In this document: positions 1 to 23,076 of the stretch, in pieces
Layout of the letters: each line of letters begins with the position of its first letter
Position numbering within the stretch: position 1 is the stretch's first letter
Assembly (NCBI GenBank): GCA_025289735.1
Contig: GCA_025289735.1_4764.2
DNA length: 23,076 bases
Direction: 5' to 3' (one strand)
DNA from: a phage
Position numbers and translations under genes: made by a program
Notes under the pieces: generated by a model
Told to the model about the DNA's origin: nothing
What the model saw: the letters and a program-made list of their open reading frames with translations, nothing else
Database searches by the model: none

Positions 1-676
1 TATTTGTTTCGGCTTTTAATTGAGATATTTCTTTACACTCTTTAACTACTTTAACAAATAATGCTCTTGCTTTTGTGGCGTCAATAACAAGTAGTTTCTT
101 GTACGCCTTCATTTTAACACTATAAGTTTGCCAAATCAAGTCTTTGGCTACCTTGTCGTGTTCGTCGATTATATTTAGAAAGCTATCTAACAACATAAAC
201 GACTCAAACGATATAATCCGATTTTGCAGTAGTTTAAAGATACCGCTAGTTTCGGTTGCGGGATTGTATGTAATTAGCTCTTTAAGAGTAACCCCTCGTT
301 TCTCTGAGAAGTATACCAGACTTTTAATGTCATCGTCAAATCGTGTTGCTGCATCGGTTATCTTTCCTATGTATTCCATATAAAAGCCGTATGCGTCAAC
401 ATCAGTGATTTCACCTACCCATGCATCGGTATTAGCTACCAGATTGCTTAGGAATAGGAAGTATAATTCTCTTAGATTGTACTTTTCCGCTAATTTCGCG
501 AAATAATACTTATCTCTGCGTTTATTGAATGCGGCATCAGATAACCGCATCCTCCAATTGTATTTTACGCAATCATAACGCCCGTTCATGTGAGCTTTCA
601 TCATGCAATATAACATATACACAGATTTAGCATTAATTCGCATATCTGGATCTGGAGGAAGACGGTTTCTGATCAT
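1..676 (-). CDS. 59: DNA helicase loader gp59 (partial; C-terminal end runs off the window start)
   Basis: Manual minus-strand translation from ATG at 676..674 gives MIRNRLPPDPDMRINAKSVYMLYCMMKAHMNGRYDCVKYNWRMRLSDAAFNKRRDKYYF..., closely matching T4 gp59 as recalled (KSVYKLYLMIKQHMNGKYDVIKYNW..SDAAYQKRRDKYFF). Reading frame is still open at position 1. Absent from the ORF track because it is truncated. Confidence 0.8.
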   Translation of the reverse strand, partial: MIRNRLPPDPDMRINAKSVYMLYCMMKAHMNGRYDCVKYNWRMRLSDAAFNKRRDKYYFAKLAEKYNLRELYFLFLSNLVANTDAWVGEITDVDAYGFYMEYIGKITDAATRFDDDIKSLVYFSEKRGVTLKELITYNPATETSGIFKLLQNRIISFESFMLLDSFLNIIDEHDKVAKDLIWQTYSVKMKAYKKLLVIDATKARALFVKVVKECKEISQLKAETN

Positions 677-685
677 ACATACCCC

Positions 686-955
686 TTAAATATCGAGAGT
701 GTTGGTCGGTTCGTCGATCACTCCCTTCCTGAGTGTTCTATTTACTATACATTCTTGTGTGATCTTGTCAATAATGGACACCGGAATATACTTCTGATAG
801 TGACCATATTCGATAGAGTTTTCCTCTACAAACTGAGTGGTCGCTTCAAGATAAGTCAATCCCTCTTCAACAACCAGTTTTTCGATTGCAAGACCGTTTG
901 CTGTTTTATTCGCGGCTTTTACCGCATGTTCATTAAGCATTGAACACCCGATCAT
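686..955 (-). CDS. 33: late promoter transcription accessory protein gp33
   Basis: 89-aa ORF; segment IEKLVVEEGLTYLEATTQFVEENSI resembles T4 gp33 (IEKMVEEFGMSYLEATTAFLEENSI). Synteny 59-33-dsbA-rnh as in T4. True start may differ; the ORF is shorter at the N-terminus than T4 gp33. Confidence 0.75.
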   Translation of the reverse strand: MIGCSMLNEHAVKAANKTANGLAIEKLVVEEGLTYLEATTQFVEENSIEYGHYQKYIPVSIIDKITQECIVNRTLRKGVIDEPTNTLDI

Positions 956-1208
956 AGAGTTCTACCGCTTCGTCGCGTTCTGCTTCGAAGGTTTCGCGCT
1001 GTTGCTGGTGATACAGTTTAAACAGAATGCCCCACATTTTACCATCTACGCCTAATTCTTCTTTAGCACGCTGTTTGATCTCTTTGATCTTATCGCCATA
1101 TGCTTCTTGAATGGTTTTCTGATCGCTGGCTTCTTTAATCAGTTGTGCCAGGGTATTTCCGTGTACATTTTCATCGAATACTACTTTTTCTTTTTTCTGT
1201 TCAGTCAT
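933..1208 (-). CDS. dsbA: DsbA-like double-stranded DNA binding protein (late transcription enhancer)
   Basis: 91-aa ORF between the gp33-like and rnh-like genes, the position dsbA occupies in T4. Size and charged helical character fit; sequence identity to T4 DsbA not verified residue by residue. Confidence 0.6.
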   Translation of the reverse strand: MTEQKKEKVVFDENVHGNTLAQLIKEASDQKTIQEAYGDKIKEIKQRAKEELGVDGKMWGILFKLYHQQQRETFEAERDEAVELYDRVFNA

Positions 1209-1213
1209 AATAT

Positions 1214-1810
1214 TTAACCCTCTTTCGTCATTAATTGAAAACCACGTTCAGCTTTTGAGATTTCGCTAGGACTTAAATCGTCACCCACATATTCTAGCAT
1301 CATTTCTCGGATAATGTCAAGTGCTTTTTCATCACCTGATTTTAACTCGAACTCAAGTTCATAGTGAGCCTCTCCCATTCTTTCGCCGACTTTGCAATAA
1401 TAGAAAGTGTCTTTGCACATTTCCACTATACCACAACCCATATCTAGAGTCAATGACTTGCGGTATGTCATGACTTGCAGTAAAGGAACGATAAGGTCGG
1501 AGTTTACGCCTAGACTATCAACATAATGATAGAAATCATCCATTGTTGAAAAAGTAATTTCTTCTCGGTTGAAGAGTCCAGATTCACTATCACCTATTTT
1601 GACCATGATCAATGATCTATTAACGTCAAGTCGAGCATAAATTCCTTTTCGACGCAGTGCATGATCTTCTGTATCATAATAAAATTCGTGTTTTAGTGTG
1701 TTAGCATGATCTACTAGATTGTACCCGTCATACATTGCTACCCACAAATCACAGATTGTTTCGACGCCAATTTGTGAGTGTGCATAGTATTTTAATTCAA
1801 GTTCTTTCAT
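1214..1810 (-). CDS. CYTH-domain protein (class IV adenylate cyclase / triphosphatase-like), hypothetical
   Basis: 198 aa. N-terminal ELELK (ExExK-type motif), central FYYDTEDHALRRKGIYARLDVNR (YYDT...R.R pattern) and C-terminal YELEFELK acidic strand resemble the CYTH triphosphate-tunnel fold. Lies between dsbA and rnh, which I recall as adjacent in T4. Confidence 0.5.
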   Translation of the reverse strand: MKELELKYYAHSQIGVETICDLWVAMYDGYNLVDHANTLKHEFYYDTEDHALRRKGIYARLDVNRSLIMVKIGDSESGLFNREEITFSTMDDFYHYVDSLGVNSDLIVPLLQVMTYRKSLTLDMGCGIVEMCKDTFYYCKVGERMGEAHYELEFELKSGDEKALDIIREMMLEYVGDDLSPSEISKAERGFQLMTKEG

Positions 1811-1820
1811 GTGTCAACCC

Positions 1821-2768
1821 TTAGAACTCACCAATTTTCTGCAACATTTTAACTAACGCATTTGTTACAAAATAGTTATAAATTTTACCGCGTGGTGCTG
1901 GTTTAGATTTTTCCCATGCTAACAAAATTTCATATTCGATGTTATCAGGAATAAATTCAAAATCAATAAGTTCGCGGTTTTCGTCAAAGCGTCGTGCTTC
2001 TTCCTCTGTCATCAAAGACTTTGGATCTTCGGCATCGAAAATTTGCTCTAACCATTTGGTTGCAATTGGTTTAGCTCGTTCTCCTTCCAGTCGTGAGATA
2101 ATGAAATCACTACGGCACTTGATCGAAGCTACACCGTCTTTTGCGTCACCCTTAACACATTTTACCATCAGGTCTTTGTAAGGGCTACCATATTTGCATT
2201 TCTTCCACGCTTTCTGTACTGGCGCCCACTGTTTCACGTTTTTGTATTTGTGCAACTGTGTGTAGTCACCATCGCCGGAGTTGATTAGCACCTGACGACC
2301 TTCTACAGAAAACTTTTTAGTTAATACAGCGATTATATCATCCGCTTCAACTTTGTCAACCTTAATAACGTGATAAGGCATGTTCTCTTTAAACTCTTCG
2401 GTGATCTTATTGATCGCAGCAAAGATCATCTCCCAATCACGCGGATCTGCGTCTCGTTTTTCCTTACGGTTGCGTTTATAGTAAGGGGCGATATCACGTC
2501 GCCAGTAACCTTTACTTGAATCAAAGGCAAGTACCGTAATAGGGTATTGCTCTTTGAATTTTGTCATATTATAACGCATGGTGTCAAGGATAAGATGACG
2601 GATCATGCCTTCATTAATAGGATCTTCCGGTTTAAAGGTATGCGAGATAGTAGCAATCATAAGCTGCGACATATCAATCAAATGCACACCTTCCGGTAGT
2701 TTATCTTCTGGATCATCAAAGAAATCATTAAGTGTAGCGGTAGTTTTTGTAAACGGGTTATATGTCAT
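1821..2768 (-). CDS. rnh: RNase H / 5'-3' exonuclease (FEN-1 family)
   Basis: 315 aa; strong similarity to T4 RNase H as recalled (GYWRRD, YYK.NR, MPY, EADD.IAVL.KKFS.EG, DGD.TQLHKY.NVKQW, RSDF..R.EGER, IDF..IPDNI, PRGKIY.YFV). Confidence 0.9.
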   Translation of the reverse strand: MTYNPFTKTTATLNDFFDDPEDKLPEGVHLIDMSQLMIATISHTFKPEDPINEGMIRHLILDTMRYNMTKFKEQYPITVLAFDSSKGYWRRDIAPYYKRNRKEKRDADPRDWEMIFAAINKITEEFKENMPYHVIKVDKVEADDIIAVLTKKFSVEGRQVLINSGDGDYTQLHKYKNVKQWAPVQKAWKKCKYGSPYKDLMVKCVKGDAKDGVASIKCRSDFIISRLEGERAKPIATKWLEQIFDAEDPKSLMTEEEARRFDENRELIDFEFIPDNIEYEILLAWEKSKPAPRGKIYNYFVTNALVKMLQKIGEF

Positions 2769-2770
2769 AA

Positions 2771-2956
2771 TTAAGTTCTCTCCACTCTCACAACAACATA
2801 TTCGCCAAACGAGCTAGATACTTCACGATCATACCCGTACTTCTCCATAACTCGCAGAATTGCATTGTTTAGTTCTGCGCGAAAATAATTATAATCCTTA
2901 TCAGGTATTCTGTCAACTATCCATTTTGCACCGTCTGACAAATCAACTTTAACCAT
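2771..2956 (-). CDS. hypothetical small protein (61 aa)
   Basis: ORF immediately upstream of rnh on the minus strand, with AAGAGGA Shine-Dalgarno about 9 nt before its ATG. No recognised homolog. Confidence 0.5.
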   Translation of the reverse strand: MVKVDLSDGAKWIVDRIPDKDYNYFRAELNNAILRVMEKYGYDREVSSSFGEYVVVRVERT

Positions 2957-2994
2957 AATATATCATCCTCTTTTGTTTCTATCAAGCCTCATTT

Positions 2995-3002
2995 TATAAA
3001 TA
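2995..3002 (+). promoter_or_regulatory. T4-type late promoter (TATAAATA) for gene 34
   Basis: Exact TATAAATA about 28 nt upstream of the gp34 ATG, followed by AAGGAG RBS. Matches the gp55/gp33-dependent late promoter consensus. Confidence 0.65.
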
Positions 3003-3030
3003 TGAACATACTATAAAAGGAGACCCAATA

Positions 3031-6000
3031 ATGGCAGATTTTTCTCAACATTTCAAGGCCACATTTGGCTTTGACGCTGGTAATGAAAAGGTCGTCAATG
3101 TAGCATTGGCTGATAAGAATGTCAACACCGATGCGGTCAACGTTGAATTTTTCAATTACCATAATGGTATTACTCAGTATGACACAACTCGCGGTTATGA
3201 TCAATACGGCACTACAATCTATCAAAACCGTCCGTATTATGCAAAAGAAGATATCGCAAAACCAGCAGGTGACTTTGACCCGACTAAATGGCAAGCACTG
3301 CGCACGGACCCACGTTGGGATTATGTTGCAGCAACTTCCGGCGATACTCCTTTAAAGTCCGGTGACTATATCGCAGCGGACTGTCAGTTTGCAAACTTGA
3401 CATTCTCAATGCCTACTAATCCTGTAGAGGGCGACACTATAACAGTAAAAGATATCGGTGGCAAGTGCGGTGTTAATGAGTTATCGTTCCTTTCGGTTGG
3501 TCATGAGTTCTATCATAATGGTGTGGTAAACAACCGCAAATGGTACTGTACTACCCCTTATGCAATGAACTACTTCATTTTTGTTCGCAATCGCTGGCAC
3601 GTTTACCAGACGGGAACGGAGCCACGCGGGGTATATGCACAACCATCTATCGACCCGATCCAGATGCAAAACGGTGATCAGGTATTTCGTCGTAGTTCGT
3701 TGGGTAATATTACCTTAGTGCTTCCTAAGTTTGCCAACAATGGCGACATGATCCAGACTACAGACCTTGACGGATTAACCGCAACCAACCACGTTACGGT
3801 TAAAGTTCATGAGCACGCAGAAGAACAATCAATTGGCACGTCCGGTCTAAAAGAGATTATCGGTAAGCGTAGCGGTCATGGTATATTCATCTTTGACAAG
3901 ACGGAAAACTTATGGCGTTTGTGGGATGGTGATCAGTCTGTTCGTCTTAAACCGATCATCGATGACACTCGCTTATCCCCTAATAGCTATGTTGCAGTAT
4001 TTGGTGATCGTGATGTTACCTTGACTTTACCGACCAATGTCGAGTCGGGTGATCGCATTCAAGTTTCTATGCAGTATATGCACGGAAACCAGACTTGCCG
4101 AATCATTACCTCAGAAGAGGATACAAAAATCCTTATGCAGAAAAACATGGTTCAGTTTCCTAAGCGTAGCGAGTACCCATTCAATGGGACCGATACATGG
4201 ACGGGAGTGTCTGAATTGTCTTTCAACGCTGCAAATGATTATGTACCTTATCTGGAGTTCTCTTATTCAGAAGGTGATGATGGTAAGAAATACTGGCTGG
4301 TGGCACATGCTCACCCGATTGTAGAACGAGTAGATCCGACTCGTAAAGATCGTGTTGGTGTTATTGCGCTTGCTACCCAAGATGAAACAAACAAAAACCA
4401 TGAAGATAATCCTAGCGACGAAGTTGCGGTGACTCCAAAGGTTCTGGCTAACAAAACAGCCAACGAAACTCGACGCGGTATTGCTCGCATTGCAACTCAA
4501 GCGGAAACGCATCAAGATACTGGTTCCAGCTTCCTGGATGATGTTATCGTTACACCTAAAAAGTTAAATGACTGTGTTGCTACCGAAGACCGTCGTGGTG
4601 TGATGGAAATTGCAACTCAACATGAAACCAACGAAGGTTTAGACGATACTCGCGCAATCACTCCTAAGAAGTTAGAAGAGCGTCGAGCGTCAGAGGATCT
4701 TGCTGGTATCGCTGAAATTGTTCAGGTAGGCGGTAGTGCTGCCGCTCGACGTGGCGAAGCTGGTACAGGGATCTATAACATCAACGACCATGCTAAAATC
4801 GTTACTCCGCAAAACATCAACGAAGTTAAGGCGACCGAAACTTCCCGTGGTGTTGGGTATCTGGCAACTGACGCGGAAGTGCAAGGGGCTACAGAATCAA
4901 CCCCGCAAGATGCTTTACTAATCACGACTCGCACGCTAACGAAACGTACTGCTACCGAATCGCGTACTGGTATCGCTGAAATTGCAACTCAGGAAGAAAC
5001 AAACTTAGGTCAAAGTGATAACCATATCATCACGCCTAAAAAGCTGCATACTCGCCGCGCAACGGAAACTTTACATGGTTTAGCAGAAATTGCAACTCAA
5101 GAAGAGTTTGACGCAGGTCGTGACGATGCTCGCATTTCTACCCCATTGAAGATTAAAACCTTCTTTGAGAATGCACAGCGTTTGAAAGTAGACCCGACTC
5201 AGGGGCTTAACCTTACGGGTGACTTGTGGCAAGGTATCATGATCAGCGGTCTTGATGCAACCGAAGACACAAAAGGTGTCGCTAAAGTTGCTACTACTCA
5301 GCTTACGGATGTTGGTCAAGATGATACTACAATCATCACTCCTAAAAAGCTGCAAGGCAAAAAGGCCACCGAAGGTAAAGAAGGTATTATCCGAGTTGGT
5401 ACTCAAGCCGAAACCGTGGCTGGTGCACTGGCTAATGTAGCAATTTCTCCGAAGAACTTCAAATATGTTGTTCAGACAGAGGATACATGGAAAGCAACCG
5501 AAGCGCGTCGTGGTTTCTTGAAAGTTGCTACTCAGGAAAACTGTTTTGTTGGTGATAATCTGCAAGGTTCTACTCAAGAACTAGGAAACTACCAGCATGA
5601 CGGAATTGCTGTTACCCCGAAAGGATTAAACTACGCACTTGCTAATTTCTTACCTAAGATGGCAACCGCTCAGAATAGTTTGAAATTGGGTAACGTAGAG
5701 GCCGCTAAATGGGCGCGTAGAGACATTGACCAGACCATAGAGAGCAATTACACGTTTAATAAAAAAGTTAACGTGAAGGGCGATTTAGAGTGCTTAAAAT
5801 CAGGTTCCTTTGAAACTCTGTCTGTGACTAAGAACTCGACCGATGTTCCGAGTAATGGTCATCTGGTGTTGGGTGAGCGTGGAGTTGACGGTCACACCGG
5901 AATTACTCTGCATGGCACAACCGCATCGGAAGGCATGAAAAACTCTTGGTCTATTATCGTTGGTGGTACGGGAACAGCGCAAGTTGTTGATAGTGATGCT

Positions 6001-6771
6001 ATCGCTTTCGGTAAAATCAATGATGGTGGAGTCGTTGAGCATTACGCCTTTGCTATGAAACACAATGGCGACGCGACAGCATATAGAGACTTTATTGCAG
6101 GTCGTAACCTGTATGCGAAACAAGGCGGTTTATACATTGTTGACCAGTCTAATCCGGCAATGACTCGTTCCCCAGATGGTATGCTGAATATCGGTCACGG
6201 TGGAAGTGTTAACATCAAGGCAGGTCATCAAACGTTAACTACAGAGATCGCCGGACAGAAATATCAGATCGTACACGCAGGAAACGCTGACGAAGTTCTT
6301 AACCGTCAGTTTGTTAAGAATGCTGGCGATACAATGGTCGGTAAGCTGACTATGGATAATGCGCCTATTGTTTCTGTTAAGCATGAAGCTAGCGCGGCAA
6401 CCGCTCCGGCAATCAGCAACATCGGTTTCTGGAATATGCGCGTTACTACCCAGAACATCAAAGAAACTTATCCAGAGAAGAAAAACGGTACTCTGATGCA
6501 ATGGGGTACTGACGCGGACGGGCTTACCCAGCTTTGGTCCCCCGATGGTACTCATAAACATTATATCCGTTCCGGTACTGGTGGTCAATGGACCGCATGG
6601 GGTGAAATTTACACCAAACAGAATAAGCCTACCGCTCAGGAAATCGGGGCAGTAGTTGCAGAAGGTGGTTTAATGAACTCTATGACGGTTCGTGATTGGA
6701 TCAAAGTTGGTAATGTTAAAATCATCGCCAATAATCTGACTCGTACCGTAGATTTTATCTGGGAAGACTAA
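3031..6771 (+). CDS. 34: long tail fiber proximal subunit gp34
   Basis: 1246 aa (T4 gp34 is about 1289 aa). Shared motifs include VNVALAD, PKPAG.F, W.ALRTD, GD.I...DIGGK.GVN, LWRL.DGD, QFPKRSEYP, ELSFN...YVP.LEF, the repeated ITPKKL...ATE..G.AEIATQ units and C-terminal RD.I.VGNV.I. Confidence 0.9.
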   Translation: MADFSQHFKATFGFDAGNEKVVNVALADKNVNTDAVNVEFFNYHNGITQYDTTRGYDQYGTTIYQNRPYYAKEDIAKPAGDFDPTKWQALRTDPRWDYVAATSGDTPLKSGDYIAADCQFANLTFSMPTNPVEGDTITVKDIGGKCGVNELSFLSVGHEFYHNGVVNNRKWYCTTPYAMNYFIFVRNRWHVYQTGTEPRGVYAQPSIDPIQMQNGDQVFRRSSLGNITLVLPKFANNGDMIQTTDLDGLTATNHVTVKVHEHAEEQSIGTSGLKEIIGKRSGHGIFIFDKTENLWRLWDGDQSVRLKPIIDDTRLSPNSYVAVFGDRDVTLTLPTNVESGDRIQVSMQYMHGNQTCRIITSEEDTKILMQKNMVQFPKRSEYPFNGTDTWTGVSELSFNAANDYVPYLEFSYSEGDDGKKYWLVAHAHPIVERVDPTRKDRVGVIALATQDETNKNHEDNPSDEVAVTPKVLANKTANETRRGIARIATQAETHQDTGSSFLDDVIVTPKKLNDCVATEDRRGVMEIATQHETNEGLDDTRAITPKKLEERRASEDLAGIAEIVQVGGSAAARRGEAGTGIYNINDHAKIVTPQNINEVKATETSRGVGYLATDAEVQGATESTPQDALLITTRTLTKRTATESRTGIAEIATQEETNLGQSDNHIITPKKLHTRRATETLHGLAEIATQEEFDAGRDDARISTPLKIKTFFENAQRLKVDPTQGLNLTGDLWQGIMISGLDATEDTKGVAKVATTQLTDVGQDDTTIITPKKLQGKKATEGKEGIIRVGTQAETVAGALANVAISPKNFKYVVQTEDTWKATEARRGFLKVATQENCFVGDNLQGSTQELGNYQHDGIAVTPKGLNYALANFLPKMATAQNSLKLGNVEAAKWARRDIDQTIESNYTFNKKVNVKGDLECLKSGSFETLSVTKNSTDVPSNGHLVLGERGVDGHTGITLHGTTASEGMKNSWSIIVGGTGTAQVVDSDAIAFGKINDGGVVEHYAFAMKHNGDATAYRDFIAGRNLYAKQGGLYIVDQSNPAMTRSPDGMLNIGHGGSVNIKAGHQTLTTEIAGQKYQIVHAGNADEVLNRQFVKNAGDTMVGKLTMDNAPIVSVKHEASAATAPAISNIGFWNMRVTTQNIKETYPEKKNGTLMQWGTDADGLTQLWSPDGTHKHYIRSGTGGQWTAWGEIYTKQNKPTAQEIGAVVAEGGLMNSMTVRDWIKVGNVKIIANNLTRTVDFIWED
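4369..5566 (+). repeat. intragenic tandem degenerate repeats within gp34
   Basis: At least seven copies of the unit TPKKL-(x)-ATE-(x)-G-(x)-EIATQ-E are visible in the translation. Boundaries approximate. Confidence 0.7.
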
Positions 6772-6776
6772 TTAAA

Positions 6777-6792
6777 GGGGGCGAAAGCCCCC
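6777..6792 (+). other. intercistronic stem-loop (GGGGGC-GAAA-GCCCCC) between genes 34 and 35
   Basis: Perfect 6-bp GC stem with GAAA tetraloop directly after the gp34 stop; no downstream T-run, so probably an mRNA stability or processing element rather than a terminator. Confidence 0.5.
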
Positions 6793-6804
6793 TATGGGGT
6801 TATT

Positions 6805-7944
6805 ATGACACAAGAGATAGAATTACGCAACACTGGAGTTAGGTTTGCGCATTTCGACGAAGACTCTGCGACATTTACAAGCATTTCAGAAAACAACTCT
6901 GTGATGTATAAGCTGGAAGTTCGCGGATCTAATGCGGATTCTACCAAACCAGCAAGGATTAGATTTAATGGAGTGGAGATCGTTGGCACTGGCTATGAAA
7001 ATGGCCTAAATTTTAAAGTTCTTACTCCAACTGGACAACTACACGAAGAAAAGGTATTCTATGGTCGCGGTGCTGTATTGGCAATGCGTGATTATCTTTC
7101 TTTGCTGAAAGGTGACTATATCATTGCGATGGCAACGCATGGAGAATTGTTTGCAGATCCGATAAGTGATGTTGTATTTTCTAAGATGGGATCTGTATCA
7201 TTCCCGAATCACATTTTGTTACAGCAAATGCCTCGTGTATCCTATGCAGCAATTTATTCTACTAAAATGGGTAAAATTGTGTGCGAAGGGATGCAAGCAA
7301 CGCACGGGGAAGGTCAAGATTCGTCTATACAGATCGAGAAAGTTTATGATACTATAGACGATCTTGCAATAACAGGAACACCACAACGATTTTTAGATTA
7401 TCCGGTTGAATATGTTAGCGAAGATGCCGAACATTTCGAGCTAATACAATGGCCTCATGATGAGATCAGCGCACCACTTGAGGATTTTAACATAAAGTCA
7501 GGTGACAAACTATCAATATCCTTTGAATTGTTCCGTGATAGTGCCGCAGCCGCAGCCAACGTAACAGCGCGTTTCTATCACAACTACTTCACTGATGGAC
7601 AATATCAAACTGGCGTTCGTTATAATGCCAGCCAGAAAGATCAATGGGAAAAGTTTGAAACCGTCTATACCGTACCGGAAGGAGTTGATAGTGTTACCAC
7701 TGGTTGTATCAGATATCCAACCAACTCCAACGAAGGTATTGTTAAAATTAGAAACATACTAATAACGCCGATCAGTGGAGTCGTCAAAACTACTGGTCCT
7801 ACTTCATTTGGTGTTAATGGTGTTAGAACAACTCATATTCAGGATAACGGTGATTTTACTAACCCTGTAATGAGTCTTCTTAAACTGCCTAGAGATAATA
7901 AACACATCACATCCAACAACTTTAAAGAGTTCGATGTTGATTAA
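6805..7944 (+). CDS. 35: probable long tail fiber hinge protein gp35
   Basis: 379 aa (T4 gp35 about 372 aa), immediately downstream of gp34 with no separate promoter. Assignment by synteny and size; sequence similarity not confirmed from memory. Confidence 0.5.
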   Translation: MTQEIELRNTGVRFAHFDEDSATFTSISENNSVMYKLEVRGSNADSTKPARIRFNGVEIVGTGYENGLNFKVLTPTGQLHEEKVFYGRGAVLAMRDYLSLLKGDYIIAMATHGELFADPISDVVFSKMGSVSFPNHILLQQMPRVSYAAIYSTKMGKIVCEGMQATHGEGQDSSIQIEKVYDTIDDLAITGTPQRFLDYPVEYVSEDAEHFELIQWPHDEISAPLEDFNIKSGDKLSISFELFRDSAAAAANVTARFYHNYFTDGQYQTGVRYNASQKDQWEKFETVYTVPEGVDSVTTGCIRYPTNSNEGIVKIRNILITPISGVVKTTGPTSFGVNGVRTTHIQDNGDFTNPVMSLLKLPRDNKHITSNNFKEFDVD

Positions 7945-7955
7945 CATTTTTAACA

Positions 7956-7986
7956 AGCCGATCCTCGTGGTCGGCTTTATTTTTAT
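7956..7986 (+). terminator. rho-independent terminator after gene 35
   Basis: AGCCGATCCTCGTGGTCGGCT hairpin followed by TTTATTTTTAT. Confidence 0.7.
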
Positions 7987-8125
7987 ACAGTTGGTTAAAA
8001 CATAACCAAAACGAAGAAAGATCTTTAGAATAATAAAAATTTGTTTCGGTTAAAAAGTAGTCAGTGCCTACGGCACGTCGCAAAGCGACAATTGTTAATA
8101 AATATTTTCATTTGAGGAATCAGTA

Positions 8126-8716
8126 ATGTCTAATCTCTTTAACTATGCTAACCCTAGCAACTGGCAGATCAATATTCCAGATGGACAACTAACAAAAGGC
8201 TTTACTTTAAATGCTCAAGGTGTTACACTTCCTGCTATAACCATTCCACCGACTAAACAAGTTGCTGGTCAATATGGTTTGGCGGTTGCTGATTATCCGT
8301 CTAGTCATGTAGAGTTTGACCCGCTGGTAGTCCGGTTTATTGTCGATGAGCATTTGGAAAGTTATCTAAACCTTTACACATGGATGCTTTCTATAGTAGA
8401 CTACAATAACGGTAACTCCACTGCGTGGAAGGATTCAATGCCGGAAGCCGTTCAAGTTCACATGATGGACAACGAACGACGTAACATTGTGTGCACTTTT
8501 AACTTTTATGGTTGTTGGTGTTCACAATTGGGGGAACTTGAGTTAACATACACCGATGATATGCATGAATCTCTGGTGTGTACTGCAATTCTTCCCTTTA
8601 AAACAATGAGCATTGAACGTGATGGTCAACTGATCGTTCCTCGCCCAGCAATTCAGGCGGCGGATCGTCAGAGGGTGGAAGGTATTAAAGCTATGCACCC
8701 TGCTTTTAGAAAGTAA
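8126..8716 (+). CDS. hypothetical protein, probable late/structural (unassigned)
   Basis: 196 aa with GAGGA RBS. Sits between gp35 and gene 1. Not similar to T4 gp36 as I recall it. Weak resemblance to tail-tube-fold proteins (gp19-like W..GELEL segment) is uncertain. Confidence 0.55.
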   Translation: MSNLFNYANPSNWQINIPDGQLTKGFTLNAQGVTLPAITIPPTKQVAGQYGLAVADYPSSHVEFDPLVVRFIVDEHLESYLNLYTWMLSIVDYNNGNSTAWKDSMPEAVQVHMMDNERRNIVCTFNFYGCWCSQLGELELTYTDDMHESLVCTAILPFKTMSIERDGQLIVPRPAIQAADRQRVEGIKAMHPAFRK

Positions 8717-8731
8717 TAAGAGGCTTATATA

Positions 8732-9388
8732 ATGAAATTGATTGCACTTTGTGGTAAAAAGCGAGTAGGAAAAGACACTGCCGCGTTAATCATTGATGGA
8801 CATAGTTATCAACTGGCAGCACCGATCAAAGAAATATTGTGCGAATGTCAACCAGACTTAGGTCTGACTTATCTTGACTTTGACGGGTTAGGGCGTGACA
8901 GAGAATCCGATCTAGGTATTGATACCTATACCGCGCATAAGTGGTTTATTCAGTGTCTGCTTATGCTAGATTCGAAGTATGGCGGTAGTTCCTTTACTTG
9001 TGATCGTCTGGCTGAGATTTACAAGGTCGTTAATGAGATTGGCGAAAAACATAATAACGTCTGGTCTATTCGTCTCATGTTAACCACTCTCGGTACTGAT
9101 ATAATGGTTAACTTGATCAATCCGCTTTATTGGTGTAATCTCTTCGTTAATGAGTTTATGAAGCGCAAAAATGAAGAAGGTTATTTTGTAGTGGTTGATG
9201 TGCGTCAGCCTATTGAAATTGCTCTCGTGCGTGCTATGGGTGCTAAGGTGTTGCATATTCAGCGTGATACTGGTATTGTATCGACTCACTCCACCGAAAA
9301 AGGAATTTTGCCTATTGACGGTGAAACAGTTATCATAAATAATGGCACATTAGAAGAATTTGAAAGCGCGATTCTCGCGAACATTTAA
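8732..9388 (+). CDS. 1: deoxynucleoside monophosphate kinase
   Basis: 218 aa; clear similarity to T4 gp1: MKLI.L.G.KR.GKDT, YQLA.PIK, DRE.DLG, WSIR.LM..LGTD..VN, ARAMGA.V.HI.R, THSTE.G.LPI.DG..VI.N.G.LEE. Confidence 0.9.
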   Translation: MKLIALCGKKRVGKDTAALIIDGHSYQLAAPIKEILCECQPDLGLTYLDFDGLGRDRESDLGIDTYTAHKWFIQCLLMLDSKYGGSSFTCDRLAEIYKVVNEIGEKHNNVWSIRLMLTTLGTDIMVNLINPLYWCNLFVNEFMKRKNEEGYFVVVDVRQPIEIALVRAMGAKVLHIQRDTGIVSTHSTEKGILPIDGETVIINNGTLEEFESAILANI

Positions 9389-9414
9389 TAAAAAGTTATC
9401 AACAAGTAGGAGAT

Positions 9415-9681
9415 GTGAATATGTCCAATCAACATGAACAAATGATTAATGTCCTGAAAGTACGTCTGTTTGACACTCAAGAAAAGGCCGCATTCTTAGA
9501 AGGCCAACTGAAAGATCGTGAGCGTGTATTGATGGAACTGGTACGCATTCTGGGTATTCAGCCAGACGAAAACGGGACTGTTTCCCTTGATGCTATCGTC
9601 GAAGAAGTGAAAGCACTTCTCCCTAAAGACGAAGCCGCAGAAGCCGCAGAAGAGGAAGTAGAACTGATCACGGAGGCTTGA
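9415..9681 (+). CDS. 57A: gp57A-like tail fiber assembly chaperone (small acidic coiled-coil protein)
   Basis: 88 aa, acidic, heptad-like, between gene 1 and the 57B-like gene; size and neighbourhood match T4 57A. Sequence-level match not verified. Confidence 0.5.
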   Translation: MNMSNQHEQMINVLKVRLFDTQEKAAFLEGQLKDRERVLMELVRILGIQPDENGTVSLDAIVEEVKALLPKDEAAEAAEEEVELITEA

Positions 9682-9683
9682 TT

Positions 9684-10148
9684 ATGACCCCGTTTAGAGA
9701 ATCCGTTAAAGGTACATATGCGGCGGTTAAATTCACTGAGGATACACTAGACCGCATTGAAAAATTGCAGGAGTTCTACGATCTTCCTAATGCCGTTCCT
9801 CGTGATAAACTGCATAGCACTATCTTATATTCTCGTGTCTATGTTCCGTTTATCCCAGAAGAAGGGGAGAAGTTCTTAGGCTCTCTGTGTCATCTGAAAG
9901 TGTTTGAAACACAATCCGGTACTAATGCGCTTGTGCTGGCATTTGAAAGCGACTACATGCAATTCAGACACGATATCGGCACTGCTTTAGGTGCGACGTG
10001 GGATTATCCTGAATATGTACCGCATATCACGCTTTCTTATGATGTTGGTGCGCGTAAATTTGGCACTGACCTAGAGTTCGATTTAGAGATTGTCCGATCT
10101 CATGAGTATGTCGAAGATCTAGACCTGGAGTGGACGACCAAACTGTAA
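9684..10148 (+). CDS. acb1: 2H phosphoesterase, 57B/Acb1-like (anti-CBASS cyclic-oligonucleotide phosphodiesterase candidate)
   Basis: 154 aa from ATG at 9684 (the track start 9678 is TTG; GGAGG RBS 7 nt upstream of 9684). Two H-x-T-x motifs (HSTILY, HITLSY) typical of 2H phosphoesterases; T4 57B/Acb1 is about 152 aa and adjacent to 57A and gene 1. Confidence 0.65.
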   Translation: MTPFRESVKGTYAAVKFTEDTLDRIEKLQEFYDLPNAVPRDKLHSTILYSRVYVPFIPEEGEKFLGSLCHLKVFETQSGTNALVLAFESDYMQFRHDIGTALGATWDYPEYVPHITLSYDVGARKFGTDLEFDLEIVRSHEYVEDLDLEWTTKL

Positions 10149-10155
10149 TTCTATA

Positions 10156-10187
10156 CCCCGAAAAATTTTTCGGGGTTTTTTGTTTTT
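10156..10187 (+). terminator. rho-independent terminator
   Basis: CCCCGAAAAATTTTTCGGGG palindrome followed by TTTTTTGTTTTT. Confidence 0.8.
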
Positions 10188-10192
10188 AGGTG

Positions 10193-10221
10193 TTGACAAC
10201 CATAAACGACTATAGCATAAT
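10193..10221 (+). promoter_or_regulatory. early sigma70-type promoter module copy 1 (TTGACA-17-CATAAT)
   Basis: TTGACA at 10193-10198, CATAAT at 10216-10221, then leader ATCGAAACGAAACAC and AGGAG RBS before the ATG at 10260. Confidence 0.7.
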
Positions 10222-10259
10222 GCACATATCGAAACGAAACACACTTAGGAGAATCAAAA

Positions 10260-10634
10260 ATGATGATGTTTAAAGATAAATTCGAATGTCACTACACCCG
10301 TAACTTTGACTTAGTATCCCGCTACTACATTCATAAAGAAACTGGCACGCAAGTAGTTCTTGAATCTCACAGCGAAGTAGGATTCGATTCAACAAAAGTA
10401 GCAATTAGTGCTCGCTTCTGGGATAACGGCAAATTTGCTTATATCGCTTGGAACGACGACGAAAATGTAATTACAGTAGCTTTCGGTGATGACTACTACA
10501 CTAAAAAGACTTTTGATAGCAAGCCATCAAATGAATATCTGAAAGCGTATGTTCAGCACATGTTCCAACGTGTTCTGACCGGAATGGAAATCAATGTCAT
10601 GAAAGACATTGTAGACGAAGTAAAATATTCTTAA
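10260..10634 (+). CDS. hypothetical protein (124 aa)
   Basis: ORF with promoter and RBS directly upstream; no recognised homolog. Confidence 0.7.
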   Translation: MMMFKDKFECHYTRNFDLVSRYYIHKETGTQVVLESHSEVGFDSTKVAISARFWDNGKFAYIAWNDDENVITVAFGDDYYTKKTFDSKPSNEYLKAYVQHMFQRVLTGMEINVMKDIVDEVKYS

Positions 10635-10640
10635 AAATAG

Positions 10641-10669
10641 TTGACAACATGAAACGGGGGTAGTAAGAT
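10641..10669 (+). promoter_or_regulatory. early promoter module copy 2 (TTGACA-17-TAAGAT) with inverted repeat over the -10
   Basis: TTGACA 10641-10646; GGGGGTA (10656-10662) / TACCCCC (10669-10675) inverted repeat flanks the -10; leader CAAACGAAAGGAG. Near-identical to the module at 19448. Confidence 0.65.
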
Positions 10670-10700
10670 ACCCCCACAAACAAACGAAAGGAGAATCAAA

Positions 10701-10859
10701 ATGAAATTTATCGGTAAAACTTTTATGTTCGTAGCTGGTACTCTGTTTACTGCAACTCTGTTAGCTGGTGGCTTAGATATCTTTACTGCCTTTGAAACTT
10801 TCGGGTATACTGTAGCATCGGGTGCTCTCTTCGGATTGGGTTTAGCGATTAGCAAATAA
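10701..10859 (+). CDS. small hydrophobic membrane peptide (52 aa)
   Basis: ATG 7 nt after AGGAG, immediately behind promoter copy 2; translation MKFIGKTFMFVAGTLFTATLLAGGLDIFTAFETFGYTVASGALFGLGLAISK. Below the 60-aa cutoff of the ORF track. Confidence 0.6.
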   Translation: MKFIGKTFMFVAGTLFTATLLAGGLDIFTAFETFGYTVASGALFGLGLAISK

Positions 10860-10868
10860 GGTGATAAT

Positions 10869-11072
10869 ATGGAATTTGATATGGTTAAAGCAAAATTTAT
10901 GGGTAAGGATAAGAGCGGTAAAACATTTGTTATTAATAGAACATTGTTTCGCTCTGACCTTAAGTGGGTAACACAACAATTTGCGGAAGTCAACGAGGCA
11001 GTTGTGACATGCTTCGTTGATGATAAAAAAGTTTTTGAAATTGATCGTCGTGGGGTGTCTAATGATCACTAA
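10869..11072 (+). CDS. hypothetical protein (67 aa)
   Basis: ORF with GGTGA RBS; first gene of a translationally coupled chain. Confidence 0.55.
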   Translation: MEFDMVKAKFMGKDKSGKTFVINRTLFRSDLKWVTQQFAEVNEAVVTCFVDDKKVFEIDRRGVSNDH

Positions 11073-11259
11073 ACTGTTTAGTAATACTTTGTTTCTGATT
11101 GCATTTGTTTTCTTTCTGTGTCTGATGATCGGTGTTGTTACAGTTGGTAGCTATTCCGGTATTACCTTAGATGATTTTTGCAAACTTGTTTTGATCTCGT
11201 TTATACCTAGTATTCTGCTCGCTTTATGTGGTGCTTTTAAATGGCTTTGTACGCTATGA
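11062..11259 (+). CDS. small membrane protein (65 aa)
   Basis: ATG at 11062 overlaps the upstream stop; hydrophobic, two predicted TM helices. The track start 11017 is probably too far upstream. Confidence 0.55.
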   Translation: MITKLFSNTLFLIAFVFFLCLMIGVVTVGSYSGITLDDFCKLVLISFIPSILLALCGAFKWLCTL

Positions 11260-11366
11260 ACGAAATAGAACGAATGATGTTGATAGGTGGACCGGAGTTC
11301 ACTAAATTTGATGCAATTCTTATTGCGTTGGGTTTTCTTATGATCTGTTGTATGGTGGCGCTATGA
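11256..11366 (+). CDS. possible micro-protein (36 aa, hydrophobic)
   Basis: ATG at 11256 overlaps the upstream stop (ATGA); its own stop overlaps the next ATG at 11363. Manual translation MNEIERMMLIGGPEFTKFDAILIALGFLMICCMVAL. Confidence 0.35.
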   Translation: MNEIERMMLIGGPEFTKFDAILIALGFLMICCMVAL

Positions 11367-11587
11367 GTAGCATAAAATATTTTGCTTTCTTGTGTTTTAT
11401 GATGTTCTTCACATTCTTAGCATGTGTTTTCTTTACCTGGCTTGCTCATGTTGATAATGCAACCGGACCGTTTTACTTCTTCTGTGTATTGTCTGTGTTG
11501 ACTGGTGCTCTTGTTACGTGGATGATTCGAGATTGTTACGGAATGTATAAGTTTGAAAAGACTCGACCGAAATGGGGCAAACGATGA
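11363..11587 (+). CDS. small membrane protein (74 aa)
   Basis: Hydrophobic ORF, ATG at 11363 (track start 11348 is TTG). Confidence 0.55.
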   Translation: MSSIKYFAFLCFMMFFTFLACVFFTWLAHVDNATGPFYFFCVLSVLTGALVTWMIRDCYGMYKFEKTRPKWGKR

Positions 11588-11766
11588 AATTATTTGCATG
11601 GCTAATTATTTTAAATGTAATTGTTAAGACCTTTCTCGCTGGTCTGATGATGGCGCATAGCACCGAACCAGAAGAAGCATTAACGTATTTTGTTGCTTAT
11701 GTGTTGGGATTCTTGCTTACTGCGTGGATGTGTGATGAATATCGAAGAATTGAGGTAAAACCATGA
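11584..11766 (+). CDS. small membrane protein (60 aa)
   Basis: ATG at 11584 overlapping the upstream stop (ATGA); hydrophobic. Confidence 0.5.
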   Translation: MKLFAWLIILNVIVKTFLAGLMMAHSTEPEEALTYFVAYVLGFLLTAWMCDEYRRIEVKP

Positions 11767-11981
11767 AAATGACTTTTTATATCTTAGCAAGTATCATGCT
11801 TGTGATCTCTTCTGCCTTATTTGCATTTCTTACCGTTTGGGGGATCTGTACTGATGCGAAGCCGTGGGATATCGTAGAAAATACGGTTATGTTTATTATT
11901 AGTGTCATGTGTCTTTTTGATGCATTTAACTCTATCAAGGAAGAAGATCAAAAACGTCGCGAGAGAAAGCGATATAAATAA
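11763..11981 (+). CDS. small membrane protein (72 aa) with basic C-terminal tail
   Basis: Start overlaps the upstream stop; two hydrophobic segments then KEEDQKRRERKRYK. Confidence 0.55.
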   Translation: MKMTFYILASIMLVISSALFAFLTVWGICTDAKPWDIVENTVMFIISVMCLFDAFNSIKEEDQKRRERKRYK

Positions 11982-12132
11982 TAGTGAACTAAAGACAGCG
12001 CGGTTAGAATGATTTGGACGTCACCTAGCCGCATTTATTACAGCGTATGTGGGCTATCCGGTACGCTAAAGCATTCACTTGCTAGGCCGCTAGCAGGTTG
12101 GAGACAAGGAAGATTCGCTACCTTCCCTATAA

Positions 12133-12156
12133 GCCACTCTTCGGAGTGGCTTTTTT
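12133..12156 (+). terminator. rho-independent terminator (UUCG tetraloop)
   Basis: GCCACTC-TTCG-GAGTGGC followed by TTTTTT. Confidence 0.8.
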
Positions 12157-12184
12157 ATTGCCTAAAATTTTTTTAAAAAAGTTG

Positions 12185-12213
12185 TTGACACCAGATCCGG
12201 CCTATAGCATAAT
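12185..12213 (+). promoter_or_regulatory. early promoter module copy 3 (TTGACA-17-CATAAT)
   Basis: TTGACA 12185-12190, CATAAT 12208-12213, preceded by an A/T tract (12161-12180), followed by leader ATCGAAACGAAACACAC. Confidence 0.7.
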
Positions 12214-12259
12214 ACACCCATCGAAACGAAACACACTTTCTTAAACGGAGAATCAAATT

Positions 12260-12445
12260 ATGGCACGTCGCATCACTAAAGCACTGAAAGCAGTAAGCAA
12301 AGAAAACGTAGTAGCTATTCTGGTAATCTGGGGTTATAACGAAGAATCCGCTAAACAGAAAGTTGAAGCAGGGTTTGAACTGGCAGTAAAAGCAATGCCT
12401 AATGATGACTCTGTAGGACTGGCAAACTATATTGCATATTTCTGA
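12260..12445 (+). CDS. hypothetical protein (61 aa)
   Basis: ORF behind promoter copy 3 with GGAGAA RBS. Confidence 0.6.
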   Translation: MARRITKALKAVSKENVVAILVIWGYNEESAKQKVEAGFELAVKAMPNDDSVGLANYIAYF

Positions 12446-12453
12446 TAAAAGTG

Positions 12454-12482
12454 TTGACAGGGGAGGATAACTCCCCTACAAT
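12454..12482 (+). promoter_or_regulatory. early promoter module copy 4 (TTGACA-17-TACAAT) with spacer palindrome
   Basis: TTGACA 12454-12459, TACAAT 12477-12482; GGGGAG/CTCCCC inverted repeat (12460-12476) in the spacer; leader ATCAACGAAACGGGAGG. Confidence 0.65.
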
Positions 12483-12511
12483 ACAACCATCAACGAAACG
12501 GGAGGACCAAA

Positions 12512-12733
12512 ATGATTAACTTTAAAGACGCAGCAAAAGAAATTATCGACTTTGAGCGTGAACTGTTTGAGATGGAACCAAATATGAGTAAACTGGAATT
12601 GGCTAACCAGATCTGGTGCTCTAAGATGAATCCATCCGACCGCTTAGAAGTTATGAACATCGTAGGCGAAGTGAAAGGTAGTGCATTAATGAAACTCCGC
12701 GCTTGTCACGCTTACATCGCTGATCAACTATAA
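12512..12733 (+). CDS. hypothetical protein (73 aa)
   Basis: ORF behind promoter copy 4. Confidence 0.6.
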   Translation: MINFKDAAKEIIDFERELFEMEPNMSKLELANQIWCSKMNPSDRLEVMNIVGEVKGSALMKLRACHAYIADQL

Positions 12734-12742
12734 GGGGGTAAT

Positions 12743-12937
12743 ATGGGGGATAAACCATTAGTACAACTAAGAGTACGCTATAACCAGATTTTAGCATTAC
12801 TTAAAGCTGAGGGTGTAGACCCATCGGACCGCGAGGCTGTAAAAGCGTGTCTATCTGATACGGTACAACCAAAACATAACTATGCTTGTTATATGTACTT
12901 TTACAATAGGATGAATAGACCGTTTGAGTTTGAATAA
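12743..12937 (+). CDS. hypothetical protein (64 aa)
   Basis: ORF with AAGGGGG RBS. Confidence 0.55.
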   Translation: MGDKPLVQLRVRYNQILALLKAEGVDPSDREAVKACLSDTVQPKHNYACYMYFYNRMNRPFEFE

Positions 12938-12959
12938 CGTTAAGTGTTGAGGTGATACT

Positions 12960-13148
12960 ATGGAAGACCAAATTGAACAATTACGCGAATCCGCTAAAGA
13001 GCATGGTATGAGCGAAGGATTTGTTGAATGGTTTATCTCTAAAAAGGTTGATTCCTGCGGGTGCTTTAACTTCCTTACTATGTCCATTATGTGGGAAGGT
13101 TGGAAAGGTGCTGTAGAAACTGCCTTAAAAATTTTGAAAAAAGACTAA
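12960..13148 (+). CDS. hypothetical protein (62 aa)
   Basis: ORF with GAGGTGA RBS. Confidence 0.5.
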   Translation: MEDQIEQLRESAKEHGMSEGFVEWFISKKVDSCGCFNFLTMSIMWEGWKGAVETALKILKKD

Positions 13149-13156
13149 AAAAGTTG

Positions 13157-13185
13157 TTGACACGCGATAGGGTGTATAGCATAAT
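13157..13185 (+). promoter_or_regulatory. early promoter module copy 5 (TTGACA-17-CATAAT) inside an 11-bp perfect inverted repeat
   Basis: TTGACA 13157-13162, CATAAT 13180-13185; GATAGGGTGTA (13166-13176) and TACACCCTATC (13186-13196) form a perfect inverted repeat around the -10; leader CGAAACGAAACACGAA and AAGGAG RBS. Confidence 0.7.
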
Positions 13186-13228
13186 ACACCCTATCGAAAC
13201 GAAACACGAACTACTAAGGAGTATCAAA

Positions 13229-13555
13229 ATGAAACCAGTATCTGTTAAAGTTATCTTCTCTGAATCTTCTGTATTCGCTAAAGCAAACGAAGTATTCCAC
13301 TTCGAAGACTTCGAGCGTAAAGCACAGGACGCGGCAGCAAAAGCCTATGAAAGCGAATATGACAAAACTCAAATCGAGGTTACTTTCGAAAACGGCACTA
13401 CTTACGCTTGCCGCCTTGACCTGGGTGATCGTCTGTCTGGCTTCCGTCACCATGTAGAGAAGACAATCGCTTTCTCTAAAACCGAAAAAGGAAAACACTA
13501 CTTTTCTGTTTTCGGTACTAAAAATCTGGATTTCTTGAAAACTGTTTCTTTCTAA
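13229..13555 (+). CDS. hypothetical protein (108 aa)
   Basis: ATG at 13229 sits 8 nt after AAGGAG, behind promoter copy 5. The track entry 13091..13555 has an over-extended N-terminus that would cross the promoter. Confidence 0.65.
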   Translation: MKPVSVKVIFSESSVFAKANEVFHFEDFERKAQDAAAKAYESEYDKTQIEVTFENGTTYACRLDLGDRLSGFRHHVEKTIAFSKTEKGKHYFSVFGTKNLDFLKTVSF

Positions 13556-13563
13556 GGTATATT

Positions 13564-13746
13564 ATGAAAAAGATTAATTGGTTAGCGAACATAGGCGCGG
13601 TCTGCGCCTTTAACATCCTCGGATGGATAATGTTACATTTTGATGAGCGAGTTTCAAAATGTGAGGGTGCATTGATTCTCGGATCTGCTAGCATATTCAT
13701 TATGCTGTATGCAATTGCTGTTGACTTAAGCCGCGAGGATTGTTAA
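13564..13746 (+). CDS. small membrane protein (60 aa)
   Basis: Two hydrophobic segments. Confidence 0.5.
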   Translation: MKKINWLANIGAVCAFNILGWIMLHFDERVSKCEGALILGSASIFIMLYAIAVDLSREDC

Positions 13747-13747
13747 T

Positions 13748-13942
13748 ATGAATATTACTAATACTGCCATCGGATTTTCGAGCGCCTTTGCTAGTTTCTT
13801 TGCGCTGGTCTGTATGTTTGTTTTTATTCCTGTTGTATATCTTGGATATTGTGATATTGAAATTGCATTGATTGCTGGGATCTATATGTGGGTTGCGGTC
13901 TTTGTTCTTTCTGTTATAATGTGCAAGATTATTGACCATTGA
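13748..13942 (+). CDS. small membrane protein (64 aa)
   Basis: Strongly hydrophobic, two predicted TM helices. Confidence 0.5.
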   Translation: MNITNTAIGFSSAFASFFALVCMFVFIPVVYLGYCDIEIALIAGIYMWVAVFVLSVIMCKIIDH

Positions 13943-13964
13943 TTAACTATGTGAGGATTATATT

Positions 13965-14285
13965 ATGAGCAAACTGTTTGAAACTCCGCGTGAAATTCTG
14001 ATTGACAAGCTGAAAGAACGTGGTTTTAAAATCAAAGATGCAACCAAATATAGTCGAATTGATGAAATTAAGTTGCATTCTCTTGATGAACTGGTAGAAT
14101 ATGTTGCGGCGGTGGCTGATCCGCAGTTTGATGTGATTGTAGGTGACGTTGAATATCTCGATAATGTATATTCATTCTTCACTTATGGTAAAATTGTGTC
14201 TGTGAAAATATCATTCTGTGAAAATGTGGAGGTGCTTGCTAGTGAACCAGAAAAACCAACTGACAACGGTCCTACGGCAGCGTAA
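13965..14285 (+). CDS. hypothetical protein (106 aa)
   Basis: ORF with GAGGA RBS. Confidence 0.55.
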   Translation: MSKLFETPREILIDKLKERGFKIKDATKYSRIDEIKLHSLDELVEYVAAVADPQFDVIVGDVEYLDNVYSFFTYGKIVSVKISFCENVEVLASEPEKPTDNGPTAA

Positions 14286-14556
14286 CAAGGAAGACCGTCT
14301 GATTTATGCGCTGGCGGTTATCCTTGAAAAAGAATTACCGGATCTTGATGTAGTTTTTACTGACCGACCAGTAGGCCAACGTTACGGAGGATATGACAGC
14401 CTAGTTTATCCATCATATAGCATTGAAATGTGGGTAGAAGATTTTAAAAACTTGGCTGATACATCTAAACCGCTTTATTTGTGGGATGTTGAGTATAATT
14501 GCGATCCTAACTGGCCTGGCATTAATGTTTATGCGTCTATGACTTTAAAGGTGTGA
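14224..14556 (+). CDS. hypothetical protein (about 105-110 aa)
   Basis: Overlaps the end of the preceding ORF in another frame. Start uncertain: ATG 14224 or GTG 14242 (GGAGG RBS at 14229-14233). Confidence 0.5.
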   Translation: MWRCLLVNQKNQLTTVLRQRNKEDRLIYALAVILEKELPDLDVVFTDRPVGQRYGGYDSLVYPSYSIEMWVEDFKNLADTSKPLYLWDVEYNCDPNWPGINVYASMTLKV

Positions 14557-14558
14557 TA

Positions 14559-14717
14559 ATGGTTGAACAAATGTTAACTTCAATGGTAATGGCTTTCTGT
14601 GTGGGTGTTGTTCTGTTTGCGATGATTCCAAAAGACCGAATGAATCTGCTTGTTGCTGTGTGTTTGGGTGTGGTTAGCGGTTGGTGTGGAATCGTTCTAG
14701 AACACGCTCTGCGATGA
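14559..14717 (+). CDS. small membrane peptide (52 aa)
   Basis: ATG at 14559 just after the upstream stop; manual translation MVEQMLTSMVMAFCVGVVLFAMIPKDRMNLLVAVCLGVVSGWCGIVLEHALR. Confidence 0.45.
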   Translation: MVEQMLTSMVMAFCVGVVLFAMIPKDRMNLLVAVCLGVVSGWCGIVLEHALR

Positions 14718-14725
14718 TTAACAAT

Positions 14726-14750
14726 GCGGGTAGGGTAATGTACTACCCGC
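14726..14750 (+). other. stable stem-loop (GCGGGTAG / CTACCCGC), no T-run
   Basis: 8-bp perfect stem with 9-nt loop between the small ORFs and the membrane-protein/endolysin cluster. Confidence 0.5.
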
Positions 14751-14778
14751 ACTAAATTAGCTCACTGGAGGGCTTTCT

Positions 14779-14967
14779 ATGGCGTTTTGTCTATGGTTGC
14801 TTATAGTATGCTTTGTAATTGGTTTATGCTTCTATACTGGCGTATTCTGTTTTGTCGCCTGGATAGACGGCGGATTCTCTAATATCATTTTGCTTGCAGG
14901 ATCAATTGCCTCGTTTCTGTTTATTTGGCTATTTTCATATTTGATTGGTGAATGGGATTTATTATGA
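14779..14967 (+). CDS. small membrane protein (62 aa)
   Basis: GGAGGG RBS; two hydrophobic helices. Confidence 0.55.
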   Translation: MAFCLWLLIVCFVIGLCFYTGVFCFVAWIDGGFSNIILLAGSIASFLFIWLFSYLIGEWDLL

Positions 14968-15143
14968 ACAAATATATGTTTTGGGCGACCATTGCCTATG
15001 TTGTGATTGCGGTAGTATGGGGATTCTGTGTTATTGTCGCTTCTCTGATCTGGTGGGAATCACTTGGTGCGGGTTGTCTGATTAGCGGCGCATCATGTCT
15101 TATCACTGGCGTGATTGTTGGTTTTCTTGTGTCGGAGGCTTGA
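14964..15143 (+). CDS. small membrane protein (59 aa)
   Basis: ATG 14964 overlaps the upstream stop; hydrophobic. Confidence 0.5.
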   Translation: MNKYMFWATIAYVVIAVVWGFCVIVASLIWWESLGAGCLISGASCLITGVIVGFLVSEA

Positions 15144-15145
15144 CA

Positions 15146-15361
15146 ATGGTTTTCTTCGGTCTTATTATAATGGTGCTTAATGTCATTTGTGGCGTTGCTA
15201 TGTTAGCTATGGCCTTTACTGTTCCTATGTCTGTTGATAGCGCCGCATCCGTAGGTGTGTTGGGAATTGTAAACCTGTTTACCGCCCTAGCATGTTGGAT
15301 CACCGGACGCGATGAGGTAATGTATTACTTTTATAAACGTAAACAGAGAAAAGGAAAATAA
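15146..15361 (+). CDS. small membrane protein (71 aa) with basic C-terminus
   Basis: ATG 15146 with GGAGG RBS at 15134-15138; two TM segments then KRKQRKGK. Confidence 0.5.
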   Translation: MVFFGLIIMVLNVICGVAMLAMAFTVPMSVDSAASVGVLGIVNLFTALACWITGRDEVMYYFYKRKQRKGK

Positions 15362-15362
15362 T

Positions 15363-15554
15363 ATGAAATTTGCATTTGGTTTTACCGTGATGTTGATTAT
15401 TGCTCTGAGTATGTGTACCGGAATGCTTGTATTTGGTCTTGCAAACGGATTTAGCATTTATAATAATCAGTGGGTTGATTGGGGAATGGTTGTCGTTAAT
15501 GCGATCCTGATTGGTGCTAATACAAGAAATCTATGCAGGATCGCCGGAATCTAA
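15363..15554 (+). CDS. small membrane protein (63 aa)
   Basis: Hydrophobic ORF directly upstream of the endolysin gene. Confidence 0.5.
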   Translation: MKFAFGFTVMLIIALSMCTGMLVFGLANGFSIYNNQWVDWGMVVVNAILIGANTRNLCRIAGI

Positions 15555-15582
15555 ATATTATCACTCACAAAGGGGGTGAATA

Positions 15583-15972
15583 ATGTTTAAATTATCTCAA
15601 AGAAGCAAAGATCGGCTTGTTGGTGTACATCCTGATCTGGTAAAAGTCGTTCATCGTGCGTTAGAACTGACTCCGGTCGATTTTGGTATTACGGAAGGTG
15701 TGCGTAGTCTAGAAACGCAAAAGAAATATGTTGCGGAAGGTAAATCTAAGACTATGAAATCTCGTCATCTTCACGGTTTCGCGGTTGACGTTGTAGCGTA
15801 TCCGAAAGATAAGGATACATGGAACATGAAATACTACCGCATGATCGCGGATGCATTTAAACAAGCTGGTCGAGAATTGGGTGTTCCTGTTATCTGCGGT
15901 GTTGATTGGGTTACTTTTAAAGACGGACCGCATATGGAACTCGATAAAAAGGTATATCCAGACCCGGTATAA
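15583..15972 (+). CDS. endolysin, L-alanyl-D-glutamate peptidase (peptidase M15, T5-type)
   Basis: 129 aa; similar to T5 endolysin as recalled (VHPDL.KVV.RALELTPVDFGI.EGVR; SRHLHGFAVDV with H-x6-D zinc site; DGPHMEL). Occupies the position of T4 gene e but belongs to a different enzyme family. Confidence 0.8.
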   Translation: MFKLSQRSKDRLVGVHPDLVKVVHRALELTPVDFGITEGVRSLETQKKYVAEGKSKTMKSRHLHGFAVDVVAYPKDKDTWNMKYYRMIADAFKQAGRELGVPVICGVDWVTFKDGPHMELDKKVYPDPV

Positions 15973-15981
15973 CTAAAATCA

Positions 15982-16006
15982 AGCCAGCTTAATCGCTGGC
16001 TTTGTG
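15982..16006 (+). terminator. probable terminator hairpin after the endolysin gene
   Basis: AGCCAGC-TTAAT-CGCTGGCT followed by TTGTG; weak T-run. Confidence 0.45.
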
Positions 16007-16017
16007 AGGATTATAAA

Positions 16018-16593
16018 ATGGCTTTTAAATATTGGGATGAATCCCTACAAAACGAGATAAAACTTAGATATGCTCATATAGAGGGTATCTTATATTATAG
16101 AGTCGATAGTAAAGCTATCAAAGGACGACCATTAGGGAGTAGATATAAACACGGCGATTTAGTTAAAGTCAGAACAAATAAAGATGGTCATCTTAGATTT
16201 TGGCATAGTAGAGATGACGGTCTTCCTAGAGTTCATCTATTCGTGCATAGGGTTGTTTGGTTTCTAGAACATGGGACGCAAGTTAGATTAATTGATCATA
16301 TTGACGGTAATCCTGCGAATAACAATCCTCCAAATCTTAGGGAGGCAACCGACGCGCAAAATCAACATAATAGAAAGAAGAAGTCTAAAAAGTTTTCTAG
16401 TGTGTATAAGGGTGTTAGTAAGTCTAACAGGAAGGATTTGCGTAAGAAATGGAGAGCTAGTATAATGGTCAACCTAAAAAGACATGTTCTTGGACAATAT
16501 GACACAGAAATCGAAGCTGCAATCGCTTATGATAATGCAGCTAGGAAATTTTATGGAGAATATGCTCTATTGAATTTCCCAGATCCAAAATAA
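16018..16593 (+). CDS. HNH homing endonuclease with C-terminal AP2 DNA-binding domain
   Basis: HNH core HRVVWFLEHGTQVRLIDHIDGNPANNNPPNLREATDAQNQHN; AP2-like YKGVS...WRASI...GQYDTEIEAAIAYDNAARKFYG. AGA/AGG/ATA-rich codon usage contrasts with neighbouring genes. Confidence 0.8.
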   Translation: MAFKYWDESLQNEIKLRYAHIEGILYYRVDSKAIKGRPLGSRYKHGDLVKVRTNKDGHLRFWHSRDDGLPRVHLFVHRVVWFLEHGTQVRLIDHIDGNPANNNPPNLREATDAQNQHNRKKKSKKFSSVYKGVSKSNRKDLRKKWRASIMVNLKRHVLGQYDTEIEAAIAYDNAARKFYGEYALLNFPDPK

Positions 16594-16655
16594 AATATTA
16601 ACCATCAACGGGGAGACAATCTAAGGATCTCTCCCCGTTCACTGGAGACTTTACC

Positions 16656-17147
16656 ATGAATATTGACATTGATTTAGAATTAGAAAGTAAAGATTTGATT
16701 TATGCTGCGTGTGTATCTGCCGTAAATGGCATCATAGAACGCCGTAAGCGACGCAATTTTGCTGATGACCTAGATTCCATTGTCTCAATCAATTTAGGCC
16801 GTCAGACAGGGCATACAGACGCTACAATCAAGTTATATGACCATTATACGCGAAAGGGCTATAGTGTCTTTATCGTTTCAACGACGCGGGAACATGCCAA
16901 AACGATCCGAGATCGCGGTCGCGGTGAAAATGTAAATATTTCAAATGTAGATTGTACGTCTATCCGAACTTTCCTGAATCCGATCACATGGCGAGGTCGT
17001 AGTCTTGACAAAACAATTTTTATCCTAGATACTACCATGCGCGGATTTACTGACAGCGTATTGCAGTTTTTAGAAGTAAATCGACTTAGTGTTGGGATGG
17101 GTAATGTAGAAGACCAACCTATTTTCATTGGCTTAGGTATTAACTAA
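16656..17147 (+). CDS. hypothetical protein (163 aa)
   Basis: ORF with GGAG RBS; no recognised homolog. Confidence 0.6.
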   Translation: MNIDIDLELESKDLIYAACVSAVNGIIERRKRRNFADDLDSIVSINLGRQTGHTDATIKLYDHYTRKGYSVFIVSTTREHAKTIRDRGRGENVNISNVDCTSIRTFLNPITWRGRSLDKTIFILDTTMRGFTDSVLQFLEVNRLSVGMGNVEDQPIFIGLGIN

Positions 17148-17272
17148 TGAAAAATAAAGATAGCGTAGCTCGTCGATTTCGTGCTACAATTAAAAAGAAT
17201 CGTAAAATCCAACCTGATAAACTCTATGGTGTTTTGGTTGGTAAAATTAATGACGAACGTCCTGATCTATAA
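17147..17272 (+). CDS. possible small basic protein (41 aa)
   Basis: ATG overlaps the upstream stop (TAATG); translation MKNKDSVARRFRATIKKNRKIQPDKLYGVLVGKINDERPDL. Not in the ORF track (below 60 aa). Confidence 0.35.
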   Translation: MKNKDSVARRFRATIKKNRKIQPDKLYGVLVGKINDERPDL

Positions 17273-17282
17273 GAGGTGAATT

Positions 17283-17699
17283 ATGGAATTTAAAGCAATT
17301 CAAATCATGAAAGGTGAGCATAAAGGTACTATTATTGGTGGACACTTCGCGCCTATGATTCTGGTATCCGAACCGAAAGCACTGATCGGCGCTAAAGTAA
17401 TTGTTAGTAAAACTTTCGCAGAAGACCATGTGATCACCGCAGAAGACGTCGATTCGCTGGCACTGCACACAACTAGCTTCCGTCCGGTGATTGTAGATAA
17501 TGGTGCTCCTGTTGTCGAAGGAGGTCAGCACGCGAATATCAATGTGATGAGTCGCGATCTTCTTCTTGATGCGGTTGCTAATCCTGATAAGTATCCGCAA
17601 CTAACCATTCGCGTTAGCGGATATGCCGTAAGATTCAATAGTCTGACTCCAGACCAACAACGTGATGTTATTTCGCGCACCTTTACGGAAGCAATGTAA
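17283..17699 (+). CDS. grcA: autonomous glycyl radical cofactor (GrcA/YfiD-like)
   Basis: 138 aa; C-terminal [60 protein letters not shown] is near-identical to E. coli GrcA and contains the RVSGY glycyl-radical motif. AAGAGGTGA RBS. Confidence 0.85.
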
Positions 17700-17705
17700 A
17701 TTTTT

Positions 17706-17738
17706 AAGCCAATCCGAAAGGGTTGGCTTTATTTTTAT
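17706..17738 (+). terminator. rho-independent terminator after the grcA-like gene
   Basis: AGCCAATCC-GAAA-GGGTTGGCT followed by TTATTTTTAT. Confidence 0.75.
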
Positions 17739-17746
17739 GAGGTGAT

Positions 17747-18277
17747 ATGATGATTAAAAGATATTGTGATGACCATCCGGTCGAAGAGTGGAAAGTGATT
17801 GAGGATCTTTATCCGTTAACTCATTTTGAGATTAGTTCTCATGGTAGGGTTAGAAACTCCATAACAGGAAAATACTTGTCTATTGTAGACACGAAAGATT
17901 ATACTAAAGTTTCTTTTAAACATCGCCCCAGCAAAACACATAGAACGTTAAACATGCATAGAATGATGGCGGTTGCGTTTATTCCGAATCCAAACAACTA
18001 CCGTGTAGTTAACCATAAGGACGGAAACAAACGAAACTATGATCTTTATAATCTTGAATGGACTACAGACACACGAAATCTTGTTCATGCAAAGGAAGAA
18101 GGATTAAACAAAAATTGGGGCGAGAACCACGGAAACGCAAAACTAACAGATGAACAGGTGAAAGAGATTTTAGATTCTCCGCATATGAAGGGCGTAGAGC
18201 TTGCAAGAAAATATAATGTTTCACCGTCTGCTATTTGTCAGATTCGAAAAGGCGTTCGACGTAACGTAAAATACTAA
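17747..18277 (+). CDS. HNH homing endonuclease (NUMOD4-like N-terminus, HNH_3 core, C-terminal HTH)
   Basis: HFEISSHGRVRN (NUMOD4-like); HRMMAVAFIPNP..VNHKDGNKRNYDLYNLEW (HNH); NAKLTDEQVKEI...ARKYNVSPSAICQIRKG (DNA-binding). Confidence 0.8.
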   Translation: MMIKRYCDDHPVEEWKVIEDLYPLTHFEISSHGRVRNSITGKYLSIVDTKDYTKVSFKHRPSKTHRTLNMHRMMAVAFIPNPNNYRVVNHKDGNKRNYDLYNLEWTTDTRNLVHAKEEGLNKNWGENHGNAKLTDEQVKEILDSPHMKGVELARKYNVSPSAICQIRKGVRRNVKY

Positions 18278-18290
18278 TGAGGGTTTAATT

Positions 18291-18989
18291 ATGCATACAA
18301 TGGTTAAAATGGTCTTCGGATCTCACTTGTACGGCCTTGATACTGAAAATTCAGATAAAGATTATCGTGGTATCTTTGTTCCGACTGCTAAAGAAATTAT
18401 CTTAGGATCGATGAAAGAACACTATGACCAAAGCACTAGCGGTCAAGGTATCAAGAACACCAAAGACGATATTGATGTTAATATGTTCAGTCTAAAACGG
18501 TTTATCAATCTGGCATGTAAAGGCGATATCGGCGCTATTGACATGGTGCACGCGCCTAGTAACATGTTGATTGAATCCTCCAGAGAATGGGAATACATCC
18601 GAACACATCGCGATAAATTCTATCATGTTGGGATGTGGGGTTTGTCTGGCTATCTCAAAAAGCAGGTAGCCAAATCTGAAAAGTATTTCAGTAACTGGAA
18701 AGATCTTTCTCATGCTCTGCGTGTTGGTTATCAGCTACTTGAAATCTATCAGACAGGTGATCTACAATTCCCGCTCGCGCGACGTTCTTCTATTTTAGCG
18801 TGTAAGTTAGGAGAAAGAACCTTTGATAATGTGCGGGAAGAATTGAAAGATCTCTACGAGCGTGTTAAACTCGCGCGTGAAGAGGCAAAGAAAAACGGTA
18901 TGCCGGAAGAACCAGATGTTGACTTTTGGAAAGATTTATTAGAATATATTCATCTGACCGTTGTTCTGGAACACTATACCCGTGGTTAG
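18291..18989 (+). CDS. Pol-beta superfamily nucleotidyltransferase (RlaP/YcgL-like), function unknown
   Basis: 232 aa; N-terminal VFGSHLYGLDTENSDKDYRGIF fits the hG[GS]-x(9-13)-DxD nucleotidyltransferase signature. Confidence 0.6.
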   Translation: MHTMVKMVFGSHLYGLDTENSDKDYRGIFVPTAKEIILGSMKEHYDQSTSGQGIKNTKDDIDVNMFSLKRFINLACKGDIGAIDMVHAPSNMLIESSREWEYIRTHRDKFYHVGMWGLSGYLKKQVAKSEKYFSNWKDLSHALRVGYQLLEIYQTGDLQFPLARRSSILACKLGERTFDNVREELKDLYERVKLAREEAKKNGMPEEPDVDFWKDLLEYIHLTVVLEHYTRG

Positions 18990-19010
18990 TTAATATAGGA
19001 GATTAAGAAA

Positions 19011-19205
19011 ATGAAAGTTTATACCAATAGCAATAAAGGACAAGATATTACGCCAGGAAAGATGTATGATTTTACCCCGACACGAGACTACGAAAATCCA
19101 CCGACAATCGGTTACATCAAAGATGATATAGGTTATCGTATTACGATCCTTCTTGATGGTGGATGTTCTCATCTTCGCGGTGATAAATGGGAGTTAGTAC
19201 CATGA
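19011..19205 (+). CDS. small protein, paralog family member A (64 aa)
   Basis: Shares Y.(F/Y)TP...GYI.DD.G..I.I.L...C.HL.G..W.L with the next two ORFs. Confidence 0.6.
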   Translation: MKVYTNSNKGQDITPGKMYDFTPTRDYENPPTIGYIKDDIGYRITILLDGGCSHLRGDKWELVP

Positions 19206-19447
19206 TGTATGTGATGACACCTTATAGTAACCGCAAGTATATTACACCAAATACACTGTATGAATATACACCACATGAAAGATTTTCGAATAGTGGTTAT
19301 ATCCGTGATGATAAGGGACACCAGATTTTTATTTGTCTTAAAAATTGTGCACACTTAGACGGTCGAACCTGGACACTGATCGAAGAACCAAAACAACCTG
19401 AGAATAAAGGTCTTTGGAATGTGCTAAAAAAATTCTTGAAAAAGTAG
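19202..19447 (+). CDS. small protein, paralog family member B (81 aa)
   Basis: ATG 19202 overlapping the upstream stop; motif ITPNTLYEYTP...GYIRDDKGHQIFICLKNCAHLDGRTW. Confidence 0.6.
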   Translation: MMYVMTPYSNRKYITPNTLYEYTPHERFSNSGYIRDDKGHQIFICLKNCAHLDGRTWTLIEEPKQPENKGLWNVLKKFLKK

Positions 19448-19476
19448 TTGACAGCATGAAACGGGGGTAGTAATAT
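19448..19476 (+). promoter_or_regulatory. early promoter module copy 6 (TTGACA-17-TAATAT) with inverted repeat over the -10
   Basis: TTGACA 19448-19453; GGGGGTA/TACCCCC inverted repeat (19463-19482); leader ATCGAAACAACAAAGGAG. Near-identical to copy 2. Confidence 0.65.
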
Positions 19477-19507
19477 ACCCCCATCGAAACAACAAAGGAG
19501 TATTAAA

Positions 19508-19843
19508 ATGAGTGTTAAAGAAGTGTTTGTTTATACCGACTATGACGGGTGCGCCTATCTCACTGCTGGAAAACTTTACCGTTGTGAGATTATTCATGGT
19601 ACGCTAGGTCGAATTATGTGCGATCCTATTACAAAATTGTGGAAAAATAATCCTAGTGAGCGAGAAACTCTTATTAACCTAGATCCAGACGGTTGTTCAC
19701 ACTTGGGCTATAGAAAATGGCATATAGTTACACATGATGCTTATGGTATTCATCTTGCTACTAAAGAATTAACTATTGACAAGTTCAAGTTTAAAGAAAT
19801 CCCGTTTGTATACTGGCTTCGCAATTTGTTTAAGAAAGGATAA
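19508..19843 (+). CDS. small protein, paralog family member C (111 aa)
   Basis: Contains DPDGCSHLGYRKWHIV, matching the C.HL.G..W motif of the two upstream paralogs, with an extended C-terminus. Confidence 0.6.
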   Translation: MSVKEVFVYTDYDGCAYLTAGKLYRCEIIHGTLGRIMCDPITKLWKNNPSERETLINLDPDGCSHLGYRKWHIVTHDAYGIHLATKELTIDKFKFKEIPFVYWLRNLFKKG

Positions 19844-19847
19844 TAAA

Positions 19848-20270
19848 ATGGAAACAATTAACGTACATGTTCGCCGTAGTAAGCTGCGTAGATTCTTCGA
19901 AACCGAAATGCGCAAAACCAATGCGCAGATCAAAGAAAAGTGTTTGAATGATGGTTATGGTGAGTATATTTTCATTCGCTTTAGTCCGCATATGATCGAC
20001 CGTCTAACCGATCGTCATATCGATGAACATAAGACAATGGAACTATTCAATAAGATAGAAACTCGTTTGCCAGAGATCTTCGACTTCCTGAAAATGGAAG
20101 ACCGACCGAATCGATTAGAAATTACTGACGGTAACATGTGGATCGGGATGACAGTAGATCTAATCGAAGAGGGTAAGCCATATCACGGTCTATGCTGCCG
20201 AATGATTATAGAGAATCCAAAACGACTGGCGGGTAAAATGTCGGCGGTTGTTTTGAAGGTAGACCAATAA
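19848..20270 (+). CDS. regB: RegB sequence-specific endoribonuclease
   Basis: 140 aa from ATG 19848 (the track start 19776 is over-extended). Similar to T4 RegB as recalled: V.IRR.KLRR.FE.E.R..N..I.E, RLEITDGN.W.G.TV, CRM.I.N..RL.GK.S..V.K. Confidence 0.8.
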   Translation: METINVHVRRSKLRRFFETEMRKTNAQIKEKCLNDGYGEYIFIRFSPHMIDRLTDRHIDEHKTMELFNKIETRLPEIFDFLKMEDRPNRLEITDGNMWIGMTVDLIEEGKPYHGLCCRMIIENPKRLAGKMSAVVLKVDQ

Positions 20271-20293
20271 TGGAAATTGGTTAAAAATAATGC

Positions 20294-20322
20294 TTGACTT
20301 TCTGGTGATAGGGCTATATTAT
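20294..20322 (+). promoter_or_regulatory. sigma70-like promoter (TTGACT-17-TATTAT)
   Basis: TTGACT 20294-20299, TATTAT 20317-20322, upstream of the signal-peptide lytic transglycosylase gene. An overlapping TGCTTGA resembles a MotA box but its spacing is off. Confidence 0.45.
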
Positions 20323-20356
20323 GGAATCAGAAAGTTAAGCCAAACAGGAGAAATTA

Positions 20357-20947
20357 ATGTTAAAAGTTCTAAAAGCGATAGTATTGAGTCTGTCACTAGC
20401 CGTTGGTGCTACACACGCATCGACTAGCGCACCGATCAAAAAAGCGCCGATAGACAACTTTACAGCACACCAACTAGATAATTTACATTTCGCCTATCAA
20501 TACGGCGAGCAATTCGAGAAAAGCGGTAAGTTGAAAAAGTACCATCCGAATATTCGCTATAACGGAAAGGGTTTAGGTCACATCCTGGCGGGTATCGCAT
20601 GGCAAGAATCAAGCGCGGGTGCAAACTTAGCACCAAAGAAAAATCATCATGCTTATGGATTATTTCAAAATTACCTTAAAACGGTGAAAGCGAAAAATGC
20701 AAAGCGCGGTGTTAAAATGAGTGATCGCCAGACTATCAACTTTATCATGAATCGCGAGGTTTCTGCATTCTACGCGATGGATGAGTTAGCATACTGGCTG
20801 GATGTTCGAAACGGTAATATCCGACTCGCGCTAGCTTCTTACAATGCTGGATGGAACTATAAAGCCGGGTTAGGCTATGCTGATGACGTACTAAAAAAGG
20901 CTAACCATCTAAAGAGTAAAGGCATTCTTAAGACTAAACGCTATTGA
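20357..20947 (+). CDS. secreted lytic transglycosylase (SLT domain) with Sec signal peptide
   Basis: N-terminal MLKVLKAIVLSLSLAVGATHA-ST signal peptide; SLT motifs AGIAWQESS (catalytic E-S), YGLFQ and ASYNAG. Confidence 0.75.
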   Translation: MLKVLKAIVLSLSLAVGATHASTSAPIKKAPIDNFTAHQLDNLHFAYQYGEQFEKSGKLKKYHPNIRYNGKGLGHILAGIAWQESSAGANLAPKKNHHAYGLFQNYLKTVKAKNAKRGVKMSDRQTINFIMNREVSAFYAMDELAYWLDVRNGNIRLALASYNAGWNYKAGLGYADDVLKKANHLKSKGILKTKRY

Positions 20948-20954
20948 GGAATAT

Positions 20955-21314
20955 ATGAAAAAGTTGACAATAATTGCTATGATTGCTATGATGTTCTCGG
21001 CTGGTGCGCTTGCTAGTAATGAGCGCCCTTATCCAAAGTTTGAATACAAAGGATTTGAGATCAACAAAAAGATCATTAAAACTTTCTGTGATGATGATAA
21101 CATGTGTAGTGATTTTATCGCGCTCGAACTTGATGAAGCATACAAACAAGGTCGAGACGAAAAACGAAAAAATCGAGCGTGGGATCTGAGTATTGCCAGC
21201 TTTGCTAAAACAAAACGCAACCTTTGTGATACTGCCCCTGATAAGCAATTATGCTTTGCTTATCGCGACACACTGTTAAGCCGTTTTATGGCTGGGTTGT
21301 CTTCCCGTGACTAA
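20955..21314 (+). CDS. periplasmic protein with signal peptide (119 aa), unknown function
   Basis: MKKLTIIAMIAMMFSAGALA-SN signal peptide; four Cys in the mature part; directly downstream of the SLT gene. Confidence 0.6.
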   Translation: MKKLTIIAMIAMMFSAGALASNERPYPKFEYKGFEINKKIIKTFCDDDNMCSDFIALELDEAYKQGRDEKRKNRAWDLSIASFAKTKRNLCDTAPDKQLCFAYRDTLLSRFMAGLSSRD

Positions 21315-21329
21315 TGAGAGGTTTATATT

Positions 21330-21785
21330 ATGATTATTGATACTGTAAAGGGCGATCTCATCGCCCTGTTTAAACAAGGAAACGGTCATTTAATTCATGG
21401 TTGTAATTGTTTTCATACTATGGGTGCTGGTATTGCTGCAAAGATCGCGAAAGAGTTCCCGCAAGCGTTAGAGATTGACAAGCAAACTTCTCGCGGTAAG
21501 GTAGAAAAGCTGGGTGGGTTTAGTGTCTGGACGCATCAAGTTAATGGTTATAACTGGTGCGGGGTGAATCTATATACCCAATTCCGACCGGGTCCAAATG
21601 CTGAATATGGTGCTATCCTGAAAGGATTTGAGACTATCAATGATGTTTTTGAAGGTGCTATACAGCCTTTCTATATTCCTAAAATCGGTTGCGGTATCGG
21701 TGGCCTTGAGTGGGAATGTGTAGAAGAGATCATTAATATTGCTACTCCAGACATTAACATTGTGGTGGTTGAATATGACAAATAA
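21330..21785 (+). CDS. macrodomain protein, TARG1/OARD1/DarG-like (putative ADP-ribose hydrolase)
   Basis: 151 aa; GDLIALFKQGNGHLIHGCNCFHTMGAGIAAKIAKEFP and PKIGCGIGGLEWECVEEIINIA...INIVVVEY parallel human TARG1 segments (GDLF..C......AHCIS.DCRMGAGIA..FK..F; MPRIGCGLDRLQWENV..MIEEVF....I.I.VY). Confidence 0.6.
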   Translation: MIIDTVKGDLIALFKQGNGHLIHGCNCFHTMGAGIAAKIAKEFPQALEIDKQTSRGKVEKLGGFSVWTHQVNGYNWCGVNLYTQFRPGPNAEYGAILKGFETINDVFEGAIQPFYIPKIGCGIGGLEWECVEEIINIATPDINIVVVEYDK

Positions 21786-21969
21786 AAATGATCTATATTC
21801 CGGTGATTGGGTGAAACGTCAGTCTGTAGAAAACGTAACTTGTTTTCGTTGTTTCACTGAATACAATATAAAAACCGCTCCTGTTAGTGTTCCAAAGACA
21901 GACGGGTATTATATTAAAGAACCGCATTGCCCTAAATGTAAATGTCGATTATATTGGAGTCATCTATGA
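21775..21969 (+). CDS. small zinc-ribbon protein (64 aa)
   Basis: ATG 21775 (track start over-extended); C-x2-C ... C-x2-C pattern (CFRCF ... CPKCKC). Confidence 0.5.
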   Translation: MTNKNDLYSGDWVKRQSVENVTCFRCFTEYNIKTAPVSVPKTDGYYIKEPHCPKCKCRLYWSHL

Positions 21970-22184
21970 AGAAGCCGAATACCGCTCACATGAAAGAAAA
22001 CTGCCGATGTGTTAGATGTGGTTGGCCTATTATATTCACTTGCTGTAACGACGATATGCAGCGTTTACCGTGGGGAATGTGGGATTGGTGGATGTATTGC
22101 AGCAATAAAGGTTGTGACCATCATGAAGGTGAAGGAGTCTTTCAGGAAACACCTGATTGGGTGGAGGTGATAGAAAATGCTTGA
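21966..22184 (+). CDS. small Cys/His/Trp-rich protein (72 aa), probable zinc binding
   Basis: ATG 21966 overlapping the upstream stop; CRCVRCGW...CCNDD...CSNKGCDHHEGEG. Confidence 0.5.
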   Translation: MKKPNTAHMKENCRCVRCGWPIIFTCCNDDMQRLPWGMWDWWMYCSNKGCDHHEGEGVFQETPDWVEVIENA

Positions 22185-22470
22185 GACTATCATTAATCTT
22201 GTTGTGTGGACTTTTATTTTCGTTATTGTTATTATGGCTGGTATTGAGATTGTAAAACAATATCTATTGCAATCTCGAAATAAACATGTTGTAGTTGATA
22301 TGGACTCGCAAGGAAATAAACTGATCCGGTTAGAAGATGGTCGGGAATATTGGGTAGGTTATCCAAAGACACTACGCGGATTTATCTTTGCTATGGGTGT
22401 TTGCTTCTTTTTCCTTTGTATCTGGACTTATATCGGTTTAGGTCTTGTTGGATTTTTGGAGATTAATTAA
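22177..22470 (+). CDS. membrane protein (97 aa), two TM helices
   Basis: Hydrophobic N- and C-terminal segments flanking a soluble core; overlaps neighbours by a few nt. Confidence 0.55.
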   Translation: MLETIINLVVWTFIFVIVIMAGIEIVKQYLLQSRNKHVVVDMDSQGNKLIRLEDGREYWVGYPKTLRGFIFAMGVCFFFLCIWTYIGLGLVGFLEIN

Positions 22471-23066
22471 TGGCGCAATTATATTTCTACTATGCATCTA
22501 TGAACGCTGGCAAATCAACTTCCCTGTTACAAAGTGCTTATAACTATACCGAACGTGATATGCGAGTATTAATTCTTAAGCCAGCGATTGATAATCGAGA
22601 TTCAGAAAGTGAAGTCGTTTCCCGAATTGGTCTAAGTGCTCCAGCGATCACATTCACTAAATCAGATGATCTTTTCGATTTGGTTTATCGTGAATCACTA
22701 GGTAAGCGTAGACCAGATCGCTGGCGTCCTGATGCTGTGTTTGTAGACGAAGCCCAATTTATGACTAAAGAGCATGTTTTAGGCTTGTGTGCGCTTGTTG
22801 ATGATGCAAATATCCCTGTACTGTGCTATGGCCTTCGCACTGACTTTCAGGGCAATCTATTTGAAGGATCTGCGGCATTAATGGCATTTGCTGATAAACT
22901 GGTCGAAATGAAGGGTATTTGTCATTGTGGTAAGAAAGCAACAATGGTCCTTCGTGTAGATAAAGAGGGTAATGTTATTCGCGATGGTGCTCAAATAGAA
23001 GTTGGTGCAGAGGATAAATATGTTTCTGTGTGCCGTAAACATTTTATTGACGGTACTACCAAATAA
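22470..23066 (+). CDS. tk: thymidine kinase
   Basis: 198 aa; similar to T4 Tk as recalled: YAAMNAGKS.SLL..A.NY.ER.M.VL.LKPAID.RDS..EVVSRIG, VFVDEAQF, YGLRTDF.G.LFEGS..L.A.ADKL.E.K..CHCGKKA. Confidence 0.9.
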   Translation: MAQLYFYYASMNAGKSTSLLQSAYNYTERDMRVLILKPAIDNRDSESEVVSRIGLSAPAITFTKSDDLFDLVYRESLGKRRPDRWRPDAVFVDEAQFMTKEHVLGLCALVDDANIPVLCYGLRTDFQGNLFEGSAALMAFADKLVEMKGICHCGKKATMVLRVDKEGNVIRDGAQIEVGAEDKYVSVCRKHFIDGTTK

Positions 23067-23076
23067 GAGTTAATCA

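Follow-up and report, generated by a model that had tools for sequence, protein, structure and literature searches.

The DNA analysed here, a stretch of 23,076 nucleotides that we call the window, comes from a Krischvirus of the RB49-like type and shares 98-99.5% nucleotide identity with RB49-like phages. At positions 20357-21314 its plus strand carries two consecutive genes, whose open reading frames lie exactly where a preliminary description of this DNA had placed them. The first (20357..20947) encodes a 196-aa pre-protein, a predicted exported family-1 (GH23, SLT-type) lytic transglycosylase, and is the orthologue of T4 vs.1 as identified by Pfam, PHROG, T4 match and AF2 model. The second (20955..21314), which begins 7 nt downstream of vs.1 behind a GAGG ribosome-binding site of its own, encodes a 119-aa pre-protein and is the orthologue of T4 vs (PF26829 'ValRS_modifier', PHROG 1256). 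The gene order regB–vs.1–vs–tk.4…tk is the same in the window, RB49 and T4, Vs.1 and its T4 counterpart share 52% identity over 158 residues (E 2e-55), and hhalign matches Vs to T4 Vs with 97.8% probability (E 1.3e-12) and with the cysteine residues aligned. From these matches, together with the RB49-like nucleotide identity, we regard it as virtually certain that the pair represents the Krischvirus (RB49-type) orthologues of T4 vs.1 (NP_049725) and vs (NP_049724), and the same holds for the RB49 and JSE copies.

The two window proteins are 97-100% identical to annotated Krischvirus proteins, and homologues of both are found at 26-60% identity in many phage genera, so the pair is not a chance arrangement. 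As an object it is ordinary, namely a known, annotated and conserved T4-type gene pair. The earlier view that such a pair is unexpected therefore has to be given up: more than 2000 phage records, from Straboviridae, Ackermannviridae, Felixounavirus and some jumbo contigs, contain a Vs.1 homologue, and the similarity of vs.1 to SLT has been in the literature since 2006 (PMC1524935). What is new is that an export signal and four cysteines are kept in essentially all Vs homologues, one clade of which has a lipobox, and that vs lies directly 3' of vs.1 in most vs.1-anchored loci while vs.1 also occurs without vs. Full-text literature searches returned nothing on a Vs signal peptide, nor on Vs.1 function past the SLT similarity.

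The immediate surroundings of the pair differ from those in T4. The spacer between regB and vs.1 measures 86 nt in Krischvirus and 7 nt in T4, and vs.1 and vs are separated by a 7-nt gap in Krischvirus but overlap by 8 nt in T4. Within the longer spacer, a consensus scan located a sigma-70-type promoter-like site (TTGACT-17-TATTAT, 20294..20322, plus strand, 10/12 match), which, going by the pattern match and the T4-type organisation of the early region, is likely a putative early promoter for vs.1–vs. A GGAG Shine-Dalgarno core (20347..20350, plus strand) can be read 7 nt ahead of the ATG of vs.1. RegB, the endoribonuclease encoded just upstream, cleaves at GGAG as well, making this a candidate RegB site; the GGAG specificity is taken from the RB49/T4 annotation note. 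A minus-strand reading frame at 20934-21248, which overlaps vs, is a mechanical and unsupported ORF and was disregarded.

Vs.1 matches the Pfam SLT model PF01464 over residues 76-167 with 25.8 bits (gathering score 21.3, E 8.1e-6) and PHROG 600 with E 1e-59. All signature motifs are present, AWQESS at residues 81-86, GLFQ at 101-104 and YNAG at 162-165, which bears out the initial reading of this gene as an SLT enzyme with canonical motifs. That reading had been made dependent on the catalytic glutamate, and alignment places it at Glu84 (AWQ-E-SS, codon 20606..20608, plus strand), invariant in 24/24 homologues and in 55/55 distinct loci and aligned with the glutamate in the ...AWNES... motif of the T3SS transglycosylase EtgA. 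Residues G101, Q104, S161, Y162, N163, G165 and Y174 are likewise invariant in the 55 loci. The AF2 model (pLDDT 82.5, pTM 0.78) has a lysozyme-like alpha-helical fold, and the top 13 Foldseek matches of this model in the PDB are MltD or Slt-family lytic transglycosylases, with probabilities of 0.89-1.0 and weak E values of 0.02-0.24; a PDB profile search gave EtgA (8urn) as its sole match, again a weak one (E 0.37). Since the glutamate and all family-1 signature motifs are kept across 55 divergent loci, the active site appears to be a working one, and Vs.1 is probably catalytically active.

Vs matches PHROG 1256 over its full length (E 1.8e-33), and PF26829 is carried by homologues 97% identical to the window protein. 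The second gene, first taken as a nameless cysteine-containing protein, is thus vs, annotated as a ValRS modifier. Matches of Vs to the Dr_adhesin and MID_pPIWI_RE Pfam models, obtained with a Pfam copy that holds no Vs model, are noise (E >0.02), and neither Vs.1 nor Vs has a match in NCBIfam or PADLOC. The AF2 model of Vs (pLDDT 79) contains four helices (residues 32-45, 49-72, 76-86 and 97-116), and a Foldseek search of BFVD with this model returned Vs-family models only. The four cysteines, at residues 45, 51, 91 and 100, are invariant in 17/17 and in 55/55 sequences. By alignment and model, the first pair, Cys45/Cys51 (C-x5-C, 21087..21107, plus strand), sits in the turn between helices 1 and 2, and the second, Cys91/Cys100 (21225..21254, plus strand), in the loop before helix 4 and at the start of that helix. 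We infer that the four residues form two disulfides; the cluster of four could alternatively be a Zn site of a cytoplasmic protein.

Both proteins start with a predicted Sec/SPase I signal peptide, identified by analysis of the n, h and c regions. In Vs.1 it covers residues 1-21 (20357..20419, plus strand), with cleavage at THA/S or, alternatively, after residue 18 at VGA/T; the N-terminus MLKVLK-AIVLSLSLAVGA-THA/S combines two positive charges, a 12-13 residue hydrophobic core and a small-x-small site, and pLDDT is below 50 over residues 1-31. In Vs it covers residues 1-20 (20955..21014, plus strand), with cleavage at ALA/S in the N-terminus MKK-LTIIAMIAMMFSAGALA/SNE. Equivalent leaders precede the Vs.1 homologues of T4, Vi01 and Felixounavirus, and T4 Vs, which also has four cysteines, starts with a signal-like leader as T4 Vs.1 does; unlike T4 Vs.1, the Krischvirus protein has an Ala/Pro/Lys linker of about 12 residues after the leader. 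Tested with our own crude n/h/c-region heuristic, 51/52 full-length Vs homologues passed and so did at least 48/57 Vs.1 homologues, a minimum in that most Vs.1 failures arose where the ORF caller took an upstream start codon; across the window, 4/36 genes passed, two of them vs.1 and vs.

The leader sequence of Vs diverges among homologues while the leader as a feature is retained, and in one clade it takes the form of a lipobox (LSGC). With the leader, the lipobox clade and the invariant cysteines, prediction does not place Vs, T4 Vs included, in the cytoplasm. In E. coli expressing T4 Vs with an N-terminal His tag, the protein was recovered from the insoluble fraction alone (PMC8076793), which we count in favour of export. 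The signal peptides proposed earlier for the two proteins thus stand as tripartite leaders, and we consider it very probable from these predictions that Vs.1 and Vs are both exported. We rejected a SAR-endolysin reading of Vs.1: with 12-17 residues, the h-regions of the two leaders fall short of the length of a membrane anchor or SAR domain, and an AXA-type site follows. A virion-associated tail lysin was rejected as well, because a cleavable Sec leader would be incompatible with virion assembly in the cytoplasm and the PHROG tail and internal-virion matches of Vs.1 are marginal (E 2e-3 to 4e-3).

The linkage of vs.1 and vs is tight and asymmetric. Starting from vs.1, we found vs downstream on the same strand in 62/68 loci, and in 53 of these the two genes are -8 to +7 nt apart; starting from vs, through five exact-protein look-ups, vs.1 was immediately upstream in 5/5 contexts, even where regB or tk was missing. 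The stop and start codons often overlap, and adjacency is kept where regB, tk.4 or tk has been lost or replaced, although an insertion of 0.5-1.2 kb separates the pair in Slopekvirus-type phages. The reverse case, vs.1 without vs, occurs in Ackermannviridae, Felixounavirus, some Aeromonas T4-likes and jumbo contigs. Of the two proteins, Vs changes the more quickly, with a mean pairwise identity of 35% as against 54% for Vs.1. Distances between the two proteins correlate (r = 0.69), which we set aside as a sign of co-evolution because shared ancestry alone gives such a correlation, and the adjacency itself may partly reflect the general conservation of synteny in T4-like genomes. Asymmetric linkage is the pattern that a model of an enzyme plus an accessory predicts, and, as vs sits behind vs.1 whereas vs.1 occurs alone, it supports an exported enzyme with a dependent partner.

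On balance we lean towards this reading, an exported transglycosylase Vs.1 with an exported, dependent partner Vs, as the best explanation of the whole. The Vs.1 pre-protein would pass through the Sec pathway and be cleaved by signal peptidase I, and the periplasmic product would be a soluble family-1 lytic transglycosylase, with Glu84 as catalytic acid, that cuts the glycan strands of the host murein during the latent period. It would act as an accessory wall-remodelling enzyme, the main endolysin being another protein, in keeping with the first description, which had set Vs.1 apart from a cytoplasmic M15 endolysin: that ORF (15583-15972) matches Peptidase_M15_4 (E 4.8e-8) and the PHROG endolysin (E 5.5e-63), and a search of it for a hydrophobic leader found none. 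Vs would be translated directly behind Vs.1 from the same, presumably early, transcript, would be exported too, as a lipoprotein in one clade, and would take up a small four-helix fold stabilised by two disulfides between its invariant cysteines. As the dependent partner it might contact Vs.1 physically and either restrain the exported enzyme, as a regulator or inhibitor, so that it does no harm, or target or activate it. The mature forms of Vs.1 and Vs are both basic (predicted pI 9.9 and 8.3), so there is no obvious charge complementarity between them. We put the chances that Vs is functionally coupled to Vs.1 at about even, and consider it rather unlikely that it is specifically an inhibitor; a part of the pair in superinfection exclusion or lysis timing, as first suggested, is speculation. 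The interest of such a pair lies in why large virulent myoviruses of Gram-negative hosts should export a second wall-cutting enzyme.

This reading meets a long-standing label. The Vs family is annotated everywhere as 'valyl-tRNA synthetase modifier' (PHROG 1256, PF26829), a cytoplasmic function. Because the conserved export signal and the cysteine pattern conflict with such a function, the label probably does not describe the physiological role of the family, or at least not its sole role. Going further, it is possible, though doubtful, that this family, present in over a thousand phage genomes, really consists of exported, disulfide-bonded periplasmic proteins that control or direct Vs.1, and that the ValRS effect, described 50 years ago, was tied to the wrong ORF or arose from contact between Vs and ValRS after cell breakage. 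If so, T4-like phages would have a new module of enzyme and partner that works on the cell wall from the early stage of infection. Settling the label would lead either to the correction of a widespread annotation or to an unusual dual-location protein, and would also help to show how T4-like phages deal with the host wall ahead of lysis, in lysis timing, lysis inhibition, superinfection and murein recycling.

Among the alternatives, the one that survives best gives Vs the narrower role of a periplasmic inhibitor, which would occupy the Vs.1 active site and keep the transglycosylase inactive until lysis, or would block a related enzyme from superinfecting phages, much as Spackle deals with the gp5 tail lysozyme. 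A muralytic enzyme exported from early infection would require restraint, Vs was not seen without Vs.1 in the five vs-anchored contexts whereas the reverse occurs, and the faster evolution of Vs would fit as well. Ivy has an inhibitory loop bracketed by a cysteine disulfide, and the C-x5-C loop of Vs, at the tip of a helix hairpin and presumably disulfide-bracketed, recalls it, a likeness that we treat as a lead only. Vs shows neither sequence nor fold similarity to the Spackle, Ivy, Pli and Mli inhibitors. Of the earlier proposal of an enzyme with its inhibitor or partner, the accessory partner is thus supported by the tight, asymmetric linkage, while a likeness to known inhibitors, and with it the analogy to Spackle in sequence or fold, falls away. 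What Vs shares with T4 Spackle (Sp) is the logic alone, that of a small signal-peptide periplasmic phage protein dealing with a muralytic enzyme, and with Ivy, PliC/MliC and PliG a predicted periplasmic or lipoprotein location. T4 also carries spackle, and since it holds the vs.1–vs pair too, the pair is not a spackle substitute. We consider this inhibitor model improbable.

It is unlikely, and slightly more so, that the label is simply right. Vs would then be a cytoplasmic tau peptide acting on host ValRS, its N-terminus would be inefficient as a signal or part of the protein would stay inside, its adjacency to vs.1 would be T4-type synteny, and Vs.1 would work alone. The family name and the PHROG and Pfam labels speak for this, as does the gene order of T4-like phages, which is broadly conserved anyway. 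According to literature cited in PMC8076793, Vs binds host ValRS and changes its properties, and the classical T4 genetics and biochemistry cited there (Müller & Marchin 1975/1977) give vs a cytoplasmic target. Against it, a Sec-type leader is kept in all but one of the Vs homologues tested though its sequence varies, one clade carries a lipoprotein signal, the four cysteines are invariant, and vs stays with vs.1, often overlapping it, where neighbouring genes are lost or replaced. Tau was reported at about 10 kDa. That size is compatible with the vs ORF, but the predicted mature Vs of T4 (11.0 kDa) or of the window (11.6 kDa) comes closer to 10 kDa than the 13-kDa precursor does; if tau is Vs, the tau that was purified would have been exported and cleaved.

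Less probable again is that Vs.1 is a signal-peptide (SP) endolysin, auxiliary or ancestral, which would build up in the periplasm and attack the murein once the holin collapses the membrane potential, with Vs unrelated to it. Nolan et al. proposed 'some role in cell lysis' for vs.1 (PMC1524935), in Campylobacter Fletchervirus phages the predicted endolysin is an SP-endolysin with an SLT domain (PMC7692668), and the Felixounavirus homologue of Vs.1, annotated 'putative lysin', lies 1.2 kb from spanin genes. The phage already has a canonical leaderless endolysin, however, as T4 has gene e; vs.1 belongs to the early region, with an early-type promoter-like site in front of it, and is set apart from the late lysis genes; and the tight linkage to vs would be left without explanation. 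The predicted Lys of Fletchervirus F352 resembles Vs.1 by domain and by an N/H/C signal for holin-independent export (PMC7692668), but it is the only endolysin predicted in its phage, whereas the window phage has the leaderless M15 endolysin besides Vs.1, and vs.1 differs from it in its early-region position and conserved downstream partner. That Vs.1 is a catalytically dead, murein-binding pseudo-enzyme is highly improbable: its Pfam score is just modestly over threshold and it matches solved transglycosylases weakly in both structure and sequence, but the catalytic glutamate and the family-1 motifs are invariant in 55 divergent loci.

Outside phages, the preferred reading of an exported enzyme with a small partner has a counterpart in EtgA of the EPEC type III system (PDB 8urn), one of the small 'specialised' family-1 lytic transglycosylases that belong to secretion systems, although the match is the weak one noted above, Vs.1 is accompanied by no secretion apparatus and Vs is unrelated to EscI. 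Like Vs.1, EtgA has a GH23 domain of about 150 residues after a Sec leader, and both carry the ES, G-(L/M)-x-Q and (A/S)-Y-N-x-G motifs. EtgA has a small partner as well, 8urn being deposited as 'EscI inner rod protein type III secretion system, EtgA protein'.

The window is assigned by nucleotide comparison to the genome of a Krischvirus, a T4-type coliphage resembling RB49, with bases 19700-22500 being 98-99.5% identical to phages G2494, MIZ4, JSE and RB49. Both ORFs named in the preliminary description are present exactly where it had placed them, at 20357-20947 (196 aa) and 20955-21314 (119 aa). A 7-nt gap lies between them, a separate Shine-Dalgarno sequence precedes each, and RB49 and JSE annotate them as vs.1 and vs. 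The gene order regB, vs.1, vs, tk.4 (macro domain), small zinc-binding ORFs and tk is identical in T4. Dozens of phage records hold proteins 97-100% identical to Vs.1 or Vs; both genes, the families they belong to and the similarity to SLT were previously known, and the window is one more near-identical copy. ARAGORN found no tRNA genes across window positions 1-23076.

Vs.1 matched the Pfam SLT family (25.8 bits against a gathering score of 21.3, E 8e-6) and PHROG 600 (E 1e-59), and shares 52% identity with T4 Vs.1. Alignment of 24 homologues revealed an invariant catalytic-type Glu84 (AWQ-E-SS), H97, AYG-FQN (99-105), S161, Y162 and G165, while across 55 distinct IMG/VR loci E84, G101, Q104, S161, Y162, N163, G165 and Y174 were all invariant. 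Family-1 lytic transglycosylases carry E-S, G-L-M-Q-like and A-Y-N-x-G-like signatures, to which, judged by alignment, the invariant Vs.1 residues correspond. The AlphaFold2 model is all-helical (pLDDT 82.5, pTM 0.78) with residues 1-31 disordered, and its top PDB Foldseek matches were the lytic transglycosylases MltD and Slt (probability 0.97-1.0, with weak E of 0.02-0.1). A single PDB sequence-profile match was obtained, to EtgA, a transglycosylase of type III secretion (E 0.37); the Glu residues of the two align. Vs-coupled Vs.1 of T4 and the window contains no cysteine; cysteines occur in Vs.1 from the IMG/VR loci L065-L071 and L075 (Slopekvirus/KP15-like), L007 and L008, where Vs.1 is unlinked to Vs or lacks it, and some adjoin catalytic motifs (e.g., ESRACEN, YGCFQV).

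The full length of Vs is covered by a match to PHROG 1256 (E 1.8e-33), 'valyl tRNA synthetase modifier'; Pfam PF26829 'ValRS_modifier' is present in close homologues, and the family profile aligned with T4 Vs (probability 97.8%, E 1.3e-12) with cysteines in register. It is a small family: when 1.84 billion representative proteins were scanned exhaustively with HMMER, only 16 clusters were returned, and all those with genomic context checked came from T4-like phage contigs. The AF2 model of Vs (pLDDT 79) begins with a leader and linker of low confidence, followed by four helices (32-45, 49-72, 76-86 and 97-116). Cys45 and Cys51 lie on either side of the turn joining helices 1 and 2, Cys91 lies in the loop preceding helix 4 and Cys100 at its start. 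None of the four cysteines varies in either sequence set (17/17 and 55/55).

Both proteins carry predicted export signals. The Vs.1 N-terminus combines a charged MLKVLK, a hydrophobic core AIVLSLSLAVGA and a small-x-small site (THA before S) of Sec/SPase I type; its leader contains no Cys and therefore no lipoprotein signal. Comparable leaders occur in T4 Vs.1 (MRKALLAGLLAISMMAHS before SEH) and in the Vi01 and Felixounavirus homologues. Vs begins with a textbook predicted signal peptide (MKK, LTIIAMIAMMFSAGALA, then SNE), as T4 Vs begins with MTK and ILVLCIGLISFSASASA, then DTS. A crude signal test was passed by 51 of 52 full-length unique Vs homologues versus 4 of 36 window genes, two of the four being vs.1 and vs. 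The leader is kept as a feature; its sequence is unconserved. One Vs clade has the lipobox MKKLFVLLVVFA-LSGC-K in place of the SPase I site (P0034, a further Vs sequence, and IMG/VR loci L030, L044, L045 and L064, with ORF starts at 3037, 2495, 2998 and 2998), implying that the same domain is lipoprotein-anchored there. The other two passing window ORFs, at 11017-11259 (80 aa) and 11348-11587 (79 aa), are unannotated, have TTG starts and strongly hydrophobic N-termini, and are probably small membrane proteins.

The two genes are tightly but one-sidedly linked. We scanned 68 IMG/VR loci, fetched by the Vs.1 profile, with HMMs of both families, and vs lies downstream of vs.1 on the same strand in 62. 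The gap is -8 to +7 nt in 53 of these, many with ATGA-type or 8-nt overlaps as in T4; eight Slopekvirus-like loci have 0.5-1.2 kb inserted, and one (L046) has a 141-nt gap. The six loci with vs absent within 2.5 kb of vs.1 comprise Aeromonas 44RR-like phages together with three contigs (116-311 kb) that have a jumbo-phage-like Vs.1 homologue in common. Conversely, a reverse look-up with five divergent Vs proteins (8 contigs in all) placed a Vs.1 homologue immediately upstream in 8/8 (hmmsearch E 1e-57 to 1e-82), even on contigs without regB, tk.4 or tk. No Vs-like neighbour was found beside the Vs.1 homologues of Vi01 (Ackermannviridae) and a Felixounavirus, both retaining leader and Glu. This one-sided occurrence suggests that vs depends on vs.1 and vs.1 is independent of vs. 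Vs is also the faster-diverging protein (mean pairwise identity 35%, versus 54% for Vs.1). In L046 (3037-3364) vs is broken into two ORF pieces and in L012 (3041-3298) shortened to an 85-aa ORF, both beside an intact vs.1, which could reflect frameshift, sequencing error or pseudogenisation. In Aeromonas T4-like phages with vs.1 and without vs, the slot directly before tk.4 is filled by an unrelated protein of 146 aa that has several cysteines and a lipoprotein-like leader (…YGC…) (L052 3371-3811, L053 3618-4058, L073 3588-4028). This protein may have taken the place of Vs without being homologous to it.

A sigma-70-type site, TTGACT-17-TATTAT, lies in the regB–vs.1 spacer (20294-20322), and the position of the pair corresponds to the T4 early region; together these suggest early expression. 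The vs.1 ribosome-binding site includes GGAG (20347-20350), a motif cut by RegB according to RB49/T4 annotation notes. Another sigma-70-like site, TTGACA-17-TATGAT preceded by TG (11/12), falls within the first vs codons (20964-20992); it is the strongest in the region and, if real, would yield a tk.4 transcript without vs.

In the reading that the evidence favours most, Vs.1 would be a soluble family-1 lytic transglycosylase exported by Sec to the periplasm, and Vs a co-translated, exported, disulfide-stabilised small protein acting with or on it. The pair would form an accessory murein-handling module distinct from the leaderless M15 endolysin (15583-15972); candidate purposes include preparing the sacculus for lysis or for lysis inhibition, excluding superinfecting phages, and releasing muropeptides. 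Vs could equally be an activator or targeting factor of Vs.1. The preliminary description had suggested an inhibitor or partner; an enzyme with its inhibitor is one version of such an exported pair, which we consider rather improbable. The deposited title of the EtgA match, PDB 8urn, names an EscI inner-rod/EtgA protein; a transglycosylase of this small, specialised kind can therefore be partnered by a small protein other than an inhibitor. Vs.1 might possibly be an SP-endolysin (PMC7692668) or serve lysis, 'some role in cell lysis' having been suggested for vs.1 (PMC1524935), but both readings leave Vs unexplained.

The classical view, in which Vs modifies valyl-tRNA synthetase (ValRS), is unlikely: its label implies a cytoplasmic protein, and the sequence evidence for T4 and window Vs alike points the other way. 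The label goes back to studies of T4 in the 1970s (Müller & Marchin 1975/1977, cited in PMC8076793). Mature Vs is predicted at 11.0 kDa in T4 and 11.6 kDa in the window, the T4 precursor at ~13 kDa. The classical T4 peptide tau is reportedly ~10 kDa, which would fit a cleaved, exported form. The ORF assignment may be wrong, the ValRS complex may be made after cell breakage, or a Vs fraction may be kept inside the cell. N-terminally His-tagged T4 Vs was found only in the insoluble fraction in E. coli (2021 study, PMC8076793), which would fit a precursor or disulfide protein caught in the wrong compartment but proves nothing. The accessible literature apparently does not discuss that Vs combines systematically conserved export signals and cysteines with a one-sided linkage to Vs.1 through translational coupling; these make a 50-year-old curiosity directly testable, as a lead and not a result.

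Two HNH homing-endonuclease-like ORFs lie at 16018-16593 (HNH_3 and AP2, between the endolysin and vs.8) and 17747-18277 (NUMOD4 and HNH_3, between vs.6 and nrdC.11); RB49 lacks genes at both positions, so they look like strain- or lineage-specific mobile insertions. A 1246-aa ORF at 3031-6771, for which no Pfam match was found, is by position and size probably the long-tail-fibre proximal subunit (gp34-like); its neighbours are rnh (RNase H, minus strand, 1821-2768) and an ORF of 379 aa. Directly downstream of vs, the tk.4 macro-domain protein (21330-21785; Pfam Macro E 1.3e-6, PHROG 'phosphatase') matches the PADLOC DarG antitoxin macro-domain model (E 3.9e-14) and might be an ADP-ribose-removing counter-defence enzyme. 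Positions 9678-10148 encode a protein clearly homologous to the anti-CBASS nuclease Acb1 (T4 57B; Pfam PF23474, E 1.5e-51).

What the first reader, a model, noticed from the sequence alone, without database searches (positions are those of the whole stretch)
21330..21785. TARG1/DarG-like macrodomain gene in the vs/tk accessory locus: candidate ADP-ribosylation-reversing counter-defense
The 151-aa protein carries the hallmark segments of the TARG1/OARD1 macrodomain subfamily (GDL...HGCNC..MGAGIA and PKIGCG..LEW...I.I.VY). The antitoxin DarG of the DarTG phage-defense system is a macrodomain of this subfamily that removes DarT-installed ADP-ribose from thymidine in ssDNA. A phage-borne free-standing copy in a hypervariable early region is a plausible anti-DarT or anti-ADP-ribosyltransferase factor. 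T4-type phages also ADP-ribosylate host proteins (Alt, ModA, ModB), so an alternative role is tuning the phage's own modifications.
Basis: partly seen in the sequence, partly recalled or inferred. Interest (0 to 1): 0.8.

Follow-up and report, generated by a model that had tools for sequence, protein, structure and literature searches.

The report
Phage macrodomain that counters DarTG2 defence

Summary
The ORF at 21330-21785 (+) is real. It encodes a 151-aa macrodomain: Pfam Macro above the gathering score, AlphaFold2 pLDDT 95.9, and best fold matches TARG1, Poa1p and DarG.

The window is a Krischvirus (RB49/JSE-like). The gene is 100% identical in DNA to JSE tk.4 and sits in the same regB-vs.1-vs-tk.4-tk-rI order as T4 tk.4, to which it is 44% identical (E=3e-45).

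T4 tk.4 was named adfM in a November 2025 preprint. It was the single transposon hit under DarTG2, and a clean knock-out made T4 sensitive. A distantly related PhiKZ macrodomain, also called AdfM, was shown biochemically to strip ADP-ribose from thymidine in ssDNA.

One correction. The TARG1 Lys84/Asp125 dyad and DarG Lys80 are absent here. They align to Gln84 and Gly124. Gln is kept in 119 of 122 relatives. This matches the lysine-independent thymidine-ADP-ribose hydrolase SCO6735 (essential Gln85, Asn27). The residues to mutate are N26 and Q84.

This particular protein is untested. Interest is low to moderate.

The parts
21330..21785 (+). tk.4 / adfM orthologue: 151-aa stand-alone macrodomain (stop codon included)
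   Evidence: ORF. Pfam Macro. PHROG 335. 100% nt identity to JSE tk.4. 44% aa identity to T4 Tk.4, E=3e-45. AF2 pLDDT 95.9. Foldseek TARG1/DarG.
21316..21321 (+). Shine-Dalgarno GAGAGG, 8 nt upstream of the ATG
   Evidence: read directly from the sequence
21396..21407 (+). codons H23-G24-C25-N26. N26 is the conserved macrodomain Asn (DarG N22, PhiKZ AdfM N23, SCO6735 N27). H23 corresponds to SCO6735 H24.
   Evidence: HMM alignments to 5m3i, 5e3b and 4j5r. N26 is present in 122/122 and H23 in 118/122 relatives. Roles of these residues are from PMC9411070 and PMC13309987.
21420..21437 (+). codons M31-G-A-G-I-A36, the 'MGAGIA' loop of the ADP-ribose pocket (A33 where DarG and SCO6735 have Lys)
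21579..21581 (+). codon CAA = Gln84, at the position of the catalytic Lys of DarG (K80) and TARG1 (K84) and of the essential Gln85 of SCO6735
   Evidence: alignments. Q in 119/122 relatives. SCO6735 mutagenesis from PMC9411070.
21678..21713 (+). codons P117-W128 (PKIGCGIGGLEW), the phosphate-binding loop. G124 occupies the position of TARG1 Asp125.
   Evidence: alignment to 4j5r. Position 124 is A or G in 120 of the 122 aligned sequences and a gap in the other two.
20955..21314 (+). vs (valyl-tRNA synthetase modifier), the upstream neighbour in the same orientation
   Evidence: annotation of RB49 and JSE at the homologous position
21775..21969 (+). downstream 64-aa ORF whose ATG overlaps the end of tk.4 by 11 nt (probably translationally coupled). 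Phage zinc-binding domain.
   Evidence: RB49/JSE annotation. PF23903 E=1.1e-23.
22470..23066 (+). tk (thymidine kinase), which closes the vs-tk interval

Best explanation
The gene is the Krischvirus orthologue of T4 tk.4 (adfM, anti-DarT factor macrodomain). The proposed mechanism has four steps. (1) The gene is co-oriented with the regB-vs.1-vs-tk.4-tk block; when it is expressed was not tested. (2) On infection of a DarTG2+ host, DarT2 is released and ADP-ribosylates thymidines in single-stranded phage DNA, which blocks replication. (3) The 151-aa macrodomain binds the ADP-ribose moiety in its pocket (the MGAGIA and PKIGCGIGG loops) and hydrolyses the thymidine-ribose bond, restoring unmodified DNA. 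(4) It acts as an orphan antitoxin that lacks the DarT-binding C-terminal domain of DarG. Catalysis is predicted to be of the SCO6735 type, not the DarG/TARG1 type. Gln84, held in place by Asn26, positions the distal ribose and a water molecule. No Lys nucleophile and no Lys/Asp dyad is present. What is shown here: the fold, the orthology, the synteny and the identity of the active-site residues. What is shown elsewhere: the T4 knock-out phenotype, SCO6735 chemistry, and PhiKZ AdfM biochemistry. What is inferred: that this protein has the same activity and phenotype.
For: Macrodomain: Pfam 28.7 bits against a gathering score of 22. AF2 pLDDT 95.9. Foldseek top hits are TARG1, Poa1p and DarG with bound ADP-ribose, TM 0.71-0.82. 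PADLOC DarG E=3.9e-14. NCBIfam antitoxin_DarG macro part E=7.9e-13. Orthology: 44% identity over the full length to T4 Tk.4, E=3e-45. The gene order regB-vs.1-vs-tk.4-(3 small ORFs)-tk-rI is the same in T4, RB49 and JSE. DNA is identical to JSE tk.4. Function of the orthologue: tk.4 was the only significant HIDEN-SEQ hit under DarTG2, and a clean knock-out sensitised T4 (10.1101/2025.11.20.689424). T4 lacking adfA and adfN stays DarTG2-resistant, which had predicted such a factor (PMC11825919). Precedent: PhiKZ AdfM removes T-ADPr from ssDNA oligonucleotides and protects against DarTG2 (PMC13309987). Active site: N26 and Q84 align to SCO6735 N27 and Q85, and G124 aligns to TARG1 D125. Q84 is kept in 119/122 relatives. 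SCO6735 Q85A and N27S lose dT-ADPr hydrolase activity, and SCO6735 protects against DarT in vivo (PMC9411070). The same phage type also carries a 30.3/AdfN-like NADAR protein, so it holds a two-part anti-DarTG kit like T4.
Against: No experiment exists on this protein or on any Krischvirus. Identity to T4 AdfM is only 44%. Even for T4 AdfM the enzymatic step is inferred, not measured. The SCO6735 DNA-positioning lysines are not conserved: K34 aligns to A33, and the K89 loop is shorter. The protein is acidic (pI 5.3), although the biochemically proven PhiKZ AdfM is too (pI 5.05). No sigma-70-like promoter signal above chance was found near the gene: 16 sites against 11.6 +/- 4.4 expected. Expression timing is therefore not established here.
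Confidence: 0.75

Rival explanations
1. The macrodomain erases or tunes the phage's own ADP-ribosylation marks, i.e. Alt/ModA/ModB-type protein modification or RNAylation, rather than host-inflicted DNA modification.
For: The RB49-type genome encodes an Alt homologue (27% identity over 695 aligned positions, E=1e-57), a second Alt-like fragment, and a weak ModB-like ORF (E=1e-7). SCO6735 and TARG1 also act on ADP-ribosylated protein (PMC9411070).
Against: In T4, tk.4 is dispensable on K-12 and became conditionally essential only with DarTG2. From established knowledge, not tested here: Alt and Mod enzymes modify arginine, a linkage cleaved by ARH-family hydrolases and not by TARG1-class macrodomains. 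Close homologues also occur in Vequintavirus, Felixounavirus and Pakpunavirus phages, which are not known for Alt/Mod-type programmes.
Confidence: 0.08
2. It is a small-molecule enzyme, as the legacy 'phosphatase' annotation says: an ADP-ribose-1''-phosphate phosphatase (Poa1p-like) or an O-acetyl-ADP-ribose deacetylase that clears NAD-derived metabolites during infection.
For: PHROG 335 and RefSeq name it 'phosphatase' or 'A1pp phosphatase motif'. Poa1p structures rank among the best fold matches, E=1.8e-9, TM 0.65-0.71. Several metagenome sources label homologues 'O-acetyl-ADP-ribose deacetylase'.
Against: These names are generic macrodomain labels, not tested activities. The T4 orthologue has a specific DarTG2 phenotype. 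Sequence and profile matches to DarG, TARG1, BT1257 and SCO6735 are as good as or better than those to Poa1p.
Confidence: 0.07
3. It counters a different or broader set of ADP-ribose-based host defences, for example RNA-targeting ADP-ribosyltransferases such as CmdT, other DNA ADP-ribosyltransferases, or ADPR-derived immune signals. On this reading DarTG2 is only one target or not the main one.
For: The pocket recognises ADP-ribose generically. The family is very widespread across phage groups, in 2,732 records. The window also carries other anti-defence genes, Acb1 and Dmd, so the region is a counter-defence arsenal.
Against: CmdTAC still defends robustly against T4, which carries Tk.4 (PMC11618068). 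Macrodomain and NADAR erasers are base-specific in the DarTG systems (PMC11825919). No data link Tk.4 to any other system.
Confidence: 0.07
4. It neutralises DarT2 mainly by binding and inhibiting the toxin, as a stoichiometric antitoxin mimic like ICP1 AdfB, rather than by catalysis.
For: Catalytically dead SCO6735 Q85A inhibits DarT in vitro, more strongly than DarG or TARG1 mutants (PMC9411070). ICP1 AdfB works by direct binding (PMC11481870).
Against: The active-site residues N26, Q84 and the Gly-rich loops are nearly invariant across 122 relatives, which points to selection on catalysis. The protein lacks the DarG C-terminal DarT-binding domain.
Confidence: 0.03

Closest known systems
T4 Tk.4 = AdfM (anti-DarT factor macrodomain; Humolli et al., bioRxiv 10.1101/2025.11.20.689424)
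   Same: Positional orthologue: directly downstream of vs and upstream of tk. 44% identity over the full length. Same length class (151 vs 155 aa). Same PHROG. Identical active-site residues (H, N, YTQ, the PxIGxGIG loop).
   Different: 56% of residues differ. The small ORFs between tk.4 and tk are unrelated: here they are zinc-binding domain ORFs. The Krischvirus copy has never been tested.
SCO6735 of Streptomyces coelicolor (PDB 5e3b), an orphan macrodomain thymidine-ADP-ribose DNA hydrolase
   Same: Stand-alone ~150-residue ALC1/TARG1-class macrodomain with no adjacent darT. Gln at the catalytic-Lys position (Q85 vs Q84). Asn27 vs N26 and His24 vs H23. Gly in place of TARG1 Asp125. A bacterial relative of the window protein is likewise orphan.
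   Different: About 22% identity in the fold alignment. SCO6735 K34 aligns to A33 here, and the K89-bearing loop is shorter by five residues. SCO6735 is a bacterial chromosomal gene, not a phage gene.
DarG2 antitoxin macrodomain (Mtb 5m3i, T. aquaticus 5m31/5m3e)
   Same: Best single-sequence PDB hit (E=4.8e-8). PADLOC and NCBIfam DarG models match the macro part. Same conserved Asn (N22 vs N26). Same presumed substrate.
   Different: No C-terminal DarT-binding domain: only positions 2-141 of the 338-position model are matched, 48 bits against a cutoff of 250. Catalytic Lys80 is replaced by Gln. No darT neighbour.
Chimallivirus AdfM (PhiKZ gp104; Morgan et al., Cell Rep 2026, PMC13309987)
   Same: Phage-encoded stand-alone macrodomain that counters DarTG2. 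It carries the same name.
   Different: Only 26% identity over 129 aligned positions (pairwise E=1e-6). It is DarG-type, with N23/K78 in an FPTK motif. It is expressed late and imported into the phage nucleus. It is effectively a separate lineage.
Human TARG1/OARD1 (PDB 4j5r/4j5s)
   Same: Best structural match (Foldseek E=6.9e-11, TM 0.76-0.82, 28-29% identity). Shares the MGAGIA and PRIGCG motifs.
   Different: The TARG1 catalytic dyad Lys84/Asp125 aligns to Gln84/Gly124. The Schiff-base mechanism described for TARG1 therefore cannot operate here.

Membership tests
Macro domain (Pfam PF01661) | Score at or above the Pfam gathering threshold over the whole domain | tested here: met
   28.7 bits against a gathering score of 22, profile positions 1-118 of 118
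TARG1/ALC1-like macrodomain class | Fold closest to TARG1, DarG, Poa1p and SCO6735 rather than MacroD-, PARG- or viral Mac1-type domains | tested here: met
   Foldseek ranks 1-16, 19, 21 and 33 are TARG1, Poa1p, DarG, BT1257 and SCO6735. Coronavirus and alphavirus macrodomains score lower.
TARG1 (OARD1) | Catalytic Lys84/Asp125 dyad | tested here: not met
   K84 aligns to Gln84 and D125 aligns to Gly124. Across 122 relatives, position 84 is Q in 119 and position 124 is A or G in 120, with two gaps.
DarG2 antitoxin | NCBIfam equivalog NF048014 score at or above the cutoff | tested here: not met
   48.4 bits against a cutoff of 250. Only model positions 2-141 of 338 are matched.
DarG2 antitoxin | C-terminal DarT-binding domain and an adjacent darT gene | tested here: not met
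   The protein is 151 aa and consists of the macrodomain only. Its neighbours are vs and a zinc-binding ORF.
DarG2 antitoxin | Catalytic Lys80 together with Asn22 | tested here: not met
   The Asn is conserved (N26), but K80 aligns to Gln84.
SCO6735-type lysine-independent dT-ADPr hydrolase | Gln at the catalytic-Lys position, positioned by the conserved Asn, with Gly-rich phosphate loops | tested here: met
   NLYTQF aligns to NMIGQH, HGCN aligns to HVCN, and PKIGCGIGG aligns to PRIGCGLAG. Residue roles are from PMC9411070.
SCO6735-type lysine-independent dT-ADPr hydrolase | DNA-positioning lysines K34 and K89 | tested here: inconclusive
   K34 aligns to A33. K89 lies in a loop that is five residues shorter here. 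R86 could substitute, but position 86 is variable in the family.
T4 Tk.4 / AdfM family | Full-length homology and the conserved position between vs and tk | tested here: met
   44% identity, E=3e-45. Synteny in T4, RB49 and JSE. PHROG 335 E=1e-61.
T4 Tk.4 / AdfM family | Protects the phage against DarTG2 and removes ADP-ribose from thymidine in ssDNA | not testable with these tools
   Genetic evidence exists only for T4. Biochemistry exists only for PhiKZ AdfM and SCO6735.
Chimallivirus AdfM (PhiKZ gp104) | Close sequence relationship and a DarG-like N23/K78 active site | tested here: not met
   26% identity and an FPTK motif against YTQ here

The most novel reading that the evidence does not exclude
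The large T4-type Tk.4/AdfM family, found in at least 2,732 phage records, is a lysine-independent 'Gln-type' thymidine-ADP-ribose DNA hydrolase lineage. It would be mechanistically allied to orphan bacterial enzymes such as SCO6735 and BT1257, not to DarG. Phages would then have recruited DNA de-ADP-ribosylases at least twice: the K-type in chimalliviruses and the Q-type in T4-like, rV5-like, Felix-O1-like and PAK_P-like phages. The Q-type might bring higher turnover or a broader substrate range, including protein-linked ADP-ribose or direct DarT inhibition.
Probability: 0.45. Interest if true: 0.4.

Novelty: already known. Interest (0 to 1): 0.25.

Why it matters
DarTG2 blocks phage replication by ADP-ribosylating thymidines in ssDNA. 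Knowing which phages carry an eraser helps predict host range, which matters for phage therapy against DarTG2-bearing E. coli. This window adds little new biology. It shows that the RB49/JSE group carries the same counter-measure as T4, and an RB49 genome record also encodes an AdfN-like NADAR protein. The useful by-product is mechanistic. The T4-type AdfM family has Gln where DarG and TARG1 have their catalytic Lys.

Tried and rejected
1. DarG membership was rejected. The score is far below the NCBIfam cutoff, there is no C-terminal domain, no catalytic Lys, and no darT neighbour.

2. TARG1-type catalysis was rejected, because the Lys/Asp dyad is absent.

3. I looked for an own promoter or terminator. 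Consensus sites are not above chance: 16 promoter-like sites against 11.6 +/- 4.4 expected, and 3 terminator-like sites against 2.6 expected. Nothing is concluded about timing.

4. An Rfam scan of the whole window found nothing.

5. It does not lack them: Alt-like and ModB-like ORFs exist in an RB49 genome. That rival is weakened only by the T4 genetics.

6. I checked whether a bacterial relative sits beside a darT gene. The Pelagimonas homologue P0099 is orphan, between a peptidase M23 gene and a tryptophan halogenase gene.

It was rerun without that row.

8. Literature searches for other work on Tk.4 found only the HIDEN-SEQ preprint.

9. dN/dS was not informative. The window and JSE are identical, and RB49 differs at 6 nt (4 synonymous and 2 non-synonymous codons).

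Full report
**Observation.** The ORF at 21330-21785 (+) exists exactly as described. It has an ATG start, encodes 151 aa, and is preceded by a GAGAGG ribosome-binding site at 21316-21321, 8 nt before the ATG and 1 nt after the stop codon of the upstream gene. The protein passes the Pfam Macro gathering score (28.7 bits against 22, full-length domain match). It matches PHROG 335 at E=1.1e-61. By sequence alone it hits the solved macrodomains of M. tuberculosis DarG (5m3i, 4.8e-8), Bacteroides BT1257, Streptomyces SCO6735 and human TARG1/OARD1. An AlphaFold2 model built on 40 homologues is confident (pLDDT 95.9, pTM 0.90). Its best Foldseek matches in the PDB are TARG1 (E=6.9e-11, TM 0.76-0.82), Poa1p, T. 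aquaticus and M. tuberculosis DarG, BT1257 and SCO6735, several of them ADP-ribose complexes.

**What the gene is.** The window is a Krischvirus, i.e. an RB49/JSE-type Straboviridae phage. Window 20300-23076 is 97.7-99.3% identical to 58 such genomes. The gene is identical at the DNA level to JSE tk.4 and differs from RB49 tk.4 at 6 nt. RefSeq annotates both as 'tk.4, phosphatase, contains A1pp phosphatase motif'. T4 Tk.4 is 44% identical over the full length (E=3e-45). It occupies the same slot: regB - vs.1 - vs - tk.4 - three small ORFs - tk - rI in T4, RB49 and JSE. This is positional orthology.

**What is known about the orthologue.** A November 2025 preprint (Humolli et al., 10.1101/2025.11.20.689424) used phage transposon sequencing and found tk.4 as the single significant T4 gene depleted on a DarTG2-expressing host. 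A clean knock-out made T4 sensitive to DarTG2. The authors noted structural similarity to the M. tuberculosis DarG macrodomain and named the gene adfM, anti-DarT factor Macrodomain. The enzymatic step was inferred, not measured.

- Earlier work had predicted such a factor, because T4 lacking adfA and adfN remains DarTG2-resistant (PMC11825919).
- Independently, a chimallivirus macrodomain (PhiKZ gp104), also named AdfM, removes ADP-ribose from thymidine-modified ssDNA oligonucleotides and protects against DarTG2 (PMC13309987).
- The window protein is only 26% identical to PhiKZ gp104, which has a DarG-like FPTK motif (N23/K78). The two 'AdfM' proteins are separate lineages within the same macrodomain class.

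Three independent HMM alignments agree on the active-site correspondence: to Mtb DarG, to TARG1, and to SCO6735/BT1257, using both the single sequence and a 30-sequence family profile. I checked the residue numbering by counting along the printed chains. TARG1 chain indices 78 and 119, with an offset of +6, give K84 and D125. DarG chain indices 32 and 90, with an offset of -10, give N22 and K80. SCO6735 chain indices 44 and 47, with an offset of -20, give H24 and N27.

- Window N26 corresponds to DarG N22 and SCO6735 N27.
- Window Q84 corresponds to DarG K80, TARG1 K84 and SCO6735 Q85.
- Window G124 corresponds to TARG1 D125.

Across the window protein, T4 Tk.4 and 120 database relatives, position 84 is Gln in 119 of 122, and position 124 is Ala or Gly in 120, with two gaps. 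This is the SCO6735 configuration. In that enzyme Q85A/E and N27S abolish hydrolysis of thymidine-linked ADP-ribose on DNA. The proposed mechanism is water-mediated and lysine-independent, turnover on DNA exceeds that of DarG and TARG1, and the protein protects S. coelicolor from DarT (PMC9411070).

My best explanation is that this protein is an orphan, SCO6735-type thymidine-ADP-ribose DNA hydrolase that the phage uses to undo DarT2 damage. Two points are unresolved. The SCO6735 DNA-positioning lysines K34 and K89 are not conserved (A33 and a shorter loop). No promoter signal above chance was found.

**Family membership.** The protein is a Macro domain and a TARG1/ALC1-class fold (both met). 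It is not a DarG: it scores 48 bits against the 250-bit equivalog cutoff, matches only the macro part of the model, has no DarT-binding domain, no Lys80 and no darT neighbour. It is not TARG1-like in catalysis. It is a member of the T4 Tk.4/AdfM family by homology and synteny. PADLOC's DarG model matches both the window protein (3.9e-14) and T4 Tk.4 (6.3e-10), which reflects the shared macro part.

**Rivals.**

- *Tuning the phage's own ADP-ribosylation.* An RB49 genome does encode Alt-like and weak ModB-like proteins, so this cannot be dismissed on grounds of absence. However, T4 tk.4 has no phenotype on K-12 and a specific one with DarTG2. Alt and Mod enzymes make arginine linkages that this macrodomain class is not known to cleave (established knowledge, not tested here).
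- *The legacy 'phosphatase' or OAADPr-deacetylase reading.* This rests on generic macrodomain labels and on fold similarity to Poa1p.
- *A broader anti-ADP-ribosyltransferase role.* This is weakened because CmdTAC still defends strongly against Tk.4-bearing T4 (PMC11618068).
- *Stoichiometric DarT inhibition.* This is possible as a side activity, since SCO6735 Q85A inhibits DarT. The near-invariant active site argues for catalysis.

**Context.** The family is widespread. tblastn finds homologues in 2,732 of 50,697 phage records across Escherichia, Klebsiella, Salmonella, Pseudomonas, Vibrio, Acinetobacter and Aeromonas phages. The closest relatives outside Krischvirus are Vequintavirus proteins at 68% identity, in an unrelated gene neighbourhood. 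Other Straboviridae copies are only 44-52% identical. This suggests lateral exchange of the gene. A bacterial homologue in Pelagimonas is a stand-alone gene with no darT nearby. The same phage type also carries a homologue of T4 30.3/AdfN, the NADAR anti-DarTG1 enzyme (38% identity). The window itself encodes Acb1 (anti-CBASS) and Dmd.

**Verdict.** The finding is already known: the gene is an annotated tk.4, and the function of its T4 orthologue has been published as a preprint. The added value here is twofold. First, the assignment of the Krischvirus copy to this family. Second, the T4-type AdfM family carries Gln, not Lys, at the catalytic position; the HIDEN-SEQ passages read here do not mention this, and it redirects the mutagenesis to N26 and Q84.

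- Confidence that it is the Tk.4/AdfM orthologue: about 0.97.
- Confidence that it acts as an anti-DarTG2 DNA de-ADP-ribosylase: about 0.75.
- Interest: 0.25.

Noticed in passing
window 1-8098 versus 8126-23076 (junction near 8100): The left 8.1 kb (gene 59 loader, a CYTH-domain ORF at 1214-1810(-), rnh at 1821-2768(-), a gp34-like 1246-aa ORF at 3031-6771, and a gp35-like 379-aa ORF at 6805-7944) maps to JSE 144.4-152.5 kb. The rest (gp3, gp1, 57B ... tk) maps to JSE ~65 -> 50 kb on the other strand. Among the eight records listed for that search, only Krischvirus LF73P4 matched across the junction in one piece. JSE has a 380-aa ORF annotated 'endonuclease' just upstream of gp3, where the window has the gp35-like gene. 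This suggests a large rearrangement between paralogous genes, or a different genome arrangement in a subgroup.
   Followed up: partly
window 9678-10148 (+) and 10869-11072 (+): Two known anti-defence genes lie in the same early region: Acb1/57B (anti-CBASS, PF23474 E=1.5e-51) and Dmd (inhibitor of the RnlA/LsoA toxins, PF17587 E=1.5e-15). Together with tk.4 the window carries at least three counter-defence genes.
   Followed up: partly
window 21775-21969 (+), 21942-22184 (+), 22177-22470 (+): The three small ORFs between tk.4 and tk overlap one another. They differ from T4 tk.3/tk.2/tk.1. Two carry 'phage zinc binding' domains (PF23903 E=1e-23; PF23895 E=6e-34). The third (97 aa) had no Pfam match. 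Their function is unknown.
   Followed up: partly
L004 3501-3959 (Escherichia phage LL12, Vequintavirus); P0006 (Bas59): The window protein is 68% identical to macrodomains of rV5-like Vequintavirus phages, which sit in an unrelated neighbourhood of hypothetical genes. It is only 44-52% identical to those of other T4-like genera. This is evidence of lateral transfer of this gene between phage families.
   Followed up: partly
L009 40026-40469 and 27095-29905; L010 37863-38198 (Krischvirus RB49, OZ035808.1): The RB49-type genome encodes a homologue of T4 30.3/AdfN (NADAR, anti-DarTG1; 38% identity over the full length), an Alt-like ADP-ribosyltransferase plus a second Alt-like fragment, and a weak ModB-like ORF.
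   Followed up: partly
window 16018-16593 (+), 17747-18277 (+), 17283-17699 (+), 18291-18989 (+): Two HNH homing-endonuclease ORFs (one with an AP2 domain, one with NUMOD4) flank vs.6. The vs.6 ORF carries a glycine-radical domain (PF01228, E=5e-15). nrdC.11 is an RlaP-type nucleotidyltransferase.
   Followed up: no
window 13091-13555 (+): A 154-aa ORF with a GTG start carries an LPD25 domain ('large polyvalent protein associated domain 25', E=2.9e-14) among the small early ORFs. JSE annotates only a shorter hypothetical ORF in the corresponding region.
   Followed up: no
T4 vs gene; its window counterpart is 20955-21314: The HIDEN-SEQ preprint reports vs, the gene immediately upstream of tk.4, as the most strongly depleted T4 gene in minimal medium compared with LB. 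The two neighbouring genes thus have separate conditional phenotypes.
   Followed up: no

Follow-up and report, generated by a model that had tools for sequence, protein, structure and literature searches.

Two cysteine-rich, putatively zinc-binding mini-proteins encoded between tk.4 and tk in a Krischvirus phage

We investigated a phage DNA stretch of 23,076 nucleotides (hereafter the window), near the end of which two short open reading frames, ORF1 and ORF2, lie between a macrodomain gene and a thymidine kinase gene. A preliminary description of the window had placed two overlapping ORFs of 64 and 72 aa at 21775-22184, and both the coordinates and the lengths were right. The locus contains the following features.

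20294..20322, + strand: candidate early (sigma-70-type) promoter, TTGACT-17-TATTAT, from a consensus scan alone
21330..21785, + strand: tk.4, encoding Tk.4, a DarG-like macrodomain protein of 151 aa, directly upstream of ORF1
21764..21768, + strand: Shine-Dalgarno-like GGTGG, 6 nt 5' of the ORF1 ATG, read from the sequence
21775..21969, + strand: ORF1, 64 aa, pI 8.9, with its ATG at 21775 and its stop codon at 21967-21969
21956..21959, + strand: Shine-Dalgarno-like GGAG, 6 nt 5' of the ORF2 ATG, read from the sequence
21966..22184, + strand: ORF2, 72 aa, pI 5.2, with its ATG at 21966 and its stop codon at 22182-22184
22177..22470, + strand: ORF3, a 97-aa membrane protein with two transmembrane segments (phrog_16027), between ORF2 and tk
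22470..23066, + strand: tk, thymidine kinase, the last gene of the cluster (Pfam TK, E 9.6e-52)

ORF1 and ORF2 share 4 nt in an ATGA start/stop overlap at 21966-21969, and the GGAG site of ORF2 falls within the 3' end of ORF1. The 3' end of tk.4 likewise overlaps ORF1 by 11 nt and contains its GGTGG site. Both ORFs are genuine genes of a Krischvirus, an RB49-like phage of the T4 type, and are coupled in translation through the ATGA overlap. Longer mechanical starts (TTG 21739 for ORF1, ATG 21942 for ORF2) are unsupported, as the RB49 annotation and the N-termini of homologues fit proteins of 64 and 72 aa. Another overlapping pair of 64- and 72-aa ORFs, at 11572-11981, is a coincidence of length; both members are hydrophobic membrane peptides. 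The two genes do lie upstream of tk, as had been described, but not directly adjacent to it, because ORF3 intervenes; among the loci examined, tblastn matches to ORF3 were confined to Krischvirus.

The candidate promoter has an A-rich stretch upstream and is positioned 5' of vs.1, where it is the nearest non-coding promoter-like site upstream of the string vs.1-vs-tk.4-ORF1-ORF2-ORF3-tk. The T4 late-promoter motif TATAAATA was absent from 12 kb to the end of the window, and no tRNA or non-coding RNA was found in the window. Since ORF1 and ORF2 share strand and operon with vs.1-vs-tk.4-tk, the promoter is of the sigma-70/early type and no T4 late motif lies nearby, it is plausible that both genes belong to the early region.

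Both proteins belong to already catalogued phage families, and nothing in either sets it apart. The ORF1 protein is 100% identical to RB49p090 and the ORF2 protein is identical to RB49p089, each deposited as a hypothetical protein. ORF1 matched Pfam PF23903 (Phage_zn_bind_2) with 83.3 bits (E 1.1e-23; residues 19-62 on profile positions 2-44 of 44), and ORF2 matched PF23895 (Phage_zn_bind) with 116.9 bits (E 3.9e-34; residues 5-71 on profile positions 2-68 of 69), both above the curated gathering cutoff of 27 bits that applies to either family. Pfam describes each family solely as "Phage zinc binding domain". The corresponding PHROG families are phrog_4864 for ORF1 (E 2.7e-34) and phrog_2306 for ORF2 (E 3.5e-34), and the PF23895 profile matched all 12 aligned members of the ORF2 family. 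Homologues were found in 314 phage records for ORF1 and in 788 for ORF2. All relatives are 45-120 aa long, with no informative domain fusions among them; a 598-aa match (P0014) that looked like a fusion relative was low-complexity repeat noise. A literature search on the Pfam ids, PHROG ids and gene names of both families returned nothing.

Among ATG-started ORFs of at least 60 aa on the + strand of the window, ORF1 and ORF2 are the two richest in Cys (7.8% for ORF1; 8.7% for ORF2 in its 80-aa mechanical form, or 7/72 = 9.7% at 72 aa; background 1.9%), in agreement with their earlier designation as Cys-rich mini-proteins. Judged from the sequences, this richness, the family matches and the kept Cys/His pattern together exceed chance. 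Both genes are under purifying selection, with dN/dS far below 1. ORF1 and ORF2 are short and have no function on record, as would be expected of chance reading frames or decaying remnants, yet that explanation is scarcely credible: the family matches are strong, hundreds of homologues are spread across several unrelated phage groups, the putative ligands are invariant, and amino acid sequences have been held constant while synonymous sites diverged (dN 0 against dS 0.155 for ORF2 between the window and RB49; dN 0.11-0.16 with saturated dS for ORF1 against rV5-type homologues). This conservation refutes a non-functional origin, and we consider it very probable that ORF1 and ORF2 are real, zinc-stabilised proteins.

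ORF1 is basic (net charge +3.6) and has a short N-terminal helical segment. Its cysteines form the pairs CFRC (23-26) and CPKC (52-55), with C57 in addition. In its family (32 homologues), V21, C23, C26, Y30, P50, C52 and P53 are invariant and C55 is present in >90%, and in a 14-member alignment C23, C26, C52 and C55 are all invariant; these four cysteines are the putative zinc ligands. ORF1 is a full-length member of PF23903/PHROG 4864 (RB49p090, rV5 ORF206, GAP32_118A) with the same four cysteines, and it shares the family elements Y30, A-P, K-E-P-x-C-P-x-C-x-C and Y-x-S, whereas some members carry an additional N-terminal domain (ICDETNN...ENNxLN) that ORF1 lacks. An AF2 model (pLDDT 80, moderate confidence) predicted strands at residues 20-23, 29-31 and 60-62 and located both knuckles at turns, suggesting a generic zinc ribbon topology. 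Foldseek of the model against the PDB placed ribbon proteins on top, yet every match had E >= 0.54. There was no structural homologue of known function in the PDB, and the family profile searched against all PDB chains gave nothing at E <= 10.

ORF2 is acidic and Trp-rich, and has the motif CxxC...CCN...WDWWMYCSNKGCxxHxGEG. The Trp/His-rich segment WGMWDWWMYCSNKGCDHHEGEG of the preliminary description is present at residues 36-57. The cysteines are C13, C15, C18, C26, C27, C45 and C50. Among 12 family members, C15, C18, C45, C50 and H53 are invariant and C27 is nearly so, while C13 and H52 are not conserved; the Cys/His pattern is also kept across full-length members of 46 loci. We regard C15, C18, C45, C50 and H53 as putative zinc ligands, with C27 nearby; a site of another type than a ribbon, with H53 and C27 taking part, may be present. 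The AF2 model (pLDDT 77, moderate confidence) is a small beta protein with five strands that had no fold match in the PDB by Foldseek and matched its own family alone in BFVD. ORF2 is a full-length member of PF23895/PHROG 2306 (RB49p089, 'RB32 ORF111c', Sinorhizobium phiM12 S5MVY9), sharing the signature C-x2-C...C-N...[DY]W.YCSNK[GT]C.xH.GE, and it occupies the same slot between tk.4 and tk as other T4-like PF23895 genes. It is not T4 Tk.3: Tk.3 and PF23895 genes are separate and adjacent in Shfl2, SP18 and phiE142, tblastn with Tk.3 gave no match at the Krischvirus locus, and the T4 reference has no PF23895 member between tk.4 and tk. A C-x2-C-x26-C-x4-C spacing is reminiscent of Ogr/Delta late activators, but none of the 12 members gave an Ogr_Delta Pfam match at E <= 10. 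We also considered that ORF2 might bind a host sigma factor in the manner of Crl, which was the best PDB match of a 6-sequence profile (4q11, 3rpj; E 0.17; residues 15-72) and has the W-x-WWM motif in common with ORF2. This match disappeared (E > 10) with the broader 12-sequence profile, Foldseek of the ORF2 model against the PDB did not return Crl, 0 of 12 members had a Pfam Crl match at E <= 10, and Crl is without a metal site, so that the idea is effectively refuted and its probability next to nil.

These results agree in part with the preliminary description, which had called both products zinc-ribbon-like: the Pfam zinc-binding families, the kept cysteines and the ribbon topology of the ORF1 model give this good support at the sequence level, and metal binding is predicted from the sequence. 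The paired C-x2-C motifs attributed to both proteins hold for ORF1, but ORF2 has one conserved CxxC (C15-C18) and a second knuckle of the form C45-x4-C50 followed by H53. Structure prediction, proposed there as a check, gave a partial answer: the ORF1 model suggests a generic zinc ribbon, and the ORF2 model shows a small beta protein without a PDB match. Loss of the cysteine pattern in homologues, which had been named as evidence against the claim, was not seen, the Cys/His positions being invariant or nearly so. Conversely, treating the two ORFs as a pair was not justified. They have no mutual sequence similarity and each is found without the other in many phages, so they are neither paralogues nor an obligate pair.

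Both families are accessory genes. The mobD.1-regB interval of T4 lacks both, having tk.3, tk.2 and tk.1 instead, and the distribution of both families across phage groups is patchy. Furthermore, in a comparison of Krischvirus with the unrelated rV5-like phages, ORF1 shares 75-83% identity and the macrodomain 66-70%, the latter against 37-51% for Tk.4 of the other T4-like phages compared. Given the high identity of both genes, ORF1 and tk.4 appear to have moved together, as a linked block, between Krischvirus and rV5-like phages. This transfer, together with the patchy distribution and the absence from the T4 interval, underlies the accessory status.

The macrodomain gene was the sole match to PADLOC defence-system profiles, as DarG (E 3.9e-14). 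Its product matched Pfam Macro (E 1.3e-6) and NCBIfam antitoxin_DarG (E 7.9e-13, under the curated cutoff of the latter) and is 44% identical to T4 Tk.4. T4 Tk.4 has been named AdfM (anti-DarTG2 factor), and a T4 tk.4 knockout was sensitised to DarTG2 (preprint, bioRxiv 10.1101/2025.11.20.689424).

Relatives of ORF2 occur in the interval from the Tk.4 macrodomain gene to tk in 25 of the 25 T4-like loci sampled, while those of Dickeya jumbo phages and of a contig related to these are found directly 3' of a DUF4326 gene; DUF4326 has been proposed to act in ADPr-phosphate processing and occurs fused to Macro, NADAR and SLOG domains (PMC9503650). Relatives of ORF1, whose loci were gathered with three sub-alignments of the family, adjoin a macrodomain gene in Krischvirus, rV5-like and other T4-like phages, at 0.26-0.45 kb in rV5-like phages and, after tk, within about 1.1 kb in Jiaodavirus-like T4 phages. 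In GAP32/BF-type jumbo phages, the ORF1 relative has a 2H (Acb1-like) gene on one side and the gene of a zinc-less sirtuin on the other at 14 of 14 loci, with Nudix-cREC and NAMPT genes close by; these loci form one clade and count as one observation. The sirtuin neighbourhood in section 3.7.3 of PMC9503650 matches this arrangement. Further neighbours of counter-defence type near ORF1 relatives are an HD_4 hydrolase, a Dam methylase and a T7 gp5.9-like gene. Other contexts have no link to ADP-ribose. For ORF2 relatives these are the lambdoid nin region by NinX, a GNAT gene with a CxxCxxCC gene, ClpP with TGT, and MuF with DUF2213; for ORF1, one relative lies at a prophage edge by a serine recombinase. 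Phage early regions are crowded with accessory genes, so guilt by association is weak there. Moreover, because insertions are known to concentrate in the vs-tk interval, closeness to the macrodomain gene may reflect the slot and not function.

We propose that ORF1 and ORF2 are independent accessory genes, expressed and probably transcribed with the early vs.1-vs-tk.4-...-tk string, each yielding a mini-protein of about 8 kDa whose fold would be held by zinc. The ORF1 product would be a classical zinc ribbon of basic charge, and that of ORF2 a beta protein that is acidic and rich in tryptophan. Neither has catalytic motifs, and stoichiometric binding to another macromolecule early in infection would be the likeliest action. 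Their role would be that of accessory host-takeover or counter-defence factors and not of core replication or structural proteins, a proposal that we hold tentatively and give slightly less than an even chance. The recurrent neighbours of both families suggest that the process touched may be the NAD+/ADP-ribose-centred phage-host conflict, including DarT-type DNA ADP-ribosylation and sirtuin/2H/Nudix ADPr-processing modules, in which ORF1 and ORF2 would inhibit a host effector or target or adapt the adjacent ADPr-processing enzyme. A specific functional link to ADP-ribose processing is nevertheless rather doubtful. More speculative still, and improbable at present, is that PF23903 and PF23895 are non-catalytic zinc modules for ADP-ribose-processing enzymes, the ORF1 type as a trans partner (detached zinc module or substrate adaptor) of zinc-less sirtuins and AdfM-type macrodomains, and the ORF2 type acting with, or regulating, macrodomain and DUF4326 enzymes.

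Two other explanations were weighed against accessory binding in counter-defence or host takeover. Small zinc-binding proteins of this kind could be nucleic-acid-binding or transcription-modulating factors, the ORF1 ribbon binding DNA, RNA or RNA polymerase and altering host or phage expression. The charge and pI of ORF1 would suit such a role, as would its place on the strand and within the string of the early genes, and its best structural neighbours are RNA-binding ribosomal zinc-ribbon proteins, Rpb12/RpoP and TFIIE; these matches are non-significant, though, and with all E > 0.5 they reflect the general shape of a ribbon and not homology. In ORF2, which is acidic, neither a helix-turn-helix nor any other motif for binding nucleic acids is present, and despite its Ogr/Delta-like spacing 0 of 12 members of its family match that profile at E <= 10. 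Transcription genes are also absent among the neighbours. We therefore judge this explanation unlikely; nothing points to the transcription role that the preliminary description had offered as one option, and the recurrent neighbours point instead to ADP-ribose/NAD-centred counter-defence clusters.

The ORF1-type ribbon might, on the other hand, be a dedicated subunit of the adjacent enzyme, supplying in trans the missing zinc ribbon of the sirtuin or serving as substrate adaptor of the macrodomain hydrolase. The GAP32/BF-type sirtuins have 1-3 cysteines and no CxxC...CxxC module, and the PF23903 gene is immediately upstream of the sirtuin gene in 13 of 14 loci (one gene is inserted in the fourteenth), overlapping it by 4 nt in GAP32. 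Of the 50 best structural neighbours found for the ORF1 model, about one-fifth are sirtuin zinc modules (SIRT5, SIRT3, Sir2-Af1/Af2), and the ORF1-tk.4 overlap and apparent joint move fit a partnership with the macrodomain. However, the sirtuin Foldseek matches are non-significant (E 1.1-2.8), and ORF1 has no sequence similarity to sirtuins in the PDB profile search at E <= 10 or against Pfam SIR2 at E <= 1. Krischvirus and most T4-like carriers are without an adjacent sirtuin, and tens of kilobases separate the sirtuin gene from the ORF1 relative in rV5-like phages (JEP1: 80 kb vs 134 kb). T5-like phages carry a sirtuin of the same clade, but T5-type (Salmonella) records are absent among the ORF1 matches; most T4-like macrodomain genes, in turn, have no ORF1 neighbour. 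On this evidence a dedicated subunit is quite improbable. Separately, a 'Sir2' label at one tblastn match, which would have made ORF1 fused to or derived from Sir2, came from GenBank features out of register, the real gene being a free-standing 61-aa ORF.

In themselves, two "hypothetical" phage proteins that are already catalogued make an ordinary finding. The testable lead is that both families recur by enzymes that remove or process ADP-ribose (AdfM/Tk.4, DUF4326, 2H/Acb1-like, sirtuin, Nudix-cREC) in phage groups that otherwise share little. If the link is functional, the mini-proteins would be new parts of phage counter-defence against NAD+/ADP-ribose-based bacterial immunity, and two widespread families in several hundred sequenced phage genomes would gain a function. 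Should they be zinc-module partners, they would make up a layer of small proteins in phage NAD+/ADPr counter-defence that has so far escaped notice, directed for instance against DarT-type DNA ADP-ribosylation.

Like classical zinc ribbons, ORF1 carries a pair of CxxC knuckles spaced by about 25 residues, which the model places at beta-hairpin turns of a three-stranded sheet, and the nearest structural neighbours of the model are ribosomal eL-type ribbon proteins, Rpb12/RpoP, TFIIE and the sirtuin zinc module. Unlike them, it is free-standing and has its own conserved loop motifs, with a best structural E of 0.54 and no significant sequence similarity. In the profile and fold searches described above, ORF1 and ORF2 showed no sequence or fold relationship to characterised anti-defence proteins, to which neighbourhood alone links them. 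They nonetheless resemble T4 AdfM/Tk.4, Acb1 and the NAMPT-based NAD+ salvage genes in being small, accessory and patchy in distribution and in showing signs of horizontal transfer, and they occur in the same clusters.

We examined the gene string on the + strand of the window's final 3 kb, in which ORF1 (64 aa) and ORF2 (72 aa), two Cys-rich mini-proteins, lie between the macrodomain gene tk.4 and the thymidine kinase gene tk:

20357-20947, +, vs.1, SLT-like
20955-21314, +, vs
21330-21785, +, tk.4, macrodomain
21775-21969, +, ORF1
21966-22184, +, ORF2
22177-22470, +, 97-aa protein with two TM segments
22470-23066, +, tk

The positions and lengths given in the preliminary description proved correct when read from the sequence, and the RefSeq record of RB49 annotates exactly ORF1 and ORF2, as hypothetical proteins RB49p090 and RB49p089. 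The pair does lie upstream of tk, as claimed there, but a membrane-protein gene intervenes. ORF1 and ORF2 meet in an ATGA overlap, the tk.4-ORF1 overlap measures 11 nt and that of ORF2 with the following ORF 8 nt, and both have a Shine-Dalgarno-like site 6 nt 5' of the start; the entire string therefore looks translationally coupled. Krischvirus genomes align across the entire window, with 97-99.5% identity at 21300-22500 (RB49, JSE, ECD7, MIZ4 and others). Among + strand ORFs of at least 60 aa, ORF1 and ORF2 are the top two in Cys content (ORF1, 7.8%; ORF2, 8.7% as the 80-aa mechanical form and 9.7% as the 72-aa form; background, 1.9%). A second overlapping pair, also of 64 and 72 aa with a 4-nt overlap, occurs at 11572-11766 and 11763-11981 (+); both encode hydrophobic membrane mini-proteins without a Cys motif, so the matching lengths are coincidental.

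ORF1 belongs to Pfam PF23903 (Phage_zn_bind_2, E 1.1e-23) and phrog_4864, and ORF2 to PF23895 (Phage_zn_bind, E 3.9e-34) and phrog_2306; both Pfam families are annotated as phage zinc-binding domains with function unassigned. NCBIfam and PADLOC yielded no model for either ORF, and comparing the two revealed no mutual similarity. Scanning 1.84 billion representative proteins, together with a profile search, recovered approximately 45 ORF1 relatives (45-120 aa); V21, C23, C26, Y30, P50, C52 and P53 do not vary among them, and >90% retain C55. For ORF2, database matches plus 46 viral-contig loci showed C15, C18, C45, C50 and H53 to be invariant, C27 or an adjacent Cys nearly so, and the core WDWWMYCSNKGC.xH.GEG to be strongly conserved. 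Across relatives, the putative ligand Cys/His are thus invariant or nearly so, and the Cys pattern described earlier holds in homologues. Of the paired C-x2-C motifs reported for ORF2, one conserved CxxC stands, whereas C45-x4-C50, with H53 after it, makes up the second knuckle. Both ORFs are under purifying selection (window ORF2 against RB49, dN 0 and dS 0.155; ORF1 against rV5-type homologues, dN 0.11-0.16 with dS saturated). ORF1 and ORF2 are real and conserved, which argues strongly against a reading as non-functional ORFs. They are almost certainly zinc-stabilised mini-proteins: the zinc-ribbon-like character proposed earlier agrees with the Pfam families, the conserved Cys pattern and the ORF1 ribbon model, metal binding being predicted.

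AlphaFold2 models were built on the family alignments. The ORF1 model (pLDDT 80) has two short N-terminal helices and then a three-stranded ribbon with knuckles at the turns; its Foldseek neighbours in the PDB were generic zinc ribbons alone (ribosomal ribbon proteins, Rpb12/RpoP, TFIIE and sirtuin zinc modules; every E >= 0.54), and its profile found nothing among PDB sequences. The five-stranded ORF2 model (pLDDT 77) had no Foldseek match in the PDB and matched its own family alone in BFVD, including a Sinorhizobium phiM12 protein. For a rival reading as nucleic-acid or transcription factors speak some of these non-significant ribbon neighbours and the basic pI of ORF1 (8.9); the acidic pI of ORF2 (5.2) speaks against it. 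A Crl-like ORF2 was suggested by a marginal PDB profile match (E 0.17), which was gone with a broader profile. A further rival, that ORF1-type ribbons are dedicated subunits of the enzyme encoded next door, is less likely. The most likely role, in our view, is that of an accessory protein that acts early in infection by binding, not by catalysis, with counter-defence or host takeover as its probable setting; a specific tie to ADP-ribose (ADPr) processing is possible.

The ORF1 family was present in 314 phage records (tblastn). In rV5-like Vequintavirus, relatives 75-83% identical to ORF1 lie 0.26-0.45 kb downstream of the macrodomain gene, and the window Tk.4 shares 66-70% identity with the rV5-type macrodomain versus 37-51% with other sampled T4-like Tk.4, which suggests that a macro+ORF1 block was transferred between Krischvirus and rV5-like phages. 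In Jiaodavirus-like and other T4-like phages, the relative lies just 3' of tk, approximately 1.1 kb or less from the macrodomain gene, and a subset also carries the ORF2 family upstream of tk. All 14 GAP32/BF-type jumbo phage loci show the order NAMPT ... 2H - ORF1 family - sirtuin - Nudix/cREC ... PIN-PhoH, with the ORF1 relative immediately upstream of the sirtuin in 13 and one inserted gene in the fourteenth. The 2H gene is Acb1-like (PF23474, E 6e-16). These sirtuins contain only 1-3 Cys, without the four-Cys CxxC...CxxC zinc module; their genes include:

L018:2707-3504, sirtuin
L023:3204-3995, sirtuin
L024:4624-5415, sirtuin
L027:4229-5020, sirtuin

The window itself encodes a protein homologous to Acb1 / T4 57B, an anti-CBASS nuclease (9678-10148, +; PF23474, E 1.5e-51), adjoining the dNMP kinase (gene 1, 8732-9388). 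In OY978796.1 (Klebsiella phage; L008, 17597-22716), the feature table is out of register and annotated CDSs translate with many stops, and a 61-aa PF23903 gene is falsely labelled 'Sir2' as a result. Elsewhere, ORF1 relatives follow an HD_4 hydrolase gene in Mydovirus, where a macrodomain gene is 4.8 kb distant, and precede a Dam methylase gene in Dickeya/Erwinia-type jumbo phages; they also lie close to a T7 gp5.9-like gene and, at a prophage edge, adjoin a serine recombinase gene. An HD_4 (RelA/SpoT-type hydrolase) gene recurs near both families, at most approximately 1.3 kb away: beside PF23903 genes in Mydovirus-like phages (L022:2432-2941, L025, L087, L088) and beside the PF23895 gene in Dickeya JA29 (L043:5495-6079).

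The ORF2 family was present in 788 phage records (tblastn). In all 25 sampled T4-like loci, it occupies the interval from the Tk.4 macrodomain gene to tk, often immediately 3' of the former; in the T4 reference, that interval holds tk.3/tk.2/tk.1 and lacks the family. ORF2 is not T4 Tk.3, as the two are separate genes, side by side in Shfl2, SP18 and phiE142. The Dickeya-type jumbo group carries both families (L043/L044, JA29 and JA33/JA11; L052 and L091, one 257-kb IMG/VR contig). In JA29/JA33/JA11 and the related 257-kb contig, the ORF2 relative is immediately 3' of a DUF4326 gene, and the second gene downstream of it encodes an HD_4 hydrolase. In that contig, the PF23903 gene is directly 5' of the Dam methylase, approximately 22 kb from the PF23895 gene, and its flank is ~80% identical to Dickeya JA33/JA11/JA13; PF23903 members of this group have an additional conserved N-terminal domain (ICDETNN...ENNxLN). 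Further ORF2-family neighbours are NinX in lambdoid-type contigs, GNAT with CxxCxxCC, ClpP with TGT, and MuF with DUF2213.

Promoter-type motifs and T4-like precedent suggest early expression of ORF1 and ORF2. A sigma-70/early-type promoter-like site lies 5' of vs.1 (20294-20322), and a near-consensus sigma-70 site at 20964-20992 (+; TTGACA, 17-nt spacer, TG-extended TATGAT; 11/12 matches) falls within the opening codons of vs, from where it might drive tk.4, ORF1 and ORF2 as an internal promoter. No T4 late-promoter motif was found in the window's second half, and the general prediction for novel ORFs of T4-like phages is co-expression with the early genes (PMC1524935). Such a late motif, TATAAATA, occurs at 2995-3002, 5' of a 1246-aa ORF (3031-6771, +) without a Pfam match, probably a long tail-fibre gene. 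Additionally, a CYTH-domain ORF (1214-1810, -) adjoins rnh, and two HNH homing-endonuclease-like ORFs flank a glycyl-radical-domain ORF:

16018-16593, +, HNH_3+AP2
17283-17699, +, 138-aa glycyl-radical-domain ORF
17747-18277, +, NUMOD4+HNH_3

Novelty is low, since identical proteins are already in public databases and both families are catalogued but uncharacterised; the significance is modest and rests on the gene-neighbourhood lead. Reading function from ADPr neighbours would be guilt by association, weakened by crowded accessory regions, several unrelated contexts and few truly independent lineages. The text of PMC9503650 (Iyer et al.), as searched, does not mention a small zinc-ribbon gene; its section 3.7.3 describes the sirtuin-centred neighbourhood seen in GAP32/BF-type loci. 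The same work places 2H, cREC, Nudix and sirtuin domains in one NAD+/ADPr network and proposes that DUF4326, which occurs in fusions with Macro, NADAR and SLOG domains, processes phosphates of ADPr derivatives. According to a 2025 preprint (10.1101/2025.11.20.689424), which gives T4 Tk.4 the name AdfM, T4 needs this protein to grow on DarTG2 hosts, and the window Tk.4 (21330-21785, +) matches DarG models (PADLOC E 3.9e-14). Given these roles, both mini-protein families recur, in several lineages, beside ADPr-processing or other counter-defence genes.
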